Part shown: positions 1 to 64,000 of the stretch, piece by piece | How the letters are laid out: every line of letters begins with the position of its first letter | Position numbering within the stretch: the first letter of the stretch is position 1 | The notes under the pieces: model-generated | What the model saw: only the letters and a program-made list of their open reading frames with translations | Told to the model about the DNA's origin: nothing | The model's database searches: none | Program-made: the position numbers and the translations under genes | Origin: a virus | Lineage: Duplodnaviria > Caudoviricetes | Reading direction: 5' to 3' (one strand) | DNA length: 64,000 bases | IMG/VR virus record: IMGVR_UViG_3300033121_002078 | Coordinates: 30,623-94,622 of that record

Positions 1-405
1 TGGCCTTATGACATTACTAAATTTACAAGAAAAGCTCCTAAACCAGTTTATGCTGATGCATTAAAACATCAAATTCTGTCATATGCTCGCATTAACCAAG
101 ACATACATTCTATGGAATCTTGTTTGGCTAGTGGTTTTCCTTTTGTATTCGGATTTACTGTATATTCTAGCTTCGATAGTATTGGCAAAGATGGAGTTAT
201 GACCATGCCCACAGAAAATGATAAAGATCAAGGAGGGCATGCAGTATGTGCTGTTGGCTATAAACGATCTGAAAAGGTATTCATTATAAGAAACTCTTGG
301 GGGCCAGACTGGGGCGACAATGGATACTTTTATATGCCATATGATTATATCAGCAATACTAATCTTGCAGAAGACTTTTGGACAGCAAGACTAATCGAAG
401 TTTAA
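1..405 (+). CDS. Papain-like cysteine protease (peptidase C1A), 5'-truncated
   Basis: Frame open from base 1; catalytic His/Asn motifs GGHAVCAVGY and IIRNSWGPDWGDNGYF. Confidence 0.9.
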   Translation, partial: WPYDITKFTRKAPKPVYADALKHQILSYARINQDIHSMESCLASGFPFVFGFTVYSSFDSIGKDGVMTMPTENDKDQGGHAVCAVGYKRSEKVFIIRNSWGPDWGDNGYFYMPYDYISNTNLAEDFWTARLIEV

Positions 406-926
406 TACTTATATTTATATTTAAGACCGCGACGTGTACCGTTAGTTTCGATCTTCTTTTCATCTGCGTAATTATATATTGTAATTACCGGATCATTCTT
501 TTGCTTTGGATATCTATTTCCGTACAAGGTTTGACGCCAATCAGGCTCTTTTCCTTGATATAGCGTATAATGATTAAACCACGCAACTCCACTTTTCTCT
601 TTGTATTCTGGAGCTATTCCCTGCATCGCTGTTCTAAACATGGGCATTACAAGAGACATTTGAAGGCGTTCTTGCTCAATCTTTTTCGTCATCGTTTTAG
701 TTGTTTCTACTATTTCCTCGTATACTTTTTCTGCTAAAGCTTGTTCTTTTTTGTCAAAATGCCAATATTCTGCTCCGCTGGTAGTACCTAACTGTGCTGC
801 TCCAATATGAAATACTACAGATATTTTGCCATCATCATGCTCTGTTAATGCAGCAAGAAGTTCATACATGTCCGTTTCGTAACGGTCACTGTCATCAATA
901 AAAGTCTCAAATCTCTTTTTAAGCAT
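402..926 (-). CDS. Hypothetical protein
   Basis: ORF track 402..941; ATG at 926 preferred because it follows the AGGG-N17-GAAT promoter motif. Confidence 0.6.
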   Translation of the reverse strand: MLKKRFETFIDDSDRYETDMYELLAALTEHDDGKISVVFHIGAAQLGTTSGAEYWHFDKKEQALAEKVYEEIVETTKTMTKKIEQERLQMSLVMPMFRTAMQGIAPEYKEKSGVAWFNHYTLYQGKEPDWRQTLYGNRYPKQKNDPVITIYNYADEKKIETNGTRRGLKYKYKY

Positions 927-935
927 AAATATTAT

Positions 936-960
936 ATTCAATAAATTCTCTAAATTCCCT
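936..960 (-). promoter_or_regulatory. Putative phage sigma promoter AGGG-N17-GAATAT
   Basis: Variant of the recurring AAAGGA-N17-(G/C)NATA motif; ATG 9 nt after GAAT. Confidence 0.5.
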
Positions 961-966
961 ACTCAC

Positions 967-1007
967 AAAAAAAACACCGTGACTGGTTTTTTATTCCAGC
1001 CACGGTG
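967..1007 (-). terminator. Rho-independent terminator after the tail chaperone genes
   Basis: Stem CACCGTGACTGG/CCAGCCACGGTG next to an A8 run (U-tract on the minus strand). Confidence 0.7.
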
Positions 1008-1073
1008 CCCAACCAACAGGAAAGTAGTTGTTGCACCTAAAACTTTACTATTCGAGCCTGGGGGAGAGCAATC

Positions 1074-1307
1074 TTAAAAAGAAACCATGTTTTTAGACGC
1101 AGTTGCAGAGAACTCCAGCTCTCTGTAGAAATTCTTAAAAGTAGTTGTTAAAACTAAACACGCCAAAAAGTCAGAAGAAGACAAAGACCTTACATATTCT
1201 AGTGTCCAACCAGTTTCTGTTACTATTGACATTTCAAGTATTATAGATGGGATTGTTGACTGCCGAACACCCTTAAGATAATTTTCGGCAGTCTTTATGA
1301 GTTTTTT
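1074..1307 (-). CDS. -1 frameshift extension of the tail assembly chaperone (gpGT-like C-terminal part)
   Basis: Open -1 frame KLIKTAENYLKG...ETGWTLEYVRSLS...MVSF* starting at the slippery A AAA AAC (1301-1307); absent from the ORF track. Confidence 0.8.
   Translation of the reverse strand, partial: KKLIKTAENYLKGVRQSTIPSIILEMSIVTETGWTLEYVRSLSSSDFLACLVLTTTFKNFYRELEFSATASKNMVSF
1258..1307 (-). promoter_or_regulatory. Programmed -1 ribosomal frameshift signal
   Basis: Heptamer A AAA AAC, 7-nt spacer, then a perfect 10-bp stem GACTGCCGAA/TTCGGCAGTC (1258-1293). Confidence 0.8.
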
Positions 1308-1744
1308 AGGTCATTCTCTTTTACTGATGTAATGGCCTCGTAGCCTTCCAAAAGTTCCTTAGCCACTATCGGATGCAATCTTCCTATTGTATCTCCGTCT
1401 AAAGGCACTAGCACATCTTTTTCCTTTAAATCCCATGTCTTCAAAAAAGTCCTTAATGTCATATCTTGCAACTTAAGAAAATCAATACGTGCATTAGGAG
1501 TTCCATCTGGCAATGTTTCGTACACAGTAGATTGGCGTAATAACATTTGCTGTTGAGACCAATCAGGAATAGACCATCCCGTATTTAGCACTTTAAGATT
1601 GGGATCGTTTTTGTGCTTTTCGTACATTTCCTTAGTATTTAAAAACTTGAAATTGCTAATAGTTATGTTGCCAAGTTGTTTTTGAAATTCAAGGTAGTAA
1701 TAGGTAATTGTAATAAAACGCTGGCCGTCTACCAATAAAGACAT
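1295..1744 (-). CDS. Tail assembly chaperone (gpG-like)
   Basis: Directly downstream of the tail tube gene; LKTWDL motif; ends in a slippery site. Confidence 0.75.
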   Translation of the reverse strand: MSLLVDGQRFITITYYYLEFQKQLGNITISNFKFLNTKEMYEKHKNDPNLKVLNTGWSIPDWSQQQMLLRQSTVYETLPDGTPNARIDFLKLQDMTLRTFLKTWDLKEKDVLVPLDGDTIGRLHPIVAKELLEGYEAITSVKENDLKNS

Positions 1745-1779
1745 AATCTATCTCCAATATATAACACATTATACAGAAC

Positions 1780-1809
1780 AAAAAAGGGGCATTGAGCCCC
1801 TCTTTTTTT
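1780..1809 (-). terminator. Terminator hairpin after the tail tube gene
   Basis: AAAAAAGGGGC-ATTGA-GCCCC-TCTTTTTTT. Confidence 0.65.
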
Positions 1810-1824
1810 ACGAGTTGTTTACAA

Positions 1825-3018
1825 TCAGGACCACACAGGAAATGAACTGTCCTGTTTATTGCTGAACTGATAATTATCATCATCAAGTGCCATACAGTGA
1901 TACTGTACTCTTGAAGTGAAAAGTTCGTTACTGTTTAATGCGGCCTCTTCTATCTCAAATATAGTTGCACCTAATTCTCGCCCAAAAATAGCATTAGCTG
2001 GCAAATCAGTTCCAATACCAGTCCAGTCTCTCTGACGGAAAATGTTACTTCCCTGGAATGTATCATCACCAACATAAAATGCGAATCTTAACTTGTTCTT
2101 TTCTGTAAATCGAGCACTATTGTTTTCTGCATGTCGTCTTAGATTATCGGAAATACCCATTAGTTCGATAGATCCGCTGACAGTACGTTTACCAGCATTG
2201 ATATCAACTGGAGTTAAAGATCCTTGAAAAGTGTAATAACGCTGTGCATTGTTTTCAATTCTTAAATCCCAACTTCTAATAAGGTTGGATGAAAACAGGA
2301 TTGCTCCTTCACCAACATCTGTGGCAGAGCATCCAGCGATTCCTGTAATACTGATATCACTCCATTGCAAAGTTCGGGCAGGAGAAAGATAATCGCTAAT
2401 ATTGGCTTCTTGTACATTGTTCGTTGTAGCCAATTCAGCCTGTGAACTACCCAAAGGAGTGCGTCCTTGAGCAATAATATCCAATTCTGCACTAAGCAAA
2501 TCGCCTTGAGCACAATTGAAAGTGAGACTATTAACAACACAGTTGTTATATCTAAATGCGGCATGATTTGCCAGTCTCACATCGGCATTAACATCATCAT
2601 ATGCAATTCTTCCTTGAGGGTCGCGAGTAGTTGACCAGCACCAGATAAGATTTAAAAGTTTTGCTGCTACAGAACTTGTACCTTGCAAATCAGATCCGGT
2701 TGGGCATGTACCTGCTGCCAATGTATCAGCCACAATGGGCATTGTTATTGGGCCACCAACTTCAAGTGGCAATACTCTATAAACAGTTCCGTCAATTCGC
2801 CCATCAATAACGTCAACTTTTTCAATTGGCTGTCTGGCAACTATTCCGCAGCTATTAACACGCAAAATTTGATTTAATACACCTGCTATTTTTTGACTTA
2901 AAAGGGCACTATCTAATTTCATAAAACCAACATAAGACATGTTGGCAAAAGCACGTGTAGGCGTGGATAAAGCAGGTGAATAATTAGTTACGCAACAATT
3001 AGAGCAAGAAGTAGGCAC
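1825..3018 (-). CDS. Major tail tube protein
   Basis: Tube-like motifs (CVVNSLTFNC, SWDLRIENN, GKRTVSGSI); GTG start with AGGAG SD; upstream of the frameshifting chaperone. Confidence 0.75.
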   Translation of the reverse strand: MPTSCSNCCVTNYSPALSTPTRAFANMSYVGFMKLDSALLSQKIAGVLNQILRVNSCGIVARQPIEKVDVIDGRIDGTVYRVLPLEVGGPITMPIVADTLAAGTCPTGSDLQGTSSVAAKLLNLIWCWSTTRDPQGRIAYDDVNADVRLANHAAFRYNNCVVNSLTFNCAQGDLLSAELDIIAQGRTPLGSSQAELATTNNVQEANISDYLSPARTLQWSDISITGIAGCSATDVGEGAILFSSNLIRSWDLRIENNAQRYYTFQGSLTPVDINAGKRTVSGSIELMGISDNLRRHAENNSARFTEKNKLRFAFYVGDDTFQGSNIFRQRDWTGIGTDLPANAIFGRELGATIFEIEEAALNSNELFTSRVQYHCMALDDDNYQFSNKQDSSFPVWS

Positions 3019-3037
3019 TTACAATTCTCCTATAGCA

Positions 3038-3430
3038 TTAGCCACTAATATTGTCATGAGTACCATCGGTTCCATCAGTAATGGTGAAACCGGCTTGGGC
3101 AGATAAATCCGCAAAACTTTGTGGCACTTTAATGCCATTATCGAATAACCATTCATTTATGTCAGTATAGCCTGCTGCTTTAGCTAGCACATGACGTTGC
3201 AAAGCCGATACAGCAGATATGACAGGTGATGGTGCTCCAAAAGACGTTACAGTAGCTTGATAGGCAGCATAAAAAGGATTTAACAACTGTAATTCTGGAT
3301 CGAAGCTTTGTATTGTCAAGATATCGTAAGCAGCATCATAAAAGTGTTGATCTACATTATCGAGCTGATCCATTCCAGCTCCATAAGCATGAGCGACTTG
3401 AGAATATACGATTGGGTCTATTACTGCCAT
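3038..3430 (-). CDS. Putative virion protein; shares a helical module with 46667..48442 and 48439..52716
   Basis: SALQRHV...INEWLFDNGIKVPQSFADLS motif; GGAG SD. Confidence 0.55.
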   Translation of the reverse strand: MAVIDPIVYSQVAHAYGAGMDQLDNVDQHFYDAAYDILTIQSFDPELQLLNPFYAAYQATVTSFGAPSPVISAVSALQRHVLAKAAGYTDINEWLFDNGIKVPQSFADLSAQAGFTITDGTDGTHDNISG

Positions 3431-3439
3431 TTTAATCTC

Positions 3440-4642
3440 CTAAGCTAGATGTATAATAGGGTCTTTTTTCACAACTTCCTTTATCATATCTACAAATTTT
3501 TGTAGAAAATTCTTATTACTCAATTTGTTCGCAATCTTAATACAACTAGTTCTAAATGTGTTTATTGCATCAGAATTAAGTGATAGTGCCGTTTTTAGGG
3601 CAGTTATAGCTGAACCTCTAATTGGCATATAAAAAATCTTGTTATTTCCAACATAAACAACCTGCACATCCATTCCGGTATTTGCCAATATAGGCAGATC
3701 GACTTTTAAGGAATTTATAACCTCGACATCGCACAAGCTTTTTGGATAAACGGGGACACATCCACAAGCTAATGCCTCAAAAATGCTTATTGAGGTTGAA
3801 GAACAAATAGATCCCGTTAAAAACACATCTGAATCATTTAATTTTTTGGCATACTCTTGATCGGACAATCCAGAAGATTGTGAAATTGGAACAGTTGGCA
3901 ACTTGGTATAGGCTGTATTAATAAACTGTGGAAGATCGTACAATCCATCCGTTTCTGTGTGTAAATACAAACTTGTACCTGCCTGAACTCTTGTGCCAGA
4001 CCCTGTACCGGCCACAAAATTTGCTATTAATGGTGGGCTGTCTTTAAAATTGTTTGAGCAACGCGAAAAGATTCTTTTTGCAATTGACTTATTGGTCTGT
4101 TTGAAAACATCCAAATCGCATCCAACATAACAATAATCAGAAGTTACACTTGATACTTGTTGGAAATTGGTTAACGTATATGCATTAGTACACAAGCAGC
4201 CATCTATCTTTTTTGCCAAAGTTTTGTAATCTGTGCTAAATGTTGCACTATTGTTTGCTAATACAGCAAACCACTTAAAACTGGATGTTGCAAAAGTCAA
4301 AATGGCATCCATAAAATAAAAATCTTCTATTGGTCCTATAGTCACAACCACATCGGGTTGCAATGCTTTAAGATATTCATAAATCTGTATCGTTGATGAT
4401 TTCGGGTCTGATGAATATGGAAAAACGGGCACTTTATATTCTTTATCTGTTGTAAAATTGTAAAAATAGGTTTTGTTATTATCACTTGTTTGTTCTGGAA
4501 AATACAAAAACGAATCATGACTGCTTACTAGAGATGCACACTGATAATCTGCAGAACTAGCCAAACACTTAATGATATAACTGTGCAGTCTTCCCATTGA
4601 ATTTAGAACATAAGGACTAGTACCAATTGTTATTATTCGCAT
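3440..4642 (-). CDS. Glycosyltransferase, GT-B/GT4-like
   Basis: QPDVVVT, GCDLDVFK, LNDSDVFL...SISIFEALACGCVPV. Confidence 0.75.
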   Translation of the reverse strand: MRIITIGTSPYVLNSMGRLHSYIIKCLASSADYQCASLVSSHDSFLYFPEQTSDNNKTYFYNFTTDKEYKVPVFPYSSDPKSSTIQIYEYLKALQPDVVVTIGPIEDFYFMDAILTFATSSFKWFAVLANNSATFSTDYKTLAKKIDGCLCTNAYTLTNFQQVSSVTSDYCYVGCDLDVFKQTNKSIAKRIFSRCSNNFKDSPPLIANFVAGTGSGTRVQAGTSLYLHTETDGLYDLPQFINTAYTKLPTVPISQSSGLSDQEYAKKLNDSDVFLTGSICSSTSISIFEALACGCVPVYPKSLCDVEVINSLKVDLPILANTGMDVQVVYVGNNKIFYMPIRGSAITALKTALSLNSDAINTFRTSCIKIANKLSNKNFLQKFVDMIKEVVKKDPIIHLA

Positions 4643-6296
4643 TTTTTATCCTTTTAAACCAGGTTATGGCTTTTTTATAAATATCTAATTCACCTGAAGT
4701 TAGCATATTTTTTGCTATTTCTTGTGCCTGTTCTTTCGAAAGATTTGGGTTTTCGTCTTGTACTTCTCTGATACGTTCTTTGATTACTTCGATATATCCA
4801 ATTTGCCCTTTTGGTGGTGCTGCTGGCAATCCTATTAAGTCCATGATTTCTTTGCCATTAAGCAGGTCTTGTGATTTTGCCATATTTTGAGTAGGGGATA
4901 ATAATTTAATTCTGTCAATGTTTTGTCGATAAGGATTGGTTACAGAAACATCTGGTGTTTTGCTTTTGCTCATAGCATCTGCCATAGCATGTATATACTG
5001 AAAAACCCAATTGGGATTCTTTCTTACATATCTTCTTAGAGTTTTGTCTGATATATCAGGTCCATCTTCTTCTATGTGACTATGAGGACGCATATGACCT
5101 GCTATTAGCTCTCCGATTGATTGGGTTTCTTCATTATTTAATTGAAGTGCTTTTGAAAAAATCTTCCAAAAATCAGCACTTGATTGTTCGTGTGGAATTG
5201 CAGATGGATTATTTGGGTCTCCTGAATAACCACGTGTACCATCTGGCTTGTTTTTGTGAGAACGTGGGTCTAATTTTCCTAAATCATGAAATAGAGCAGC
5301 AAAATTCATTTTTGCTCTTTCTTCATCTGTAAGCCCATACTCCTTCGACAAATTATTTACATTCTTAAGTACTTCAAGTGTATGTTCTATAACTGTCAAT
5401 TGGTGCCACTTGTTTCTTTGATCCATGTTTAACGGATTAAAACTTGCTGGCAAATTAAGCATCTTACCAAGCAATCCGGTTTCATACATTACTTGAAGTG
5501 CTTTTTCTGGCTGTGTACCGCTCATCAGTTTTCTAAATTCTTCTGCAGTACGCTCCACAACTATGCCTTCTGGATCGTTTGCATTTATTATTTTTCTTGT
5601 TAATTGGTGTTGTACTCCAGGGTCTTTAATTGCTTCTATAACTTCGGGAGATATTGTGGAATTTGCATATCGTGAATAAAAACGAAAAACTCGTAAAACT
5701 CTCAACGGATCATCTTGAAATGTTTTGATTGGATCTAATGGAGTTCTAAGTGTCATGCTCTTAAGGTCACTAAGACCTTTGCCTGTGTGGTCTTCAACTT
5801 GTTTAGTGTTTATGTTGTAAAATAAGGCATTTAATGTCAGATCTCTTCTGTAAGCATCCTCTTGCGGAGTTGCCATTGTAACAATGGGGTTCCTGTTCCC
5901 TGGTGTGTAAACCTCTTTTCTTAGGCTTAGCAAATCAACCTTTTGCCCATAAATATTTAAAAATGACACTTCAAGATTCTTTATTTGTTCTGGTCTGGCA
6001 TCAGTAGTAGTAATTCTGCCGACTGCCCCTACATTGTTTTGTTTATCATACAGAGAAATAAATTCACCAAATTGTTTTCCGGTCATATTGTCAACAGAAA
6101 CATCCAAATCTTTTGATTGCTTATTAAGAATTTTATCTCTAACCCATCCACCGCAAATACGAGCTGTTGTTTCTGAGTATTTTCCGTTTGACAGTTGTGG
6201 GATAGACTTACACACTTGCAAAATTAAAGAGGTTATTTTTTCTTCTAACTCGTCAAGAGGAATATTGATACTTGAAAAAATCCACATCATTTTCAC
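4617..6296 (-). CDS. cca: tRNA nucleotidyltransferase (CCA-adding/poly(A) polymerase family) with HD domain
   Basis: CGGWVRD, DLD, EDAYRRDLTLNAL, DDPLRVLR; HD domain ALFHDLGK. Confidence 0.88.
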   Translation of the reverse strand: MKMMWIFSSINIPLDELEEKITSLILQVCKSIPQLSNGKYSETTARICGGWVRDKILNKQSKDLDVSVDNMTGKQFGEFISLYDKQNNVGAVGRITTTDARPEQIKNLEVSFLNIYGQKVDLLSLRKEVYTPGNRNPIVTMATPQEDAYRRDLTLNALFYNINTKQVEDHTGKGLSDLKSMTLRTPLDPIKTFQDDPLRVLRVFRFYSRYANSTISPEVIEAIKDPGVQHQLTRKIINANDPEGIVVERTAEEFRKLMSGTQPEKALQVMYETGLLGKMLNLPASFNPLNMDQRNKWHQLTVIEHTLEVLKNVNNLSKEYGLTDEERAKMNFAALFHDLGKLDPRSHKNKPDGTRGYSGDPNNPSAIPHEQSSADFWKIFSKALQLNNEETQSIGELIAGHMRPHSHIEEDGPDISDKTLRRYVRKNPNWVFQYIHAMADAMSKSKTPDVSVTNPYRQNIDRIKLLSPTQNMAKSQDLLNGKEIMDLIGLPAAPPKGQIGYIEVIKERIREVQDENPNLSKEQAQEIAKNMLTSGELDIYKKAITWFKRIKNANNNNWY

Positions 6297-7183
6297 CTAT
6301 TTAATGGCAAGAAGAATGGGTCTGGTATCAAAACCTCTTCTTTAGCAAAATAAGAAAGTCTGGAACATGCCAAAGTACATTCTTTTACTACAGTTCCAAG
6401 TTCTATTTCTGTAACCCTGCTATCGTAAAAATGTCTTGTGGGGAATATTACATCATCACCAACATGAAAAGCGTTTCCTATAGGATTTACCAATTCAATT
6501 GTTTGGTTATCAGTGAGATATCTCCTTGGCTTTGCATGGGATGTAAATTGATAATTTTCCAACCAAAACCAGGCAAACTGCTGAAGAAGTGTACTATCAG
6601 CAACCTTGATAAGCGTATCTGTTTCTGAAACATCTTCTACTAGTGTAGTCATTTTATATGACACAAGAGGATACATTGTCTTAAACAACGTATCACTTAT
6701 ATCAGTTGCCAATTTCAGCATATATGCATAATTTCTTTCGTAAAAACTGGTCTCTGTATACACAGAAATATCTATTCTGAATTCTCTACCTAAACTGTTC
6801 AGAGTTATCCAGTCATTACTAACGCTACCAAGAGCCACTGTAATTGCAGGAAACACGGGTATTACTGCAGGATCGCCTATATAAACTCCGCCTTTAAACC
6901 ATTGATCGTTAATTAATACCTGCACGTTATCGCCTACAGGGTGTGCTCGTGACAGTGGATTTTCTAATAGAAGCGTGCGATAATCGGTTGCCATTACAAC
7001 AGTAGCAATTTCTCCCGTAGTTGAACCGGAGGAATAGATTACAATCTTATCTCCGCAATTAAAACGTTTAGCACTTTGAACAGTAATAGTTGTTGCACCC
7101 TGATTGGCGACTACAGCCAAGGGCTGGATATTGATAACGCGACGTTCGATAACTTTCTTTATGGCTTGTAATACAGGTAACAT
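6293..7183 (-). CDS. Putative tail completion/neck structural protein
   Basis: GDPAVIPVFPAITV and IDISVY resemble tail terminator proteins; tail gene neighbourhood. Confidence 0.45.
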   Translation of the reverse strand: MLPVLQAIKKVIERRVINIQPLAVVANQGATTITVQSAKRFNCGDKIVIYSSGSTTGEIATVVMATDYRTLLLENPLSRAHPVGDNVQVLINDQWFKGGVYIGDPAVIPVFPAITVALGSVSNDWITLNSLGREFRIDISVYTETSFYERNYAYMLKLATDISDTLFKTMYPLVSYKMTTLVEDVSETDTLIKVADSTLLQQFAWFWLENYQFTSHAKPRRYLTDNQTIELVNPIGNAFHVGDDVIFPTRHFYDSRVTEIELGTVVKECTLACSRLSYFAKEEVLIPDPFFLPLNR

Positions 7184-7251
7184 TATTTAATATGCCGAAA
7201 AATTGCACAAAATCTTGCATCATAATGGTTTTTATCTGAAACTTTAGCATT

Positions 7252-7743
7252 ATGACGGCAATTACAAAAAAAGACGTTCACAAAGCTGTAGCACTATTTA
7301 AGAGAAAAAATGTACACTTTAAATGGGTCAAAAGCCTAAAAGGTCTTTATGGTTGCATTACAAGGTACAGTCCCGACAGAAAATCTGTTTATTATCTAGT
7401 CGAAGCACAAAGTAGACTACCAAATTATATAAAAGTCGCTGTGCTCGCTCATGAACATGGACATTATTTGTGCGATATTAAAAAATGCCACTGTGGTGGA
7501 GTAAACGGGGTACTTTATTCAAACAAAAAAATTAGCAGTATTGCCATAACAGAAGCTCATGCATATATATATGAAATCTCTTATTTGATGGAAAATAAGT
7601 TGTGGAAATCGTTAAAATGGGCAATGGATGTTTTTAGTTCAATAAACTGGAACACGGACATTGCCGTGCTTTCCAAGCATGTCAAAAGTTCAGCAGCCTA
7701 TAAAAAAGCAAAAATAGCACTCAAGAAAGTACCACAGAAATAA
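7252..7743 (+). CDS. HExxH zinc metallopeptidase (ImmA/IrrE-like)
   Basis: VLAHEHGHY with downstream EAHAY. Confidence 0.6.
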   Translation: MTAITKKDVHKAVALFKRKNVHFKWVKSLKGLYGCITRYSPDRKSVYYLVEAQSRLPNYIKVAVLAHEHGHYLCDIKKCHCGGVNGVLYSNKKISSIAITEAHAYIYEISYLMENKLWKSLKWAMDVFSSINWNTDIAVLSKHVKSSAAYKKAKIALKKVPQK

Positions 7744-7744
7744 A

Positions 7745-8464
7745 ATGAATGATATCGAAATTTTTGATCACATATCAATAATAAAAAACAAAACAAACAA
7801 TAGTCAACAAAAAGAAAAATCATTTAGGGTAATCAGTCAATATGTACTAGATCTGGTAATATGGATATCTAAAAACTATGGCGTCAAAGGATATTCCAGA
7901 GAAGACATAAAAAGTGAATGTTATTTGGTTCTTTGGAACGAAATAATTCCAACATTTGATCTTGAAAAAAATGTACCCTTCAGAATTTTTTCTTCTATTC
8001 TAATGAAGAGGCGTATGTTTTCTCTAATCCAGGCTTCTAGGCGACAAAAAAGGTATAGCCTGAATTCTGTTTCTTTATATTCAAAATGCTACAATAAACA
8101 CAACGAGCTGTATGGGGATTATTTAAATAGTGACTGGAGAAACCCGTCAAATGAAGAACTCATCAATCAAATAGAAAATGTTAAATGTGTTCAACCTGAA
8201 AAAATAGTAGAACAAAAAGAATCGTATGAAAAGTGCTTAAATAAGCTGTCTTCTATTCTATCAAAAACAGAAGCTGAAACATTATTAACCGTAACCGATG
8301 ATACCTCCTATAAAGAAATAGGAGAAAAATATAACCTCTCTATTAAAACAGTAGACAATGCAAGACAAAGAATTGCAGAAAAAGGCAAAGTTCTTCTTGC
8401 TTGTCCCAGAATATCCAAGATAAAAATTAAGAAGACCAGAAAGCACAAAGGACAGAATTTATGA
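7745..8464 (+). CDS. RNA polymerase sigma factor, SigH-like
   Basis: Region 2 SREDIKSE...FDLEKNVPFRIF...ASRRQKR..LN; region 4 SYKEIGEKYNLSIKTVDNARQRI. Confidence 0.85.
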   Translation: MNDIEIFDHISIIKNKTNNSQQKEKSFRVISQYVLDLVIWISKNYGVKGYSREDIKSECYLVLWNEIIPTFDLEKNVPFRIFSSILMKRRMFSLIQASRRQKRYSLNSVSLYSKCYNKHNELYGDYLNSDWRNPSNEELINQIENVKCVQPEKIVEQKESYEKCLNKLSSILSKTEAETLLTVTDDTSYKEIGEKYNLSIKTVDNARQRIAEKGKVLLACPRISKIKIKKTRKHKGQNL

Positions 8465-8750
8465 AACACGGCATAGAACTCTGTGTAGTATCTTTTTTCC
8501 CTGAACCCCAGGTAATAAAAAGAGATCCGTTTGGCATTGCTATGCTCATAGAACAATCTGACGTTGACAACTATGCCATTTTTTTTGTTGGCATTTAGTG
8601 ACGACAGTGATGAATTTGTTATCAAACGTGCCCAAGAAATTAGGGACAATGCAAATTTGAAATGAGTACAATTTTTTGGACACTAGCGTGGACTTTTCTG
8701 GTTGCAATAATTGTTGCAATCATCATTGGAAATGTAAAGGAAAATAACAA

Positions 8751-8981
8751 ATGAAAATACTTGGGCAAGTAGCTATTCATGTAGACAATGGTGGATACAC
8801 TTTTAAAATACAACAAGGAGATAACGACAAAGAATTATTAGCCCCACATATAATAATTGAAGACGGATATTACGGATATTCAAGTACACAACTTTCCTTA
8901 AACGAAAATGTTACTCCAAACACATTGAGAAAAATTGGAGAAATGTTTTTAGTAGCTGCAAATAAATTAGAAAATTCATAA
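8751..8981 (+). CDS. Hypothetical protein
   Basis: 76-aa ORF with AAGGA SD. Confidence 0.55.
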   Translation: MKILGQVAIHVDNGGYTFKIQQGDNDKELLAPHIIIEDGYYGYSSTQLSLNENVTPNTLRKIGEMFLVAANKLENS

Positions 8982-9256
8982 TGTTTTTATTATTTGCATA
9001 TAACGAATTTCCGTTAGGCGGCACAAAAGATCTTGTTGCCTGTTCTTCTTCTGCTGATGCACTTCTGTCAGAAATGCATCTGGATATGGATGGCAAATGG
9101 TATCATCTTCCTTGTACATCAGACGACAAAGAACATTATTTGTTCTGGCATATTTTCGACTCAGATAAGATGACCATAATAGCAGGATCAGAAGAAAGAG
9201 CAGAATTAATACGTTATTTGAATTCTTTCAAACCAAGAACTGTAGAATTACCTTAA
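8981..9256 (+). CDS. Hypothetical protein
   Basis: 91-aa ORF coupled to the upstream stop (TAATG). Confidence 0.55.
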   Translation: MFLLFAYNEFPLGGTKDLVACSSSADALLSEMHLDMDGKWYHLPCTSDDKEHYLFWHIFDSDKMTIIAGSEERAELIRYLNSFKPRTVELP

Positions 9257-9490
9257 AACATCATTTATTTTTGCTTGTATTTGTGCAATCAAATCTCTTT
9301 CGGCAGGAGAAAGATTTGAATTTTCAAGAGGAGAATTTTTTCTGAGCAAACTTTCAGAAAAAAGGTCGTAATTTCCACTTACAAATTTATTCCTTTTTCC
9401 ATCCCAAGTATAAGTAGAACCATCAATATTGCCAATGGCTTTTTCAAGCTTGTTAAATTTGTTTATAAGATCGTCTAAATTATCCGCCAT
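9248..9490 (-). CDS. Hypothetical protein
   Basis: 80-aa ORF overlapping the end of the upstream gene. Confidence 0.5.
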   Translation of the reverse strand: MADNLDDLINKFNKLEKAIGNIDGSTYTWDGKRNKFVSGNYDLFSESLLRKNSPLENSNLSPAERDLIAQIQAKINDVLR

Positions 9491-10232
9491 CTCGCTTTAG
9501 CTCCCTGTTATCATTCTTATTATCATGTGGAGGAAGACCGTATCTTGATACAAGATTGGTATTATAGAATCGATGTCCAATTCGCTCCTGCCCATGCAAA
9601 ATTGTAGTACCCTGCAAAATATCAGTTAATTGTCCAAAAGATAACATCCTCAATCTTTTTCCATAATCAGATTCACCTGGTGACTGATTACTGGAAAAGT
9701 ATTTGTCAAAAAAGTTACCTGCTGCAATTCTTGCTGCCATAAGAGCTAAAGCAGGATTGTATCCAACTTTAAGGACTCTGGTTGATTCGCTGTAAAACGG
9801 AACAGTTATATTTTCTTCAACTGTTAAAACGTTATCATCGCCAATTTCTGTAACATGCAATCTAACTTTAGTAGGCTGCGGTACGCTGGTTGACAAAATA
9901 ATTTCGTCCCCAGGGGCGGCAGATAATTCATCTGTAGTAACGATTTGGTTGGGAGTGCTGTATTCTGTACCTGCATCTACATCCAGAGTTGTTTCTTGCA
10001 ATGTAATCTTATGAAACGGAACTCTGTACATTTGAGACAGTCCAGAATCAATTTCGGCAGAAGCATATCGAATGTAATCCCAGACCAAAGTTTCGCTAAA
10101 GTTGTTAAAACTTAATCCATTTCCAATATTTATAAGGTCAACCTCAGTGCCGCTTTCAAGACTTGGAGCCCCAGTAGTTAATGACTGCTGCAATACTGAT
10201 TTGAAGTCGTTTAAATTACAATAATATGCCAA
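9480..10232 (-). CDS. Head-tail connector/neck protein (Mu gp36/DUF1320-like)
   Basis: MAYYCNLNDF...IRYASAEIDSGLSQMYRVPF pattern; TTG start with GAGG SD. Confidence 0.6.
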   Translation of the reverse strand: MAYYCNLNDFKSVLQQSLTTGAPSLESGTEVDLINIGNGLSFNNFSETLVWDYIRYASAEIDSGLSQMYRVPFHKITLQETTLDVDAGTEYSTPNQIVTTDELSAAPGDEIILSTSVPQPTKVRLHVTEIGDDNVLTVEENITVPFYSESTRVLKVGYNPALALMAARIAAGNFFDKYFSSNQSPGESDYGKRLRMLSFGQLTDILQGTTILHGQERIGHRFYNTNLVSRYGLPPHDNKNDNRELKRDGG

Positions 10233-10249
10233 TTTTATACCTCTGTATG

Positions 10250-10279
10250 ATTATTGATAATTTTTAGTAGTTTTCCTTT
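10250..10279 (-). promoter_or_regulatory. Putative phage sigma promoter AAAGGA-N17-CAATAAT
   Basis: Exact 17-nt spacing, upstream of the neck gene. Confidence 0.55.
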
Positions 10280-10332
10280 GCCCCAGACTGATTTATGAGC
10301 CATTTTAGTTTGAGCAAAGAAAAAAAAGACAA

Positions 10333-10953
10333 ATGGTAACAAAAACCAAAACAAAAACCGAATCAAATTTTATTCAATTATGTACCAGCGATAAACGAAT
10401 AGATAAAGGTTTATGTAATCTGGTCAATTCGAAAGTAGATAGAAACAAAAAATCAATCAATGAGTTAAGTAAAAACATATTGTCCATTTTAAACGCAGAT
10501 CCTTATGCAACCGAAGAGGCAGAATTAGATAAGTTATTCAAGCACCCAGACATTAAAAACATAAAAATTGATGGTGAAACGATCTATGTACGCACCGGAA
10601 ACATAAGTTTGATTTATAAGGGACAATCAATCGAAATCGGGCAATTTCAAATATCAATATATGCCGACTATGCCCAAGAGGAGGGTGATTATCCAGTTAA
10701 AATAGAAAATAAAACTCGCAGAAAAATGCAGCACGATCATCCACATATTGTGTGGGGTCAAGCATGTTGGGGAAACATAGGACCGATAATACATGATTTG
10801 GCGGCAAAAAGAAAGTTTTCAACACTCATCTGTCTCTGTATAGAGTATTTAAAGTCTTACAATGAAAATGATGCTGGAGCACCACTACCAACCCTGTGGC
10901 TCAAAAAAAGAGAGTATCATGGCGAAACGCAAGAAACCGAAGAAAAGGAGTAA
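10333..10953 (+). CDS. Prokaryotic E2 (ubiquitin-conjugating enzyme-like) protein
   Basis: HDHPHIVWGQACWGN matches the E2 HPx...G.xC catalytic signature; first gene of the Ubl operon. Confidence 0.75.
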   Translation: MVTKTKTKTESNFIQLCTSDKRIDKGLCNLVNSKVDRNKKSINELSKNILSILNADPYATEEAELDKLFKHPDIKNIKIDGETIYVRTGNISLIYKGQSIEIGQFQISIYADYAQEEGDYPVKIENKTRRKMQHDHPHIVWGQACWGNIGPIIHDLAAKRKFSTLICLCIEYLKSYNENDAGAPLPTLWLKKREYHGETQETEEKE

Positions 10954-11734
10954 GAAGATGTATCAGTATGGCGGTGGACAATACGGCAGTTCATATTGGA
11001 GCAGCAAGTTCGATAAGGTTGAAAAACTTTGTCCGCATGTTGCTAATCCAAAAATGGAACTTTTGGACGGAGAGTTACAGGCTCCGATCATTCTGCTTTC
11101 TCCTCAAGCGTATATGGATACGCATTACATCATGGAAGAGAGCAACGGTGATGAAGCTGCGTGGTTGGGAAATGTCAAGATTCTTCCAAAGTCGAAAGAT
11201 GATGATGCTCCGCGATATCTGATCGAAAACATCTTCCTCTTTAATCAAGATGTAAGTGCTGGCCACTGTGAATTCGATCAGGCTGATATCGGCAAGTTCT
11301 ATTCTGATATGCTGACTGAAGATCCGAAGAACAGGGATTTCCTTAATTCAATCCTTTTTTGGGGTCATGTCCACCCCGGATCTATGGTTACTCCGTCCCA
11401 GCAGGATGAAAATCAGATGGAGCTTTTTGCTCACAATGATTATTTCATTCGCGGCATCTTTACTCGTCAGAAAGTTTGCTCTTTCACTTTCTTCGATTAC
11501 AAAAATGGTTTGAAGTTTGTTGATTGTCCTTGGCAGTTGTACGTCGAAGAAAGCGACGAACGCAAAAAGGATATTGCTCAGCAAATGAAAGAGAAGGTGA
11601 AGCGAAAAAGCTGGGGCTTTCAAGGCAAGAAAAGCGGCGGATATAGTGGAGGCAGCAGTGGGTTTCGGCCTTCGCCTTCTTACGGGGAACCGCTATCAGA
11701 AGAAGACTGGAAAATGTGGGTAGAAAAGGATTAA
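10862..11734 (+). CDS. JAB/JAMM (MPN+) metallo-isopeptidase
   Basis: Upstream Glu (DEAAWLG) and WGHVHPGSMVTPSQQD = HxH-x7-SxxD; true start probably 10919 or 10958. Confidence 0.85.
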   Translation: MKMMLEHHYQPCGSKKESIMAKRKKPKKRSKKMYQYGGGQYGSSYWSSKFDKVEKLCPHVANPKMELLDGELQAPIILLSPQAYMDTHYIMEESNGDEAAWLGNVKILPKSKDDDAPRYLIENIFLFNQDVSAGHCEFDQADIGKFYSDMLTEDPKNRDFLNSILFWGHVHPGSMVTPSQQDENQMELFAHNDYFIRGIFTRQKVCSFTFFDYKNGLKFVDCPWQLYVEESDERKKDIAQQMKEKVKRKSWGFQGKKSGGYSGGSSGFRPSPSYGEPLSEEDWKMWVEKD

Positions 11735-11775
11735 TTACCCAACAAAAAAAAGGACTAAAAAAAGGGAACTAAAAA

Positions 11776-12438
11776 ATGGAACCAGATTTTTGGCGACAGT
11801 TAGATATTTTTGCCCCAGAAAAGTTTAAAACTCCAATTACGGTTATTGGAGCAGGTGCTACTGGCTCATACGCTGTATGGCTATTAGCAAAGATGGGGTG
11901 CAAAGATATAACTGTGTATGACTTTGACGACATTGAAAACCACAATCTTCCCAACCAGATTTACGGTCTGAATTCGGTTGGGCAGAAAAAGGTTGATGCC
12001 CTTCAGAAGATGATCAAAAATGAAACGGGCATCGAAATCAAAGTCAAACCCGAAAGATTCACTGAGGGTGAATTGAAGGGAATCGTTTTTGTACTTCCTG
12101 ATTCAATGTCCAGCCGGAAAGAGATTTGGGAAAACAGCATTAAGTACAAACTTGATGTTGAACTCATGGTTGAGACAAGGATGGGAGCCGAAGGTGGTCG
12201 AGTCTATACCATTGAACCTTCCCTTCCCAGGCAGGTAGATGGCTACGATAAGACCTTGTATAGCGACGAGGAGGCCGAAAGAAACGCTTGCACCGCTACC
12301 GCAATTGCCCCAACAGTTGCGACATTAGCAGGAATGGCGGTGTTTTCAATGATCAATTATGTAAGAGGAAAACAAATATACAATGAAACAATTATGTCAA
12401 TGTCACCAGTTTTGGTGTTAAACAAGAATTTCACTTAA
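11776..12438 (+). CDS. E1-like ThiF/MoeB adenylyltransferase
   Basis: VIGAGATGS, DFDDIENHNLPNQ, GQKKV; candidate catalytic Cys in ERNACT; no CxxC zinc pairs. Confidence 0.9.
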   Translation: MEPDFWRQLDIFAPEKFKTPITVIGAGATGSYAVWLLAKMGCKDITVYDFDDIENHNLPNQIYGLNSVGQKKVDALQKMIKNETGIEIKVKPERFTEGELKGIVFVLPDSMSSRKEIWENSIKYKLDVELMVETRMGAEGGRVYTIEPSLPRQVDGYDKTLYSDEEAERNACTATAIAPTVATLAGMAVFSMINYVRGKQIYNETIMSMSPVLVLNKNFT

Positions 12439-12455
12439 GGAGCACGCTTACAAGC

Positions 12456-12707
12456 GTGAAAAGAGAAAAAATGCAGACGCAAGCTAAAAAGACGGGTTTA
12501 ACCGCTAACATCGGCAAAATTCCTGGGGCTATCCACGAAGTGGAAATTGACAGCTCAAAGCCAATGAATGTCAAAGCCCTATTCGAAAAGATTGGTGTTT
12601 CGCTGGAAAAATGCGAACTCCAGAAAAACGGTGTCGAAATCGACGAGAACGCAATCGTTGAAGCAGGCGACAACGTTTTGGCAATCACCAAAATCAAGGG
12701 TAACTAA
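12456..12707 (+). CDS. Ubiquitin-like beta-grasp protein (ThiS/MoaD-like) ending KIKG-N
   Basis: Small size; KNGVEID...VEAGDNVLAITKIKGN resembles the ThiS/MoaD C-terminus; follows E1. Confidence 0.8.
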   Translation: MKREKMQTQAKKTGLTANIGKIPGAIHEVEIDSSKPMNVKALFEKIGVSLEKCELQKNGVEIDENAIVEAGDNVLAITKIKGN

Positions 12708-12729
12708 CCAACAGGTTTAAAGCCCTTAG

Positions 12730-12761
12730 AGCGGTAGCTATTTGGCTACCGCTTTTTTTTT
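12730..12761 (+). terminator. Rho-independent terminator after the Ubl gene
   Basis: AGCGGTAGCT-ATTT-GGCTACCGCT followed by a T run. Confidence 0.8.
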
Positions 12762-12772
12762 ATGAGGACAAC

Positions 12773-13909
12773 GTGCAAAATTCTAATGAATTCATTGAAT
12801 TTTTCACCAATAACGTGGATTCTATTAAATCTCTGGAAAAACTTATAGAATCAAAAGAGCGGACAAATTCAGAAAGAAAAAAAAGATTTGATAAAATTCT
12901 TAATGACATAAAACTCCTTAAAACACTTCAGTACGTATCCCAAAAAACAACAGATCGTATTTTGAGAGTCCTTGCAAATAATCCACAAATTGAACATATT
13001 CAGATAAGAAATGGCTGTTTATACATATATACCAAAAATCTAAAAGATCTCGCCAACAATCTTTTAGGCAAATACGAGATTGCTATTACAATTTCGTATC
13101 CACTTTTTGCAAAAATAACAAACAGAACTATGTCATTCTCTGGTTTTGCACACCCATCAGTAGACGAAAGCGGTAATCCTGTTTTTCAGTGGAATCTAGA
13201 TCAAAACGATATTTTAAAATATGTCCATGTTCTACTGTTTTGTTTACAAGACATATACTCACCTAAACCATCATCTCAATTTATTAAAAGGAAAAAAGAA
13301 CAAAAAATACAAACGCAAATACTCCCCAACAAAAAACTTTTCAACTTTCTTGTAAACAAAGCAAGTCAAGAACTTTGTAGTAGACAACTAAAAAGATACA
13401 AAGAAAATTTGGAATATTATCATTTAGAATATAAGCGTACACTCGTAGATTTAAAAAAATATACACTAATTTTAGAAAAAGCAAAAGATATTGAAACAAC
13501 AAGAATTTATATAGAAAAAGAAGCTCAATCAATTACACTGCACCCCGGTATCACTTCTTCATCTTTTAAAGAAGGATATCTTTTATTAGAAACCATTCAT
13601 ATTTACGCCAACGAAATAGATATTGGTCAATTCTCTGTTGGTATAAACCTGAAAGCGGCATCGATTACGTTCAAAAACAATACCAGACAGCATTACGGCT
13701 ACCATCATCCACACATAAATACAGAGGGCACAGCCTGTTTTGGAAACATTTCTATGATTATTACAGAACTACTTACGAGTAGAAAATTTGGAATAGTAAT
13801 CGATTTGGTTATTAAATTCTTACAGTCTTATACTCACGACGCCTATGGACAACCATACGTAAACCTCGAAGATTGGGCAAATGCAAACGATTGGGCAAAT
13901 GCAAACTAA
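12773..13909 (+). CDS. Coiled-coil protein with tandem E2-like domains (N-terminal Cys-less, C-terminal active-type)
   Basis: FAHPSVDESGNPVF (no Cys) and YHHPHINTEGTACFGN. Confidence 0.7.
   Translation: MQNSNEFIEFFTNNVDSIKSLEKLIESKERTNSERKKRFDKILNDIKLLKTLQYVSQKTTDRILRVLANNPQIEHIQIRNGCLYIYTKNLKDLANNLLGKYEIAITISYPLFAKITNRTMSFSGFAHPSVDESGNPVFQWNLDQNDILKYVHVLLFCLQDIYSPKPSSQFIKRKKEQKIQTQILPNKKLFNFLVNKASQELCSRQLKRYKENLEYYHLEYKRTLVDLKKYTLILEKAKDIETTRIYIEKEAQSITLHPGITSSSFKEGYLLLETIHIYANEIDIGQFSVGINLKAASITFKNNTRQHYGYHHPHINTEGTACFGNISMIITELLTSRKFGIVIDLVIKFLQSYTHDAYGQPYVNLEDWANANDWANAN
13871..13906 (+). repeat. Tandem 18-nt duplication GATTGGGCAAATGCAAAC x2
   Basis: Exact direct repeat at the junction of the two double-E2 genes. 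Confidence 0.9.
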
Positions 13910-15119
13910 ACGATTTTACAACCTCTTTCAAGATAAAGATTTTGTGATAAGCAATTTGCTTCGTCAAAAATCTTTATGTGAAACTAGTTTATTGAACATA
14001 AAAAATGCCTTTAAAGAACATAATAAAAACCTGAATGAACAGATCAAACTGTTAGATCAAACGCTACCAAAAAAACAAACAACTAGTCAAATAAATAAAT
14101 TACTGAAAAATAAAAAAATACAGGCAATAACATTAAAAAACAACACTATTAATATATATACTAATTTTTTGAGAATGCACGACATTTATTCTCATAACAC
14201 TTTTAATCTAGGAAGAATCCATATTCAAATCGATATGGTAAATAATAAAGTAATCGAAATTTCCAATCAAAGCAAACCAAATTTTTGGCACAATATGTCT
14301 GGACACCCATATATATACCCTGAAGGACGGCCACGCAGACCGATCCCCGTGGCCGTGCCTTGGGACAGTTTTAATGAAACAATAAATACAATAATTTATT
14401 CCTTGGAAAATGTAGACCTGTCATATTATTTTTCTGAGCCTCCTACTTTGGACGATTTGCACAAAGTAATAAACCGTCCAAAACATATTGAAACTAAAAT
14501 TGATAAAGCAAAATGGAATTCAATTATTAATATTTCCAGAGTTAAAAGTATAAACGATAATATCAAAGATATTAAACGTACTATAGAATATACAAAACGC
14601 CAATATGACAATATAAAACAAGGATTGTTAAAAATAAATGAGGAATTAGAACGATATCAAAATTATAGATACGATGAACAGACTGCAAAAAACGAATTTA
14701 ATGCAATCATGTCCCATCCTCAAATAACAAGAAGACGATTGGACAAAAATAACAATCTACATTTACGAACAAAGCATATATATATAAAGGATGAAGACGA
14801 AGGAATAGTTGATATTGGCACATTTGTCATACAAATCTCATGCAATGAATACGAAGACGTTATTCGCTGTTTTAACAAAACAAGAACAGTAATACTTTTT
14901 CACCACCCCCATGTTAATGATGATGGACTTCCATGTTTGGGCAACATTTCTGATCTAGTGCCAAAATTAGTCCATGACAGGAAATTCGGTATATTAATAG
15001 ACATAATTATTAAGTTTCTTCAATCCTACACAAGTGATGAATATGGAAGACCATACGTAAACCTTGAGGAGTGGGCAATACAAGTAAACAATGAAAAAAG
15101 TAAAAAAGTCAAGACCTAA
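13881..15119 (+). CDS. Paralogous coiled-coil protein with tandem E2-like domains
   Basis: GHPYIYPEGRP (no Cys) and FHHPHVNDDGLPCLGN; C-terminus FLQSYTSDEYGRPYVNLEEW closely matches the upstream paralog. Confidence 0.7.
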   Translation: MQTIGQMQTKRFYNLFQDKDFVISNLLRQKSLCETSLLNIKNAFKEHNKNLNEQIKLLDQTLPKKQTTSQINKLLKNKKIQAITLKNNTINIYTNFLRMHDIYSHNTFNLGRIHIQIDMVNNKVIEISNQSKPNFWHNMSGHPYIYPEGRPRRPIPVAVPWDSFNETINTIIYSLENVDLSYYFSEPPTLDDLHKVINRPKHIETKIDKAKWNSIINISRVKSINDNIKDIKRTIEYTKRQYDNIKQGLLKINEELERYQNYRYDEQTAKNEFNAIMSHPQITRRRLDKNNNLHLRTKHIYIKDEDEGIVDIGTFVIQISCNEYEDVIRCFNKTRTVILFHHPHVNDDGLPCLGNISDLVPKLVHDRKFGILIDIIIKFLQSYTSDEYGRPYVNLEEWAIQVNNEKSKKVKT

Positions 15120-16194
15120 TTTTATTTTGTACAGATGTTGCCTTTGCTAAGCAGCCCGTACTTACTGTAAGAAGAGGATTTTCGGCTAACCGTACATTCT
15201 TTACTATAAACGGTAATAGATTTCGACGCTCCATATCCGCTATCACCTGACGAAAACGCTCTATAAAGCCTGGAACCATGCTTGTGCCCCCTGCCACAAC
15301 TATCTCAAAGGGGGTAGTTATTCTTTCATCCTTGGGAATTTTCTCAAACTTTGCACTAAACTTCTCTAAAACATTGCTCAGAATACAATCGTACATGCAT
15401 GATAAAGCAGAATCTTTCAGATTAGAATCATCCACTTTGTTTAAATTGAAAATTCTTTCTTTATATCTGGTCATCATTTCAACCGATCCACCAGCTATTT
15501 TAACTGCTTCCTTATCTACAAAATCCCCAGAATTTTCTATAGAAAAAGTCAACAAAGGAAGTTGACGACGAGCAAGACAAGCATTAACCAAGCCGCCACC
15601 AAAGCTAAAAGATAAGCCAGTATGCTCGGAAACCCCATTTGGTTCATCTGGATCATCAGCACAAGGATTTTCAGCCAAAATAATAGCAAAACTTTCATTA
15701 ATGGGCTCTGGAATATAACCTAGTTGCTTAATAATGTTTGTTAGCATAGTTCTGTGATAAATAACATTATTTGTGCTATTGTCTCCAGGTACACAAAAGC
15801 AACAAACTTCTGTATTGGGCTTCTTAGCTTCTCCACCCAAAGCTCTTTTTATAAGTTCTTTGATTATAACCAAACTCATAGAATCATGAGCAGTGTTTAA
15901 AATGCCATCTTGCATAGGACGACGTATAGAGCTAAAATACGAAGTTTGAGCCCCTGTACGTTTAAATAACCCCTCTATTTCTGCAATTTTGTATACATCC
16001 ATTCCTAAAACATAGTATTTCCCATCATGCTTTATATAAGTGTAATTATTGTTTTTCAGAATATCTTCTGGATCTTCTACTGATTCCTTAACTTCGGCAA
16101 AACAGTTTCTTTCAACCGTAAATTCAACTTCGTCCAAGCTGTTTACTTTGCTTCCAACGATATGAACTGTGCCTACATCAAGTCCTACTGTAAT
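15109..16194 (-). CDS. Actin-fold ATPase (MreB/ParM-like), probable ATT start
   Basis: GLDVGT phosphate-1 motif in frame upstream of the track start 16137; INESFA, SFGGG, VVAGGTSMVPGF. Confidence 0.8.
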   Translation of the reverse strand: MTVGLDVGTVHIVGSKVNSLDEVEFTVERNCFAEVKESVEDPEDILKNNNYTYIKHDGKYYVLGMDVYKIAEIEGLFKRTGAQTSYFSSIRRPMQDGILNTAHDSMSLVIIKELIKRALGGEAKKPNTEVCCFCVPGDNSTNNVIYHRTMLTNIIKQLGYIPEPINESFAIILAENPCADDPDEPNGVSEHTGLSFSFGGGLVNACLARRQLPLLTFSIENSGDFVDKEAVKIAGGSVEMMTRYKERIFNLNKVDDSNLKDSALSCMYDCILSNVLEKFSAKFEKIPKDERITTPFEIVVAGGTSMVPGFIERFRQVIADMERRNLLPFIVKNVRLAENPLLTVSTGCLAKATSVQNKIRS

Positions 16195-16267
16195 GATACA
16201 CCTCCGAATTATCTTTCTTTACAACATTCATGCTGCTAAATTCTTTCAGACATGTACAATTATACAA

Positions 16268-16777
16268 TCACAGAATATCGTCTGCGACTGATTTTATGTT
16301 TATTTTGGTTTTTACTACTGTCTTTTTAGATGCTGAACTATCACTATCAATTTTGACGTTTTCAAAGCTCTTACTAACTATATTTGCCAACGATTCTGGA
16401 TTCAATTCCAAAGAATTTTCACCCGCACCCGCCTGAGCAGTGCCAGAGCTGTTTCCAGAAACCATCTTAATATTTGAAATAGCACTAAGTATAGTATCCA
16501 ATTTTTCATTCAACTCATTATTGTTAGATGTTGGTTCCAACCTTATTTCTTTTACTACATTCTGTGGAACGGCAACTTTAGTACTATCTACTTTTAGTTT
16601 TCCACCTATTAATTTGACTAACTTATGTTTTGCACAATATTTTAAATCCAATGATCTGTTTATACTATCTAGTGTTGTCACTTTCAACAAATCAACAGAC
16701 TGACCTGGATCTAGTTGTACTTTTAAATCTGCCAACTGCAAAACTGATCCAGAAATGTTTTGAATCACATAATTCAT
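16268..16777 (-). CDS. Hypothetical protein
   Basis: ATG overlaps the upstream TGA (ATGA); track start is 16849. Confidence 0.55.
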   Translation of the reverse strand: MNYVIQNISGSVLQLADLKVQLDPGQSVDLLKVTTLDSINRSLDLKYCAKHKLVKLIGGKLKVDSTKVAVPQNVVKEIRLEPTSNNNELNEKLDTILSAISNIKMVSGNSSGTAQAGAGENSLELNPESLANIVSKSFENVKIDSDSSASKKTVVKTKINIKSVADDIL

Positions 16778-16977
16778 CTTGCTACCCGCATTGATGGGAA
16801 TGGTGCTGGTTTTGTAAAACTGAAATCCAACACATTCATTTTGCCACATTCACAATGAAAATATATCTTTTCATCCCTAAAGTTAAATTCTATTACTCCA
16901 TCACCTGGAGAATTAGAATGTTTACCACAAGTACAAACCATGATGATAGCCGTATTTTTTTGAATTACGTCTGGCAT
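16774..16977 (-). CDS. Small Cys-rich (zinc-ribbon-like) protein
   Basis: CTCG...CECG; promoter motif immediately upstream. Confidence 0.55.
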   Translation of the reverse strand: MPDVIQKNTAIIMVCTCGKHSNSPGDGVIEFNFRDEKIYFHCECGKMNVLDFSFTKPAPFPSMRVAR

Positions 16978-16981
16978 TGTG

Positions 16982-17011
16982 TTATATACCCAAAAAAAAC
17001 TGATTTTCCTT
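16982..17011 (-). promoter_or_regulatory. Putative phage sigma promoter AAGGA-N17-GTATAT
   Basis: Exact 17-nt spacing; ATG 8 nt after GTAT. Confidence 0.55.
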
Positions 17012-17309
17012 AAGTTATACTGCCATTACACGTAATTTTTGTTTCTGGAGAAACAAAGTCAAACAATTCTTCCAATGTTATATTTGGCATCTCAATATTG
17101 ATATCTGGAATTAATACACGAGAGTTAAAATTGTTATAGTGATTTAGATTATGTGTTTTACAGAAGATGTACATAATATAATTATATGCCTCTTCTTTTT
17201 CGTTTATTTTTCTTTTAAATAAATCGACCGCACCTTTGCAATTCACTACTGAATATTGCTTGTTTGCGTAACTTTCACAACATTTATCAAAAAACGCTTG
17301 TAGACTCAT
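17010..17309 (-). CDS. Hypothetical protein
   Basis: ATGA overlap with the methyltransferase stop; track start is 17324. Confidence 0.45.
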   Translation of the reverse strand: MSLQAFFDKCCESYANKQYSVVNCKGAVDLFKRKINEKEEAYNYIMYIFCKTHNLNHYNNFNSRVLIPDINIEMPNITLEELFDFVSPETKITCNGSIT

Positions 17310-18499
17310 AAAAAGTGCTTCCAAAAGTTTTTATGAAACTGTCTAAAGACCCTCCAGTCAATAGCAAATTGTGACCACCTAAGAGCATTTTGCAACAAGC
17401 TATTAAATTCTTTCGATTCAAGAGCCTTTTTCAACAAAACCCCCTGCTCTTTAGAAAGTATTGGAATACCCATAGCATGTGGTGTCATTCCATATTCCCC
17501 ATTTTCATCAATTACTACATTCTGTATAGTATCTCCATCTCCAAAGATCACTTTTGAAACACCAAAAAACATTTTACGTTCAGAACTATAAAAAAATCTA
17601 ATACCATTTTTAGGAGTAGTATGAACACACAAATGACAATGTTTGTCTGTTTTTATTTTGCTTATATATGGCTTGTTGTGTACATACTCTGTATAACTAT
17701 ACAGAATCTCATTTCGTTGTTCGTCTAACGGACCAATGAGCTTTTTTACTATATCAAAATCACAATTGGGAAGAAATAAAAAATCTCGCAAATTAATAAC
17801 GCTCTCATGCCCCCTTATATCTTTGACAGTAGTAACACCACAATAATCCGAAATACAAACAACATACCAATCAAAAGGGGTTGATGCCTTTAATATCTTA
17901 ATGCCGTCTCTTTTATTATGCATTTCAAGATACATTAGATTGTATTTTTTAAATTCTGAAAATAATGTGTCTTCAGGTTTTCTCCACTTCGGTGGATGAA
18001 CAGCAACCAAAAAACCATCTCGTTTAATTGTGGCAAACGCCAACAAAACAAATTTGTCCCACAATATATTTCCAGATCCACTGCCGCCACCAGTTTTTTT
18101 AACTGGAGGTTGATATGGCGGATTCATTGTTATTACATCAAACTTTGTATCCCAAAAATTGAAATGTAAACTATTTGTACACTCTAGGTTGAGATCATAT
18201 TTGCCCAACGGGTCAAGTCGCAGAGCTGTTAAAACACAGTTCTTTGACTGCAAATCAACTCCGTATAACATGTTTTCTAATATGTGTTTTTCTCTGTCGT
18301 TTGGATCTTTTATGATGTCAGCCAAACTTTTCATTAATCTCTTTTTTATCGCAATTAGAAAATTTCCAGTACCACAAGCAGGATCACACCACTTAAAGCG
18401 GATATCCAGCCATACTTGTGGCGGTAGCTTGTCCAACATTTGTTCAATCAAACTTAAAGGAGTGAGTACTTCAGCAAATAGTTTTTTAGGCGTGATCAA
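17306..18499 (-). CDS. N6-adenine DNA methyltransferase (gamma class, Eco57I-like)
   Basis: DPACGTGNF (motif I) before NPPY (motif IV). Confidence 0.88.
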   Translation of the reverse strand: MITPKKLFAEVLTPLSLIEQMLDKLPPQVWLDIRFKWCDPACGTGNFLIAIKKRLMKSLADIIKDPNDREKHILENMLYGVDLQSKNCVLTALRLDPLGKYDLNLECTNSLHFNFWDTKFDVITMNPPYQPPVKKTGGGSGSGNILWDKFVLLAFATIKRDGFLVAVHPPKWRKPEDTLFSEFKKYNLMYLEMHNKRDGIKILKASTPFDWYVVCISDYCGVTTVKDIRGHESVINLRDFLFLPNCDFDIVKKLIGPLDEQRNEILYSYTEYVHNKPYISKIKTDKHCHLCVHTTPKNGIRFFYSSERKMFFGVSKVIFGDGDTIQNVVIDENGEYGMTPHAMGIPILSKEQGVLLKKALESKEFNSLLQNALRWSQFAIDWRVFRQFHKNFWKHFL

Positions 18500-19296
18500 A
18501 ATAGTGCAGTGCGTTTTTTAGAGTCGGTTTTTTCCAGCCGTTTTACTGACATTTCCACAAACTCTTCTTCAAGCTCTATACCAATGTATCTAAACCCATT
18601 CTGTATACAAGCAACACCAGTAGTCGAGGAACCAGCAAAACAATCAAGAATGATGGCATCTTTTATTTGTGGAACACTTTGCAGAATACGTTCTGGAAGT
18701 TCGACACTAAAAGGTGCAGGATGTGGATTGTTTGTTTCTTGTTTTATATCCCACACATCCCCTACTCCTGATGCTCCTTTGCTTTTAAGCTTGAACTCTG
18801 GTTTGGCGTATAACAAAATATATTCATGCGTAGGCAAGTAAAAAGTTGGAGAAAAATTAATTCCACCAGATCTACGCCAAATAATAATTTGTCTTAGTGG
18901 TAAACCCGGATTCCATTCCATAGGGTGCTCAAGTAAACCATTTTGTATTCGTGGTTTATGATTATAATAAATCGCTCCATCGGACCTAACTTTTTCCCAA
19001 CAAGTCTTTAAAACTTCAGACTGCCATGACCTATATTCCTCTTTGGGCATAGCATCATCGTGTTCACCATAACCATGTGCAAGACGAGCAGATTTCCATT
19101 TGCCACTACCCAAACCCCCCTTAAGACCACCACCAGAAGATATGCCAAGGTTATACGGTGGACTTGTAATTACTAAAAAAATAGATTCATTTGGCAATTG
19201 CCTTAATATATCTAGGCAATCACCGTGAATAATTTTCCAACTTTCAGTGCCGAAAGTTTTTAGGTGGGCTGGAATGATGTCTGACAACAATTGCAC
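18496..19296 (-). CDS. N4-cytosine/N6-adenine DNA methyltransferase (beta class)
   Basis: HGDCL, TSPPY, HPAPF, DCFAGSSTTG. Confidence 0.9.
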   Translation of the reverse strand: MQLLSDIIPAHLKTFGTESWKIIHGDCLDILRQLPNESIFLVITSPPYNLGISSGGGLKGGLGSGKWKSARLAHGYGEHDDAMPKEEYRSWQSEVLKTCWEKVRSDGAIYYNHKPRIQNGLLEHPMEWNPGLPLRQIIIWRRSGGINFSPTFYLPTHEYILLYAKPEFKLKSKGASGVGDVWDIKQETNNPHPAPFSVELPERILQSVPQIKDAIILDCFAGSSTTGVACIQNGFRYIGIELEEEFVEMSVKRLEKTDSKKRTALF

Positions 19297-19303
19297 ACAT
19301 CAA

Positions 19304-22108
19304 TTATACAATATAATTGTATGTCCAAGTCGGGCTAAATTTGTAACTCCACGCAACTTTAACATTGTCAGTACTAAATGCAATTGTGTTTGGATCTGTG
19401 CCAGTATCGACTGGAGGCACAACAGGATTAACTGGAGCAACGGGTGCAACAGGTACATCAGACATATCAACTGACGGCATATGAATAGACTCTCCAGATT
19501 CTGCTTTCTGTAACAAAATCTTGTATTGTGTCATCCATTCTTTTATTGACTCTTCTGGAGTTAATTCTGTCTGTGTTGAAGCAGATCTAAGAGCCATATA
19601 AAGGAGAGTTTTTTCTTTGTCCTGTGGATTACTTTGCAGCATTTGCAAAGTAACATCTTCTATTCTTTTGTTAACTCGTTCACCAACAATTATGTGCGTT
19701 TTTTCATCGCCCTTATTCCAGAATGGGAGGTTAAGACAAGGCAGTGGACATAAACGATAAGGTTTATGCTGGCTTGGATGACCCCACTGTGGATAATTGG
19801 GATTTATCTTATAAACGTTATTGTATACTCCGGTTCTGTTTGTTGCTTCTGACAGATTTGTGGCTCTATAGCCTCCACCATATACCATTGCCATCCACAA
19901 ACCTAGAGTCGCTCGCCCACAAAAACGGAATTCTTGTTTTTCACCAATTCTGGCATTTTTAGCCATTGTGGTCATCTCTGAAATAGTTTCGTTATAATCC
20001 TTAAAAGGCACAAAAAGTGTCCAACCAGTACTAATAAGTGTAGTATCTGGATTAACTGGCTGCTTATTATTTGCATTACGAGTTGAGTTAATTGGCCTAC
20101 CCAATGTAAGCATTTTAAAAGTGTCAGGATCGTTTTGCTTCATTGATTCTCTAGCTTGATTCATTAATGTATCTGGAAAAACTAGTCTGAATAACGCATC
20201 TAACTCTTTTTCTGCGGCAGCCTGTTTTTGTTCTGCAGAGAATGTGACATTTCCAGCCAAGTCGGTGTCATCTTCCGCATTCTGATATTGATTTATACTT
20301 CTTATAAATTCGTTATTTAAAGACTTAAATTGTGTGAATGAATAGTTCATTCCAGCACTGTTAGATTTAAGCATTTCTTCTTCAGGCTTTGAAACTGTTT
20401 GTTTTGTGAGTCTTTCTACAGGATCAGAATACAAATCTTTATTATTTAAAACTTCTGGTAATATTTTTTCCTTAATAACTGAATCATAGAACCAGTCATG
20501 TAGTGCTGTAACATCTTTTGGATTTTCTATGCCAGCATTAGCAAGTACAGAGAAAAACTTCTGTTGGTCTGCAGAATGTGGATACAATTTTTCTGGATTA
20601 GTGGTTTGTTCATTCAAGAAGAATTCATCGGGATTACCTTCGATATCAAGCTTTGCCATCTGTGATGGGCTTAAAACTTTCGGCTTGATTTTAAGCATTG
20701 GCACTTGAAAAGTTTGTCCACAATTTTTACAAACGGCTTCATTACCTGATTCACTTTCATGAATCTTGTTTTTCTTTTTGCAATGAGGACAAGTAATCAA
20801 GTGTATTCCAGAAGGATACAACGAACTTGCTGCACCCGATTCCCACCTTTGCTGGTCTCGTGCAATTCTGGCCAAATAATCTGCATCTGTAGCAATTTGG
20901 GACAAGAATTGATCTGGACTTACTCCAGCCTTGTCCATGTACTCTTGTGTTTTTTGTAATAACTGCTCCATGCGTTCTTTCTTTTGAGTCTTTGGAGAAT
21001 CAGTTATTGACTTTCCTCTTTGTTTTTGGATAAATCCTTCTCTAAAGAGTCTATTCATTGCATCAAGATTGTATAACAACCACCAAACATTTTCGGTTAA
21101 TTGTTCTGGTGTTTCACCCTGAACTCGGGCAGGACCAATACCAAACTGACTTAGGTCTCCACCATTACCTGTCAAATCAAATTTCTTCATTATCTTGGCT
21201 TTGTTTTCTGGATCAAGCTGATTTAGTGCATCATGCACAAATGCATCTTTGAACTGACTAAAAAGTGGAGGTGGAAGCTTAAATATTTCATAAAACTTCT
21301 TAACTTGTCCACCAGCCATATTCCAATCCAGCTCTGGCTTGGGTCCAACTTCCTCTGGCAATTCTGGTATATCCAAAGAATCAGGCTGTTCACCAGTTTC
21401 ATCAGGAACTTGCAATCCCTCATTTTGTCCTTGTATGGCAAGAAGATTAATTGCTATGCCACGCACAATACCGTCAATACGCTGTGCAATTTCAGCGGCT
21501 TTTCTGGCGGAATTAAGAATAGAATTCAATTGGGTTGGATCGTATTGAGTGCCAAACAGGCGAATTTCGGCCAACTTTTGCTCATCCAAACCAAACAAAA
21601 TTTCGTGCAACTTAATTCTAATACACTGTGGAGTAATTGCATCGTTATCATAAGCATTTAGAATATGTTGAATAGATTGTGAAATAGGAGCATATCTTGG
21701 ATCGGTATAAGCATTAAGTCTCGCTAACAGTTCTTGTGGTATTACAGCCGAATATCTGTATGTATAAGCATGACTACTGGCAAAAGTGTCAGGTTCTTCT
21801 TCGTCAAAAAACGGATCTGGTTCAGGCTCTGGATACTCTAATTCTGGCTCTGGTGTTTGTGGGGCTTGTGGTACATTGGGAGCTTTAATTTCTGAAAACA
21901 GAAGCGTTCTTAATTCAGATATTAGACGTAAAAATTCAGTGTATTGATTAATAAGTTCTTGATTATTAGATAAGTTTAAAGCCTCTTGCAAAGTGTTCTT
22001 AATTTGAGTAAGTATAGCAGGATTAGAAACTGGAGGTGTTTTACAAGGTCGATCTTCTGCTGCTATCTTTGCCAAAACATCCGAATAATCAAGTTTTTTA
22101 GTTTGCAT
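19304..22108 (-). CDS. Large hypothetical (probable virion/head) protein with an MJ0042-like zinc finger
   Basis: 934 aa; ITCPHCKKKN...CKNCGQTFQVP; preceded by the promoter motif. Confidence 0.6.
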   Translation of the reverse strand: MQTKKLDYSDVLAKIAAEDRPCKTPPVSNPAILTQIKNTLQEALNLSNNQELINQYTEFLRLISELRTLLFSEIKAPNVPQAPQTPEPELEYPEPEPDPFFDEEEPDTFASSHAYTYRYSAVIPQELLARLNAYTDPRYAPISQSIQHILNAYDNDAITPQCIRIKLHEILFGLDEQKLAEIRLFGTQYDPTQLNSILNSARKAAEIAQRIDGIVRGIAINLLAIQGQNEGLQVPDETGEQPDSLDIPELPEEVGPKPELDWNMAGGQVKKFYEIFKLPPPLFSQFKDAFVHDALNQLDPENKAKIMKKFDLTGNGGDLSQFGIGPARVQGETPEQLTENVWWLLYNLDAMNRLFREGFIQKQRGKSITDSPKTQKKERMEQLLQKTQEYMDKAGVSPDQFLSQIATDADYLARIARDQQRWESGAASSLYPSGIHLITCPHCKKKNKIHESESGNEAVCKNCGQTFQVPMLKIKPKVLSPSQMAKLDIEGNPDEFFLNEQTTNPEKLYPHSADQQKFFSVLANAGIENPKDVTALHDWFYDSVIKEKILPEVLNNKDLYSDPVERLTKQTVSKPEEEMLKSNSAGMNYSFTQFKSLNNEFIRSINQYQNAEDDTDLAGNVTFSAEQKQAAAEKELDALFRLVFPDTLMNQARESMKQNDPDTFKMLTLGRPINSTRNANNKQPVNPDTTLISTGWTLFVPFKDYNETISEMTTMAKNARIGEKQEFRFCGRATLGLWMAMVYGGGYRATNLSEATNRTGVYNNVYKINPNYPQWGHPSQHKPYRLCPLPCLNLPFWNKGDEKTHIIVGERVNKRIEDVTLQMLQSNPQDKEKTLLYMALRSASTQTELTPEESIKEWMTQYKILLQKAESGESIHMPSVDMSDVPVAPVAPVNPVVPPVDTGTDPNTIAFSTDNVKVAWSYKFSPTWTYNYIV

Positions 22109-22116
22109 AATGTGTT

Positions 22117-22147
22117 ATATATTCATAATTACGTATAGAAATCCTTT
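22117..22147 (-). promoter_or_regulatory. Putative phage sigma promoter AAAGGA-N17-GAATAT
   Basis: Best match to the SigH-type AGGA...GAAT consensus. Confidence 0.6.
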
Positions 22148-22186
22148 GCTAGAAGGTAAATTTTGAAAAAAAGATAAAAATGATAG

Positions 22187-23272
22187 ATGTCTTGGATAAA
22201 AAAAGCAGCAGCCAACAACAAAATAGAACTTTTATCACAAAAATATAAGTTACCTATACAACAAATACAATCAATTTCTGAATCTTGTGACCCCACTCTC
22301 AAAAAGCTATATTTGGACTGGATATTGCGTTGTTACAAATCAGGAACAATAAGACTTCCAGAAGATGCAAGCAAAACGCATGAAGCACTGCAAATGTTTA
22401 CAAAATCAAAAAATAGACTACCAGAAGATCGTAGAGACGTAAACAAATTTAAATCACCAGGAGACATTAAAAAACTACTAGACGAATTAGGAGTTACAAC
22501 ATCTAAACGTGAACAAACCCAAATAAATACCACTCAAGGCCAAAGAGTGGTTTTAGTTAGTCCACCATACCAAGTAATAGAAATAACCACTCCAGAAGCA
22601 GCAGCAAAACTATGTAGAAACACTGAATGGTGCATAAAAGATCCAAAATACTTTGTTGGAGAATATAATATGGGGCCAACCAATCCATGTTATATGATCA
22701 CAAAAAATGGACGGCCACATATTTTATGGCATCAGCCAACGGACCAGCTTAAAGATACTTATGATGAAGATTTTAGTCCTGTTACTAGCGGCAGTGATGA
22801 TTTTGATGAATGTCAAGAGTTATTCATAAAAATGGGAAAAGCAGGAATACCTCAGCCAGCAATAAACCTTTACACACCAGATATGGGTGGCGATCACATT
22901 TATATAGCAGTGGGAATTGCCGAAGATTATGGATTGGATTGGCTGTTTAATGTAATGCAAAAATACCCAAACGAAGATGTGGCTTTTCAAGCAGCTAATT
23001 GTGCTGCCTGGTTTTGTATACAAAATAACCAGAGAGACCCAAGATTTGAACCACACATATCAAAAGACCCACACCTATCACTTGACTACGCAATAAGCTG
23101 TATACGCGGACCATTCCCTGAAGCAGAACCAAATATACTTGCCAACAAAATGCCAAGAGATTGCTTCAGGTACGCGGTAGAAGCACGCAAATCAAGATGG
23201 CCAGAAGCAGAACCGTTAATCCTTAACAGTAGTTATGGTGAAAATTATAGAAGAACTTTCAATATGAATTAA
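22187..23272 (+). CDS. Hypothetical protein with a TEWCI domain and C-terminal (R/P)(W/F)PEAEP repeats; MSWIKK leader
   Basis: PEAAAKLCRNTEWCIK; repeats GPFPEAEPNI and RWPEAEPLI. Confidence 0.6.
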   Translation: MSWIKKAAANNKIELLSQKYKLPIQQIQSISESCDPTLKKLYLDWILRCYKSGTIRLPEDASKTHEALQMFTKSKNRLPEDRRDVNKFKSPGDIKKLLDELGVTTSKREQTQINTTQGQRVVLVSPPYQVIEITTPEAAAKLCRNTEWCIKDPKYFVGEYNMGPTNPCYMITKNGRPHILWHQPTDQLKDTYDEDFSPVTSGSDDFDECQELFIKMGKAGIPQPAINLYTPDMGGDHIYIAVGIAEDYGLDWLFNVMQKYPNEDVAFQAANCAAWFCIQNNQRDPRFEPHISKDPHLSLDYAISCIRGPFPEAEPNILANKMPRDCFRYAVEARKSRWPEAEPLILNSSYGENYRRTFNMN

Positions 23273-24009
23273 GGATAAGTATCTTTTCTCATGCTCTGTC
23301 TACGAGCATTATAGCGTCTTTCAATATCTCTTATAATTGGGTGTCTAAATATACATTCGTCTGACAAATGTATGTGAGAAATACCGTTAACGCCCGACAA
23401 CAACGAAATACCATCTTCGAGTCCATTTGTGTCTGGTGATATGTCGCTCTGATTTTCATCTCCGATAAGTATTGCTTTACTGCCTTCGCCCAATCTGGTT
23501 AAAAACAGTTTAACTTGTTCTGGAGTTGAATTTTGTGCTTCATCCATAATCATGATACTATTTTCAAAGCTCCAACCACGCATAAAAGCGATAGGCATTG
23601 TTATTATTTTTGCATTTCCATTACCTTTGGTGAGATTTTTAAGCGTATCTTCATTCACCAATTTAGAAATAATTGCAAAAATAGGAGCAAAATAAACACG
23701 AACCTTTTCTGATAATTCTCCCGGTAAAAGACCGATACGGTCTGAACCATTGCCAGCTTCTACGATAGGTCTGGTAATAATAACCTGTTTGTATTTTTCT
23801 CTTATTAGTTGTGTTAATGAATAGCCTATACTTACCGTACTTTTTCCAGACCCCGGACTACCAGTCACAAATGTTATTGTGGATTCTGAAATGGTTCTTA
23901 ATAATTCTTTTTGTTCATCGTTTTTGGGACCAAAAATCATTTTGAGATCAGGTACTATTTCTACTTGTCTTTCTGTCCGCTCAATTCGTTCAATTCTTTT
24001 TCTAGCCAA
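23269..24009 (-). CDS. phoH: PhoH-like ATPase
   Basis: PKNDEQ, GSPGSGKS, TRPIVEAG, GLLPG, FMRG, DEAQN, GDENQSD. Confidence 0.92.
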   Translation of the reverse strand: MARKRIERIERTERQVEIVPDLKMIFGPKNDEQKELLRTISESTITFVTGSPGSGKSTVSIGYSLTQLIREKYKQVIITRPIVEAGNGSDRIGLLPGELSEKVRVYFAPIFAIISKLVNEDTLKNLTKGNGNAKIITMPIAFMRGWSFENSIMIMDEAQNSTPEQVKLFLTRLGEGSKAILIGDENQSDISPDTNGLEDGISLLSGVNGISHIHLSDECIFRHPIIRDIERRYNARRQSMRKDTYP

Positions 24010-24011
24010 AT

Positions 24012-24404
24012 TTACACCCTATTTAAAAGATAAAAACGATTTTCAGGAGACATCAAATAAGCTTTAATATCACCTATTAAAACATTTATATTATAACACT
24101 TTTCGTATTTTTCAATTTCTTCAACAATTCTATCCCACACTATCTTTTCAACCTGTACCATATCACCCTTAAGAATTCTTATCCGCAAATCAAGCAAATC
24201 AATAAAGAATGTTTTCTTTATTTTATCACATAAAATATCTATTTCGTTTTGAATAAATAAATCTTGCCACTTCTCCATGTGATAGGATTTTTTGATTTGC
24301 TTTTGCTGAGTTTTACTAAAGGATGAAAAATAAATTTCTCTATCACTTTCAGCTAGATCTTTTGCGTGTTTCCAATATTCATAAAATGTAATAGTTCGAG
24401 ACAT
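24012..24404 (-). CDS. Hypothetical protein
   Basis: 130-aa ORF in the minus-strand gene run. Confidence 0.55.
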   Translation of the reverse strand: MSRTITFYEYWKHAKDLAESDREIYFSSFSKTQQKQIKKSYHMEKWQDLFIQNEIDILCDKIKKTFFIDLLDLRIRILKGDMVQVEKIVWDRIVEEIEKYEKCYNINVLIGDIKAYLMSPENRFYLLNRV

Positions 24405-24418
24405 TTAAGCACACTCAA

Positions 24419-25186
24419 TTATACTCCTCCTTCAAAATATCTCCTTGCCCATTTTAGATTTGAAAACTTCTTTATTTGTCCAACCAAATTGGCGTTATCA
24501 CTAATTTGCAGGAAACAATCAATCACTGTTGTTTTGGTTTTGCCCAATGGTTTAATTTGTGCTTTAGTAAGTAAAGTCTTCAATTTGTTTCCATCTAGCT
24601 GGTCATTATATATGGTGTACATCAACTTTTCTATTTTTACTATATCACTAAAATCTCTGGCTTTATATCCAGGTGGTTGTACGTCTTTTTTCATGTCTAT
24701 CTTGGCTTTTTTAAGTTTATTAACAACATCTTCAAGTGAACCATATGATAACATCGTTGCTTCTTTTTCGTTCACACTCTCAACCATAAACAAAAAGTCA
24801 TTCTTCTCTGTCTTTTTAATCCAATACCCACGAGCAGAAATCACTTCAGAAAAAGCCTTTAAATTATTTTTTAATTCACTATCTTTACGTTTGTATTCTT
24901 CTATTAGTTCTTTTTGAGATTTTATATTACCACTAATAATGAGCAAGCCGCCAGTATTTTTGTAATCTTTGGAAATAATGGGGACGCCATCTTTTATTGA
25001 TGTGTCATTTAATTGCGGCAAAGCAACAATAATCTCTGTTGATGCTACTTTATTGTTCTTTGGATTACCATAAGACACAACAGTGCCAGACGGCACATAT
25101 CCTTGATGCAACCATTCATAATAATCTTCAGATGCAATCTTTGTGTAATAACAAGATCGCGGAAATAAAGATGAATACCAACTCAT
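24419..25186 (-). CDS. Hypothetical protein (MSWY...TKIAS leader)
   Basis: 255-aa ORF. Confidence 0.55.
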   Translation of the reverse strand: MSWYSSLFPRSCYYTKIASEDYYEWLHQGYVPSGTVVSYGNPKNNKVASTEIIVALPQLNDTSIKDGVPIISKDYKNTGGLLIISGNIKSQKELIEEYKRKDSELKNNLKAFSEVISARGYWIKKTEKNDFLFMVESVNEKEATMLSYGSLEDVVNKLKKAKIDMKKDVQPPGYKARDFSDIVKIEKLMYTIYNDQLDGNKLKTLLTKAQIKPLGKTKTTVIDCFLQISDNANLVGQIKKFSNLKWARRYFEGGV

Positions 25187-25352
25187 GCAAGTCTCTTAAA
25201 ATAAGTTAGTGGTTCTTCTGACTTTTCTATTGCGGTTAATGCTTCAGCTATTTTCTCCTCTAGTTTTTGAACACTTACAATATCTCGATAATCTATTTCT
25301 GCAGATTTTACTAGTTCTTGCAGCTTATTATATTGATAAACTGTCAACTCCA

Positions 25353-26132
25353 TTATCTTGCTCCTACACTGGGGACTGCAGGCACAACAGGTACACTTGC
25401 CGTACCGCCACTATTTGGCTTTGGACCTTGACTATTTAAGTCGGTCTCTATCTGTTGTACATCTTTTTCTACACCATCAAATTGTGTAGTAGGTGGATAA
25501 GCTCTAGGATGAATAATGTATGGTTGTATAATTTTTCTTACATCAACCCACAAAGTACCATCAAAACCCTCATAAGAATTAGGATTTCCTGTTGGATTCA
25601 CTTGTGTAGTTGGAATATCTTGTGCCAGATACATACCTTGTGCTGATGGAGCTAATGCTCCTGCCTTAACATCTCTGCGGTATTCAGAATTGATAGAAGC
25701 TTCTGATTTTGCTTCTTCAAAAAGCTGATTTATACTAACACTAATAACATCTCCGCCAATTTCTGGAGGCATCATAGAATCACAGTTTTCTTCTTCTTTT
25801 TCGGCTATAGGTTCTGCACGGCTTTCATTTGTAAACTGATCAAAAGGAAGCACGTTTTTGCCCTGTTGAATCTGTTTATTTCTTTCAGACTCATCATTCC
25901 TGTGTCCAGCTTCATGTTGTATAGTAGATTTAATCTGACACTTTAAATAAGGAATTATATCTGAGTATATCATCACATTCTCATTAAGATTTTCTTCAGC
26001 TATAACGCTGTATTGAGCGGTTTTAGTGAATGCAGAAGATGGAATCTTCCCACTATATAGCTTGTTGTTTTTATTGTTGTATGGCAAAAAAGGCTCGTGA
26101 AAATATTCCAACCTATTACCTTTTACAATCAC
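25353..26132 (-). CDS. Hypothetical protein with an HExxH motif
   Basis: TIQHEAGHR; contains TKTAQ. Confidence 0.5.
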   Translation of the reverse strand: MIVKGNRLEYFHEPFLPYNNKNNKLYSGKIPSSAFTKTAQYSVIAEENLNENVMIYSDIIPYLKCQIKSTIQHEAGHRNDESERNKQIQQGKNVLPFDQFTNESRAEPIAEKEEENCDSMMPPEIGGDVISVSINQLFEEAKSEASINSEYRRDVKAGALAPSAQGMYLAQDIPTTQVNPTGNPNSYEGFDGTLWVDVRKIIQPYIIHPRAYPPTTQFDGVEKDVQQIETDLNSQGPKPNSGGTASVPVVPAVPSVGAR

Positions 26133-26812
26133 TTTATGTTACTCCGCATTTTTTCCACTCTGCTCATCCATCCTTTTTGAAAAGTCTTATTCTTAATACC
26201 TGACAAAAAGTTCTTCCTATTATTCAATATTTCTGTAGCTAACCTTTGTTCACCATTCTTTTTAACAAAATTGCTAATCAATTGCACAGTATTTGAATCC
26301 ATAATCCCTGTCTGTCTAGCACCAACTATCCTTTGTACTACTTTCACTGCTCTGCCAGTGCCAGAGTTTACCGAGAAATCAAATAACTGCTGTGCAACAC
26401 TGTAAGGCAATTGATCCCCTTTTATCTTGGCCCAAAATTCGTCTTTATAAACCCCTTTAACGTCTTTTTCTGGTATGGACCGCATATTTACACGGTTATA
26501 CGGTTTTTTATTCTTTTTAAGCCAGTTTTCATACGTCCTGCGAGTTATGCCCTTATTTGTTTCACCGCCAGGATCTTTGGGGTTATTTACATAACCACCT
26601 TCAAATTCAAGAGTCTGTTTAAGTGCTTTATCAAGATTTGATTTGGCAACCTGCACACTTGGAGCAGCCTGAACAGTCTGAAGAAACACACCAGGATCAC
26701 CACCAGCCCCCATAAACCAAGAAAACAACGTAAAAGCCGCAGACATTCCAATTGTAGGCTTTGGTATGCCATTACGAGTTAACCAGTCTATAAAGCCAGC
26801 TTCCTTAATCAT
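26129..26812 (-). CDS. GH108 lysozyme (N-acetylmuramidase)
   Basis: EGGYVNNPKDPGGETNKGIT, FDFSVNSG, FQKGWMSR. Confidence 0.9.
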   Translation of the reverse strand: MIKEAGFIDWLTRNGIPKPTIGMSAAFTLFSWFMGAGGDPGVFLQTVQAAPSVQVAKSNLDKALKQTLEFEGGYVNNPKDPGGETNKGITRRTYENWLKKNKKPYNRVNMRSIPEKDVKGVYKDEFWAKIKGDQLPYSVAQQLFDFSVNSGTGRAVKVVQRIVGARQTGIMDSNTVQLISNFVKKNGEQRLATEILNNRKNFLSGIKNKTFQKGWMSRVEKMRSNIK

Positions 26813-27204
26813 GCTATTTTAGGATCTCCACGCATTAACAATTGTTTGTTGCCATTTCCTGCCTTAAAATGACTTTGTGTATAAGAAAAAGCCTTATCTA
26901 CATCAAATGGTTTACACGAAAATATATTTATATAAGCAGTTTTACTTTTTGATAAAGTGTGAATAATAATATTAGATGTCTTAATCCATTGTAAACCGCT
27001 ACACCCCTGAAAATGCAACACTTCGGAATGTGGATCATCCCATACAATTGGATCTCCAACCGCTTCCATGTCTATTTCTTTTACTATTCCACGCAAAAAT
27101 TCAATTACACCATTCTTGTTTAAATTTTCTGTACACTTATGTAAATCTATGACGAGTTCTTGTCCATAGTGACCTTCTGGCATGTACTCATTTAGCTGTG
27201 GCAT
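26809..27204 (-). CDS. speD: S-adenosylmethionine decarboxylase proenzyme
   Basis: YGQELVIDLHKC, GCSG...IKTSNIIIHT, YINIFSCKPFD. Confidence 0.82.
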   Translation of the reverse strand: MPQLNEYMPEGHYGQELVIDLHKCTENLNKNGVIEFLRGIVKEIDMEAVGDPIVWDDPHSEVLHFQGCSGLQWIKTSNIIIHTLSKSKTAYINIFSCKPFDVDKAFSYTQSHFKAGNGNKQLLMRGDPKIA

Positions 27205-27419
27205 TATTCTAACGCCGAAATAGGCGGCTCCTGAAAATAATATTGAAACTCTTCCAGTCCAAATGCTGTTTCGTTTAACATGCCTATATTGCGGTCATAT
27301 CTATAAAAATAGAATAAATCCTTCCATTCACTCCACGTTAATTTCGCACCGCTTTCCTGTGCAGCATTTAAACGCTCAGCAACAATACGCCGATATTCAA
27401 GTTCTAAATTCACAAACAA
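27204..27419 (-). CDS. Hypothetical protein
   Basis: 71-aa ORF coupled to speD. Confidence 0.45.
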   Translation of the reverse strand: MFVNLELEYRRIVAERLNAAQESGAKLTWSEWKDLFYFYRYDRNIGMLNETAFGLEEFQYYFQEPPISALE

Positions 27420-27444
27420 TTATTAGGAAATATGAAGTGAAAAC

Positions 27445-30400
27445 CTACTCATCTTTAAAATATTCGAATATATCATCAGGTAATTCATCATTATAAAGGT
27501 CAATTAAATTCCCACCATAAGAGGTCTTGTAAATACACTCACCTGATGCCTTTTTGGAGTTGCCACTGTTAGCTAGTTTCTTAATATAAGAAGCTGTAAC
27601 ATTTTTAACAGCATCAGGAGCATCCTCTACGGTTTGAGAGTCGAATCTTATCACTGTCCAACCACGCATAGCTAAATCATAATCACGCTGTTTATCGTGC
27701 TGTAATTGCTCTGGTATCTGGTGAAACTGCCCGTCTACTTCAAAATCCAACTTTAATTTAGGAAATGCAAAGTCCAACTTATAAGCAGGCCCACCACGTG
27801 GATTTTGAACAGGATACTGGAAGAAATAAGGAGTGTTAACCCCCAATCCGTTCACTACATTATCAAGTATTTGTCGATAAGATTGCTCTAACTCTGTAAA
27901 TCTCACTTGACCGTATCGAACAGGCTCAACTTCTTTTTGTAATGACTTGGCTTTGCTCTTTTTAATCACTTTCATCGGAGAACCTGGCATACCCGCAGAT
28001 GCCATTGCACCGCCGCCACCCGGAGCACCACCGCCACCACCAGGAGCACCACCGCCAGCATCACCACCCGGCATTCCACCGGGTCCACCCATTTCAGGAG
28101 CTGCACCAGGTCCGCCCGCTGCAGCAGGACCACCACCAGCCATACCACCACCAGGCATGCCACCTGGACCACCACCACCGCCACCAAGTTGTGCTCCTTG
28201 TGGGCCAGCTACTGCCATTTCATAGCGTGTACGTTCTACTTCTTGGCTATAATTTAATTCCATTTCCTCGCATAGTGTCTGCGTAGAACATACCTGCTTA
28301 TCGTGTAGCTGCATTATCTGCTGCAGTCTTTGTGTACGATCACGAAGTCTTAAATCGTTCCATTTAATTTCAGGGGTGTAATAAATGGGTCGGCCATACT
28401 CTTTAGACTTTTCTTTGTCTATAAACCCCTTCATTTGAGCTATAGGTTCAAAAACTCTCTTGATGACAAAGTTAGAAAGCATTGTCTGGAAGTTCTCTAA
28501 TCTTCTGATAAGAGTTTCCACGCCTACCTGAGCACTATTGCCTTGGACAGCAATCAACCCATTTCTCATAGTGACAAACAGTCCATGTGGCACTGTAAAA
28601 CAGTATACTTTTCCAGTGTAAGCTACTCTGCTAATAACACCGTTGTTTTTCAGTTCGCTTCTTGAGCTATCTCTTGATTCGATCCCTGGGTTAACTCCTT
28701 TACGCCCCTTGGACAAATAAACCACCCATTGCTGATGCCTTGTATGATATTCAACGCCACGTTTATTTTTGTAAACCTTATCTGCAGATTCTTTGAATGG
28801 TTTTTTAGTTAAAGTAACAACATATCCACATTTAAATCCAATTTCTGCCACATCCATAGAAAGTTGTTCACTACTGGTGTGATATGCAAGGTAATCCTTC
28901 TGTTCTTTACCGCATGTTTTAACACTTCCGTCACCAAGAATCATGCTGTGCAACAACAATTTAAGTTGCTCAACAGGAAGATTTTTAATCCATGCAGGCA
29001 AACGCTTTACGTATGAATGTCTACCATAATACAATTCAAAGTGTTGAGCTAATGCTGGCTTATATATATGAATTGTATCATTAAGAGTGTTAGTGTGATA
29101 AGCAGAGAAAACCCTGTCACAAACTGCTACAATTTGTTTTCTGGCTTTTCCATTCGGGCTTTGATGAATATTTACAGTTATGGTTTCATTTTTTCTGTTT
29201 TTTCTTTTTTTATTTGACAAACTGCCTTCAGAGACATAAAAACCAGCCAATTCACAATATTCGTTAATAGGAATAGTTAAATTATCAGATATTTTAACTT
29301 CTGGCACATATTCACCGACGAAATCATCAACAACCCCTATAACTTTAGCACGGGGCTTTACATCTTTTGCCTCAACAAATCTAAATCCAATTTGATTACG
29401 TGGCTGTACATACATTCTGTGATTAGGAGTAACAAGAATATCTATCTTTTCAGTTTTAAACTGTACCATTTCCCCATTATAATCGTAAATGTGTTTTTGA
29501 ATATATGGGTGATACTCAATAGACTTTGTTTCGGGATTAACGCAAGCTATCTTGTCATTTTCATCTATTTCTGTATACTGTTTAAACCCACTATCAGTTA
29601 ATGTCAGAGTATCTTCTGAATGACAATTGTAACTTGTAGCTTCACCGTTAAGCAATGCCTGATTCAACATAAGACCATCAAGCAATTCTTTGTCTATATG
29701 TTCAAGCTCTTGAGATACTTGCAGTATCTTGCCCTGTGCACCGACAAAATCGATATCAACAAGGTGATGAGTTACAAGGCACACATTTGGCTCATTTGCA
29801 ATACTTGCAAGCATTTGTTGTGCTTCTGCAATATCCGCTGGACCAGCAGGACGCTGATCGCTTCCAACCTTGACCAGTTTAATTGGAACAATCAATCTTT
29901 CTGCAACTAACCACTGTGCAGACATAAGTTTTGTCTTGTAAGCTAAAGTTTGAAAAAGTGGACGAATCATACTCGTACCATAAACACCATAATCTACGGC
30001 CATGTGTTTCATATGTACAAGAGTTCTTGGAGAAAGACGAATAGGTTTCTTCTGCAAAATCTGCTGTTTAACCTGATCTGACAACTGGTTATATATCTCT
30101 GCAGGTTGTTTAGTCTGCACTATCTTTATAATGTCCTCATCAGGAATCATCACAATAACTGCTTCATCTGCCCAAGGTGGTTTTACTACTTCAATCCAAT
30201 CAGGATTGAGAATTACTAATTTGTTGATATCGCCATTTTTGTGATTGCAACGTTCACCAGAGTCTGGATCTATTGAAGTGCCACCACATTTTTCGCAAGA
30301 CATATCAACATGGATAAACACATCTCCAATCATGTGATATTCTAACGAAATCTGTTTCAGCTTATTCATGATTTCGAGACGCTCAACTTCATACTCGAAG

Positions 30401-30783
30401 TGTCTTAACATCTTTCTGCTGGCTTGTGGATGTGGCCACACTAATTTAAAACCATTAATACAAAAATCAGAATACCATTTGATACCAGCAAACACTTTTG
30501 GCTCATTAAGAAAGAAGTATCTCGACCACATATAAACTTCTCTGCGTCGAGCCGCTATTTGCCAGTTTATATTTGTATTTATTGGACTAAAAAATTGTGG
30601 GTTTGTAACTATAGTATCTGGTGACTGAGCAAATTGTGCATACTTATTATGAAAAGGAGCAATAGCAAACGATCCATTAATATCACCTGAAGCCAACTTC
30701 TGCTGATGCAACTCTTTAGGAGGCAGAGCATTGCCCATAACGACATTAGTAGCATCTGCTTTTTTGATTGTTTTTTTAGCCAT
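27445..30783 (-). CDS. Portal protein with LAGLIDADG intein, Gly-rich linker and C-terminal DUF559/Vsr-like endonuclease domain
   Basis: Portal-type motifs (EYHMIGDVF, ILNPDWIEV, YGTSMIRP, PIKLVKVG); C-terminal YKLDFAFP...EVDGQFH...DKQRD...GWTVIRF. Confidence 0.8.
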   Translation of the reverse strand: MAKKTIKKADATNVVMGNALPPKELHQQKLASGDINGSFAIAPFHNKYAQFAQSPDTIVTNPQFFSPINTNINWQIAARRREVYMWSRYFFLNEPKVFAGIKWYSDFCINGFKLVWPHPQASRKMLRHFEYEVERLEIMNKLKQISLEYHMIGDVFIHVDMSCEKCGGTSIDPDSGERCNHKNGDINKLVILNPDWIEVVKPPWADEAVIVMIPDEDIIKIVQTKQPAEIYNQLSDQVKQQILQKKPIRLSPRTLVHMKHMAVDYGVYGTSMIRPLFQTLAYKTKLMSAQWLVAERLIVPIKLVKVGSDQRPAGPADIAEAQQMLASIANEPNVCLVTHHLVDIDFVGAQGKILQVSQELEHIDKELLDGLMLNQALLNGEATSYNCHSEDTLTLTDSGFKQYTEIDENDKIACVNPETKSIEYHPYIQKHIYDYNGEMVQFKTEKIDILVTPNHRMYVQPRNQIGFRFVEAKDVKPRAKVIGVVDDFVGEYVPEVKISDNLTIPINEYCELAGFYVSEGSLSNKKRKNRKNETITVNIHQSPNGKARKQIVAVCDRVFSAYHTNTLNDTIHIYKPALAQHFELYYGRHSYVKRLPAWIKNLPVEQLKLLLHSMILGDGSVKTCGKEQKDYLAYHTSSEQLSMDVAEIGFKCGYVVTLTKKPFKESADKVYKNKRGVEYHTRHQQWVVYLSKGRKGVNPGIESRDSSRSELKNNGVISRVAYTGKVYCFTVPHGLFVTMRNGLIAVQGNSAQVGVETLIRRLENFQTMLSNFVIKRVFEPIAQMKGFIDKEKSKEYGRPIYYTPEIKWNDLRLRDRTQRLQQIMQLHDKQVCSTQTLCEEMELNYSQEVERTRYEMAVAGPQGAQLGGGGGGPGGMPGGGMAGGGPAAAGGPGAAPEMGGPGGMPGGDAGGGAPGGGGGAPGGGGAMASAGMPGSPMKVIKKSKAKSLQKEVEPVRYGQVRFTELEQSYRQILDNVVNGLGVNTPYFFQYPVQNPRGGPAYKLDFAFPKLKLDFEVDGQFHQIPEQLQHDKQRDYDLAMRGWTVIRFDSQTVEDAPDAVKNVTASYIKKLANSGNSKKASGECIYKTSYGGNLIDLYNDELPDDIFEYFKDE
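28537..29625 (-). mobile_element. Intein (363 aa) with LAGLIDADG homing endonuclease, in the portal gene
   Basis: N-terminal CHSEDT, block B VTPNHRM, LAGFYVSEGS/MILGDGS, C-terminal VYCFTVP...VQGN followed by Ser. Confidence 0.9.
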
Positions 30784-30790
30784 TTAATTC

Positions 30791-31582
30791 CTATAGTCCT
30801 AAAGCTTCTGCCGACTCATTGACATCTTGTTGGTGTAACTCAGCAGGAAGCGGTTTTCTCTTTTTAATTATACCTTTGGGTTTTGGTAGTGTACGAGGAA
30901 ATGGTTCTACCAAAGCTGTTTTGGGTGTTATATCTGACTCTGATTCTTTAGGTGGCCAACTGATTTCACGAGGATAATCAGTGTGGCCATCGGGATAACA
31001 CCCCGTACAATACCATCTACCAAATTCATCTTGTTTAAACTTTTTATATTCAAAACACCTACCACAATATTTTAACTTTTCTGTATCTACCATAGTAGCT
31101 GCCGTTTTAACTGTTGGAACATTAAGTGTTAAATCTCCATCTACATCAATCCACACTTCGTTAGAATTGCCAATATTGTTTATGGTATTTGTTTGCATAG
31201 CCTTATCCAAAAGAATGTTGATTAACATTTCATTTGGTACACCCTGTGCAAACACTCCCTTTTCTTCAAGAGAGTACACTTGTTCGGCATAATGCTTCCA
31301 ATACTGGTCTTTTGACAGCTTGTTTTGTAATTCTTCTCTTAACTGGTCAACGTTCTCTTTTTTGGAAAAAAAGTTATTAGCAGTTTTAATTCGATAAGCA
31401 TTAAAAGTGGCAACTTTACGTTTATAGTTTAACATTTCTTGTGACTCCGTTAAATATTCTAAAACTCTATTATATACTTCATCACTTACTTGTCCAGAAA
31501 GATAATCTCGTCTCAGAGTTTCTATAGCACGAGAAAGTTCAGAATAATCATCAAGATTGTATTCTGAATCATTAATAGCCAA
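30791..31582 (-). CDS. Hypothetical head-region protein with a zinc finger
   Basis: CGRC...CTGC; KVA/KTA motifs. Confidence 0.55.
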   Translation of the reverse strand: MAINDSEYNLDDYSELSRAIETLRRDYLSGQVSDEVYNRVLEYLTESQEMLNYKRKVATFNAYRIKTANNFFSKKENVDQLREELQNKLSKDQYWKHYAEQVYSLEEKGVFAQGVPNEMLINILLDKAMQTNTINNIGNSNEVWIDVDGDLTLNVPTVKTAATMVDTEKLKYCGRCFEYKKFKQDEFGRWYCTGCYPDGHTDYPREISWPPKESESDITPKTALVEPFPRTLPKPKGIIKKRKPLPAELHQQDVNESAEALGL

Positions 31583-31629
31583 CCACGTAGAATCTAGTGG
31601 GCTTCTTATTGGAATGCTATGAGATGTGA

Positions 31630-33903
31630 TTAGTTTTTTTTTTGGGCTATCTTACTTAAATTAAATTTTCGTACAGATGCCTGATTCATCTTGAATCCGT
31701 TGTGGATTTCATCCGTAATAAGGACGGGTTGTCCACCTGATTCATTTAACCACCAAACATCTGGAAACGAATTTTGATTCAAGTACATTTTTAGTGATTC
31801 AACATCATTTGCGACAGGTACATTATCCTTGTACAAAAAGAATGGACCTTGCTTATTCTGACACACAACATCTTCTGGTCGTGGAGAATCTACTGCCTGA
31901 TCATTAACCTCGTTAAGCGGGTCATTTGTGTTGCCCATGTCTGATTGATATGGACTGCTATTCATTGATGGCACATTTTCTACTTGTGCAGTTTTAACTT
32001 CTGTTTTACTTGATGCAAAGTCAATGTCTCTATTTTTCCACCGATTAAATTCTTGTTCTTTTCTTTCTTCTTCCAAATCGTACATTTCTGGTTCGTTGTA
32101 TTCGTGGCTTTCAAGTATTTCTTCTTTTAGTACATTTTCTACTTCGGGAGACACTGGAATTTCTACATTGCTTGCGTCTTTGATGGAAGTAATTTCGACA
32201 TTTTCGCCCTGAAAATCTTTCTCAATATCATAAGACACTAAAACATCTTGTCCATTTGGAAGAGTTGTTTTTCTTGTGCCTTTTTCATTTTTTGAAGCTG
32301 TTTTAGTGCGTGATAAATTAAAAGATTTTGCAGACTTGTTTAATTTTGGATTGTTTTCTGATTTATCTCTTTTAGAATATTCTACAAGTTCGTGACCCAT
32401 AGCTTTTTCTCTGCGATCACGTTCAGACTGTGTTTGTTCTACATTGTTTTGATCAACATCTTTAGCCCAATCAAAAACGTCACCAGTATTAGTATCAGGC
32501 TTATAACCTCGCTTTTTTCCTTCCTTCTGCCGCATTGCCTGCATTCGTGCTTCAAGATTACCCTGTTCTGCTGGACGAGGCTTTCGTAATTCACCAGGTT
32601 TGAGACGCATTTTGTTTTCTTCTGGCACATTATGATTTACTTCAAAACGTCTTTCTATGTAACCACCTGTGACTTTGCCGTTTTCATCAACATAATCTCG
32701 TGAAAACTTGTCCATTATATTAGCACGCCAAACAGCCTCGCCACAAATCATTTTGTTGTCATCTATAGCAAGGCCATCAGGGCAGTAAAAACGACAAGTT
32801 TCCTCCGAAACAACTGCTCCCATACCACGATTTAATAGTTTGGGACAAATACGTTTTTCTGTTGGACCATACATTACATAGCCATCATTTGTTGCTCTGG
32901 CTTCTTTGTACATGTGTTGTGATAGATTGTATGTTTTTGCTAATACTGGAGTATCAGTACTTGGCATTGGTTCTGGTGTTGGGTTTATATTAGACATTCC
33001 TTGCTCCACATTATTAGGTACGGCATCGGGCAAATAATTCCTGTAAATTTCTGACAAAATATCTGCCACAGGTCCATCTTCTTTGTCTTCTTGACCAAGA
33101 TACCGAGACAATTGAGTGAAAGCCTCTTGAGCTGCTAACTGGTCATGCTTATCTGTAATAGTAGAAGTTATTTCATTCTGAGCATTCACAAAACCGTCTT
33201 CGTCACCAGACAAAATTATTTGGGTCATTTTGTGAATAAAATCGCCAATATCTTCAACTGGAAGAATTGTTGCTTGTTGTGGTTCGGGCTGTCCTCCCAT
33301 ACCTAGAGGGTCTTCAATACCAACAGGAGGAGCTTCCATTCCAAGACTTGGATCACTCATTTGAGCCAATTTAGTTCTATGAAGATTAAAAGCTACAACT
33401 CCAGTGTAATTTACTGGATTTGTTAGCGAGTTTTTTATTTTGTTGTGCAATTGTTTTTGTATACTCAAAAATTTTGGCTCCAATTCCGAATACAAACTCT
33501 GTGCTGCTGTTTGAACTTCAACACTATTAACTGTACTTAGTTCTGGATTTTCAATATTAGCTGTCATCATATCATTGAACGATTTAAAATCTGCAGGAGT
33601 GATTTGATTTGCTCTACGCATACTATCTATGACAGCATGATATACTTGTGGATCTTGTTTCCAGAATTTATTATAAACCTTCTGAAGAAGTGCTACTTTT
33701 TCGTAGTTTGCAAAATTTTGTTGTGATTCTGGATTTTGATACTTGTCTTTTATTTCTTGAGGTGAATTATTGTCTTTTAGAGTTTCTTCGGTTTCTTGAA
33801 GTGACTCTTTTAAATCTGGAACAAGATTGCCCAAGTCTCCTTTGCCAACTAAATTAGAGACTGCAGCATCGTTTTGTGTACCAGTTTGAGCATATTTTTT
33901 CAT
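31630..33903 (-). CDS. Large head-region protein with repeated FNL...KxA motifs
   Basis: 757 aa; FNLHRTKLAQ, YNLSQHMYKEAR, FNLSRTKTAS, FNLSKIAQ. Confidence 0.6.
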   Translation of the reverse strand: MKKYAQTGTQNDAAVSNLVGKGDLGNLVPDLKESLQETEETLKDNNSPQEIKDKYQNPESQQNFANYEKVALLQKVYNKFWKQDPQVYHAVIDSMRRANQITPADFKSFNDMMTANIENPELSTVNSVEVQTAAQSLYSELEPKFLSIQKQLHNKIKNSLTNPVNYTGVVAFNLHRTKLAQMSDPSLGMEAPPVGIEDPLGMGGQPEPQQATILPVEDIGDFIHKMTQIILSGDEDGFVNAQNEITSTITDKHDQLAAQEAFTQLSRYLGQEDKEDGPVADILSEIYRNYLPDAVPNNVEQGMSNINPTPEPMPSTDTPVLAKTYNLSQHMYKEARATNDGYVMYGPTEKRICPKLLNRGMGAVVSEETCRFYCPDGLAIDDNKMICGEAVWRANIMDKFSRDYVDENGKVTGGYIERRFEVNHNVPEENKMRLKPGELRKPRPAEQGNLEARMQAMRQKEGKKRGYKPDTNTGDVFDWAKDVDQNNVEQTQSERDRREKAMGHELVEYSKRDKSENNPKLNKSAKSFNLSRTKTASKNEKGTRKTTLPNGQDVLVSYDIEKDFQGENVEITSIKDASNVEIPVSPEVENVLKEEILESHEYNEPEMYDLEEERKEQEFNRWKNRDIDFASSKTEVKTAQVENVPSMNSSPYQSDMGNTNDPLNEVNDQAVDSPRPEDVVCQNKQGPFFLYKDNVPVANDVESLKMYLNQNSFPDVWWLNESGGQPVLITDEIHNGFKMNQASVRKFNLSKIAQKKN

Positions 33904-34962
33904 TTACTGGAATAGCCAACTCTTTGCCTTTACTGTGCCCTTGACCTGATTCCATTCGTGTTTAGAATTTGCTTTCTTTTCTGATCTCTCTTTTGCAATG
34001 GAAGCAAGTTTTTCGCCGTCTGTTTGTTCTGGTACGTTTGAAAACTCTTTGTTGTCACCAAACATTGATATTCCACTCTTTGGTGTTTGGCTATTAAAAG
34101 TGTCAGTAGAAGCATGCAAACTAACTACGTTGCTTGGCTTGATTTGTGTTTCGTTAAATTTTGCTTCAATTTCTTTTCTGTATAAGTCTTTAATCTTTTC
34201 TTTGTTTGCTAATTTTTCTTGTTTATACTTTTTGCTAATTTCATCGCTAGTAAGTGTATTTGCAAGCTTGTCGAGAGCAAATGGGTCTGAAACCGTATTT
34301 GGATTACTTAACTTGCCCAAATAGGCACCACCTGCCCTATTATTTTCTAGTTCTGTTTTAATAGTAGGTGATGCAAAAGCCTTGCCCAAAGAATCAGAGA
34401 AGCCATCGCTAATTCGTTGTGTACGCTGTTCGGGCATAATTCTGTCTTGAATCTTGGAAACGTATTTAGTAGCTGCCCGCTCAAGGTTCTTTCCACGCAA
34501 CTTTCCAGATTCAACTGCGAATTCGACTTCGTGTCTATCTGCAAGTTTAACACCTGCTCGCTGAGCAGCGTATTTAAGTTCCTCGACTATGTGAGATGCT
34601 ATTGAGTTTTTAACTTCTTGATATTGCTCATCAGAAGGTACTGAAAAGTCTATTACTTGCCCAAAATCAGGTGCAGAACTTGTTTTAGATACTGGCTCCA
34701 CCTTATAAGAGCATTTAATAAACTGGTGTGAGTTTTTAAAATCAATACCAGAAGCAAATTTACAACTGTTGCAAGTAGCCATACTAATTGACTTGCCCGC
34801 TAACGGACAAGATACACAGCCTGAAGCCACCTTAACTAGTTGCATATCAGCAACAGCTTCGTTTGAAGGAGATGTGTAATTCGAAAAGAATTGTGAAAAA
34901 GTGGTTGGGACTCTTTCATCTCCGTTATTGCTCATACGATAGTTATGTGCTGAAAAACTCAT
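33904..34962 (-). CDS. Hypothetical head-region protein
   Basis: 352 aa; Cys cluster CVSCP...CNSC. Confidence 0.55.
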   Translation of the reverse strand: MSFSAHNYRMSNNGDERVPTTFSQFFSNYTSPSNEAVADMQLVKVASGCVSCPLAGKSISMATCNSCKFASGIDFKNSHQFIKCSYKVEPVSKTSSAPDFGQVIDFSVPSDEQYQEVKNSIASHIVEELKYAAQRAGVKLADRHEVEFAVESGKLRGKNLERAATKYVSKIQDRIMPEQRTQRISDGFSDSLGKAFASPTIKTELENNRAGGAYLGKLSNPNTVSDPFALDKLANTLTSDEISKKYKQEKLANKEKIKDLYRKEIEAKFNETQIKPSNVVSLHASTDTFNSQTPKSGISMFGDNKEFSNVPEQTDGEKLASIAKERSEKKANSKHEWNQVKGTVKAKSWLFQ

Positions 34963-34973
34963 TTATTTTTTCC

Positions 34974-35444
34974 TTATGCTTTCTGTACTGCTGGACCACC
35001 TGTTTTTTGTGGTACAATAACTAACTGAAGTCCGCTAGATGTATCAAATTTTTGCAGAGAAAAACCACCTGCTGACACTAAATTATGCTCAAAAAGCAAA
35101 TCTAGTATTTGCTGTGCTAATTGTGCTTGTAACTGACCTGCACCTGGAGAAGATACAACAAGTGGTTTGTTTTGTGTGTTTGTTTCTGGATTAGGAGGAA
35201 GTTTCTGACCTTGACTACCCTGATTGACTGCCTCTTGCAGTTTTGCAGGATCAGGAGTTTCTTGTGGTTTATCTTGTGGAGGCTGTCCTTCAGGTGGAAG
35301 ATCTCCTGTGCCAAGATTCTTCTTGTCCATACCAAGTTGAGCACGTTTGTTCATATAAGAATTAAATAGATCATCTGAAAAGAGTGATGAATTCTTATAA
35401 GACTGTTGCTCCATTTGTTTTCTGCTGCCTATCGGCGTAACCAT
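34974..35444 (-). CDS. Hypothetical protein
   Basis: 156 aa; AGGAG SD. Confidence 0.55.
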   Translation of the reverse strand: MVTPIGSRKQMEQQSYKNSSLFSDDLFNSYMNKRAQLGMDKKNLGTGDLPPEGQPPQDKPQETPDPAKLQEAVNQGSQGQKLPPNPETNTQNKPLVVSSPGAGQLQAQLAQQILDLLFEHNLVSAGGFSLQKFDTSSGLQLVIVPQKTGGPAVQKA

Positions 35445-35468
35445 TTAAAAACTCCCTTTTTATAAAAA

Positions 35469-35903
35469 TTAGTCAGCCAATAATGCATCTACATAACCAC
35501 GAGGATATTTTACTGAACCTTCAAAGTATGAACGAAGTTTTTCTTTCTGTTTTCCAGAAAGCTTGCTTACTTTAATCCATTGATTCTTGTAAGTGGCTTC
35601 CTTCTTCTCTTCTTTGGGTTCTTCTTTTTCTGATTTCTCTGCTTTGGGTTCGGACTTCTTAGTTGACTTCTCATCTTTCTTGGTCATGGTAACAGATTCA
35701 CCCTTCTGAAACTCTTTATCAGCAGGAAGTGAAATTACGACACCATGTTCTTCGTCGCCCTCTGCAGAAGCTTTGCCAGCAGCAACCTTTGGAGTTGGCT
35801 CGGCAACAACTTTTTCTGCGGATGCCTTCTTAAGCATTCGCTCGGTGTATTGATCCCATGATTCTCCACCGAATGGGTTCTTGATTGATGTTACGAAGTG
35901 CAT
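35469..35903 (-). CDS. Hypothetical charged protein (scaffold-like)
   Basis: K/E-rich; AGGAG SD. Confidence 0.55.
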   Translation of the reverse strand: MHFVTSIKNPFGGESWDQYTERMLKKASAEKVVAEPTPKVAAGKASAEGDEEHGVVISLPADKEFQKGESVTMTKKDEKSTKKSEPKAEKSEKEEPKEEKKEATYKNQWIKVSKLSGKQKEKLRSYFEGSVKYPRGYVDALLAD

Positions 35904-35955
35904 TTACTATCTCCTATTTTTCTGAAAAAACACACAGTATATGTTATAAACTCTT

Positions 35956-36399
35956 TCACGATATTCCTTTAAAGTTTTTCAATATTTTTTTGAGTTTGAA
36001 AGCACTAACAGGGTCTTTTGGTTCAGTTAGATAAATTGCCTCTTTAAGAAAATACAATTCTCCTGTTGAACTAAACTTTCCTACTAAATCACCTTCTTGT
36101 TTAAACCCTAACATTTCCAGCATTTTTCTGATATCATCCAGTACATTTTCAGATTCACTTTCTAAACTACACGGACATTGAACAGAAGATTCACCTTCTT
36201 CTATAGAAGGATTATTTTTTTCATCTTGAATATGAAATTGTTCCAGATTTTCAACTTCGGTTTGAAGCGGAGCATGATCCACAGATACATCTTTATCTGT
36301 TTTAGGTTCTTCTGTCAAAATCTGTGAATAAACATACAAATAATCTTTTGAATCAAGATGACTATCAGAATTAAACTGTGTAATAATCGGCAAACTCAT
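35956..36399 (-). CDS. Hypothetical protein
   Basis: 147-aa ORF. Confidence 0.5.
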   Translation of the reverse strand: MSLPIITQFNSDSHLDSKDYLYVYSQILTEEPKTDKDVSVDHAPLQTEVENLEQFHIQDEKNNPSIEEGESSVQCPCSLESESENVLDDIRKMLEMLGFKQEGDLVGKFSSTGELYFLKEAIYLTEPKDPVSAFKLKKILKNFKGIS

Positions 36400-38097
36400 T
36401 TATATGTTTTCACCAGGGGATGCATTTTCACCCGCAATAGGGTATTCATTGCCAGAAGTTTCTTTTATTTTGCTTTGCAGTCCACCAATAAGATATTGCA
36501 AAGTAGTCAACACTTCAGAAGATAAACCTGGAACATGCAAAACAGACTGCAATGCAGTTATTGTTTGTGGGTTAGCTAACTTATCTGATTCTGGAGTGTT
36601 CATAAACTTCAATATTGGTCCATAAACATCGGGACCAGCAACAGAAGGACTGGAAGGATTTCCAGAAGGAGCAACAGGAGCTACCTGATCAGACCCAGGA
36701 GATGTTGCTTGGGGTAAAGCAGTTTGTGACTGCTGCTGTGGCTGCGGTTGCTGTTGTTGCTGCTGTTGCTGTTTTCCTTGCAAAACCTGCGAGAATTGTG
36801 TCAACAGGGTTTGCATTCTATTAATATTTTTAACGTCAACAGGATTCATGGCCAATCCTCTAGAAGCATTCATCAGGTTTTGTATTAGCGGAAGAGTATC
36901 AGGTGAATTTGCTGCTTTACCAGTAGTAGTAAGCTCTGACATTTGCTGATTTATAGATTGCACATAAGGGTTAATTTCGTCAAGCAGCGTAATTACAGGC
37001 GTAATTAAATCACCCACAGCATTCTGTACTTGTTGTGCTATTTTTATTGATTTGGAATAATTAAAACTTGCAGTAGAAGTTTGTCCCGGCAAAACCGTAG
37101 TAAGGTGTTTTTTATTCCTGTGATCCGAAGTAAAATTAGCAGCCTGTCCTGCTCCACTAGTACTTGTATTAGTGGGCATAGTGCCTGTTGAAGAGAACGA
37201 TCCTGATGGCTGACTTAATGCATCCATCGCTACGCTCTCTGCATTTTGTGGTGGCTTTGAAGAAGCTGAAAGCATTTGCTGAAGAACTTGCCTTAATTGA
37301 GGAATGTTTCCTCTGACTCCATTACCCCAGGTTCGGACAATAGCTTCACGACCTTTTTGATTTATTCTAGGGTTGGCCAAAAGATTCTGAATAGCTTGAT
37401 AAGCTTGTGTAGCCAACATATTGAGTTGATTAATATTGCTTCTTAAAGCATCAATTTTTTGTTTTTGAAAAAGAAAATAAGAGCCTGCATTAAAAGCCTT
37501 ACCAATACCTCTGCCAATAGCTCCAATACCTTTGCCTATAGAATCAAACAGTCCAGCCTCTTTAATTAAGTTATCAAGATCATAAAGATCACTAAACTCT
37601 GGATGAGTATGTAAAGAAGCCTCTTTTATTTTGTCTAATGTGTTATAAAAATTCTCTAAATCAGAATCTAAATTGTTTGCTTTTTTTATGTCCAAAATCA
37701 ACTTGTCAGCAACCACGTCTGGAACCATTTTATATTTGGATATGCCAACACTAAAAAGTTGATCTATTTGGTGTTTGGATGCTGAAGAAGCATATTTGGA
37801 AATAAAATCTGTGTCATATAAATTAGAAACAGAATCCTGATACTCCTTAAGACACTCCATTGTTATTTGTTGCATAGATTCATTAGAAGAAACTCTTTTC
37901 TGTCTAACACAATTATTAATACATCTGGTGTTTTTCATTACATAATTTAAAACACCGACATATTGTGCTATTTTAGTGAAGCTATTACTTCGTATTAAAT
38001 TGTCAGTAATAGCATCCGCAACATCAAACTTCCCGTGAAAGTCTGCAATTTCGGCAAGCTTTAAGAGTTTTTCTGTGGACAAGTCATTTTCCTGCAT
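36400..38097 (-). CDS. Hypothetical internal-head-like protein with a poly-Gln tract
   Basis: KLAEIADFHGKFDVADAI, several KxA motifs, QQQQQQQPQPQQQ. Confidence 0.6.
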   Translation of the reverse strand: MQENDLSTEKLLKLAEIADFHGKFDVADAITDNLIRSNSFTKIAQYVGVLNYVMKNTRCINNCVRQKRVSSNESMQQITMECLKEYQDSVSNLYDTDFISKYASSASKHQIDQLFSVGISKYKMVPDVVADKLILDIKKANNLDSDLENFYNTLDKIKEASLHTHPEFSDLYDLDNLIKEAGLFDSIGKGIGAIGRGIGKAFNAGSYFLFQKQKIDALRSNINQLNMLATQAYQAIQNLLANPRINQKGREAIVRTWGNGVRGNIPQLRQVLQQMLSASSKPPQNAESVAMDALSQPSGSFSSTGTMPTNTSTSGAGQAANFTSDHRNKKHLTTVLPGQTSTASFNYSKSIKIAQQVQNAVGDLITPVITLLDEINPYVQSINQQMSELTTTGKAANSPDTLPLIQNLMNASRGLAMNPVDVKNINRMQTLLTQFSQVLQGKQQQQQQQQPQPQQQSQTALPQATSPGSDQVAPVAPSGNPSSPSVAGPDVYGPILKFMNTPESDKLANPQTITALQSVLHVPGLSSEVLTTLQYLIGGLQSKIKETSGNEYPIAGENASPGENI

Positions 38098-38148
38098 GGA
38101 GTATCTCCAAATTTATTCTTATTTTAAGTGTAAAAATTTAAAATTCCT

Positions 38149-38919
38149 TTATTCTATTCTGCGACTAGCTACTATGATAGAGGGATCAAATATTCTCCAC
38201 TCGTTTTCATAACTATTATAAGTGTAATACTCTTTAAGTTTGTCATCATCCATGTTTATGCCAGTATGGTACTTCAGTGGTTGTTTTAATGTGACTTCTA
38301 CTACCCCAACCTTGTCTGGAGTTATTCCTTTATCAATAAATTTTTTAACCAGATTCTCTGACGTGCCAACAAGAGCTGGAAATTTTGATCCGTGACCATT
38401 AGAAAAAGCAAGAAAGCCCAATAATTTTCGCTTATCATCCCAGTGTACCTTTCCCAAGTTAAAAGAGTCTTCTGACCATCTTTCAATTGTAGAAATAAGT
38501 GCCTGTGCCCGCTTTTCTTCCATCCCCCATTTTGTTGCCAATGACAAAGCATCCGACCATTTATATTTGCCAAAAGCCACATTTGATATTTCTTTGATTG
38601 CATCAGCGTACAACTTTGCATTTCCAAGAGTAGTTAAAGACACATATGTCCCATGTCCACCAAAAGTTTGATCATCTGGATTTATAAAAGTCTTAAAACC
38701 CTCTTGCAAAATCCGATCAGGATCAGGAGTGGCGTGATACAACTTTTTAGGCAGAGGCATAGCAGAAGTCCCACTTGGCAATCCTCTGCTTCCAAAATTC
38801 CATGTGTCAGGTTTGTAACGAACTCGACCCATGTGTTCGCCCCACGATGGATCGTATCCAGCCTGTTCTTCTGTGGCTTCTATTTCTTCTCTGTATGATA
38901 CTTTTTTAAACCAATTCAT
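38149..38919 (-). CDS. Putative ADP-ribosyltransferase-fold protein with MNWFKK leader
   Basis: LYHAT...ILQEGF, YVSLT, ENEWRIFD fit the H-S-ExE arrangement of ART folds. Confidence 0.55.
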   Translation of the reverse strand: MNWFKKVSYREEIEATEEQAGYDPSWGEHMGRVRYKPDTWNFGSRGLPSGTSAMPLPKKLYHATPDPDRILQEGFKTFINPDDQTFGGHGTYVSLTTLGNAKLYADAIKEISNVAFGKYKWSDALSLATKWGMEEKRAQALISTIERWSEDSFNLGKVHWDDKRKLLGFLAFSNGHGSKFPALVGTSENLVKKFIDKGITPDKVGVVEVTLKQPLKYHTGINMDDDKLKEYYTYNSYENEWRIFDPSIIVASRRIE

Positions 38920-39280
38920 TTGGTGTACGCAACATAGTTTCGGATGTTCGAAAATCTTTGTTGCGTCCTTTGTTTTCCTTAAAATTAAACCGTTTATAGA
39001 AACGCACTAACCTTCCTCTGGAAGTTGTGCCATTATATTTGTCTTTTGTTCCGGGACTTAATTCTATTCTTTTGCCAACACTATCAGCATAAGAAGTTAA
39101 ATCTTTCATAATTTGACTTCCAAATCCGCGATTGCGAAAATCTTTTGGCACAATCAAACTGCTCAAAATTATTTTGTCATCTTTCTCATACACAAAAATA
39201 ACAAGACCAGGAACAGTTGCTTTCCATCTGTTGGTTATAGATTGAAGCGTCTCAGCCGATATTTTTATTAACCAACTCAT
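38906..39280 (-). CDS. GNAT acetyltransferase with MSWLIK leader
   Basis: IVPKDFRNRGFGSQIM, LVRFYKRFNF. Confidence 0.8.
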   Translation of the reverse strand: MSWLIKISAETLQSITNRWKATVPGLVIFVYEKDDKIILSSLIVPKDFRNRGFGSQIMKDLTSYADSVGKRIELSPGTKDKYNGTTSRGRLVRFYKRFNFKENKGRNKDFRTSETMLRTPNELV

Positions 39281-39801
39281 TATGCAGGTCTAAAAACAAA
39301 CTTATCCATATTGTGGTGATAAAAATCACCATAAAGTATTTTTATATTACTCATATTATCAATACAAAATGCTCTAATTGCTTGTCGATGTCTATCCCAC
39401 GTAACTAAGATGTGATTTCCAGTAGTACGGGCTACAAAATCTCCATATGGCTCTGTTATTCTTGTCCCTGTTTCTGCCCCCGACAACGTGAAATAATCAA
39501 ACATTAAACACTGTTGTATATCTATTGCTTTTAATATTTTTTGGTCAGGTGTTAAATCTTCATCGTTTACATTTTGCCAATCATGAGGAGCTTCTACTTC
39601 TTCTTCTCGTACTGGCCCAAATTCATCTTGTGTAAAATCTTCTGGAATTTCATCTAAAAATGTTTCCTGATCCCCCTCATCCATATATTGTCCAACGTTT
39701 TCTGGCGTAACAACTGGCAAATCTTCTTGGACTTCTGGTTCATCGTATTGAAACCTGTCATCTGGATCATAAAAATGTTGTGCTTTTTTAAACCAGCTCA
39801 T
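39280..39801 (-). CDS. WYL-domain protein with MSWFKKAQ leader
   Basis: FDY...RITEPY...WDRHRQAIRAFCIDNM. Confidence 0.7.
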   Translation of the reverse strand: MSWFKKAQHFYDPDDRFQYDEPEVQEDLPVVTPENVGQYMDEGDQETFLDEIPEDFTQDEFGPVREEEVEAPHDWQNVNDEDLTPDQKILKAIDIQQCLMFDYFTLSGAETGTRITEPYGDFVARTTGNHILVTWDRHRQAIRAFCIDNMSNIKILYGDFYHHNMDKFVFRPA

Positions 39802-40031
39802 TTAAATTGTTGTCCTGCAATATTTCTTACCAACTCTGAAGGATCGTGATCTGCTGCATATTCAAGCAGTTTATAAGCTTCTTCGTCACCGCTAGCTGCT
39901 AGCTTTGCCAAGCTTGGTATCATATGATACCTAACCATTTCATTCCCTTCACGATAATACTTAATTATCGTTTCCTTGTCCTTTGGATAAGATACAATTT
40001 CTGATATTTCGGACAGTTTAAACCAGCTCAT
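39798..40031 (-). CDS. Small HEAT-repeat-like protein with MSWFK leader
   Basis: LLEYAADHDPSELVRNIA. Confidence 0.5.
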   Translation of the reverse strand: MSWFKLSEISEIVSYPKDKETIIKYYREGNEMVRYHMIPSLAKLAASGDEEAYKLLEYAADHDPSELVRNIAGQQFK

Positions 40032-40390
40032 TAATCTTTGTGAAACTCCAGTTTTCCAGTAGATTCATTAATATGAACTTTAACACCTGGTTTTATCCCG
40101 TGTTTATCAAAAAATCCGGCATTAACCTCAACAGCATATTTGCACACATCTTTGCTGTGAATCATTCTTGTAGAATGAGGAGTAATATGATTAATATCTA
40201 TTAGAGTATCATTGTGTATAAAACCAATATCCAATGGAATGTAGGTATTTTTACCCCAAAAAGAAGCCATTATGCTATCAGGGAACTTAAATAGCATTCC
40301 TTGATCTTCTGGCAGTGACTCACAGAACATAAGTCCTTTTGCCAGTTGTTCTGGAGTTTTTGCTATTTCTACCTTTATTGACTTTCCCAC
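40031..40390 (-). CDS. DUF192 family protein
   Basis: VEIAKTP...GLMF...GMLFKF...KNTYIPLDIGF...EVNAG. Confidence 0.85.
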   Translation of the reverse strand: MGKSIKVEIAKTPEQLAKGLMFCESLPEDQGMLFKFPDSIMASFWGKNTYIPLDIGFIHNDTLIDINHITPHSTRMIHSKDVCKYAVEVNAGFFDKHGIKPGVKVHINESTGKLEFHKD

Positions 40391-40772
40391 TTTCTGCCTC
40401 CATTGATATTTTACACAATTTAGAACTTTTTAATTTCTGCTCCAAAAAAAATGCATCATCCTCATTTACAGAAACCATTATCTCTTTGGGTGAATCATCT
40501 TCTATCTCAAAATCTATATTCAACGTATTCAAAAGGTCTTTTATTTCACCATGAGTAGAACTATGTTTGTTCACAAAAACGTCTCTTATTCTTGGAACCA
40601 TCCTTTTATTGTAGTGGTCGTAAACAAAAAACATTTCGCCGCCAACACCCTCATATTGTAACCCGTTTGTAGAGTCATACCATGATAATTTGTTGAGAAC
40701 TGACTCCTTTTGTGTAATACTTATAGGAGTCAACACAAACACTGTTTTTTTACTTTGACTGTCTTTTTTCAT
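40320..40772 (-). CDS. Hypothetical protein
   Basis: 150-aa ORF. Confidence 0.5.
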   Translation of the reverse strand: MKKDSQSKKTVFVLTPISITQKESVLNKLSWYDSTNGLQYEGVGGEMFFVYDHYNKRMVPRIRDVFVNKHSSTHGEIKDLLNTLNIDFEIEDDSPKEIMVSVNEDDAFFLEQKLKSSKLCKISMEAESGKVNKGRNSKNSRTTGKRTYVL

Positions 40773-41101
40773 TAAGAACCACGCTTTTTGTTTGCCTCAA
40801 AAGCAGACTGCTCTGTATTTAACACGATTTTTTTAATCATGTTTTTTCCAGTATCTGTAAACGCAATCAAAGATCCATCAAAATTAATATATCCCTTATT
40901 AACCAACGAAAGAACAACAAACTGGTCCATGTCAGCAGTTTTAGTGAAACGATTTGGAAGAATTTGGTGTGAGTCCTTCCAAATATGATATAATGTCTTC
41001 ATTTCTCTTTCATTCAGAGCATACTGTGAATGATCTATGACATTGTTTGGCAATACGTATCTTAACAAATCAGAACTTAATTGTGAATTAGTTATCTTCA
41101 T
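40772..41101 (-). CDS. Hypothetical protein, possibly winged-helix
   Basis: SLVNKGYI...FTDTGK pattern. Confidence 0.45.
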   Translation of the reverse strand: MKITNSQLSSDLLRYVLPNNVIDHSQYALNEREMKTLYHIWKDSHQILPNRFTKTADMDQFVVLSLVNKGYINFDGSLIAFTDTGKNMIKKIVLNTEQSAFEANKKRGS

Positions 41102-41861
41102 GTCCTATTTTCTCCTTGATAACTTTAATTTGTTGTTTTGTTAACAAACCACCCAAGTCATAATCTCTAAACATTTCCACAGCTTTTTCAATATCAACCT
41201 TGAGTATTTTGTTCACTTCTAAAAATATTCTCTCTTTTGAATATGCTTTTTTAATAGGTTCTGTACAACCTCTTATAGCAGCCCTTAACTCTTTGTCTAT
41301 GTGAAAACTATATTTACAAGCAAACCTTATAGCCCTTAAAGCTGCAATAGGATTGAAATCCATTAACATTTTTGCTGGTAAAATTGACCGTACCGTTTCT
41401 GATTCCAAATCTTTGGCAGCCATTCCAAACACATCAATCATTCTCTGATCGTGCAAGGAATAGATAAGTGTATTAATAGTAAAATCACGAGAAAATATAT
41501 TTCTATAGATCGGAGAGTTAAGTTCGTATTTTTTAAGCCACTGCACAACTTCTTGATTTTGCATATAGCCAGCAACAGCATCTTCTTGGAATTGAACATT
41601 TAATTCATCCAGTTTAATGGTGCAAATATTTTTATTTACTTCAGGTGATTTTTTTAAAACTTCAGATGAAAAAAGAGTACCAAGTCGAATGGATTGATTT
41701 GGAATATAAGAAGTTACTTCTATTTTTTCTATGTCTTCTAAGGTAGACATGGCCAAAGATCGAGTACACGTGCCAACCAAAAGAAGACTTTGCAAATCAT
41801 AATCATTGCAAAACTTAGAAAGATCAGAAATTGTCTGTTTCACGCAATCAGATCGTGACAT
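41088..41861 (-). CDS. Divergent second tRNA nucleotidyltransferase/poly(A) polymerase-family protein
   Basis: LVGTCTR, SRDFTINTL, LRAIRFA, SKERIFLEVNKIL; catalytic DxD appears as KIE. Confidence 0.7.
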   Translation of the reverse strand: MSRSDCVKQTISDLSKFCNDYDLQSLLLVGTCTRSLAMSTLEDIEKIEVTSYIPNQSIRLGTLFSSEVLKKSPEVNKNICTIKLDELNVQFQEDAVAGYMQNQEVVQWLKKYELNSPIYRNIFSRDFTINTLIYSLHDQRMIDVFGMAAKDLESETVRSILPAKMLMDFNPIAALRAIRFACKYSFHIDKELRAAIRGCTEPIKKAYSKERIFLEVNKILKVDIEKAVEMFRDYDLGGLLTKQQIKVIKEKIGHEDN

Positions 41862-41867
41862 ACTAAA

Positions 41868-41896
41868 ATATACTATAAAATCACAAATAAGCCTTT
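41868..41896 (-). promoter_or_regulatory. Putative phage sigma promoter AAAGGC-N17-GTATAT
   Basis: Exact 17-nt spacing; ATG 8 nt after GTAT. Confidence 0.5.
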
Positions 41897-42638
41897 AAGG
41901 AATAGAAGATTGCCAAGAATGTGGATAATTTACTTCGTTTGTATCGCCATAACTGTATGGATAATTACGACGATCATCAAATACATAATCAGGAATTGCC
42001 CTGTATCTCCATTGTCTTCTTTTCTTTTTTTGATCACTAGGATAGTCATTTGCATGACCACCCTCGTCCCACTGGTTTGAACCATTGCCTTCAATTTCGT
42101 TGGCATCTTTCGACCACAAGGACACTCTTTCTTCCCACGGGACATCCAAACAAGATCCTGGCCCCTGAACTATCGCCATCTTCTGAGGTGAATTCAGCAT
42201 TTTTTTTATCAAATCAACTCTAAACAACTCACGCATTATCAAAAAGTGATAAGAGTGTATTTGTAAATACAAATTGTTGAATTCAAATATGCTTTCAGGA
42301 CTAATTCGTATGATATCAACATGTAAAAGCTTCTTAATTTCCTCAACAATGTTTTTTAATTCTGGGAATCTTTGTCCTAATAAGATTGCCTCTTTTACAC
42401 TATGAAGAAACAGTATATTGTTTACACTGGATTTGGGCGGTTGCGTCATATTAGTAGAAACACTGATAGTGCTTGAAAAATGACCAAGAGCCTGCCACAT
42501 TTCGAACGATTTTGTTTTAAGTTCTTTAAGACCATTAGTGATGTGTGTTATGCATACGGATAAATCTTTGCAAATTAATTCATTATCACCGACAATAATA
42601 TTATAAGAGCCATCATCTCTTCGAGATATGCCGTGCAC
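41895..42638 (-). CDS. Hypothetical protein
   Basis: 247-aa ORF. Confidence 0.5.
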   Translation of the reverse strand: MHGISRRDDGSYNIIVGDNELICKDLSVCITHITNGLKELKTKSFEMWQALGHFSSTISVSTNMTQPPKSSVNNILFLHSVKEAILLGQRFPELKNIVEEIKKLLHVDIIRISPESIFEFNNLYLQIHSYHFLIMRELFRVDLIKKMLNSPQKMAIVQGPGSCLDVPWEERVSLWSKDANEIEGNGSNQWDEGGHANDYPSDQKKKRRQWRYRAIPDYVFDDRRNYPYSYGDTNEVNYPHSWQSSIP

Positions 42639-42669
42639 ATTTAATTCTGCAGATAACAGTAGAAAACGA

Positions 42670-43275
42670 TTATTCAGTTACATCTCCATCTGGCTTAAAA
42701 ATTTTACTTTCTGCACTTTTACGTACAGGAGCTTTTCTTACTGGAGCTTTTCGTGTTGTACTTCTCTTAACGACCACAGGAGTAGTTTCAACCGTACCGT
42801 CTTCTGACTTTAGCGATTGAAGTTTAGTGACTTTAGCTTTTCGTTTTGCAAACTCTTCAGCTCTCTTACGTTCTTCTTCTTGATCTACAAAATTAATATC
42901 ACCCTGCTCTGCTGCGGGCAATTCTGCAGGACTATATGCACTATCAACAGATTTTATAGTGGATTCTGTTTTGTGCATCTTTTGCTTATTTGGATTCGAA
43001 ACTACTGGCACAGTTTCCTCTTCTGAAACAACCTTCTTAAGTGCCTTCTTTATTTTTTCATCTGTCTGCTTTTCAGGTGCCTTTTTAAAGAATCCAGCCT
43101 TTAATGCAAACTGGATTTGTGGGTGCTCATATTCTTGTTCTGAAAGCAAAAACTCTTGCCCACTACAAGGTTGATATTTAAATGCCGTGACAGAAGAAAT
43201 GTCAATTGCACCCTTAATCTTGTCCGTTCCAACCAGTTTAATCATTTTTGCCATGAAGTTTCTCCTAAAGATCAA
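42670..43275 (-). CDS. Hypothetical protein with a basic RKAPV-repeat tail
   Basis: RKAPVRKAPVRKSA. Confidence 0.55.
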   Translation of the reverse strand: MIFRRNFMAKMIKLVGTDKIKGAIDISSVTAFKYQPCSGQEFLLSEQEYEHPQIQFALKAGFFKKAPEKQTDEKIKKALKKVVSEEETVPVVSNPNKQKMHKTESTIKSVDSAYSPAELPAAEQGDINFVDQEEERKRAEEFAKRKAKVTKLQSLKSEDGTVETTPVVVKRSTTRKAPVRKAPVRKSAESKIFKPDGDVTE

Positions 43276-43814
43276 TTATACATATAAATATCAGTATCAC
43301 GATACTTTATTTTGCGAGTTGGATTATTTCTTAGTCTCTCTTGAAAACTCTTGGTCATTGTGTCTATTATCCCCTCTTGTGGAGAATAATCTTTTGTTTG
43401 ACCAGGTTCTCCCCTATTTCGGAGATCTAATTCAGTAGTATCTGGAGAAGAACTATTTGGCAAATTAGTGCCCGTGTTACTACCACGTTCCCATCGGGCT
43501 GGTCCAGTATACTCTTCTCTGCTATGTGGTTCTCCATAAAGACCCTCATCCTGAATATCATCGGTGGTATTACCAGAAGTTAATGAATTAGGAAACACAT
43601 CTCTTGGATTTCCAGATTCTTCACTGCCACTTTCTGTAGCAGCACCCGGTATTGTCGTACCCCTGTTATTTGTACCAAAACCTGGAAAGGCCCATTGATA
43701 ATCTTTTTTGTCGGGCATGATGTTATTTTCGTCTTTAGTTTTATACTCGTCATTCTTAAATCGACGATTCAACATGATATCTGATTTATAACTAACTTTA
43801 TTAAGCCAGCTCAT
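43272..43814 (-). CDS. Hypothetical protein with MSWLNKVS leader
   Basis: ATG at 43814 overlaps the upstream gene end; track start is 43850. Confidence 0.55.
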   Translation of the reverse strand: MSWLNKVSYKSDIMLNRRFKNDEYKTKDENNIMPDKKDYQWAFPGFGTNNRGTTIPGAATESGSEESGNPRDVFPNSLTSGNTTDDIQDEGLYGEPHSREEYTGPARWERGSNTGTNLPNSSSPDTTELDLRNRGEPGQTKDYSPQEGIIDTMTKSFQERLRNNPTRKIKYRDTDIYMYN

Positions 43815-44028
43815 TTTTGAATCCAATACCACCATTTTTATATTTATCAATAATCACATTCACTTGCTGCACAAAAGGAACAATGACTTGATTCAACTCT
43901 TGTTTTGCCTTTTCATCCATCACTGCTTTAACCTGCTGCTGCAACTGCAGCAATACGGAAGAAAAGCTTTCCAAAGTTCTGTCTACAACTGGACCACCTG
44001 GTCTATGTTGTGAAATTTTCAGCATCAA
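43801..44028 (-). CDS. Hypothetical protein
   Basis: 75-aa ORF in the operon. Confidence 0.45.
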   Translation of the reverse strand: MMLKISQHRPGGPVVDRTLESFSSVLLQLQQQVKAVMDEKAKQELNQVIVPFVQQVNVIIDKYKNGGIGFKNELA

Positions 44029-44678
44029 TTGTCTCCCAAAAACGCTTGTGTGCGAGCCTTCTTTAATTCGTTAATTTGTTTCTTCTCTTGCTTATTAATT
44101 TCTCTTCCTTCAGACTCCGCTTTTTTGAGAATATCAAGAATTTGTGAATCATATTTGTATGTATCGCCAGATTTTATTGACAAAACAACATTATTAATAG
44201 ATGCCTTTTTAATTCCACCCACCAATGGTTCAGTCATTTTGCGATTGGGACTATTAGGCAACACAGGCTTGTCATGCTGAACAGGACTCTTGGGCCATTC
44301 AGGAAGTTCTTTGTTTTGTGTTGATTTTTCAAGAGTCCAGTGATTTTTGTCAACAATGTTTTCTTTTGGCTTGTATTCTTTTTCGTATCGTTCACGCGAC
44401 AAATCTTCTACAAAAGCCTGAATAGTAGGAACATAAATTTCACCTATTTTGTCGTGTTTTAGTTGTTTCTCGATAATTTTATAATCTTCCTTAGATTCTG
44501 TATGTTCCAGTCTTGCTTCAGTAGTTACCTCTTCGTTTTTATTATCACGATCATCATCTAGCAAATCTTCATGTGTAGATGGATTTTCTATTTCGCTAAG
44601 TTCTCCGTCCTCTCTTACATCTTCTAAGAGTTTATTGAAAGGTTTGATCTTTTTGTTTGCGTGTAAATTGAAAGCCAT
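44025..44678 (-). CDS. Hypothetical protein (MAFNLH leader)
   Basis: AGGAG SD; directly downstream of the terminase. Confidence 0.6.
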   Translation of the reverse strand: MAFNLHANKKIKPFNKLLEDVREDGELSEIENPSTHEDLLDDDRDNKNEEVTTEARLEHTESKEDYKIIEKQLKHDKIGEIYVPTIQAFVEDLSRERYEKEYKPKENIVDKNHWTLEKSTQNKELPEWPKSPVQHDKPVLPNSPNRKMTEPLVGGIKKASINNVVLSIKSGDTYKYDSQILDILKKAESEGREINKQEKKQINELKKARTQAFLGDN

Positions 44679-44690
44679 TTTTTTTGCTCC

Positions 44691-46559
44691 TTAGTGCAAA
44701 ATTTTGTTCCCATACTGCGTTATTTGATTACTATTATAGCTACCTTGCCCAATTTTCCATATTGTGTTATTTCTAAAATTAGGCATATATGCCAATTCTG
44801 GTTTAGCCAAACCAGTATATTCTGTATCTGTTGCTATAGCACAGGCACCAGCAAGGGAATCACAAAGGTCGTCTGTAGTGACCAATCCTTCGGGATTAGG
44901 CATGATTTTAAAACCATTTGCAGTAAATTTTCGTTTTAATGCTTTTAGTTCATTAATTAGTAAATCTGCCCACCGGCCCATGCCAGGCAACACAATATTT
45001 TTAGAATTAAACAAATACTCAAGTCTACGATAGACATCTGTTTTATATCTTGCACCAAATGGAGTAACTTTAACTGGTATACCTGCTCTCCTTAATTTTT
45101 GCATAGAAGATCGACACTCAAACGTATCATAACTGACCATGCCCAATCTCATTCTTTTGGCGAGGTTAATTATGTAATCATCTACTTCATCAAAAACAAT
45201 TTCCCTGTCCATATTTGGTTTCCACACCATAAGATGATCGACTACATATCTTTGGTGTTTAACTGCTTTTTGTTCATTTGTGCCGGGTTGAATTTCTTGT
45301 CGAATATAATCTTCTATATGGACTACAGTTAAAGCATAGTTGTGACTAGTAGCTGCAGGGTCAAGATGAGCATAGTGTACGTAACCAGGAACTCCTTTTT
45401 CTTTTTGACCTAATTCTCTATCTATTGCTGCGTCTATAATTTCATCTGATAAAAACTTTTCACCACCAGTACTTGCAAATTCGGCAGCAATCTCCATTGC
45501 AAACTGTTCTTCGGTAAATGTAGGAAACTGTTCTCTAAGAATTTCCTGTGTCACATTTGGGTTTACATTCCAAGTGGCAGCCCTAAAAGAAAGGAATTTC
45601 TTACCCTTATCTGGACTTAAACTTAGGTTGTAAGACCGCCACAAAATACCTTCTTTGGATTTTGGACTAGAGATTGTAACTACTTTAGAATCGATTCTTT
45701 TTTTAGTTACTCCGTTTTCTTCATAACTCACAAGAAAGTCTGAAGTACAAGGTAGTAAAGCCTGATATAATTGATCACCAGAATTTTGTCCATACATTGC
45801 ATAAGACGACACCTCGTCAAACAATATTAGTGGACAACGCTTACCTCGCAAAGTGTTGCTGTTTGAATGCCCGCACAAAATTAATATAGATCCCTTTGAT
45901 TCGGGAAGACCATGAAGTGCATTTTCTTTGTTTTGTTCTTTGTCTGCATCAGTTTTTAAGAAGATTTGTGAGTTTTCTATTGAACCGATTTTTCCCTTGA
46001 AATATGGAGCTGCAGCAACCTTGGTCTTTATTTCATCAAACAGACCAGCCGCCTGATCTTCTGCTCTAGCAACTGTCAATATGCAGAGAGGAGTACCTTT
46101 GTCCAAATGATAATAAGCAAAAGGATCACCCATCTCTATCAATCTGGCGGCCTCGTACAAAGCAATAATACTAGAGATCATGTTTTTGCCAGATCGACGA
46201 CCAAACACAAGAATTAACTCTCTAAAAATTTCGTTGCTATCAAATTTGTCAATAATGTATTCGTGATTTACTGGAAGTGTTCTTAATAGGTGTTTTTCTT
46301 CTTCTGTTAATTTTAAATGCTCATTACCTGGTGTACCACGGTAAAAGGTTTTTAAAACTATTCTTTGCAACGGATACAAATTTACAGGCTGCACGGCTTG
46401 AGCGGGAAGATTCAGATAATGTGGACTCTCCACGAACTCAATAATGGATGGCATTTTGCCAGAAATCTCATTAGTTCCTAAACCATCACCAACTACAGAC
46501 TTGATTCCGGCAACAAGTTCGTGAAGAAGATTAACGTTATTTTGCTTTTTAACTGGCAG
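44691..46559 (-). CDS. Terminase large subunit; probable CTG start (first ATG at 46454)
   Basis: Walker A GRRSGKN, Walker B LILFDEV, RNase H HLDPA...DDLCDSLAG. Confidence 0.9.
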   Translation of the reverse strand: MPVKKQNNVNLLHELVAGIKSVVGDGLGTNEISGKMPSIIEFVESPHYLNLPAQAVQPVNLYPLQRIVLKTFYRGTPGNEHLKLTEEEKHLLRTLPVNHEYIIDKFDSNEIFRELILVFGRRSGKNMISSIIALYEAARLIEMGDPFAYYHLDKGTPLCILTVARAEDQAAGLFDEIKTKVAAAPYFKGKIGSIENSQIFLKTDADKEQNKENALHGLPESKGSILILCGHSNSNTLRGKRCPLILFDEVSSYAMYGQNSGDQLYQALLPCTSDFLVSYEENGVTKKRIDSKVVTISSPKSKEGILWRSYNLSLSPDKGKKFLSFRAATWNVNPNVTQEILREQFPTFTEEQFAMEIAAEFASTGGEKFLSDEIIDAAIDRELGQKEKGVPGYVHYAHLDPAATSHNYALTVVHIEDYIRQEIQPGTNEQKAVKHQRYVVDHLMVWKPNMDREIVFDEVDDYIINLAKRMRLGMVSYDTFECRSSMQKLRRAGIPVKVTPFGARYKTDVYRRLEYLFNSKNIVLPGMGRWADLLINELKALKRKFTANGFKIMPNPEGLVTTDDLCDSLAGACAIATDTEYTGLAKPELAYMPNFRNNTIWKIGQGSYNSNQITQYGNKILH

Positions 46560-46666
46560 TACAAACTCCTACTAAGGTCAAAAACTCACGTTTATTGATT
46601 TACTTTTTATATTTCTAAAATCCTTTATTTAAAGGACTAGCAGCCCAATTTTTTGTATGATCTATT

Positions 46667-48442
46667 GTGTCTACTGGACATATAATTCCACTTGCACCGA
46701 AACACAACATCACTCCTGACAGGGTTGTTTTTGTATACAACAGCAATTCTGCAGAAAGTTTGGAAGTAGCTCGGTATTATGCCAAAGTAAGATATTTATC
46801 TACTTCACAACTTTGTCCAGTAAATGTGCCAATAAGCAACACGATTACTGAAGGGGATCTAGAAATAGACTTAGTATGGCCCCTTCAATCGTTCATGAAT
46901 AGCAATTTCAGTTCTGAAAATTATGTGTACTGCATTATTTTGGGATATGAATTACCAACTATTTTCACAAATGGTAGCAATAAATATTCAATTGCTTCAA
47001 GATTGCACAGAATCGGACATGTTAATGATAAAAAGTATCCAAACTTTATTTACGACAGAAAAACATTTAAATTTTTCAATCAAGATGACCGAGCAGAAGG
47101 GATTGTCGTTAGTCACATTACTGGACCAACAAAAAAAGATGCCATTAATATAATTAATCGCTCTTTAGAAGTAAGCTTACAAAAATATGTGACTGGCGAT
47201 ATTGTTTTAGATCCATACGGTAAAAAAATAACATCTGACCAACTAGATTATCAACAAGAAATTTTAGATTTGATTCAATACGATATTGATTCTTTTGGAT
47301 TAACGCATACCAGCACTGTTGACATAGATGATCCATATAGAGATCCTGTTGTGCCATTCCTTGAAAAAGATTCATTTTACTGGGGATGGTTTTTAGACAG
47401 AGTTTCTCCTAAAGCGTTTAAACCCACTAAAACCAAACGAGTTTTCTTATATAACGCAGATGATGACGGTGGTGGTGATATAACCAATGTTTCAAATCCA
47501 CTAAATTCTGACAGATGGCCAAATGTTTCAACAGTATACGGAAATTATGCTGCTGCTGCTGGATCGGTGGACAGACCAGGAGAAGATGCACTAGTCTACC
47601 CAAGACCATTTTTTGAATCACTTTATAGAGGAGCTGGTATAGGAGAGGCGTTTTTCCAAGCAAACAAATTTGTTGAATGGAAAAACTTTTTAGTTGCTGA
47701 TCCCCTAATGACAGTAAACTTCCCCACTCCTTTTGTAGAAAACACAAAACTGCCAAATAAAGAAATAATTTTTCAAACCATATTTGCCGTTGATAATTCT
47801 GTGAAATATTATGATAAACTAATACTTAACGTAAATCAATTAATAAATAATTTTATTGAATCTTCAAGTTTTGACGCAATGGATACATTTTTTGCCAACA
47901 CTCAATGGAGAGATAGGTTGGCTAACGCTGATTCTCGAAATCATAATTACGGTTCAATAATAACATCTTTAGTGAATTATATAAAATTAACAGAGAATCA
48001 AACAATAGATGAGTGGCTTCAATCACAAAACGTGCAAATAAGCCAATCAATGGCAGATGTAATTGCAGTTAACACATTAACAACTATATCTTCTTCACAG
48101 ATTTATTCTGATGGATATTGGCAATTTGCCTTTTATCCAGAACACTCAGAATTAACACTTGAAAACTTAAATTTTGTCATTCAAATCGCATATGATTCAG
48201 ATTTCCAAGACATCCTGCTTGAAAAACAAAGCACAGACACATTAAATTGGTTTTATGAAAAAGAGAAATACACATATTCCTCTTTGCCAAGTACTGGTTT
48301 TCCTTCGAATTACGTTGGACGAAGAATTATGTATTCTGGGACAAATGATTTACTCGAAAAAAACAGTATTTACTATGTAAGAGCCATAAGTGATGATTCG
48401 GGGCCAAGTTTCGTATCTAACACAACAGAGGTGATAACTTGA
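46667..48442 (+). CDS. TIGR03790-like protein
   Basis: VVFVYNSNSAESLEVARYYAKVR, YWGW, AAAAGSVDRP, LVADPL. Confidence 0.65.
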   Translation: MSTGHIIPLAPKHNITPDRVVFVYNSNSAESLEVARYYAKVRYLSTSQLCPVNVPISNTITEGDLEIDLVWPLQSFMNSNFSSENYVYCIILGYELPTIFTNGSNKYSIASRLHRIGHVNDKKYPNFIYDRKTFKFFNQDDRAEGIVVSHITGPTKKDAINIINRSLEVSLQKYVTGDIVLDPYGKKITSDQLDYQQEILDLIQYDIDSFGLTHTSTVDIDDPYRDPVVPFLEKDSFYWGWFLDRVSPKAFKPTKTKRVFLYNADDDGGGDITNVSNPLNSDRWPNVSTVYGNYAAAAGSVDRPGEDALVYPRPFFESLYRGAGIGEAFFQANKFVEWKNFLVADPLMTVNFPTPFVENTKLPNKEIIFQTIFAVDNSVKYYDKLILNVNQLINNFIESSSFDAMDTFFANTQWRDRLANADSRNHNYGSIITSLVNYIKLTENQTIDEWLQSQNVQISQSMADVIAVNTLTTISSSQIYSDGYWQFAFYPEHSELTLENLNFVIQIAYDSDFQDILLEKQSTDTLNWFYEKEKYTYSSLPSTGFPSNYVGRRIMYSGTNDLLEKNSIYYVRAISDDSGPSFVSNTTEVIT

Positions 48443-51400
48443 GTTTAGAAAATGACTCATACAAAATAACTATAACAAGTGATGCTATACAGTCACAGGG
48501 CAGGACTTTTCAATCACTAGAAAATGCTCTTAACATTCAATCTAACTTAGATAACAAGACAACCTCTGTCCCTGTTAGAAACTCTCTCAAAGACGAATTT
48601 AATGCTCAAATAGCAAATTCGTATCAAGTTTTATTCACGACAATGACAGATCTGCAACCAATACAATCTTCGTTCACTACGCTGGCAAACTATATAAAAA
48701 AGAAATATCAAGTCAATTCTTTGGATGAGTTTTTAACAAACGAAAACAAAAAAGTAAGCTCGGAGTTTGCACAAGTAAGCACTATCTTGGGAGAAAATAT
48801 TAGTGCCGCCAACATAGGCACTAATTTAAGACCAACAGGTTCACTAAGCGGAACAATAGCAGACCAATATGGAGTCAAGTTATCTGGAGTTTCTGTAGTT
48901 ATTACACTAAACAATGTTTCATACACAACAACAACATCAAGTAGTGGAACATATAGTATTCAAAAAGTAATACCTAACACTTATTCTTTCTCTGCAAAAA
49001 AAACAAATTATCCCAATGGCACTGGATCTGTAACAATAAATCCAAACAAAAACACGGTCCACAACCAAACTCTTTCAGGCACTGCATCTAACGTTTTAAA
49101 TTTTGTTGTAACATCAGGAGTTGAGCAAAACACATTAACATGGAACAATCCTGTTTCTGAATTTTCTGGTGTAATTATCAGATTTAGCACAACTGGATAC
49201 CCAACTTCTGTTACTGATGGAACTTTATTAACTAATACAACAGGACAAAGTTACACACATACATCGCTGACTAATATCGCATATTACTATACTGCTTTTT
49301 CTTATAATAATGGTATTAGCACATACTACAGCAGTGGAGTTACTGGAACGGCAACGCCAACAATAGCTCTTTTAGATTTTGTCACAGAACCATTAACAAT
49401 TGTAATCCCAAATCAATCCAGTTTAACTTCTGGAGTCTGGCACAAAGTCAGTGGTGGCGGTTTTACCGAACGTACTATAGTACAAACTGGAGCATTCACA
49501 AACTACACCAGTACAACAAGCACAGATCAAATTCTATTAACTGCATACAGCGGACCTGCAGGAGTCGAACTGGGCTTCTGGAGTATTGCACAAAAATTGG
49601 ATAATAATACTATTCAATTAGAGGTTGATATTGGCACAAACGGAGCAGCAAACATAGTTGGGATGCTTCAAATTGAGTATGCTGCTAACGAACTTAAAAA
49701 CCATATAACCTCAAGTCTTGGAGTAACACCAACAATTTCAACTTCTGCATCAGTAAGCGGAATCAACATACACTTGGGAAGAAGTACTTATGTCGATACT
49801 CAAATTCCTGAAGTGTCCAGCCTTGATGCAGAAGGATATATAATTGTTGGAGTTGATGCTCGTAACTATATCATTGCTGGTTCTACCGATATGGGTACAG
49901 AATTTGGTGTGTACGAATTCTTGGAGAGATATTTTGGAGTAGTATGGGCATTTCCTGATTCCACATCTCTTCCAACATCTGTATCATCGGTCATTGGTAC
50001 TGCAACTCTATCTGGAGCAGAAATTCCGACATACTCAAGTCTTACAGTTGCAGCAACTAAAATAACACACGAACCGTACTATCTTACTCGATATCCTACA
50101 GGACTTGGCAGCAACAGTACTTTGGGAGCTGCTGATATATATGCCAATGTACATACAAGATGGGCAAGAAGAAACAGATTTTCAGACAGAAACGAAGGAA
50201 GACACTATTTGGCTTCACTCATGGCCCCTGGCGATCCACCAGCAAACATAATCTTTGGATTACAATTAACCTATAATTTTGCAAACAATGCAAGTCCGAA
50301 TTACCATCCAGAATATTATCGTGATGGAACTTTGGCTGGAATTCCATATACCCCATCTGCATCTGGAAATAACTGGGTTCCAAATTACACAGAACCTGGC
50401 ACCGTAACAGCCGTTTTAGGTAATGTTAAAAAAGTTTTTGACCTGTTTAGTTTGCAAGAAGGTGTATCAGTTTCAGCAGGAGATACTGACTATTATGATT
50501 CGTCTGCAACAAGTTTACTACAAAGGCAATCCGTAGAGTCAGCCTCTTTTTCTGGTACAACAGTAACTATTGCAGGTGGAGACTACAGAACTAAATATAA
50601 AAATGGTGACTATTGGGTCATATACAATTCCGCTCAAGGATGGTATTGGCTTAGAAAACTATCCAATGTCCAATATAGTGGCGGAAATACAACGTTTACT
50701 GTTGACTACACAATGGGAAGCAAAACAACAGGATATATTGGCAACCTTAATATAAAAACAAACGAAAACCATTCATGGGAAACCTTTAAGTGGACAAATG
50801 ACCTATTAACACAACTTAATGCTACACCAGGCTACGAAAACAAAAGAATTGGCAATTTAGGATACAGAGGAACCCTTGACCCACCAGACATACCAAATGT
50901 GGGAGGCGACTTAGCTTTCTCTGTTTCTAATCCGTTAAGTTCTAAACTGGTTGCGTTTTTCGCATTCGAACGCATCAGATGGCTAGATACCACCTTTAGA
51001 AATAAAGATTTATACCAATCACATTTTCAACGTTGGAAATCAACTGGCGTAACTATGGGCACTTACGATTATGTATACGGAGAAGTATACTGTGTTCCAC
51101 GACTTTATACAAACACAATGCAAGAATACCTAGAATATGACTACAACAACGGTTGTAGACACTGGATAGGTGAATTTGCAGGAATGTCCATTTTGGAAGG
51201 TCCAAAAAACTGGGTACTAATGAAGCTTCTTTGGAATCCTGCACAAAATGCTGATGATCTTGTACTGCAATGGTGTGTGGCATGTGTTGGTTCTGTAGCT
51301 GGTACTTATCTAAAACTGTTTTACGACACATGGACCAATTTCTGGGAATCTGACGTAGTACAAAATTCAAGCTATCTAACTTTCATGAATGATTACGGGA

Positions 51401-52716
51401 GTTCTTCCACAGGCAGCTATGAAAACGGATCGTTTCTTGATTTTAATAATATGTCCTATTTAGGAATAACTGCTGCACATAATGCTTTTATAACAGCCGA
51501 AACTTATATGACAAATGTTCTTTCTAGTGCAACTGGCACACACTTAAAAAGAGCACAATTGCTTAACAACCACTTTTCTTTTTATAAGGCACATGACAGA
51601 GCATATTATCCGAGAACATATGCAAGAAACGTAGCTACCGGCACCAATGTAACTCCAAGTACCCCCCTTGTTGAGTTAGCAGTAGATGCTTTTGTTGATG
51701 GACTAACTGGACAACAAGACAGGTATGACTGGGTAACTGCAAATCCAGCAAGAAACTATCATGCCGCAGGCAACTTTACAGGAATCAACGACAGCAATGC
51801 TGAAACTATTGGCAATAGTTGGCACAATGAGCTTTTGTACAGATTAATACCACATGCATCAACAACCCTTAGTGTTGATTATTCATCCAAAACAGTAGAC
51901 GAAGTAATAACAGACATTTACGAGAATGCTACCACAGATTATCCAGACTTTTATTCTACTGTCAAAGACAATATTACTAATTATTATTATGCAGTTGACA
52001 ACTCTTACACCAATCTTATAGATGGGTCTTTTGAACAAGCAAGCCTTAGTGGCGGATCTACGCCTTGGGCATCATCAGCAGCAAGTTACACTTTAGATAC
52101 AACGAAGAAACGTTCTGGATCTAAGTCTTTAAAGATCACAGGGACTCTAACTCATGGTGTTATAACAAACAACGGAGATATTCGTTGCAACAACACTCAA
52201 AATCAGGTCAATGGTGGAGCTGGACAAGCAGGCAATTATATCTTTACTGGTTACATGTATTGCAATACAGCCCCAGTTGGCACGCTAAATTTCAATATTA
52301 TATCAAGAAAAGACGTTGGAGATGTTGACCCCGGACACGCTGCTGCAGCCACACCCTTAAGCGGTGTGTTTTATCCAGTAGCCGGAGAATGGGTTCCGTT
52401 TTATTTCTTCTTCAACATTCCAGAAGATTATATGGTTACATTAGACATTACAATGTTTAACGGGCTTGAAACAGGTGACACAGTGTGGCTTGATGATTTA
52501 GCCGTAAACTACATTGAGTATAATAGTGTCAGTTCTGTTTCAGAACCAACACCAGGAAACGTAACTTGGACATTTGATAACACTGTTGACCCCGGAGTTG
52601 TACTTGCTGATTGTCTTGGTTTACAAGTTAAAAGAAATTCGGATTGGGTTACTCCAGACAGTCTTGTTTCTGTTGGTTCTTCATCAGTAACCCTGCATTA
52701 CACATATACTAGCTAA
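48439..52716 (+). CDS. Large virion surface protein: Ig/FN3-like domains, DUF4838-like glycoside-hydrolase-type region, C-terminal CBM-like domain
   Basis: GSLSGTI...G.YSI, LTWNNP..YYYTAF, EGYII...GTEFGVYEFLE, LMKLLWNP, NLIDGSFE...WLDDL. Confidence 0.65.
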   Translation: MSLENDSYKITITSDAIQSQGRTFQSLENALNIQSNLDNKTTSVPVRNSLKDEFNAQIANSYQVLFTTMTDLQPIQSSFTTLANYIKKKYQVNSLDEFLTNENKKVSSEFAQVSTILGENISAANIGTNLRPTGSLSGTIADQYGVKLSGVSVVITLNNVSYTTTTSSSGTYSIQKVIPNTYSFSAKKTNYPNGTGSVTINPNKNTVHNQTLSGTASNVLNFVVTSGVEQNTLTWNNPVSEFSGVIIRFSTTGYPTSVTDGTLLTNTTGQSYTHTSLTNIAYYYTAFSYNNGISTYYSSGVTGTATPTIALLDFVTEPLTIVIPNQSSLTSGVWHKVSGGGFTERTIVQTGAFTNYTSTTSTDQILLTAYSGPAGVELGFWSIAQKLDNNTIQLEVDIGTNGAANIVGMLQIEYAANELKNHITSSLGVTPTISTSASVSGINIHLGRSTYVDTQIPEVSSLDAEGYIIVGVDARNYIIAGSTDMGTEFGVYEFLERYFGVVWAFPDSTSLPTSVSSVIGTATLSGAEIPTYSSLTVAATKITHEPYYLTRYPTGLGSNSTLGAADIYANVHTRWARRNRFSDRNEGRHYLASLMAPGDPPANIIFGLQLTYNFANNASPNYHPEYYRDGTLAGIPYTPSASGNNWVPNYTEPGTVTAVLGNVKKVFDLFSLQEGVSVSAGDTDYYDSSATSLLQRQSVESASFSGTTVTIAGGDYRTKYKNGDYWVIYNSAQGWYWLRKLSNVQYSGGNTTFTVDYTMGSKTTGYIGNLNIKTNENHSWETFKWTNDLLTQLNATPGYENKRIGNLGYRGTLDPPDIPNVGGDLAFSVSNPLSSKLVAFFAFERIRWLDTTFRNKDLYQSHFQRWKSTGVTMGTYDYVYGEVYCVPRLYTNTMQEYLEYDYNNGCRHWIGEFAGMSILEGPKNWVLMKLLWNPAQNADDLVLQWCVACVGSVAGTYLKLFYDTWTNFWESDVVQNSSYLTFMNDYGSSSTGSYENGSFLDFNNMSYLGITAAHNAFITAETYMTNVLSSATGTHLKRAQLLNNHFSFYKAHDRAYYPRTYARNVATGTNVTPSTPLVELAVDAFVDGLTGQQDRYDWVTANPARNYHAAGNFTGINDSNAETIGNSWHNELLYRLIPHASTTLSVDYSSKTVDEVITDIYENATTDYPDFYSTVKDNITNYYYAVDNSYTNLIDGSFEQASLSGGSTPWASSAASYTLDTTKKRSGSKSLKITGTLTHGVITNNGDIRCNNTQNQVNGGAGQAGNYIFTGYMYCNTAPVGTLNFNIISRKDVGDVDPGHAAAATPLSGVFYPVAGEWVPFYFFFNIPEDYMVTLDITMFNGLETGDTVWLDDLAVNYIEYNSVSSVSEPTPGNVTWTFDNTVDPGVVLADCLGLQVKRNSDWVTPDSLVSVGSSSVTLHYTYTS

Positions 52717-52725
52717 AGGAATTCT

Positions 52726-53475
52726 ATGAGCTTAAAATTTACTGCAGGACAAGGAGGCAGATGCCAAACAGCAACCAGCCCAACAGGAAGAGGTACGAGT
52801 GACTACACTATATCGTGTTGGATTAAGCTTACAGCCAGAACAGACCAATCTGTATTCATGCAAGTTCAGGATGGTTCACATGGTTTTCAAGGAATAACAC
52901 AGTTAGTTGTAAGCTCAAACTCTTATGGAAGCTATGAGAGTTTAACAAATCACCAATTTAGCACAATTGTATCTTTAAACACTTGGCATCATTTAGTTGT
53001 TAGAAGATCTAGCGGAACAGGATCTGGCTGGCTAGACGGTGTGCAAGATTTAGCAAACTTTGCTACCAGTGTTAACTGGGGAGCATTTCAGTTGACTGTT
53101 GGTGGCAATTTAAATGGTTCCGCAAATTTCACTGGCATGATTACAGATACTGCCGTATGGACAACTGCATTAAGTGATTCTACAATAGCAGAAATTTACA
53201 ATAACACATATCTTGCATCTTCTTATGCTCCAGATTATGTTTATTGGAAACTAGACCAAACAACCGGAACACCAGCAACTTCTGACAGCGGACTAGCCGA
53301 TCAAGTTGATTCTAATCACTTAACAATTGTATCATCTTCTGGTATGTCATGGCAAAATGATAGTCCCGGCTTGATTGCTGCACCCAAATCATCCAACTGG
53401 AGAGTACACAAGAACAGCGTAATATTTGACAACGGTCTTGCACTAAAAAGAAACCAGACAGGTGTAACTGGCTAA
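52726..53475 (+). CDS. LamG/concanavalin A-like domain protein
   Basis: YTISCWIK, WHHLVV, WLDG, FTGMITD.AVW..ALS. Confidence 0.8.
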   Translation: MSLKFTAGQGGRCQTATSPTGRGTSDYTISCWIKLTARTDQSVFMQVQDGSHGFQGITQLVVSSNSYGSYESLTNHQFSTIVSLNTWHHLVVRRSSGTGSGWLDGVQDLANFATSVNWGAFQLTVGGNLNGSANFTGMITDTAVWTTALSDSTIAEIYNNTYLASSYAPDYVYWKLDQTTGTPATSDSGLADQVDSNHLTIVSSSGMSWQNDSPGLIAAPKSSNWRVHKNSVIFDNGLALKRNQTGVTG

Positions 53476-53924
53476 CCAGTAGATCCAAATCCGCCCGAAT
53501 CACGATCTGTATTTGATAATTCTTCTGCCCACTCAAATTCGGCAGATTCGGTCTTCCGAATAACAATTTGAGCTATTTTATCGCCCTTTTTATATATTGT
53601 TGGCTCACAAAAAATTCCATACTCGGTTAACCAATTTTTCTGTGGCACCACCTTAAATCTTACCAATAAATTTCCGCGATAACCATTATCCACCAGCCCA
53701 ATACTGTTCGCCAAAACAAGATCGTATTTACTTATAGATGATCGTGGAAAGATTTCTATATGATAGCCATCAGGAGGTTCTACAGCTATACCTGTATCAT
53801 ATTCAATATATGTATCAGAAAATCTAGGATCAGCAACTGCCACAAGATCGTAGCCAGCATCTCCAGTTTTTGCACTTTTTGGCAACACTGCATCTGGATG
53901 AACTTTTCTAACTTTAATGTTCAT
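53472..53924 (-). CDS. dut: dUTP diphosphatase
   Basis: AGYDL, PRSS, GLVDNGYRG, GDKIAQ, RDSGGFGSTG; track start is 53951. Confidence 0.95.
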   Translation of the reverse strand: MNIKVRKVHPDAVLPKSAKTGDAGYDLVAVADPRFSDTYIEYDTGIAVEPPDGYHIEIFPRSSISKYDLVLANSIGLVDNGYRGNLLVRFKVVPQKNWLTEYGIFCEPTIYKKGDKIAQIVIRKTESAEFEWAEELSNTDRDSGGFGSTG

Positions 53925-53943
53925 GTATTTCCTTGTTATAAAA

Positions 53944-56900
53944 TCAACCACATTTACTGTAATGACAAGCTGGACATTTAACGCAACTAGACTGCTTAAT
54001 CATTTGCTCCGTTTTGCCCTCTTTGGCACATTCTGGACATTCCATTCCAGTTGAAACAGCAACACCACTTTCTAAGTATTTGGTTTTAAATAAACGTCCA
54101 ACCACCTTTGAAAAACTATTGAGGTGTTCATTGCTGTTATCTATTTGTTGTACTATAAATTCTGCAGGGATTCTATGTCTTAATTCAAGAGAAAAACGAC
54201 GTGTTTCCAGACCAATTTTTGGATCGATATGATTTTCTTCATCAATTATGTTCTGAATTAGTACGTTACCATCCTCATCTGTAAGTGTATAGTTTCTCTT
54301 TTTATTTTTAACTACTCTTCCAGACTTGGGCAATTCAACTCTTCCGTTTACGGCAAATAATTCATATGGCTTTTCATCGATCTTTCCAATAATAATGTGC
54401 CAATCAATTCCATCTGCTTTTGTTTTGTGAATATCACAATTCACTGTCTTTGGACGTTTTACTGCAGCATATTCACTGCTGGTTTTGTCAGAATTTAAAA
54501 CTTGTACTGTTTTAGAACCATCTCTGTAGATAGTAATTCCCTTGCAATTATTTTTCCATGCAAACATATATGCTGACACAACATCTTCGATTGTAGCAGA
54601 ATTACTCATGTTTATTGTTTTGCTAACTCCGCTATCAATATACTTCTGAAAAACTGCCTGCATCTTAACGTGGCTTTCCCAACTTACCACACGCTGTGGA
54701 TCTTTATCAATTGCACATTTAAACCACGGTTTATCACTATCAGGGTGGGGAATTTCATACTGCCCTGTATTATCGTTTCTAAAGACTGTTGAACTAAATA
54801 TTGGTTCTATCGAACTGCTACATCCAGCAATTAAAGAAATGGAACCAGTCGGTGCAATAGTTAATAGTGTCACTGATCTGCGATAATTTAACTCTTTAAA
54901 ATTGCACGAATCTGGGGTGCCTCTTTCCTCTGCAAGTTGAACTGACATTTTGTTGGCATGTCTATAAAAGAATTCTGCTATTTTTTCTGCAAGCTCAAAA
55001 GATTTTTCTGATCCATATTCTATCTGCATCTTCAGAAACAAATCAGCCAAACCCATAATCCCTAAACCAATGGGGCGATTCTTCTTTGCCCACTCTTCAA
55101 ATTCTATAGATGGATAAGTGTTATTGCTTACAACATCATCCAAGAATTTGACTGCAGCACAAATACATTTTTTAAGTCTTGCCCAGTCAACGTTTTCAAA
55201 ATCGCTAGGATTATCAGTTTTTAACACAAAAAACTTAGCTACATCAACACTTCCAAGGTTGCAAACTCCAAAAGGTGGCAAAGGTTGTTCCCCGCAATTT
55301 TTGTAAACAACTGTCCTATAACGACTTACAGAAAGTTTATTGTGTTTTGTGTCTGGTTTGCTGTTGTGGCTACTTAAAATGCACAAATTATGATGTTCAT
55401 CTACTGTAATATTATAGACATCAGCAAAATCTTTCAGAATTTCAACAGACACTACTTTGTGGTTGACAGAGCAATTTTCGCACAATTTATTGGCAAGATT
55501 GTTCAATGCCTCAAATCCGCCGTTTCTAATTAATGATTGTGTGGAGCATATTTCTGTCATATCTTTTTTGGTTGGACCCCTTCCATTCTTAATAGTCCAA
55601 TCAACGATTGCTCCTGCAATCATCTTCTGAGACATTTTTGAGTTAGGAGTTAATGAGGCAAATATTCCTCGTTCAACTAATTTATCGTTCAAATTTTGAA
55701 AATTGCCAAATCGTTTACGGATTAATTCTCTGCTACTCACTGCATCTTCAAAATTTTCCCAAGTAATTACAGTTGGATATACACCAGTTTTTTTTACAAA
55801 ATTGATAGCACTTATAATTATATCTTCATCAGAAATATCTTGCTGATTCCCGCACTCAACAGAACAATACCTAAATTTCTCATAGGATTTTATTGAAAAC
55901 TCTTTTCCGCAGTATTCACACTTTTTGACAACTACAGGAGACTTTAAGGAGTCATATAATCCTGCTTCCCAGTGTTTCTTTTTGTCGTTTGATATTTTGT
56001 TTTTCAGTTTGTCATCAAATGCATTTCTAGTGTTTACACTTATTTTTTTTCTATACTCTTTGTCTGCACATCGTTCTTTGGTTTTTTGTCCAATCTTATA
56101 AAGTGTTTCTTTTTTATGTCTACGACCATACATCCTATTTTTCTCACCCGCAGTTGATTTAGACATATTATCATGGTATCGCTGCTTTTCTTCTGCGGTT
56201 GCATTTGGATACCAATGAGTCATTGGATTATTAAACTGTCGATGATAAATAGAGTGTTCTTCAAATGTCATTTTTTGTAAATTATTAATATCATTGTTAA
56301 GCCCATTGAAATCTTTGTGATGAATAAGCTCTCCATCATTGATGGCATCTTTTAAAAACTCATATATCATTTTATGTTCTGACTTTGTTGGCTTGCCATC
56401 TCCATGAATCACCCCTAAATATTTACTTCTGTGCGAAATGTATTCAAACTTGGTCATGGACATCACAGAATCTCCAACCAACAAATTTTTTACTTCTACA
56501 TATTGCCCATTTCTTAGTAGTATTCTGTGATCTGGTGTAGTTATAACGCTTCCACCATCATCAAAGTTGACTTTGCAAAGATTTACATTTTCTCTTGTCT
56601 TGCGGGGATTCCTTCCCCACCGAATGTTGATATCTCCTGTTTTTGGATTGCAACAATAAACAGGAACATCCTTGCCTTCTTCTGCTAACTGTTTGATGGA
56701 AACAAAGTTTCGTCCATCAGCCACGGCAACCATTGAATCTCCATGAAAACACGGGTTCGTGGCATCTATCCATTGTTTGCTAAGTTTGTAAGGTCCATCG
56801 TTTATTCTGTCTTCAAACAGAAGACCGGGATCACCATTATTCCATGCGTTTTCTGCTATAGAATAAAACAATTCTTTGGCTTTTACGGTTGAATATGTTT

Positions 56901-57636
56901 TCCCATTAAACTTTAAATCCCAATTTTCGTCATTTTCCACTGCACGCATAAACTCATCATTTACGAAAACACTTATATTGAAATTGGATATAAATTTATC
57001 CAACAAAACATTTAGATCACGAGACTTAGTTAACAACTCAAGATTTCGTCCAATATCTTCTTTAAGAAGAGTTTTAAGAGCACGTTCATGTCTTTTGCAC
57101 TTAATAAAGTTTAAAACATCTGGATGACTAACATGAATAGTTCCCATGTTTGCCATACCACGAATACCAGATTGTGTAATGCTGGACATTGCCTCGCTGA
57201 CCATACGCATTGCTTCTATTGGACCGCAGGCTTTAGCATGAGATGAACCGAACACCTTGTCGCCTTCTGGACGAATTTTCGTAAACGAAACTCCACATCC
57301 TCCTGCAGCACGAGCTACATCTCCAAAACGTTCGATATTTTTTACAATGTCCTTCCATGTATCTTCTGGAGCTTTTGTTACATAACACGCAGATAAACCG
57401 CCACGAGAATTAGCACGACCAGCATTAACCAGACATGGTGTATTTGGCAAAAATTCTGTTTTCAAGATAATGTCATATATTTCTTTTTTGTATCCTTCGC
57501 TTTCGTCTTTACAAACAAAATCAACAACTCTGTGAGCAAGTCCTGCCCAATCTTCTACAAAATTTCCAGCGTCATCTTTTTGATAATATCTTTTTTTGAG
57601 AACGTTTTCACCAACAGGATTTATCGAGTACGACAT
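53944..57636 (-). CDS. nrdJ: Class II (adenosylcobalamin-dependent) ribonucleotide reductase with intein
   Basis: FLPNTPCLVNAG, LSACY, TNP-[intein]-CGEQ, CNLGS, TIAPTGS, C-terminal CPACHYSKCG; no small subunit nearby. Confidence 0.9.
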   Translation of the reverse strand: MSYSINPVGENVLKKRYYQKDDAGNFVEDWAGLAHRVVDFVCKDESEGYKKEIYDIILKTEFLPNTPCLVNAGRANSRGGLSACYVTKAPEDTWKDIVKNIERFGDVARAAGGCGVSFTKIRPEGDKVFGSSHAKACGPIEAMRMVSEAMSSITQSGIRGMANMGTIHVSHPDVLNFIKCKRHERALKTLLKEDIGRNLELLTKSRDLNVLLDKFISNFNISVFVNDEFMRAVENDENWDLKFNGKTYSTVKAKELFYSIAENAWNNGDPGLLFEDRINDGPYKLSKQWIDATNPCFHGDSMVAVADGRNFVSIKQLAEEGKDVPVYCCNPKTGDINIRWGRNPRKTRENVNLCKVNFDDGGSVITTPDHRILLRNGQYVEVKNLLVGDSVMSMTKFEYISHRSKYLGVIHGDGKPTKSEHKMIYEFLKDAINDGELIHHKDFNGLNNDINNLQKMTFEEHSIYHRQFNNPMTHWYPNATAEEKQRYHDNMSKSTAGEKNRMYGRRHKKETLYKIGQKTKERCADKEYRKKISVNTRNAFDDKLKNKISNDKKKHWEAGLYDSLKSPVVVKKCEYCGKEFSIKSYEKFRYCSVECGNQQDISDEDIIISAINFVKKTGVYPTVITWENFEDAVSSRELIRKRFGNFQNLNDKLVERGIFASLTPNSKMSQKMIAGAIVDWTIKNGRGPTKKDMTEICSTQSLIRNGGFEALNNLANKLCENCSVNHKVVSVEILKDFADVYNITVDEHHNLCILSSHNSKPDTKHNKLSVSRYRTVVYKNCGEQPLPPFGVCNLGSVDVAKFFVLKTDNPSDFENVDWARLKKCICAAVKFLDDVVSNNTYPSIEFEEWAKKNRPIGLGIMGLADLFLKMQIEYGSEKSFELAEKIAEFFYRHANKMSVQLAEERGTPDSCNFKELNYRRSVTLLTIAPTGSISLIAGCSSSIEPIFSSTVFRNDNTGQYEIPHPDSDKPWFKCAIDKDPQRVVSWESHVKMQAVFQKYIDSGVSKTINMSNSATIEDVVSAYMFAWKNNCKGITIYRDGSKTVQVLNSDKTSSEYAAVKRPKTVNCDIHKTKADGIDWHIIIGKIDEKPYELFAVNGRVELPKSGRVVKNKKRNYTLTDEDGNVLIQNIIDEENHIDPKIGLETRRFSLELRHRIPAEFIVQQIDNSNEHLNSFSKVVGRLFKTKYLESGVAVSTGMECPECAKEGKTEQMIKQSSCVKCPACHYSKCG
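55297..56751 (-). mobile_element. Intein (485 aa) with HNH endonuclease at the RNR active-site NP/C
   Basis: CFHGDS start, TPDHR block B, HHKDFNGLNNDINNL HNH, DVYNITVDEHHN...YKN followed by Cys. Confidence 0.9.
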
Positions 57637-57812
57637 TGAACCATCACTCCTTGATTATATATATAATAGCAATATACATTGCATTCACTAGCCGATCCTA
57701 CGCATGGAATTATAATTTAACGATATATCTTCAAGTGCTTGAAAGATATAAAGATATGGCTGCTAATTTTTGGTATTTTAATCAACACAATTTTTTGTTC
57801 ACAACATAAATT

Positions 57813-58532
57813 TTAGTTCTTGTTAAGAACTAATTTCTTGACATAATTTTGGCGGCCAATTGCGTGTTTTGAATCTAAAGAAGTAAGCACATCCTGCAAC
57901 CTTTGACGAGGGCCTAAAACATTTGTGTTAGAGCAATTTATAATTGGCACAGGACAATCATTCCTTATAAACTCCAAAGCTTTCACACAATGCATAAGAG
58001 TGTTGTCGGTATGAAAACTGTTAACTCCCCAAAAGTCTGTTTTAAAATCTGGAGTGCCCTTTTTTCCACTATAACAACAGTCACAACCCAAAAAAACAAT
58101 AGGTGAGCATCCCAAGGCTACCGCGAACTCGGCAGCCAAAGCACCAGAATTACCCCTGCCGTATAACACATGAGTCTGTCCCACAAACTGAAAGGGGTCT
58201 CCTTTGAGATAGAAATTGTAATATATGTGACGCGGATCTGCAATATCTCTACACACTTTTAAGCATTGTAAATTATGAAGTTTTTGGTGTTCAGTATTCC
58301 ACAACCCTATGTCTTGCCACATTAAAATTGTTGGGTCCAGCAACTTAAACGCCCTATTTATTCCAATCGTGAAATATTTATCAAGCAAATGAACTGGTTC
58401 GTTTGCAATGCTTGGACCGTTTCCAAGAATAAAACATGGAACACCCTTAAGACGGGAAACCCATTCTCTGGTAACATATCTTTGTAGGCGTGATTGTCGT
58501 GCAAGAATTTGCTTGTTTTTTGTTCTTATCAT
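57813..58532 (-). CDS. DUF115/MptE-like (Maf-related) protein
   Basis: CFILGNGPS, IGINR, IVFLGCDC. Confidence 0.65.
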   Translation of the reverse strand: MIRTKNKQILARQSRLQRYVTREWVSRLKGVPCFILGNGPSIANEPVHLLDKYFTIGINRAFKLLDPTILMWQDIGLWNTEHQKLHNLQCLKVCRDIADPRHIYYNFYLKGDPFQFVGQTHVLYGRGNSGALAAEFAVALGCSPIVFLGCDCCYSGKKGTPDFKTDFWGVNSFHTDNTLMHCVKALEFIRNDCPVPIINCSNTNVLGPRQRLQDVLTSLDSKHAIGRQNYVKKLVLNKN

Positions 58533-58699
58533 TGTGAATATAATACAATTATACTGCCAAAAAACTTATGTCAAATTTGGCATAACTGCCAAATAATAAA
58601 CATATCACCTTAATTTTTCAATAAAAACTGCATACTTTTGTGGAACACGAATTGATATTGTGTGTTGTAGCAGCATTTTTTATTATAAGGAGGATTACA

Positions 58700-59104
58700 A
58701 TGCTAGCAGTAAACAATCGTTTCGCACACCTACTTGATGGTTTTGGTGGTGGCTTCGTCAATGGCTGGGAAGCAGAACAGCTTCGTGTAGAAGCATACAC
58801 TACTTCTGATGCTCATGTTATTAGAGCAGAAGTTCCAGGTGTTTCAAAGGAGAATGTTGAAATTGAATACAAAAACGGAATATTAGAAATTTGTGTAGAA
58901 AAAAAGAAATTCAAAACAGATAAAACAGACAACTACTCTATTCAGGAAGTCAATTATGGAAAAGTAAAGCGAAGATTCCAAATGCCAGATCATGTAGATG
59001 GAGAAAATATTTCTGCTGATCTAAAAGATGGGATATTAACAATAAACATTCCTATAGAACCCGAAAAGAGGACAAAAAAAATTGAAGTAAAAAGTTTGCC
59101 ATAA
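58700..59104 (+). CDS. Hsp20/alpha-crystallin small heat shock protein
   Basis: AEVPGVSKENVEI, YGKVKRRFQMP, ISADLKDGILTINIP; AGGAGG SD before ATG 58700 (track start 58640). Confidence 0.92.
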   Translation: MLAVNNRFAHLLDGFGGGFVNGWEAEQLRVEAYTTSDAHVIRAEVPGVSKENVEIEYKNGILEICVEKKKFKTDKTDNYSIQEVNYGKVKRRFQMPDHVDGENISADLKDGILTINIPIEPEKRTKKIEVKSLP

Positions 59105-59127
59105 AACAAATTAACAAACTTACTTTT

Positions 59128-59155
59128 AAAGACGCCACTAAATGTGGCGTTTTTT
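59128..59155 (+). terminator. Terminator between convergent genes
   Basis: GACGCCAC-TAAAT-GTGGCGTT followed by a T run. Confidence 0.7.
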
Positions 59156-59156
59156 A

Positions 59157-60152
59157 TTATAAGTGTTCAATAGATTCCAATTTGTTGGCCACATCAACAT
59201 TTTTTAAAAGGATAGCATATGTATTTTCACTGTGTCTATCTTCTGTATCAAATATTTTTTTTCTTATGTCTGCAGTAAAATCCAGATCAATATATTTATT
59301 CTCTCGATCAAACCCAAAAACCTCTAAAGCAACTCCAGGTTTTATATATTTGCACTCATAATTAGTAAACAAATTTGGAATGCGTTCAATTATTTTTAAG
59401 AACCACTGACCAGCATAAAACTGAATAGGCTCTTTTACTATAACTAATTGAGGTTCTCCGTTCTTGCTTAGATACCAATTGATCATAGCTTGTTCGCAAG
59501 AAGAAAACTTGGACTCAAATGAACAAGCACTTGCTCTCCATTTCTCTTTGTCCTTCTCTCCGCTCCACCTAAGCGTAAAAGCCCCTATAAGATAACGCAT
59601 ACGCTTTTTAAGAAGGGTTTTGGCGGTGTCTAGGTCTAATGAATATCCAAACCTTGCATTAAAAATTTTAACCTGTTCAATAGTAACAAACGTATCCTTG
59701 AATTCCCTAAGAAAAGAATACCAGTCTCTTTCCAGATTTGTTTCAGGCATTAATTCTTCAACCCATGTCGTATCTGATGGATCAAAGCCATATTTGTCAA
59801 TAATGTTTTTGACCTGATCATGTTTTTGTTTTATTGCTTTCATCATTCTCTCTATTTCTGATGACTTTAATTTTGGTACGAATTCTTGATTTGTTTTTAA
59901 TGAATATTCATACAATTTTAATTGTACAGGAAGTATTGCCTTTTGAAAAAACAATAACTGATTAAGGGATGTTATTTTGCTTTTTTGAATCCAAAAACAC
60001 TGTGAACCCTTAATCGTCTTGCCATCAATATGAAATATTAAATCACTAGAATCTAAACCTGCAAATACAGCTTCTATATTTATGAAGCCTACAGGTTCCC
60101 ACCAAAGTATGTAGACTGGCTCCCCTATTTCGATTTTCGATTGCAACCACAT
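59157..60152 (-). CDS. Hypothetical protein
   Basis: 331-aa ORF. Confidence 0.6.
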   Translation of the reverse strand: MWLQSKIEIGEPVYILWWEPVGFINIEAVFAGLDSSDLIFHIDGKTIKGSQCFWIQKSKITSLNQLLFFQKAILPVQLKLYEYSLKTNQEFVPKLKSSEIERMMKAIKQKHDQVKNIIDKYGFDPSDTTWVEELMPETNLERDWYSFLREFKDTFVTIEQVKIFNARFGYSLDLDTAKTLLKKRMRYLIGAFTLRWSGEKDKEKWRASACSFESKFSSCEQAMINWYLSKNGEPQLVIVKEPIQFYAGQWFLKIIERIPNLFTNYECKYIKPGVALEVFGFDRENKYIDLDFTADIRKKIFDTEDRHSENTYAILLKNVDVANKLESIEHL

Positions 60153-60170
60153 CCCTTTTTTGGTTGGGTT

Positions 60171-60380
60171 TTACTTGGTTTCTGGGGGACTATCTTGGGT
60201 TTTATCTTGAGTTTCTTGTTTTTCATTTTTTTGTGAAAAGTATTTACAATTCTTGCAACATCTTTTTAAGAGATGCGGTTTCCTTTTATCAAATAGATCG
60301 CAATAATGATTAAAGTTAACCCGAACTCCATTTCGAGTTGTACAGAAAAACGGCTCAATAGTTAATGGCACTTTTTCCAT
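60171..60380 (-). CDS. Small Cys-rich hypothetical protein
   Basis: CCKNCKYF. Confidence 0.45.
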   Translation of the reverse strand: MEKVPLTIEPFFCTTRNGVRVNFNHYCDLFDKRKPHLLKRCCKNCKYFSQKNEKQETQDKTQDSPPETK

Positions 60381-60389
60381 AGTATATAC

Positions 60390-61106
60390 CTACCCATTTT
60401 CACAGCTTCTTCCTGCAAACCATTGTATACATTTATATATCGACAAAGATGACCGATATGTCAATTCTAAATCAATTTTACCCCCATTAAAAAATATCCC
60501 CGCATCGTCTCCAAATTTCTCTTGCATATCCAATCTATCATTCACTAAATTATCTATATTATCACTGATTCTTAATAAAGCAGAAAATTCAAGTTCTTGG
60601 CCTTTAGGCAAAGATTTGTTATCATATTCAACATGTCTAAACTGTCTATATTCAGTAATTGCGTGAATATCCCAATAAGACATTTTGCAATTGTCTATGA
60701 TATAATTAATGCAATTTTGAGAATTGTTTAACCACTTTGCATCTTTAGTAATTTCATAACACTTGGTATAACATAGTGATGCTTGTGCATCTAATTGAGA
60801 TGTGGCACTAACATGGTTAGCATACATTATCCCAATGTCGCTCATTCCAGCATTTAAAAACGATAAAGCAGCAATTGCATCTAGAGGTGTAGAACTGTTT
60901 AAGGATAATTGTTTTGGTTTAATGTAAACTGATCTACTGGAGATAAAACTCAATATATCATTATTTTTTTTGTTGCAATAGTTACCTATTAAACAAACAA
61001 TTAAAGCATTTATAAGCTTCGGTTCGCTGACGGAATCAACATCAAAAGAGCATTTGTTCAATAACAGTTGTGAAAAGTTTAGTTTATGTTTTAACTTCTC
61101 GAACAA
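60390..61106 (-). CDS. Hypothetical alpha-helical protein
   Basis: 238-aa ORF; CYEITKDAKWL is reminiscent of alpha/alpha-toroid repeats. Confidence 0.5.
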   Translation of the reverse strand: MFEKLKHKLNFSQLLLNKCSFDVDSVSEPKLINALIVCLIGNYCNKKNNDILSFISSRSVYIKPKQLSLNSSTPLDAIAALSFLNAGMSDIGIMYANHVSATSQLDAQASLCYTKCYEITKDAKWLNNSQNCINYIIDNCKMSYWDIHAITEYRQFRHVEYDNKSLPKGQELEFSALLRISDNIDNLVNDRLDMQEKFGDDAGIFFNGGKIDLELTYRSSLSIYKCIQWFAGRSCENG

Positions 61107-61170
61107 AATATACTCCAGAAGCTATAAACCTCTGGAGTATATTGTAATTTACGTTCTGATTTAAATCAAC

Positions 61171-61728
61171 TTAATTAGTAACAGTAGCACCACGACGGGT
61201 TTCTGTGACGGCAGTGGTATCGTTGTAACCAAGATAACCGTTTGTTACAGTTGCTCCCGTGCTAGTTGCAACAACGGTTGCACGAGCAGAATTGGTCACT
61301 GTTACAGTTTCTCTAACATGAGAAGGACGAGTATCTGTGGCATAATCTATAAGAAGTTGGCTTGCCATGTCAGGAGTTGAATATTTCTTGTCTCTGGTCT
61401 TAAATGCATACCAAGCACTCCAAGTTCCGCCACCATTATTGCTTACCCGGAACTCAAAGCGTGTTCTAAAAGGAAGAACAATCTTAAGGGTAGCTGCAGT
61501 TTTAGATACAATTAGCGGGCTTTCTACATCGGCAACGTTTGATGTAACTGTTAATGCAACAGTATTCCCGCTTCCCATTGGAACTCGATCTTTTCTGCGA
61601 ATCTGATACTTAACTACGCCTGTTAAACCCGAATTAAGAGTAACAGCATCATTAGAAAAAGCTCCAGCAGTTGTTGCTGTTGGATTGCCGTTGCCACTTA
61701 CGCCTCCCAAACTAACAGATAGAGCCAT
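61171..61728 (-). CDS. Putative virion structural protein (FN3-like, Thr-rich)
   Basis: FEFRVSNNGGGTWSAW; AGGAGG SD; promoter motif upstream. Confidence 0.6.
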   Translation of the reverse strand: MALSVSLGGVSGNGNPTATTAGAFSNDAVTLNSGLTGVVKYQIRRKDRVPMGSGNTVALTVTSNVADVESPLIVSKTAATLKIVLPFRTRFEFRVSNNGGGTWSAWYAFKTRDKKYSTPDMASQLLIDYATDTRPSHVRETVTVTNSARATVVATSTGATVTNGYLGYNDTTAVTETRRGATVTN

Positions 61729-61756
61729 TAAATGTCTCCTCCTTAATAACTGAATA

Positions 61757-61786
61757 TATATTGAACATTTAATTTAGAATTCCTTT
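61757..61786 (-). promoter_or_regulatory. Putative phage sigma promoter AAAGGA-N17-CAATAT
   Basis: Exact 17-nt spacing. Confidence 0.55.
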
Positions 61787-61810
61787 CTTTATTTTGAAAA
61801 ATTATTGAAC

Positions 61811-61858
61811 AAAAAAAACCCGCCCTTAACTTCCTTTCGGAAATTGGTGGACGGGTTT
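61811..61858 (-). terminator. Terminator closing the large ncRNA
   Basis: Minus strand AAACCCG...TTCC-GAAA-GGAA...CGGG-T8. Confidence 0.7.
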
Positions 61859-62745
61859 ATAACAACTGTTTTAGTTGTCACCGCGAAACAAAGATTTTAC
61901 TCCTTGTCAGAAGCAATAACAACCTGATTTTGTCCCACCATGTTTTGCAGTTTACCAGACAAGACAATTGTTTAGTTTCGAGCCTTTAGGACTCGACCGC
62001 ATTACAACTTGCTGGTTAGCATTGCTGGAGGATTGTAATACTCATTGTTAAGTCGGTCTTCTAGTGTTACCCGAATACAACTTAATATTTGCAGTACAAC
62101 CTCATCCGGCAAATCCCATGTTTTTCATTTCGCTACATGGGTATAGCGTCGTTTCTAAGGCTTTTTTTCAGTTTCCAGCCTAGACTCATGTAATCTATTC
62201 TTAAACCTTTCGGTCTATTTCTCCCAATGAAGGGAGGGGATTTTGCAAGCAATCTACCATGCCTGTAAGTATCCCGATTACTCCGTGGACGTTTCATATT
62301 ACTATGAAATATTTAGTAGTTTTTCTTAATACTATTTCTAGTACTTGTACTATTTCTTGCGATTTAGTACTATGGCCTACTCATCCACTTCCGATGTCCG
62401 TCTGCGAGTTTCCATTCATCAATCCCTGATAAAACTTTCGCTTCATCATTTCCTGACAAATGTTTAGTTAATTAGTTGAGTTTCCTCAATGTGTTAACCT
62501 CAACACCCATATGCGGTTTTGGTGCTTGTGTTCCGTGGTAGCCGTTTCAGGATGCAGCCGTTACCGACTTCTACCAGCGGTTTGCCCGCAGATCTGAATT
62601 TATTACGTCAGTGACTTGGTTTTACCTTCGTCATTCTGACAACCTTAACCTCTCGATTAAGGGTTGGGACGTTGTTCCGTATTTACTTTTTAAAGAGCTT
62701 CGGTTGACTGCTTCGTCTCGCGTTGTCGCGTCCGTCGCTGTCAAC
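61811..62745 (-). ncRNA. Large (~935 nt) structured non-coding RNA, family unassigned
   Basis: No credible ORF; many GNRA-capped hairpins, all on the minus strand; own promoter and terminator. Confidence 0.7.
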
Positions 62746-62751
62746 ACGAGT

Positions 62752-62780
62752 AATATAGCTCCGGTCTGCCTGGGATGCAA
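62752..62780 (-). promoter_or_regulatory. Sigma70-type promoter TTGCAT-N17-TATATT for the ncRNA
   Basis: -35 at 62775-62780, -10 at 62752-62757. Confidence 0.65.
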
Positions 62781-62859
62781 GGCGTTTTTGCCAAAAAAAA
62801 GAGATTTTTTTTAGACGGATTTCCGACAGGATTTTTAGTTCAAAACGCCCTTTCAAAAC

Positions 62860-62888
62860 AAGGAATTGTTCTTTTTTTTGGGCATAAT
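62860..62888 (+). promoter_or_regulatory. Putative phage sigma promoter AAGGA-N17-GCATAAT
   Basis: Exact 17-nt spacing, upstream of the 62916 gene. Confidence 0.5.
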
Positions 62889-62915
62889 ATTGGTCACTAT
62901 TAAAGGTGTATAACA

Positions 62916-64000
62916 ATGAATTATGTAGGTGATTTTCTAGCCAGTTCTGTTGTCAGAATCATGTGGAATACCAAAGCCTCAACAGGTGCAAGCATTACGC
63001 GAGCTGTAAACGGAACCATAAAAATATACAAGGATAACTCTACGACTGAAAGGACTTCCTCATCTGGCATTACTGACACTGAAGACTTTGACAGCAACAC
63101 TGGCGTACACCACCTAAACATTGATACATCTGACAATGCTGATGCCGGATTCTATGCTGCAGGGCATGATTATTTTGCAGTATTAACTGGAGCAACTATC
63201 GACGGACAAACCGTAAACGAAAATATAGGCTCTTTTTCAATTGAAAACAGAAACATCAAAGCCAACTTAACACAAATTGATGGACTAGCAACAAGCGGAA
63301 ATAATGCGACCCTTTATTTAAAAGCCCTAAACATTACCAACAGTGCTAATACTGCCGTCACCATTACATCTGGTGGAGCTGGATATGTAGGAGTAGATAT
63401 TGAAGGTGGCGGAAATGGCACAGGCTTAAGAGTAAGAGGTGGTAGTGGAAACTCAAGCGGATTTGAATGTATTGGATATGGTACAGGCAGTGGAATGGTT
63501 TCGTATTGTGATGTTGGTACTGGGCATGGTATAAACGCATATGGTGGCGATGGCGGAGGAAACGGAATAAAAGTAGAAAGCGGAATCAGAATCAATCATA
63601 ATAGTGATACTGGTGTAGCCATTACTGGAGGAGGTGTTGGCAACTCTGGAGTTGATATCACTGGAAGCGGAAGCGGGACCGGAATGAGACTATTGGGCGG
63701 TGGAAACGGAAGCGGGTTGGAATGTATTGGACTTGGAACTGGCAGTGGCATTAGTGCTTTCTGCGACGTTGGGACTGGACCAGGGATAACCGCTCATGGT
63801 GGAGATAATGGTGGCAACGGAGTAGATATAACAAACGGTTTAACAATTGACAGTGAAATACCAGTAGTTAATTTATCATCTGCAGGATTAGATGATGTAG
63901 CAGTAGAAAGCGGAGTAAATGCCCGTCAAGCACTATCCGTAATTGCTTCTGTACTTTCTGGAGTATTAAGCGGAGCCTCTGGCACCAGCATTACTATAAA
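62916..64000 (+). CDS. Gly-rich tail fibre/spike-like protein, 3'-truncated (absent from the ORF track)
   Basis: ATG 62916 (MNYVGDFLASSVVRIMWNT...) appears open to the window end; duplicated GxECIGxGTGSG...CDVGTG units. Confidence 0.7.
   Translation, partial: MNYVGDFLASSVVRIMWNTKASTGASITRAVNGTIKIYKDNSTTERTSSSGITDTEDFDSNTGVHHLNIDTSDNADAGFYAAGHDYFAVLTGATIDGQTVNENIGSFSIENRNIKANLTQIDGLATSGNNATLYLKALNITNSANTAVTITSGGAGYVGVDIEGGGNGTGLRVRGGSGNSSGFECIGYGTGSGMVSYCDVGTGHGINAYGGDGGGNGIKVESGIRINHNSDTGVAITGGGVGNSGVDITGSGSGTGMRLLGGGNGSGLECIGLGTGSGISAFCDVGTGPGITAHGGDNGGNGVDITNGLTIDSEIPVVNLSSAGLDDVAVESGVNARQALSVIASVLSGVLSGASGTSITI

Follow-up and report, generated by a model that had tools for sequence, protein, structure and literature searches.

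A tailed phage carries the genes of a ubiquitin-like (Ubl) conjugation cascade of its own, comprising three E2 proteins, a JAMM/JAB peptidase, a minimal E1 and a capped Ubl tag, and this cascade most likely works. Its chemistry is inferred, with no biochemical evidence. The analysis shows what the parts are and how they fold, that their catalytic residues are conserved, that tag precursors are capped or tandem, and that the cassette recurs in phages. In the literature searched, prokaryotic Ubl conjugation has been characterised only as host-encoded (Bil, CBASS type II and Bub), and both Bil and CBASS are anti-phage defences. The cassette described here is complete, conserved, widespread and phage-owned, with a minimal E1, classical-looking E2s in variable number and capped or poly-tag precursors, which suggests that phages, too, use protein tagging as a tool. 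The cassette suits reconstitution because its parts are small and soluble-looking, and it offers a concrete way into the question of which targets a prokaryotic virus tags and for what purpose.

A six-gene island on a tailed phage contig

The window, the whole 64,000-nucleotide stretch analysed, comes from an IMG/VR virus contig of 94.6 kb, estimated to be ~46% complete. The contig encodes a portal, a large terminase, a minor tail protein and RNR, and belongs to a tailed phage of ~200 kb. Six co-oriented plus-strand ORFs occupy positions 10333-15119 (Table 1), exactly where an earlier note on this DNA had placed them. That note had also described an island among minus-strand morphogenesis genes; the minus-strand flanks were found, but a morphogenesis identity could not be shown for them. 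Upstream neighbours of the island gave no family match; on the downstream side the first gene encodes an actin-family protein (Volactin), and DNA methyltransferases come after it. The idea of a morphogenesis context was rejected.

Table 1 Positions of the cassette features in the window
Feature	Position	Strand	Description
E2 no. 1	10333..10953	+	206 aa; N-terminal helices and UBC-fold domain (predicted)
JAMM/JAB metallopeptidase	10958..11734	+	258 aa from probable ATG start at 10958
Minimal E1	11776..12438	+	220 aa; single ThiF-type adenylation domain
Ubl precursor	12456..12707	+	83 aa, beta-grasp; C-terminus KIKGN (Lys-Gly82-Asn83)
Terminator-like hairpin and T-run	12728..12765	+	12-bp stem, 6 GC pairs; hairpin itself 12728-12755
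E2 no. 2	12773..13909	+	378 aa; two E2-profile domains; GAGGA precedes GTG start
E2 no. 3	13881..15119	+	412 aa; two E2-profile domains (1e-12, 1e-40)

These surroundings bear on one alternative, drawn by analogy with lambdoid tail assembly, in which the Ubl would be joined to, or cut from, phage structural proteins during virion assembly or maturation. Ubl and JAB genes do occur in the tail-assembly clusters of caudate phages (Iyer et al. 2006, PMC1779556), and structural genes are present on the same contig. However, the flanks of the cassette vary between phages and are non-structural here, and lambda-type modules have neither E1 nor E2, so we regard this reading as improbable.

The hairpin splits the island into E2-JAB-E1-Ubl and the two long E2 genes. 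An Rfam search of the window returned no RNA family, and neither a retron RT nor a Ro60 ring is present in the contig. At one related locus (L002), a TROVE gene lies ~2 kb downstream.

Folds and catalytic residues of the parts

The earlier note had assigned to the six genes an E2 with an HPH...C motif, a JAMM protease, a ThiF-type E1 with a candidate catalytic Cys, a beta-grasp Ubl and two further E2 proteins, making three Cys-bearing E2s in total. All of these assignments are upheld by the evidence that follows.

E2 no. 1 contains HPHIVWGQAC (HPH-x6-C) at residues 136-145, with the candidate catalytic Cys145 at nt 10765-10767. Its AF2 model has a pLDDT of 79.8 overall and >90 in most core blocks. 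The Foldseek check proposed in the earlier note favours a UBC fold, since nearly all top matches are E2s, led by UbcH7, with a probability of up to 0.99. A VIA comparison gave Z 6.8 over 115-118 residues that take in the entire UBC domain and span E2 residues 2-142, and in an unbiased structural scan of 48,161 chains the E2/RWD folds ranked first at Z 6.4. Such values are no more than middling (Z 6.4-6.8 by VIA; E ~3e-3 by Foldseek), and it is with this qualification that the modelled protein meets the fold criterion of the UBC/E2 superfamily.

The paralogous E2 no. 2 and E2 no. 3 are built alike. A partial E2-like domain without Cys (residues ~13-136, 'HPS', HMM E 5e-8, in no. 2; residues ~37-151, 'HPY', HMM E 1e-12, in no. 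3) is joined through a helical linker to an E2 domain of the active type (residues 247-376 and 269-409, respectively, the latter at 1e-40). The active-type motifs are HPHINTEGTAC, with Cys322 at nt 13736-13738, and HPHVNDDGLPCLGNI, with Cys352 at nt 14934-14936. The motif of E2 no. 3 also matched, as a regular expression and with the first position excluded from the test, the classical E2 active-site pattern. Because both long proteins join a Cys-less N-terminal domain to a Cys-bearing C-terminal one, the labels 'E2E2' and 'three Cys-bearing E2s' used in the earlier note are correct.

All three window E2s thus contain HPH-x6/7-C, and P-H, C, G and W are invariant across 28 diverged E2 domains; of the two motif His residues only the second is invariant in the family, the first position being H, G or A. 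When the family profile was run against PDB sequences, all nine of nine matches were E2s, although weak (E 0.05-0.8), and UBE2W VHPHVYSNGHICL falls in register with the family PH...C. Judged by sequence, the second criterion of the superfamily, an HPN-type motif with the catalytic Cys 7-8 residues on, is met. The gathering-score criterion is not, as the window E2s have no match to Pfam UQ_con (PF00179), which one of 30 relatives reaches at 2.9e-5. No model in Pfam, NCBIfam, PHROG or PADLOC matched the window E2s. Loci hold from one to five E2 copies, with highly variable N-terminal regions.

The longest JAB ORF begins at 10862, overlapping the E2 no. 1 gene; the ATG listed in Table 1, with AAGGAG ahead of it, is the probable start. 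The zinc-site residues E66...H137-x-H139-x7-S147-x2-D150 are invariant in seven diverged homologues, and Foldseek with the AF2 model matched Rpn11, CSN5, BRCC36, AMSH and BubCD (E 1e-6, probability 1.0), with 172 matches at E <=1e-3. The protein therefore meets the JAMM/MPN+ criterion of E...HxH-x7-S-x2-D on an MPN fold. Pfam Prok-JAB matched only weakly, in two of seven relatives (0.0073), and the JAB profile found no JAB among PDB sequences, so that a fold search was required.

The E1 matches Pfam ThiF at 1.6e-21 over residues 20-201, and PADLOC E1-E2 models touch its Rossmann part. Among solved structures E. coli ThiF comes closest to it, and ThiF Cys184 aligns with E1 Cys172 (nt 12289-12291), a residue invariant in four E1s. 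This Cys alone is no proof of a thioester step, because a Cys occupies this position in ThiF and MoeB too.

The Ubl profile matches P. furiosus PF1061 (E 5e-6) and SAMP2 (E 9e-6), with weak touches to MoaD, ThiS and TtuB; searches of Pfam, PADLOC, PHROGs and NCBIfam gave nothing above threshold (best ThiS, 0.039). In the homologue alignment the C-terminal Gly is invariant and is followed by one residue. Across viral Ubl ORFs, 51 of 62 (82%) carry 1-3 residues past the last Gly, KGN being the commonest ending (25/62). One homologue is a head-to-tail di-Ubl, and tandem two- or three-copy precursors are found at loci L008, L025, L028, L030, L041 and L075.

An E1 closest to ThiF, and a tag whose profile touches MoaD, ThiS and TtuB, would also be compatible with a sulfur carrier, that is, a ThiS/MoaD/TtuB-like thiocarboxylate used for cofactor or tRNA thiolation and not for protein tagging. 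We rejected this reading and leave it only the slimmest chance. The tag ends in Gly-Asn, capped or tandem and not a free Gly-Gly, and its neighbours are genes for a JAMM peptidase and for three E2s in which a Cys is invariant. The E1 sequence has no CxxC zinc motifs. Moreover, the absence of ThiG/MoaE-type sulfur-transfer genes remarked on in the earlier note extends to the 94.6-kb contig, itself only ~46% complete, where no ThiG, MoaE or PP-loop thiolase was found.

Recurrence, proposed mechanism and role

The E1 subfamily is encoded in at least 229 IMG/VR stretches. Clustering of the proteins from 79 fetched loci recovers a JAB in 77 of them, a Ubl in 70 and an E2 in 54, always co-oriented, and 43 have all four parts. 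The survey of other phages suggested in the earlier note thus finds a recurring cassette, whose flanking genes are not common to the different phages. Relatives were retrieved from IMG/VR only with alignment-derived patterns; single-protein scans with two of the E2s gave nothing there, and neither blastn of the island nor tblastn of E2 no. 3 and JAB against 50,697 GenBank phages produced a match. Judged by terminase and actin, the closest relative on deposit is LR745208.1, a huge phage of 485 kb that is without E1 and E2. Flavobacterium phage FpV4 encodes a related ThiF, but E2, JAB and Ubl could not be detected in it. Partial relatives, in which a ThiF gene adjoins an E2-like fusion protein, are seen among cultured jumbo phages of Xanthomonas and Erwinia.

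The same chemistry might instead be carried as cargo immunity, with the phage tagging the structural proteins of competing phages in the manner of Bil (superinfection exclusion), and not host proteins. Related operons in cellular MAG contigs (L006, L008 and the Saccharibacteria locus L013) support this reading, and the variable E2 N-termini are compatible with an arms race. Yet the relatives that can be placed in the ESM Atlas are mostly viral (69-82% in the nearest clusters), and the family is rare in sampled cellular genomes (3/401 in the phylum of the Saccharibacteria MAG). A scan of genome contigs with very narrow patterns returned two loci, one of which (L014) did not match the family profiles. 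The phage contigs that bear the cassette are also large and apparently of lytic type, and no integrase was noticed near it. On balance we consider cargo immunity unlikely, while keeping it in play.

A phage might also use the cassette to antagonise host Ubl immunity. The JAB would then strip Bil or CBASS conjugates, the E1 and E2s would soak up or mis-charge host tags, and the phage's own tag would be left unconjugated. Counter-defences are common in phages. JAB peptidases of the Cap3/BilC type negatively regulate host pathways (PMC11601596). Against this stand the retention of the phage's own Ubl in 70 of the 79 loci, often as multi-copy precursors, and the conservation of the E2 catalytic Cys, both of which argue that the phage uses its own tag; we hold out little prospect for an antagonist.

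We thus return to a virus-owned conjugation cascade, for which every chemical step and the targets are inferred. The Ubl would be made as a precursor capped beyond Gly82, and the JAMM peptidase would remove Asn83 to expose this Gly; reversal of conjugates may be a further task of this peptidase. Gly82 would next be adenylated by the minimal ThiF-type E1, which is probably a homodimer and would probably pass the tag to its invariant crossover-loop Cys172, from where transthiolation would load the catalytic Cys of one of the three E2s (Cys145, Cys322 or Cys352). Finally, the E2s would join the tag to lysine residues of the target proteins, unaided by a separate E3. Both the thioester-forming E1-E2 cascade and the isopeptide conjugates are inferred functions without biochemical data. 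The divergent N-terminal parts of the E2s, which comprise putative coiled-coil helices in all three and a Cys-less UEV/RWD-like half-domain in two, may serve substrate choice or non-covalent binding of the tag, and the half-domain could aid chain building, as Mms2 assists Ubc13.

The role of the cassette remains open because no target, E3 or degradation partner was found linked to it. That host proteins are tagged, for takeover or to neutralise defence, is a tentative proposal that falls short of probable; tagging of competitor phages appears unlikely, and tagging of the phage's own virion or assembly proteins more doubtful still, with the remaining weight left to other roles. Speculatively, large phages might widely carry offensive Ubl tagging, in which interchangeable E2s with their own targeting modules mark host (e.g., defence) proteins during infection, mirroring Bil. 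The E2 family, which combines a classical HP[H/N]...C site with UEV-like partners fused to it, could be a prokaryotic-virus relative of the lineage from which eukaryotic E2s arose.

Comparison with known systems

A full-text literature search found no paper describing a phage E2-JAB-E1-Ubl operon, in agreement with the earlier note, which had not recognised the architecture as described. With Bil the cassette shares the same four parts (Ubl, E2, JAB and E1) and the lack of a separate E3. Bil Ubls have a conserved Gly and a short removable tail, and multi-domain forms occur (10.1101/2023.09.26.559546); Gly82-Asn83 of the phage Ubl corresponds to such a Gly and tail, and the criterion of a JAB in the operon is met. 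Whereas the Bil E1 is a three-domain IAD-AAD-CYS protein (PMC11601596), however, the single domain of the phage E1 leaves no room for IAD or CYS. The Bil E2 (BilB) belongs to the prokaryotic E2 type, in which no classical His precedes the catalytic Cys, and differs from the phage E2s, which have a classical [H]-P-H...C site. Among the bacterial E2-like classes, 6c is the one later renamed Type II Bil; classes 6c and 6d are without the classical His before Cys (PMC1779556). The window E2s gave no match to Pfam Prok-E2 at E<=1, there is no PADLOC match, and the cassette is phage-encoded with several E2s. With the defining E1 and E2 features unmet, it is not Bil of type I or II.

Nor is it type II CBASS, which likewise combines E1 and E2 activities with a JAB. 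The Cap2 E2 domain is among the E2 structural neighbours (7to3_A, Z 5.4), but Cap2 is an E2-E1 fusion and its 'tag' is the CD-NTase itself. The phage encodes E2 and E1 in different genes alongside a dedicated Ubl, and no SMODS/CD-NTase match occurs in its incomplete contig. Bub also has an E1, E2, Ubl and peptidase, and the BubCD JAB domain (9ea4) is a structural neighbour of the phage JAB; Bub, however, forms oxyesters through Tyr (E1) and Ser (E2) and uses the BubE serine protease (PMC11601596). In the phage family Cys is invariant in the E1 and in the E2 site (28 domains), and DUF6527 is absent from the contig. The cassette is not Bub (6E/DUF6527).

The lambdoid tail-assembly pair resembles the cassette in its phage-encoded Ubl domain and JAB peptidase (Iyer et al. 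2006, PMC1779556), but it has no E1 or E2 and a fixed tail context. The SAMP/UbaA/JAMM1 and ThiS-ThiF/MoaD-MoeB systems offer a SAMP2-like tag, a single-domain ThiF-like E1 and a JAMM partner; they lack an E2 and use tags with a free Gly-Gly end, in contrast to the three E2 genes and capped Gly-Asn of the phage. With canonical eukaryotic and archaeal E2s (UBE2W, UbcH7, Ubc13-Mms2) and the eukaryote-like operons of archaea the phage proteins share a predicted UBC fold and HP[N/H]-x7-8-C in register, UBE2W itself having HPH, and their combination of an active E2 with an E2-like module that has no Cys is reminiscent of Mms2-Ubc13. They differ in their marginal sequence similarity, without a UQ_con match for the window proteins, in their minimal ThiF-type E1 partner and in the fusion of inactive and active modules in one chain.

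Layout of the gene island and its replicon

Six co-oriented ORFs on the plus strand fill window positions 10333–15119, so that the island described in the earlier note exists as a set of genes. The JAB gene has an ATG at 10958, directly 3' of the upstream stop codon and with AAGGAG before that stop codon, and from the sequence this ATG is likely its start. The fifth gene opens with a GTG codon preceded by GAGGA. Given the terminator-like hairpin between the Ubl gene and the fifth gene, the island reads as E2-JAB-E1-Ubl, a terminator, and two long E2 genes, and the terminator suggests that the four core genes are more strongly expressed than the distal E2 pair.

Features of the island and of its downstream side
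Feature	Window position	Strand	Size	Remark
E2 no. 1	10333-10953	+	206 aa	
JAB	10862-11734	+	290 aa	longest ORF
E1	11776-12438	+	220 aa	
Ubl	12456-12707	+	83 aa	
Terminator-like hairpin	12728-12755		12-bp stem	GC-rich stem + T-run
E2 no. 2	12773-13909	+	378 aa	fifth gene
E2 no. 3	13881-15119	+	412 aa	
Volactin-family actin homologue	15109-16137	-	341 aa	Pfam Volactin, E 5.9e-45
Two adjacent DNA methyltransferase-like genes	17306-19296	-		N6_N4_Mtase 6.5e-34 (one); PHROG methyltransferase matches (other)

The island had been said to lie among morphogenesis genes. This could not be sustained, since the adjoining genes are not demonstrably structural: downstream lie the actin homologue and the two methyltransferases, and no family match was obtained for the upstream neighbours. 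The actin gene runs towards the last E2 gene, with an 11-nt overlap of their ends, and two huge uncultured phages, LR745208.1 and LR756511.1, encode homologues of it at 29% identity. Volactin is an archaeal-type actin family; its presence on the contig leaves the host domain slightly uncertain, and finding such an actin in a phage may be interesting in its own right.

The replicon is a phage, with PHROG matches on the contig to portal, large terminase, minor tail, RNR and CCA-adding enzyme. The parent IMG/VR record spans 94.6 kb at an estimated completeness of 46%, which implies a full genome of about 200 kb. Its nearest deposited relative is the 485-kb LR745208.1 (terminase 25% identity, actin-like protein 29%). 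Two further ORFs on the minus strand were noted. Within the RNR large subunit (1229 aa, 53944–57636), residues ~405–598 match HNH endonucleases, which points to an intein or to insertion of a homing endonuclease. The portal-like ORF (27445–30783) is unusually long at 1111 aa, and its residues 382–490 match a PHROG annotated as thymidylate synthase.

Identity of the cassette proteins

The assignments made from sequence in the earlier note were upheld by a Pfam ThiF match for the E1, by Foldseek folds for the JAB and E2 proteins, and by a SAMP2-like profile for the Ubl. Because no model in Pfam, NCBIfam, PHROG or PADLOC matched the window E2s, we built our own profiles. The E2 family is large and unannotated: of 1.84 billion representative clusters, 4,974 matched a profile constructed from eight C-terminal domains (E ≤ 1e-3), and all members whose names were looked up are called ‘hypothetical’.

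An AF2 model of the 206-aa E2, made with 30 homologues, reached a pLDDT of 79.8 with a well-resolved core (>90 in most blocks). Its top Foldseek matches were nearly all E2s (UbcH7, Ubc13, UbcH5, UBE2S; probability up to 0.99, E from 3e-3), and VIA-align placed model residues 55–191 on E2 residues 2–142 (Z 6.8, 115–118 aligned residues). In an unbiased comparison with 48,161 chains, E2 and RWD domains ranked on top, the Cap2 E2 domain included. These fold scores are middling, and the case rests on the coherence of the matches together with the active site. Across 28 diverged E2 domains the invariant features are P-H, the Cys, Gly at Cys+2, a beta-meander Gly and a C-terminal Trp; the first position of ‘HPH’ is variable (H/G/A), and the invariant His occupies the Asn position of HPN. 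All nine matches of the profile to PDB sequences are E2s, with VHPHVYSNGHICL of UBE2W in register, and one relative matches Pfam UQ_con at 2.9e-5. The 412-aa protein, through HPHVNDDGLPCLGNI, fits the classical E2 active-site pattern, the first position of which was excluded from the regex test.

Both long proteins match the E2 core profile twice. Their C-terminal domains are full and Cys-bearing (1e-40 and 7e-36), and their N-terminal domains are partial, extending through the beta-meander to the HP motif (1e-12 and 5e-8); these partial domains carry HPS or HPY and lack a Cys. With the Cys confined to the C-terminal match, the long proteins are fusions of a Cys-less E2-like domain, a helical linker and an active E2. 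Across 103 family proteins from every locus fetched, E2 domains in tandem are confined to the window and the L006/L008 group of relatives; in L006 the active domain comes first and the Cys-less one second, and in L008 both carry Cys.

Library matches of the JAB were weak (PADLOC JAB 0.0028; Pfam Prok-JAB 0.0073, the latter in 2 of 7 relatives). Its residues E66, H137, H139, S147 and D150 (E...HxHx7Sx2D) are unchanged across seven diverged homologues, and its AF2 model (pLDDT 72 overall, core mostly about 80–93) matched Rpn11, CSN5, BRCC36, AMSH and BubCD by Foldseek (E about 1e-6, probability 1.0), with 172 matches at E ≤ 1e-3. The E1 matches Pfam ThiF over residues 20–201 (1.6e-21), and among solved structures E. 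coli ThiF is nearest (1.5e-7), its Cys184 aligning with Cys172 of the E1. Cys172 is kept in all four E1s compared from related loci. The protein comprises one adenylation domain only, and no CxxC zinc motifs occur in its sequence.

A four-sequence Ubl profile matched P. furiosus PF1061 (5.5e-6) and SAMP2 (9.1e-6), the alignments stopping no more than one residue short of their C-termini, and matched MoaD, ThiS and TtuB more weakly. The Gly near the C-terminus is invariant, with a single residue after it; in the window it is Gly82, between Lys81 and Asn83. Among 62 viral homologues, 51 carry 1–3 residues beyond the last Gly, in 25 the sequence closes with KGN, and just 5 have Gly as the final residue. 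The Ubl gene of L008 (14346–14795) encodes two head-to-tail copies with the junction ...RGN|N...; two or three tandem copies with Gly-Asn junctions were seen in L008, L025, L028, L030, L041 and L075. By analogy with Type II Bil and polyubiquitin, capped and tandem forms are the pattern of a tag that would need peptidase maturation, and the Type II Bil tag is of the kind requiring it (10.1101/2023.09.26.559546).

Recurrence of the cassette

Close homologues of the window proteins are few, yet their gene contexts repeat the operon. A phage-like 33.8-kb contig (L002) carries E2, E2, JAB, E1 and Ubl; a 9-kb contig (carrying P0002) has E2, a 278-aa gene where the JAB would be expected, ThiF, and at the Ubl position a gene of 87 aa. 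The context recurs on groundwater contigs (L003–5), MAG contigs (L006, L008) and a Saccharibacteria MAG contig (L013). In the phylum of that MAG the E2 was found in only 3 of 401 sampled genomes. No flanking genes are shared with the window, which indicates that the cassette travels as one block.

A search of IMG/VR using patterns derived from the E1 yielded at least 229 stretches that were confirmed, and 79 loci were kept for locus-level counts. By profiles, 43 of these hold four parts, 27 three and 9 fewer; clustering assigns an E1 to all 79, a JAB to 77, a Ubl to 70 and an E2 to 54. A 431-aa family without assignment lies upstream of JAB in 16 of the loci lacking a clustered E2. Cassette-bearing contigs reach 395 kb, many being 180–190 kb, and the nearest ESM Atlas clusters are 69–82% viral.

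Some loci have features of their own. In a phage locus on a 189.6-kb IMG/VR contig (L019, 4833–13318), five E2-profile ORFs surround a single JAB-E1-Ubl core, so that the E2 set is expanded to an extreme degree. L002 has a TROVE/Ro60 gene (15288–16901) ~2 kb downstream of its cassette, with Thg1, RNA ligase and PTH2, and the 9-kb contig has a class-I release factor gene (PCRF/RF-1) nearby. On the contig of the window, no coupling to Ro60 or to a retron is present.

Only partial relatives were found in deposited phage genomes. Related ThiF proteins (30–33% identity) occur in Xanthomonas and Erwinia jumbo phages, Flavobacterium FpV4-like phages and Bacteroides phages (crAss-like, e.g. Kehishuvirus). 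In the cultured 228-kb jumbo Xanthomonas phage PhiXhv-15 (L015, PV764602.1), an E2-like domain, IHPHM...GSLCLGS, is part of an 892-aa ORF (2253–5627) situated directly upstream of ThiF; the ORF is annotated ‘hypothetical protein’ and the ThiF gene ‘thiamine biosynthesis protein’. Profiles detected no JAB or Ubl near this ThiF gene. The locus offers a possible experimental foothold. The cultured Erwinia phage Ep032 also carries a ThiF and an E2-like fusion gene.

Proposed mechanism and relation to known systems

In the mechanism we propose, JAB would trim Asn83 off the Ubl, and E1 would adenylate Gly82 and probably form a thioester at Cys172. The tag would then pass to E2 Cys145, Cys322 or Cys352 and be ligated by the E2s straight onto target lysines, with the divergent N-terminal E2 modules providing specificity, or else binding the tag so that chains can form; JAB may deconjugate as well. 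All these steps are deduced from the conservation of catalytic residues and from established E1/E2/JAMM mechanisms, and none has been shown. The role remains open; we place tagging of host proteins ahead of excluding competing phages, and put self-modification third.

The cassette shares with Bil its four parts, a capped tag and the absence of an E3, but has neither the E1 architecture nor the E2 type that define Bil. Identity with CBASS type II is ruled out, as E2 and E1 are separate rather than fused and no CD-NTase occurs in the contig (94.6 kb, estimated 46% complete). Bub, which uses Ser and Tyr where the cassette uses Cys, is likewise ruled out, with no DUF6527 in this incomplete contig. 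ThiF is closest to the E1 and SAMP2 to the Ubl, and the E2s have an active site of the classical eukaryote/archaeal type, which the bacterial E2-likes of classes 6c and 6d lack (Iyer et al., PMC1779556). The full-text literature searched, whose coverage is not exhaustive, yielded no description of a phage E2-JAB-E1-Ubl operon; nearest are ThiF-like genes in Asgard viruses, proposed by their authors to act on host ubiquitin systems. The cassette is a variant, not previously described in the literature searched, of a known kind of system, its function not shown. It is of high interest because it departs from characterised prokaryotic systems both in ownership, by a virus rather than a host, and in enzyme types.

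What the first reader, a model, noticed from the sequence alone, without database searches (positions are those of the whole stretch)
61811..62780. Free-standing ~935-nt highly structured RNA gene
Seen: this is the only ~1-kb stretch without a credible ORF in a tightly packed genome. It is bounded by TTGCAT-N17-TATATT and a U-tailed hairpin. Minus-strand hairpins are capped by GNRA loops: CCTTAATC-GAGA-GGTTAAGG (within 62641-62665), TTGAG-GAAA-CTCAA (62476-62489), GATGAAGC-GAAA-GTTTTATC (62428-62447), TACTA-GAAA-TAGTA (62330-62343), TTTCATA-GTAA-TATGAAA (62292-62309), AGACC-GAAA-GGTTT (62203-62216) and TTCC-GAAA-GGAA (61831-61842). The G-U pairs work only on this strand. Known: GOLLD and ROOL are large phage-associated RNAs. 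I cannot assign it, so it may be a divergent member or a new class.
Basis: partly seen in the sequence, partly recalled or inferred. Interest (0 to 1): 0.85.

Follow-up and report, generated by a model that had tools for sequence, protein, structure and literature searches.

The report
New giant folded phage RNA gene
The gene-free kilobase in this large wastewater phage is a stand-alone gene for a ~935-base, intricately folded non-coding RNA. It matches no catalogued RNA family, another phage carries two tandem copies of a relative, and its job is unknown.

Summary

**What is there**
- Window 61729-62915 is the largest ORF-free gap of the whole 94.6-kb phage record.
- The minus strand folds far better than shuffles (z -10.4, against -4.9 for the plus strand).
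- It carries 8 GNRA-capped hairpins. The other strand has 0, and genome windows and shuffles average 0.3 with a maximum of 3.

**What it is not**
- Rfam 15 gives nothing.
- Dedicated GOLLD and ROOL model searches find no match at E <= 10.

**Relatives**
- A covariance model built from one domain of this sequence alone found a distant relative in a Logan metagenome contig (39.7 bits, E about 1e-8).
- That phage holds two tandem copies, 71% identical to each other and about 48% identical to the window RNA.
- Each copy has its own TTGCA-type promoter and its own intrinsic terminator.
- A profile built only from those two copies finds the window locus again (E 1.7e-6).
- The shared fold is supported by compensatory changes. 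In the conserved core, 96% of cells pair, and 11 pairs change on both sides against 3.7 +/- 1.5 in shuffles.

**Context and verdict**
- Neighbouring genes differ between the two phages, so this is a trans-acting RNA gene, not a leader.
- It is a new family of the "large ornate phage RNA" kind, somewhat larger than GOLLD, and its function is untested.
- Earlier notes of this scan describe other large phage RNAs, but none matches this sequence.

The parts
62752..62780 (-). Sigma-70-type promoter: -35 TTGCAT (62780-62775), 17-nt spacer, -10 TATATT (62757-62752)
   Evidence: Read from the sequence. The only exact match to the pattern in the window. TTGCAA-N16-(TGg)TATACT sits at the equivalent place before both homologous copies.
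61813..62746 (-). The RNA itself, about 934 nt. The 5' end is inferred about 6 nt after the -10 box and the 3' end lies in the U tract.
   Evidence: z -10.4 against -4.9 on the other strand. 8 GNRA hairpins against 0. Homologs of 0.98-1.03 kb. The ends are inferred and were not mapped.
62703..62745 (-). 5' hairpin with conserved internal-loop sequence (CGAGAC invariant at 62720-62715)
   Evidence: Pair probability 0.87-0.89. Present in all three members.
62664..62670 (-). Invariant GUCCCAA, the 5' strand of the long-range closing helix with UGGGAC (61937-61932)
   Evidence: Predicted pair probability 0.89. Both strands are invariant in the three members, so there is no covariation for or against.
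62643..62662 (-). GAGA-capped 8-bp hairpin
   Evidence: CCUUAAUC/GGUUAAGG here, CUCAAGUC/GGCUUGAG in copy 1 and CUCAGAUC/GGUCUGAG in copy 2. The stem changes on both sides while the loop stays GNRA.
62401..62592 (-). Domain A: four-way junction with GUAA, GAAA and GAAA hairpins and a 13-nt loop holding the invariant CCGCA (62516-62512)
   Evidence: Model R1, built from this domain alone, matches L003/L111 copy 1 over its full length at 39.7 bits, E 1e-8 to 1e-10, with many compensated pairs.
62285..62388 (-). Variable domain of three AU-rich hairpins (GCAA, GAAA, GUAA loops), closed by GUGGA/UCCAC
   Evidence: The interior is replaced by different hairpins in the relatives. The closing helix is (G)UGGA/UCCA(C) here and (C)UGGA/UCCA(G) in both relatives, read.
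62101..62291 (-). Conserved core: helix GUAAUC/GAUUAC, GGG/CCC, three hairpins, the invariant junction UAGAAACGACG (62157-62147) and UGGGAUU (62118-62112)
   Evidence: Alignment A10 has 35 pairs with 96.2% of cells paired. 11 pairs change on both sides, against 3.7 +/- 1.5 in shuffles (0 of 500) and 0-1 when the partners are slid. Invariant blocks.
61939..62120 (-). 3' domain: two long irregular hairpins, with invariant GCGGU (62000-61996) and CUGCA (61950-61946)
   Evidence: The hairpin UCGAGUC/GGCUCGA covaries with UCGGC/GCCGA and UGGGCG/CGCCCA. The alignment of the window to its relatives is less certain here.
61873..61924 (-). Long hairpin with a GUAAAA loop, inside the outer closing helix
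   Evidence: Pair probability 0.91-0.98. Equivalent hairpins with different stems and A-rich loops in both relatives.
61811..61858 (-). Intrinsic terminator: 10-bp GC-rich outer stem, inner GAAA hairpin, then a U8 tail
   Evidence: Both relatives end in strong terminators followed by a U tract.
61759..61786 (-). Separate promoter-like site AAAGGA-N17-CAATA for the downstream 185-aa gene. It is not part of the RNA.
   Evidence: 3 exact matches in the window against 0.5 expected (2 of 100 shuffles reach 3). It lies between the terminator and the start codon at 61728.

Best explanation
Window 62746-61813 (minus strand) is an independent gene for a roughly 935-nt, highly structured non-coding RNA. 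It is the first described member of an uncatalogued family of very large 'ornate' phage RNAs.

Shown:
- The region is ORF-free, and its strand-specific folding and GNRA enrichment are far beyond chance.
- It has two distant homologs of the same size, arranged in tandem in another phage.
- Homology holds in both directions: a structure model from the window finds the relative, and a sequence profile from the relatives finds the window.
- The secondary structure is shared and kept by compensatory changes.
- A sigma-70-type promoter and an intrinsic terminator are conserved around each copy.
- The gene neighbourhoods differ between the two phages.

Inferred:
- Host RNA polymerase makes the RNA as its own transcript.
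- The transcript folds into a closed, multi-domain body. A long-range GUCCCA/UGGGAC helix ties the ends together. Eight GNRA loops and several A-rich loops dock into helices to compact it.
- It then acts in trans during infection.

Mechanism I commit to: a compact RNA particle or scaffold of the ROOL/GOLLD type, either RNA-only and possibly oligomeric, or bound by a protein partner.

My odds:
- Real conserved RNA gene: about 0.9.
- Trans-acting rather than a leader: about 0.8.
- Particle or scaffold of the ROOL/GOLLD type: about 0.3.
- The rest is spread over ribozyme, decoy or sponge against host defence, and functions not yet imagined.
For: - Largest ORF-free gap of the record, and no gene is called there in an independent assembly.
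- Fold z -10.4 sense against -4.9 antisense. The relatives show the same asymmetry: -8.5/-3.1 and -5.9/-3.9.
- 8 GNRA hairpins against 0 on the other strand. Background mean 0.3, maximum 3.
- Single-sequence model R1 hits L003/L111 at 39.7 bits, E about 1e-8.
- nhmmer finds a second, tandem copy at E 4e-94.
- A profile built from the two relatives alone puts its best hit in the whole 94.6-kb record on this locus and strand (E 1.7e-6). Its second hit is collinear.
- RNAalifold consensus energy is -138.3, against -76.9 +/- 7.9 for column shuffles.
- In the core alignment 96% of cells pair, and 11 pairs change on both sides against 3.7 +/- 1.5 (0 of 500 shuffles) and 0-1 in slid controls.
- Helix-by-helix stem swaps are listed.
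- Promoter hexamers and terminators are conserved.
- The only protein shared between the two loci is the 185-aa one, and the neighbours differ.
- The downstream gene has its own promoter-like site after the terminator.
- No Pfam remnant in any frame. The ORFs called on the opposite strand of the relatives have no homologs and are not conserved between the copies.
Against: - No direct evidence of a transcript. The transcript ends are inferred from consensus motifs, and the promoter match alone is not significant.
- The family has only three members from two phage lineages. Two of them are 71% identical, so the covariation statistics rest on few independent events.
- Window-to-relative alignment is about 48% identical and uncertain outside the core and domain A.
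- Models R2 and R3 did not recover the relatives.
- Nothing here bears on function. No palindromic kissing loops were seen by eye in the aligned hairpin loops. No tRNA is adjacent, unlike many GOLLD/ROOL loci.
Confidence: 0.8

Rival explanations
1. It is a very divergent member of GOLLD or ROOL, the known large phage-associated RNAs.
For: Same general kind: phage-borne, 0.6-0.9 kb or more, many GNRA loops, own transcription unit. The features of GOLLD and ROOL are as described in PMC12286853.
Against: No Rfam match at gathering threshold in the whole window and none at E <= 10 on the locus. Dedicated searches with RF02032 (GOLLD) and RF03087 (ROOL) find no match at E <= 10 in the whole record. 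The two relatives also match no Rfam family. No tRNA lies next to any of the three copies. The ROOL control search found nothing in any control genome, so that negative is weaker.
Confidence: 0.04
2. It is a long cis-acting 5' leader (attenuator or riboswitch-like) that controls the downstream 185-aa, 238-aa and 331-aa genes.
For: Same strand as the downstream genes and only about 85 nt from the 185-aa start. The 185-aa protein family is the only protein shared with the other RNA-bearing phage.
Against: A strong terminator with a U8 tail ends the RNA, and a separate promoter-like site follows it. In the other phage the RNAs lie 5 kb from the 185-aa homolog, are tandemly duplicated with their own promoters and terminators, and are followed by other called genes: one on the opposite strand inside copy 2, which I read as spurious, then same-strand genes unrelated to the window's. 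Five other lineages carrying the 185-aa protein have no such RNA in the upstream DNA that could be read, which ranged from about 0.3 to 6 kb.
Confidence: 0.06
3. It is an ORF-less self-splicing intron (group I or II) or another mobile ribozyme element.
For: Size and GNRA richness fit ORF-less group II introns. A chance-level hit to group-II-D1D4-3 was seen (13.1 bits, E 8.6). The element occurs in two phages that otherwise share almost nothing.
Against: No intron family reaches even E <= 1. There is no interrupted gene: a divergent promoter region lies upstream and a terminator lies at the 3' end. By eye I found no domain V-like hairpin with the 2-nt bulge. Each copy has its own promoter.
Confidence: 0.04
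4. It is a decoy against host or rival-phage CRISPR systems (RNA anti-CRISPR-like), using a repeat-like hairpin.
For: The hairpin UUUCAUA-GUAA-UAUGAAA (62309-62292) shares 14-16 nt with the hairpin of the 36-nt CRISPR repeat in two huge-phage records of the same terminase clade (G031, G034).
Against: The match has E about 0.04 per genome over 50 genomes, so it is expected by chance. The flanks of the repeat do not match. This hairpin lies in the variable domain and is absent from both relatives.
Confidence: 0.03
5. It is non-functional spacer or decayed coding DNA whose hairpins are chance.
For: No transcript evidence. The family is tiny.
Against: Fold and GNRA statistics, conservation with compensatory changes over about 48% identity, and no protein remnants. 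In a wastewater variant the RNA region is about 1% divergent, while the adjacent gene at 63116-64000 is 8.5% divergent.
Confidence: 0.02

Closest known systems
GOLLD RNA (Rfam RF02032)
   Same: Phage or prophage-borne, stand-alone, very large (many members over 800 nt) and ornate, with a conserved part and a variable part, and function unknown. The GOLLD facts come from PMC12286853.
   Different: No CM match at E <= 10. No tRNA neighbour. Somewhat longer at 0.93-1.03 kb. The conserved blocks are spread along the RNA rather than confined to a 3' half. The oligomeric state is unknown here, whereas GOLLD forms a 14-mer cage.
ROOL RNA (Rfam RF03087)
   Same: A phage-encoded large structured RNA with many tertiary-contact loops, thought to act without a protein partner.
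   Different: No CM match. About 1.6 times longer than the 574-position ROOL model. No tRNA island nearby. No evidence for or against an octameric cage.
OLE RNA (Rfam RF01071)
   Same: A large (about 600 nt) ornate bacterial ncRNA with a conserved multi-domain fold.
   Different: OLE is chromosomal in Bacillota extremophiles and anaerobes and works as a ribonucleoprotein with OapA/B/C and bS21 (PMC12054373 abstract). This RNA is phage-borne, has no CM match and no conserved protein neighbour.
ORF-less group II introns
   Same: 0.6-1 kb RNAs rich in GNRA tetraloops and long-range contacts.
   Different: No domain V/VI or D1-D4 model match beyond chance. No flanking exons. Own promoter and terminator.
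Other uncatalogued large phage RNAs noted by this scan (e.g. e1-3291917, e1-5690309)
   Same: The same kind of finding: an ORF-free, GNRA-rich, strand-specific structured RNA in uncultured phages with no Rfam match.
   Different: A look-up by sequence found no look-alike among earlier windows, so they are separate families. I did not compare them directly.

Membership tests
GOLLD (RF02032) | Match to the family covariance model (gathering 150 bits) | tested here: not met
   No match at E <= 10 in the whole 94.6-kb record. 13 first-look candidates were scored and none was kept. Nothing in the cmscan of the locus or of the two relatives.
GOLLD (RF02032) | Located in a phage or prophage, often beside tRNA genes | tested here: inconclusive
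   Phage-borne: yes. tRNA neighbour: no. There are 0 tRNAs in the 64-kb window and 1 tRNA-Met about 80 kb away in the record, and none near the relatives. The feature is frequent in GOLLD but not obligatory.
ROOL (RF03087) | Match to the family covariance model (gathering 99.1 bits) | tested here: not met
   No match at E <= 10 and nothing in the locus cmscan. Caveat: the control genomes also gave no match, so the positive control is missing.
GOLLD / ROOL | Homo-oligomeric RNA-only nanocage | not testable with these tools
   Needs cryo-EM or mass photometry of the transcript. By eye I saw no palindromic kissing loops that covary in the three aligned sequences.
Group II intron (clan CL00102, RF00029) | Domain V/VI and D1-D4 model matches, and flanking exons | tested here: not met
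   The only hit is a 13.1-bit, E 8.6 match to D1D4-3. There is no interrupted ORF.
Group I intron (RF00028) | Match to the P3-P9 core model | tested here: not met
   No match at E <= 10.
New family proposed here | Reciprocal homology between the members | tested here: met
   R1 from the window finds copy 1 at 39.7 bits. A profile of copies 1 and 2 finds the window locus at E 1.7e-6 as the top hit of the record. Copy 2 is found at E 4e-94.
New family proposed here | Shared secondary structure kept by compensatory changes | tested here: met
   Core: 11 of 35 pairs change on both sides, with 0 of 500 shuffles as high and slid controls at 0-1. Whole-length alifold gives -138 against -77 +/- 8. Only three sequences are available, so power is limited.
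New family proposed here | Expressed as a discrete RNA | not testable with these tools
   No run on record as RNA holds the stretch, so there is no transcript evidence either way.

The most novel reading that the evidence does not exclude
A new class of giant (0.93-1.03 kb) phage RNA, unrelated to GOLLD and ROOL, that folds into a compact particle. It either self-assembles into an RNA-only higher-order complex or is a new large ribozyme. Phages deploy it in trans, and in one lineage as a tandem pair.
Probability: 0.25. Interest if true: 0.85.

Novelty: new variant of a known kind. Interest (0 to 1): 0.62.

Why it matters
Only a handful of bacterial or phage non-coding RNAs exceed 500 nt. The best-known ones (GOLLD, ROOL, OLE) were recently shown to form unexpected RNA-only assemblies, and their biology is still unknown.

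A further, unrelated family that is longer than GOLLD widens the set of natural large RNA folds. It has a well-defined transcription unit, a conserved core and a variable domain.

The sequences are concrete substrates for cryo-EM, and they give another case for asking why phages invest a kilobase of genome in a non-coding RNA. The tandem pair in the second phage also offers a natural experiment on dosage or hetero-assembly.

Tried and rejected
**Known RNA families.** Rfam at gathering threshold on the whole window and at E <= 10 on the locus gave only chance hits.

**Sequence searches that found nothing**
- blastn of the RNA and of the relatives against 50,697 GenBank phage records.
- Synteny route: contigs around homologs of the downstream 185-aa protein (L003-L010, L113-L115, L261-L264) and of the upstream protein (L002). 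None has the RNA next to the gene.
- 'Pseudo-protein' searches with stop-free frames inside the RNA in viral, metagenome and genome contigs: no relatives.
- DNA, R1 and R2 searches of 50-80 IMG/VR records of the same terminase clade. Only chance hits came back, and the R2 hit I examined lies inside an ORF.
- The pattern CTTAGAAACGACG-N20-50-TGGGATT gave 0 hits. The looser TAGAAACGACG-N20-50-TGGGATT gave 25 viral hits and more than 120 genome hits. None is a relative by nhmmer or, for the 100 loci tested, by R1.

**Other dead ends**
- The ORF called on the opposite strand of the relative, used as a search handle, found only itself.
- R2 and R3 do not recover the relatives, because those domains are too divergent or replaced.
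- The 1-kb ORF-poor gap upstream of the 185-aa homolog in L007 shows no strand asymmetry (z -4.7 and -5.4) and no similarity, so it is not a member.
- Pfam on ten stop-free frames of the region found nothing credible.
- mafft-qinsi is not installed, so no structure-aware multiple alignment was possible.

**Run search.** No RNA holder is listed. One run guessed to be RNA holds only a 151-nt piece (61988-62134, 2 changes and 1 insertion), while it shows nothing over the neighbouring genes that were laid. One of its changes turns a predicted G-U pair (62092/62040) into G-C. This is too weak to count.

**185-aa protein.** The AlphaFold model has mean pLDDT 55 with a beta-sandwich core. I did not take it to a fold search.

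Full report
**Setting.** The window is bases 30623-94622 of a 94.6-kb IMG/VR virus record that CheckV rates 46% complete, so the phage is about 200 kb. It encodes:
- a terminase and a portal;
- a tail tube protein and a CCA-adding/poly(A)-polymerase-family enzyme;
- an intein-bearing ribonucleotide reductase and HSP20.

Its terminase belongs to a large clade of uncultured big phages, with 40-61% identity and contigs up to 0.5 Mb. Near-identical DNA occurs in a wastewater metagenome run and in one other run.

**The observation.** Region 61729-62915 is the largest stretch of the whole record without an ORF of 90 aa or more. An independent assembly of the same phage (L011) has no gene called there.

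With stems of 5 or more pairs the count is 8 on the minus strand and 0 on the plus strand. The background is 0.31 per 950-nt window of the rest of the genome (maximum 3, n = 386) and 0.29 in 1000 dinucleotide shuffles (maximum 3).

The 950-nt minus strand folds to -300.8 kcal/mol (z -10.4), and the plus strand to -251.7 (z -4.9). Most helices have pair probabilities above 0.9. The fold is closed by long-range helices.

Ten stop-free frames of the region have no credible Pfam match.

**Not a known family.**
- Rfam 15 gives nothing at gathering threshold in the window and only chance hits at E <= 10 on the locus.
- Dedicated searches with GOLLD (RF02032) and ROOL (RF03087) over the whole record find no match at E <= 10. 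The ROOL control found nothing in any control genome, so that negative is the weaker of the two.
- There is no similarity to 50,697 GenBank phage records.
- No earlier window of this scan has a look-alike.

**Finding relatives.** Sequence-based routes failed. I then built single-sequence covariance models of three domains from the predicted fold.

- Model R1 (domain A, window 62592-62401) hit locus L003 over its full length at 39.7 bits, E about 1e-8. L003 is a Logan contig I had fetched only because it encodes a 41% homolog of the downstream 185-aa protein.
- A global alignment then ran the whole length, from promoter to terminator.
- In the longer contig L111, nhmmer revealed a second copy immediately downstream (E 4e-94).
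- The two copies are 71% identical to each other and 48-49% identical to the window RNA.
- As a test that does not use the window sequence, a profile built from the two copies alone was run against the whole 94.6-kb record. Its best hit is window 62752-62510 on the minus strand (E 1.7e-6). Its second hit (62282-62111, minus) is collinear.

Homology therefore holds in both directions.

**Shared structure.**
- Both relatives fold better on the same strand: z -8.5 against -3.1 for copy 1 and -5.9 against -3.9 for copy 2.
- RNAalifold on a sequence-only MAFFT alignment of the three gives -138.3 kcal/mol, against -76.9 +/- 7.9 for column shuffles and -120 for the antisense alignment.
- In the best-aligned core (window 62291-62101) 35 consensus pairs are 96.2% paired. 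11 pairs change on both sides, against 3.7 +/- 1.5 in shuffles (0 of 500) and 0-1 when the 3' partners are slid by 1-3 columns.
- Individual stems swap sequence while keeping position and loop type. The GNRA hairpin reads CCUUAAUC/GGUUAAGG, CUCAAGUC/GGCUUGAG and CUCAGAUC/GGUCUGAG in the three members. GUAAUC/GAUUAC corresponds to GCACGC/GCGUGU and GCAUGC/GCAUGU.
- The comparison also corrects the single-sequence fold. GAUUAC (62195-62190) pairs with GUAAUC at 62280-62275, not with the GUAAU at 62606-62602 that the MFE chose.
- Invariant unpaired or junction blocks are GUCCCAA, CCGCA (in a 13-nt loop), CGGGAUA, UAGAAACGACG, UGGGAUU, GCGGU, CUGCA and GGGAC.
- The three-hairpin AU-rich domain (62388-62285) is replaced by other hairpins in the relatives. 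The family therefore has a conserved scaffold and a variable insert.

Limits: there are only three sequences, two of them close. The alignment of the 5' and 3' domains is shaky.

**A free-standing gene.**
- All three copies are preceded by TTGCA(T/A), a 16-17 nt spacer and TATA(T/C)T. The two relatives also have a TG-extended -10 box. All three end in a strong hairpin followed by a U tract.
- In the window, a promoter-like site (AAAGGA-N17-CAATA) sits between the terminator and the 185-aa gene. It has 3 exact matches in the window against 0.5 expected.
- The neighbours are not conserved. In L111 the pair of RNAs lies after an unrelated 260-aa gene. The genes called beyond it are unrelated too; the nearest of them is an opposite-strand call inside copy 2 that I read as spurious. 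The pair sits 5 kb from the 185-aa homolog, which is the only protein shared between the two loci.
- Five other lineages with the 185-aa protein lack the RNA in the flanking DNA that could be read, about 0.3 to 6 kb depending on the contig.
- The ORFs that gene callers placed on the opposite strand of the two relatives have no homologs among 5.8 billion proteins. They share only a 30-aa stretch at shifted positions, so they are spurious.

This argues against a leader, an intron or a hidden protein gene.

**How it most likely works.**

Shown: it is a conserved, independently bounded, highly structured RNA gene carried by phages.

Inferred:
- It is transcribed by host sigma-70 polymerase.
- It folds into a closed multi-domain body, with the invariant GUCCCA/UGGGAC helix tying the ends together.
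- GNRA and A-rich loops make the tertiary contacts.
- It acts in trans.

By analogy with ROOL and GOLLD, I favour a compact particle or scaffold. Those are phage RNAs of similar scale that assemble into 8-mer and 14-mer cages and still have no known function (PMC12286853). I give this only about 0.3.

I saw no palindromic kissing loops, and there are no adjacent tRNAs. The ribozyme, protein scaffold and anti-defence decoy options remain open.

One hairpin resembles the hairpin of a CRISPR repeat found in two related huge phages. The match is at chance level and the hairpin is not conserved in the family.

**Novelty.** I found no match in Rfam, GenBank phages or the paper library. It is a new family within the known kind 'large ornate phage ncRNA', and at 0.93-1.03 kb it is somewhat larger than GOLLD. 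The scan has noted other uncatalogued large phage RNAs on other DNA, but none matches this sequence.

Noticed in passing
L111:5480-7568 (minus strand): The related phage carries two tandem copies of the RNA (71% identical). Each has its own promoter and terminator. Gene callers placed non-conserved 133-aa and 134-aa ORFs on the opposite strand.
   Followed up: yes
L096 (G031:C1:3645-6660) and L097 (G034): Two records of the same terminase clade carry a CRISPR array of 25 or more units with 66-nt spacing. The 36-nt repeat is GTTGTAATCCACTCTCATATTACTATGAGAGACATC. Its hairpin shares 14-16 nt with the RNA hairpin at window 62309-62292.
   Followed up: partly
L110:5374-9564: A relative with 52% terminase identity encodes a Ro60/TROVE-vWA protein (550 aa), with an RlaP-family nucleotidyltransferase two genes beyond it. 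A 231-nt divergent gap next to the Ro60 gene could hold a Y-RNA-like gene.
   Followed up: no
window 4617-6296 (-): A 559-aa CCA-adding/poly(A)-polymerase-family enzyme with an HD domain. The 94.6-kb record has only one tRNA (Met), which lies outside the window.
   Followed up: no
window 53944-57636 (-) and 27445-30783 (-): The ribonucleotide reductase is interrupted by an intein with an HNH domain. The 1112-aa portal protein has an internal stretch (residues 383-491) that hits a thymidylate-synthase PHROG, which suggests an insert.
   Followed up: no
window 62781-62850: A 10-nt inverted repeat, GGGCGTTTTG (62850-62841) and CAAAAACGCC (62790-62781), abuts the -35 box of the RNA promoter. It could be an insulating hairpin or an operator in the divergent control region.
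   Followed up: no
window 61850-61876 and 62814-62840: An imperfect 27-nt direct repeat (70% identity) lies upstream of the promoter and, near the 3' end, across the base of the terminator stem. It may be a trace of insertion or chance.
   Followed up: no
window 63116-64000: In a wastewater variant the divergent 391-aa gene differs at 8.5% of positions, mostly at third codon positions. The RNA and the downstream genes differ by about 1-2%, which points to mosaic recombination at this gene.
   Followed up: no
L237, L238, L241, L244, L245, L247, L248, L249, L251, L255, L256: Eleven IMG/VR contigs match TAGAAACGACG-N39-TGGGATT with exactly the same 57-nt span. They are not relatives of this RNA by nhmmer or R1, and are probably some other conserved element.
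   Followed up: no
L007:5005-5945: A roughly 1-kb ORF-poor gap with several strong hairpins lies upstream of another 185-aa homolog. It shows no strand asymmetry and no similarity to this RNA.
   Followed up: partly
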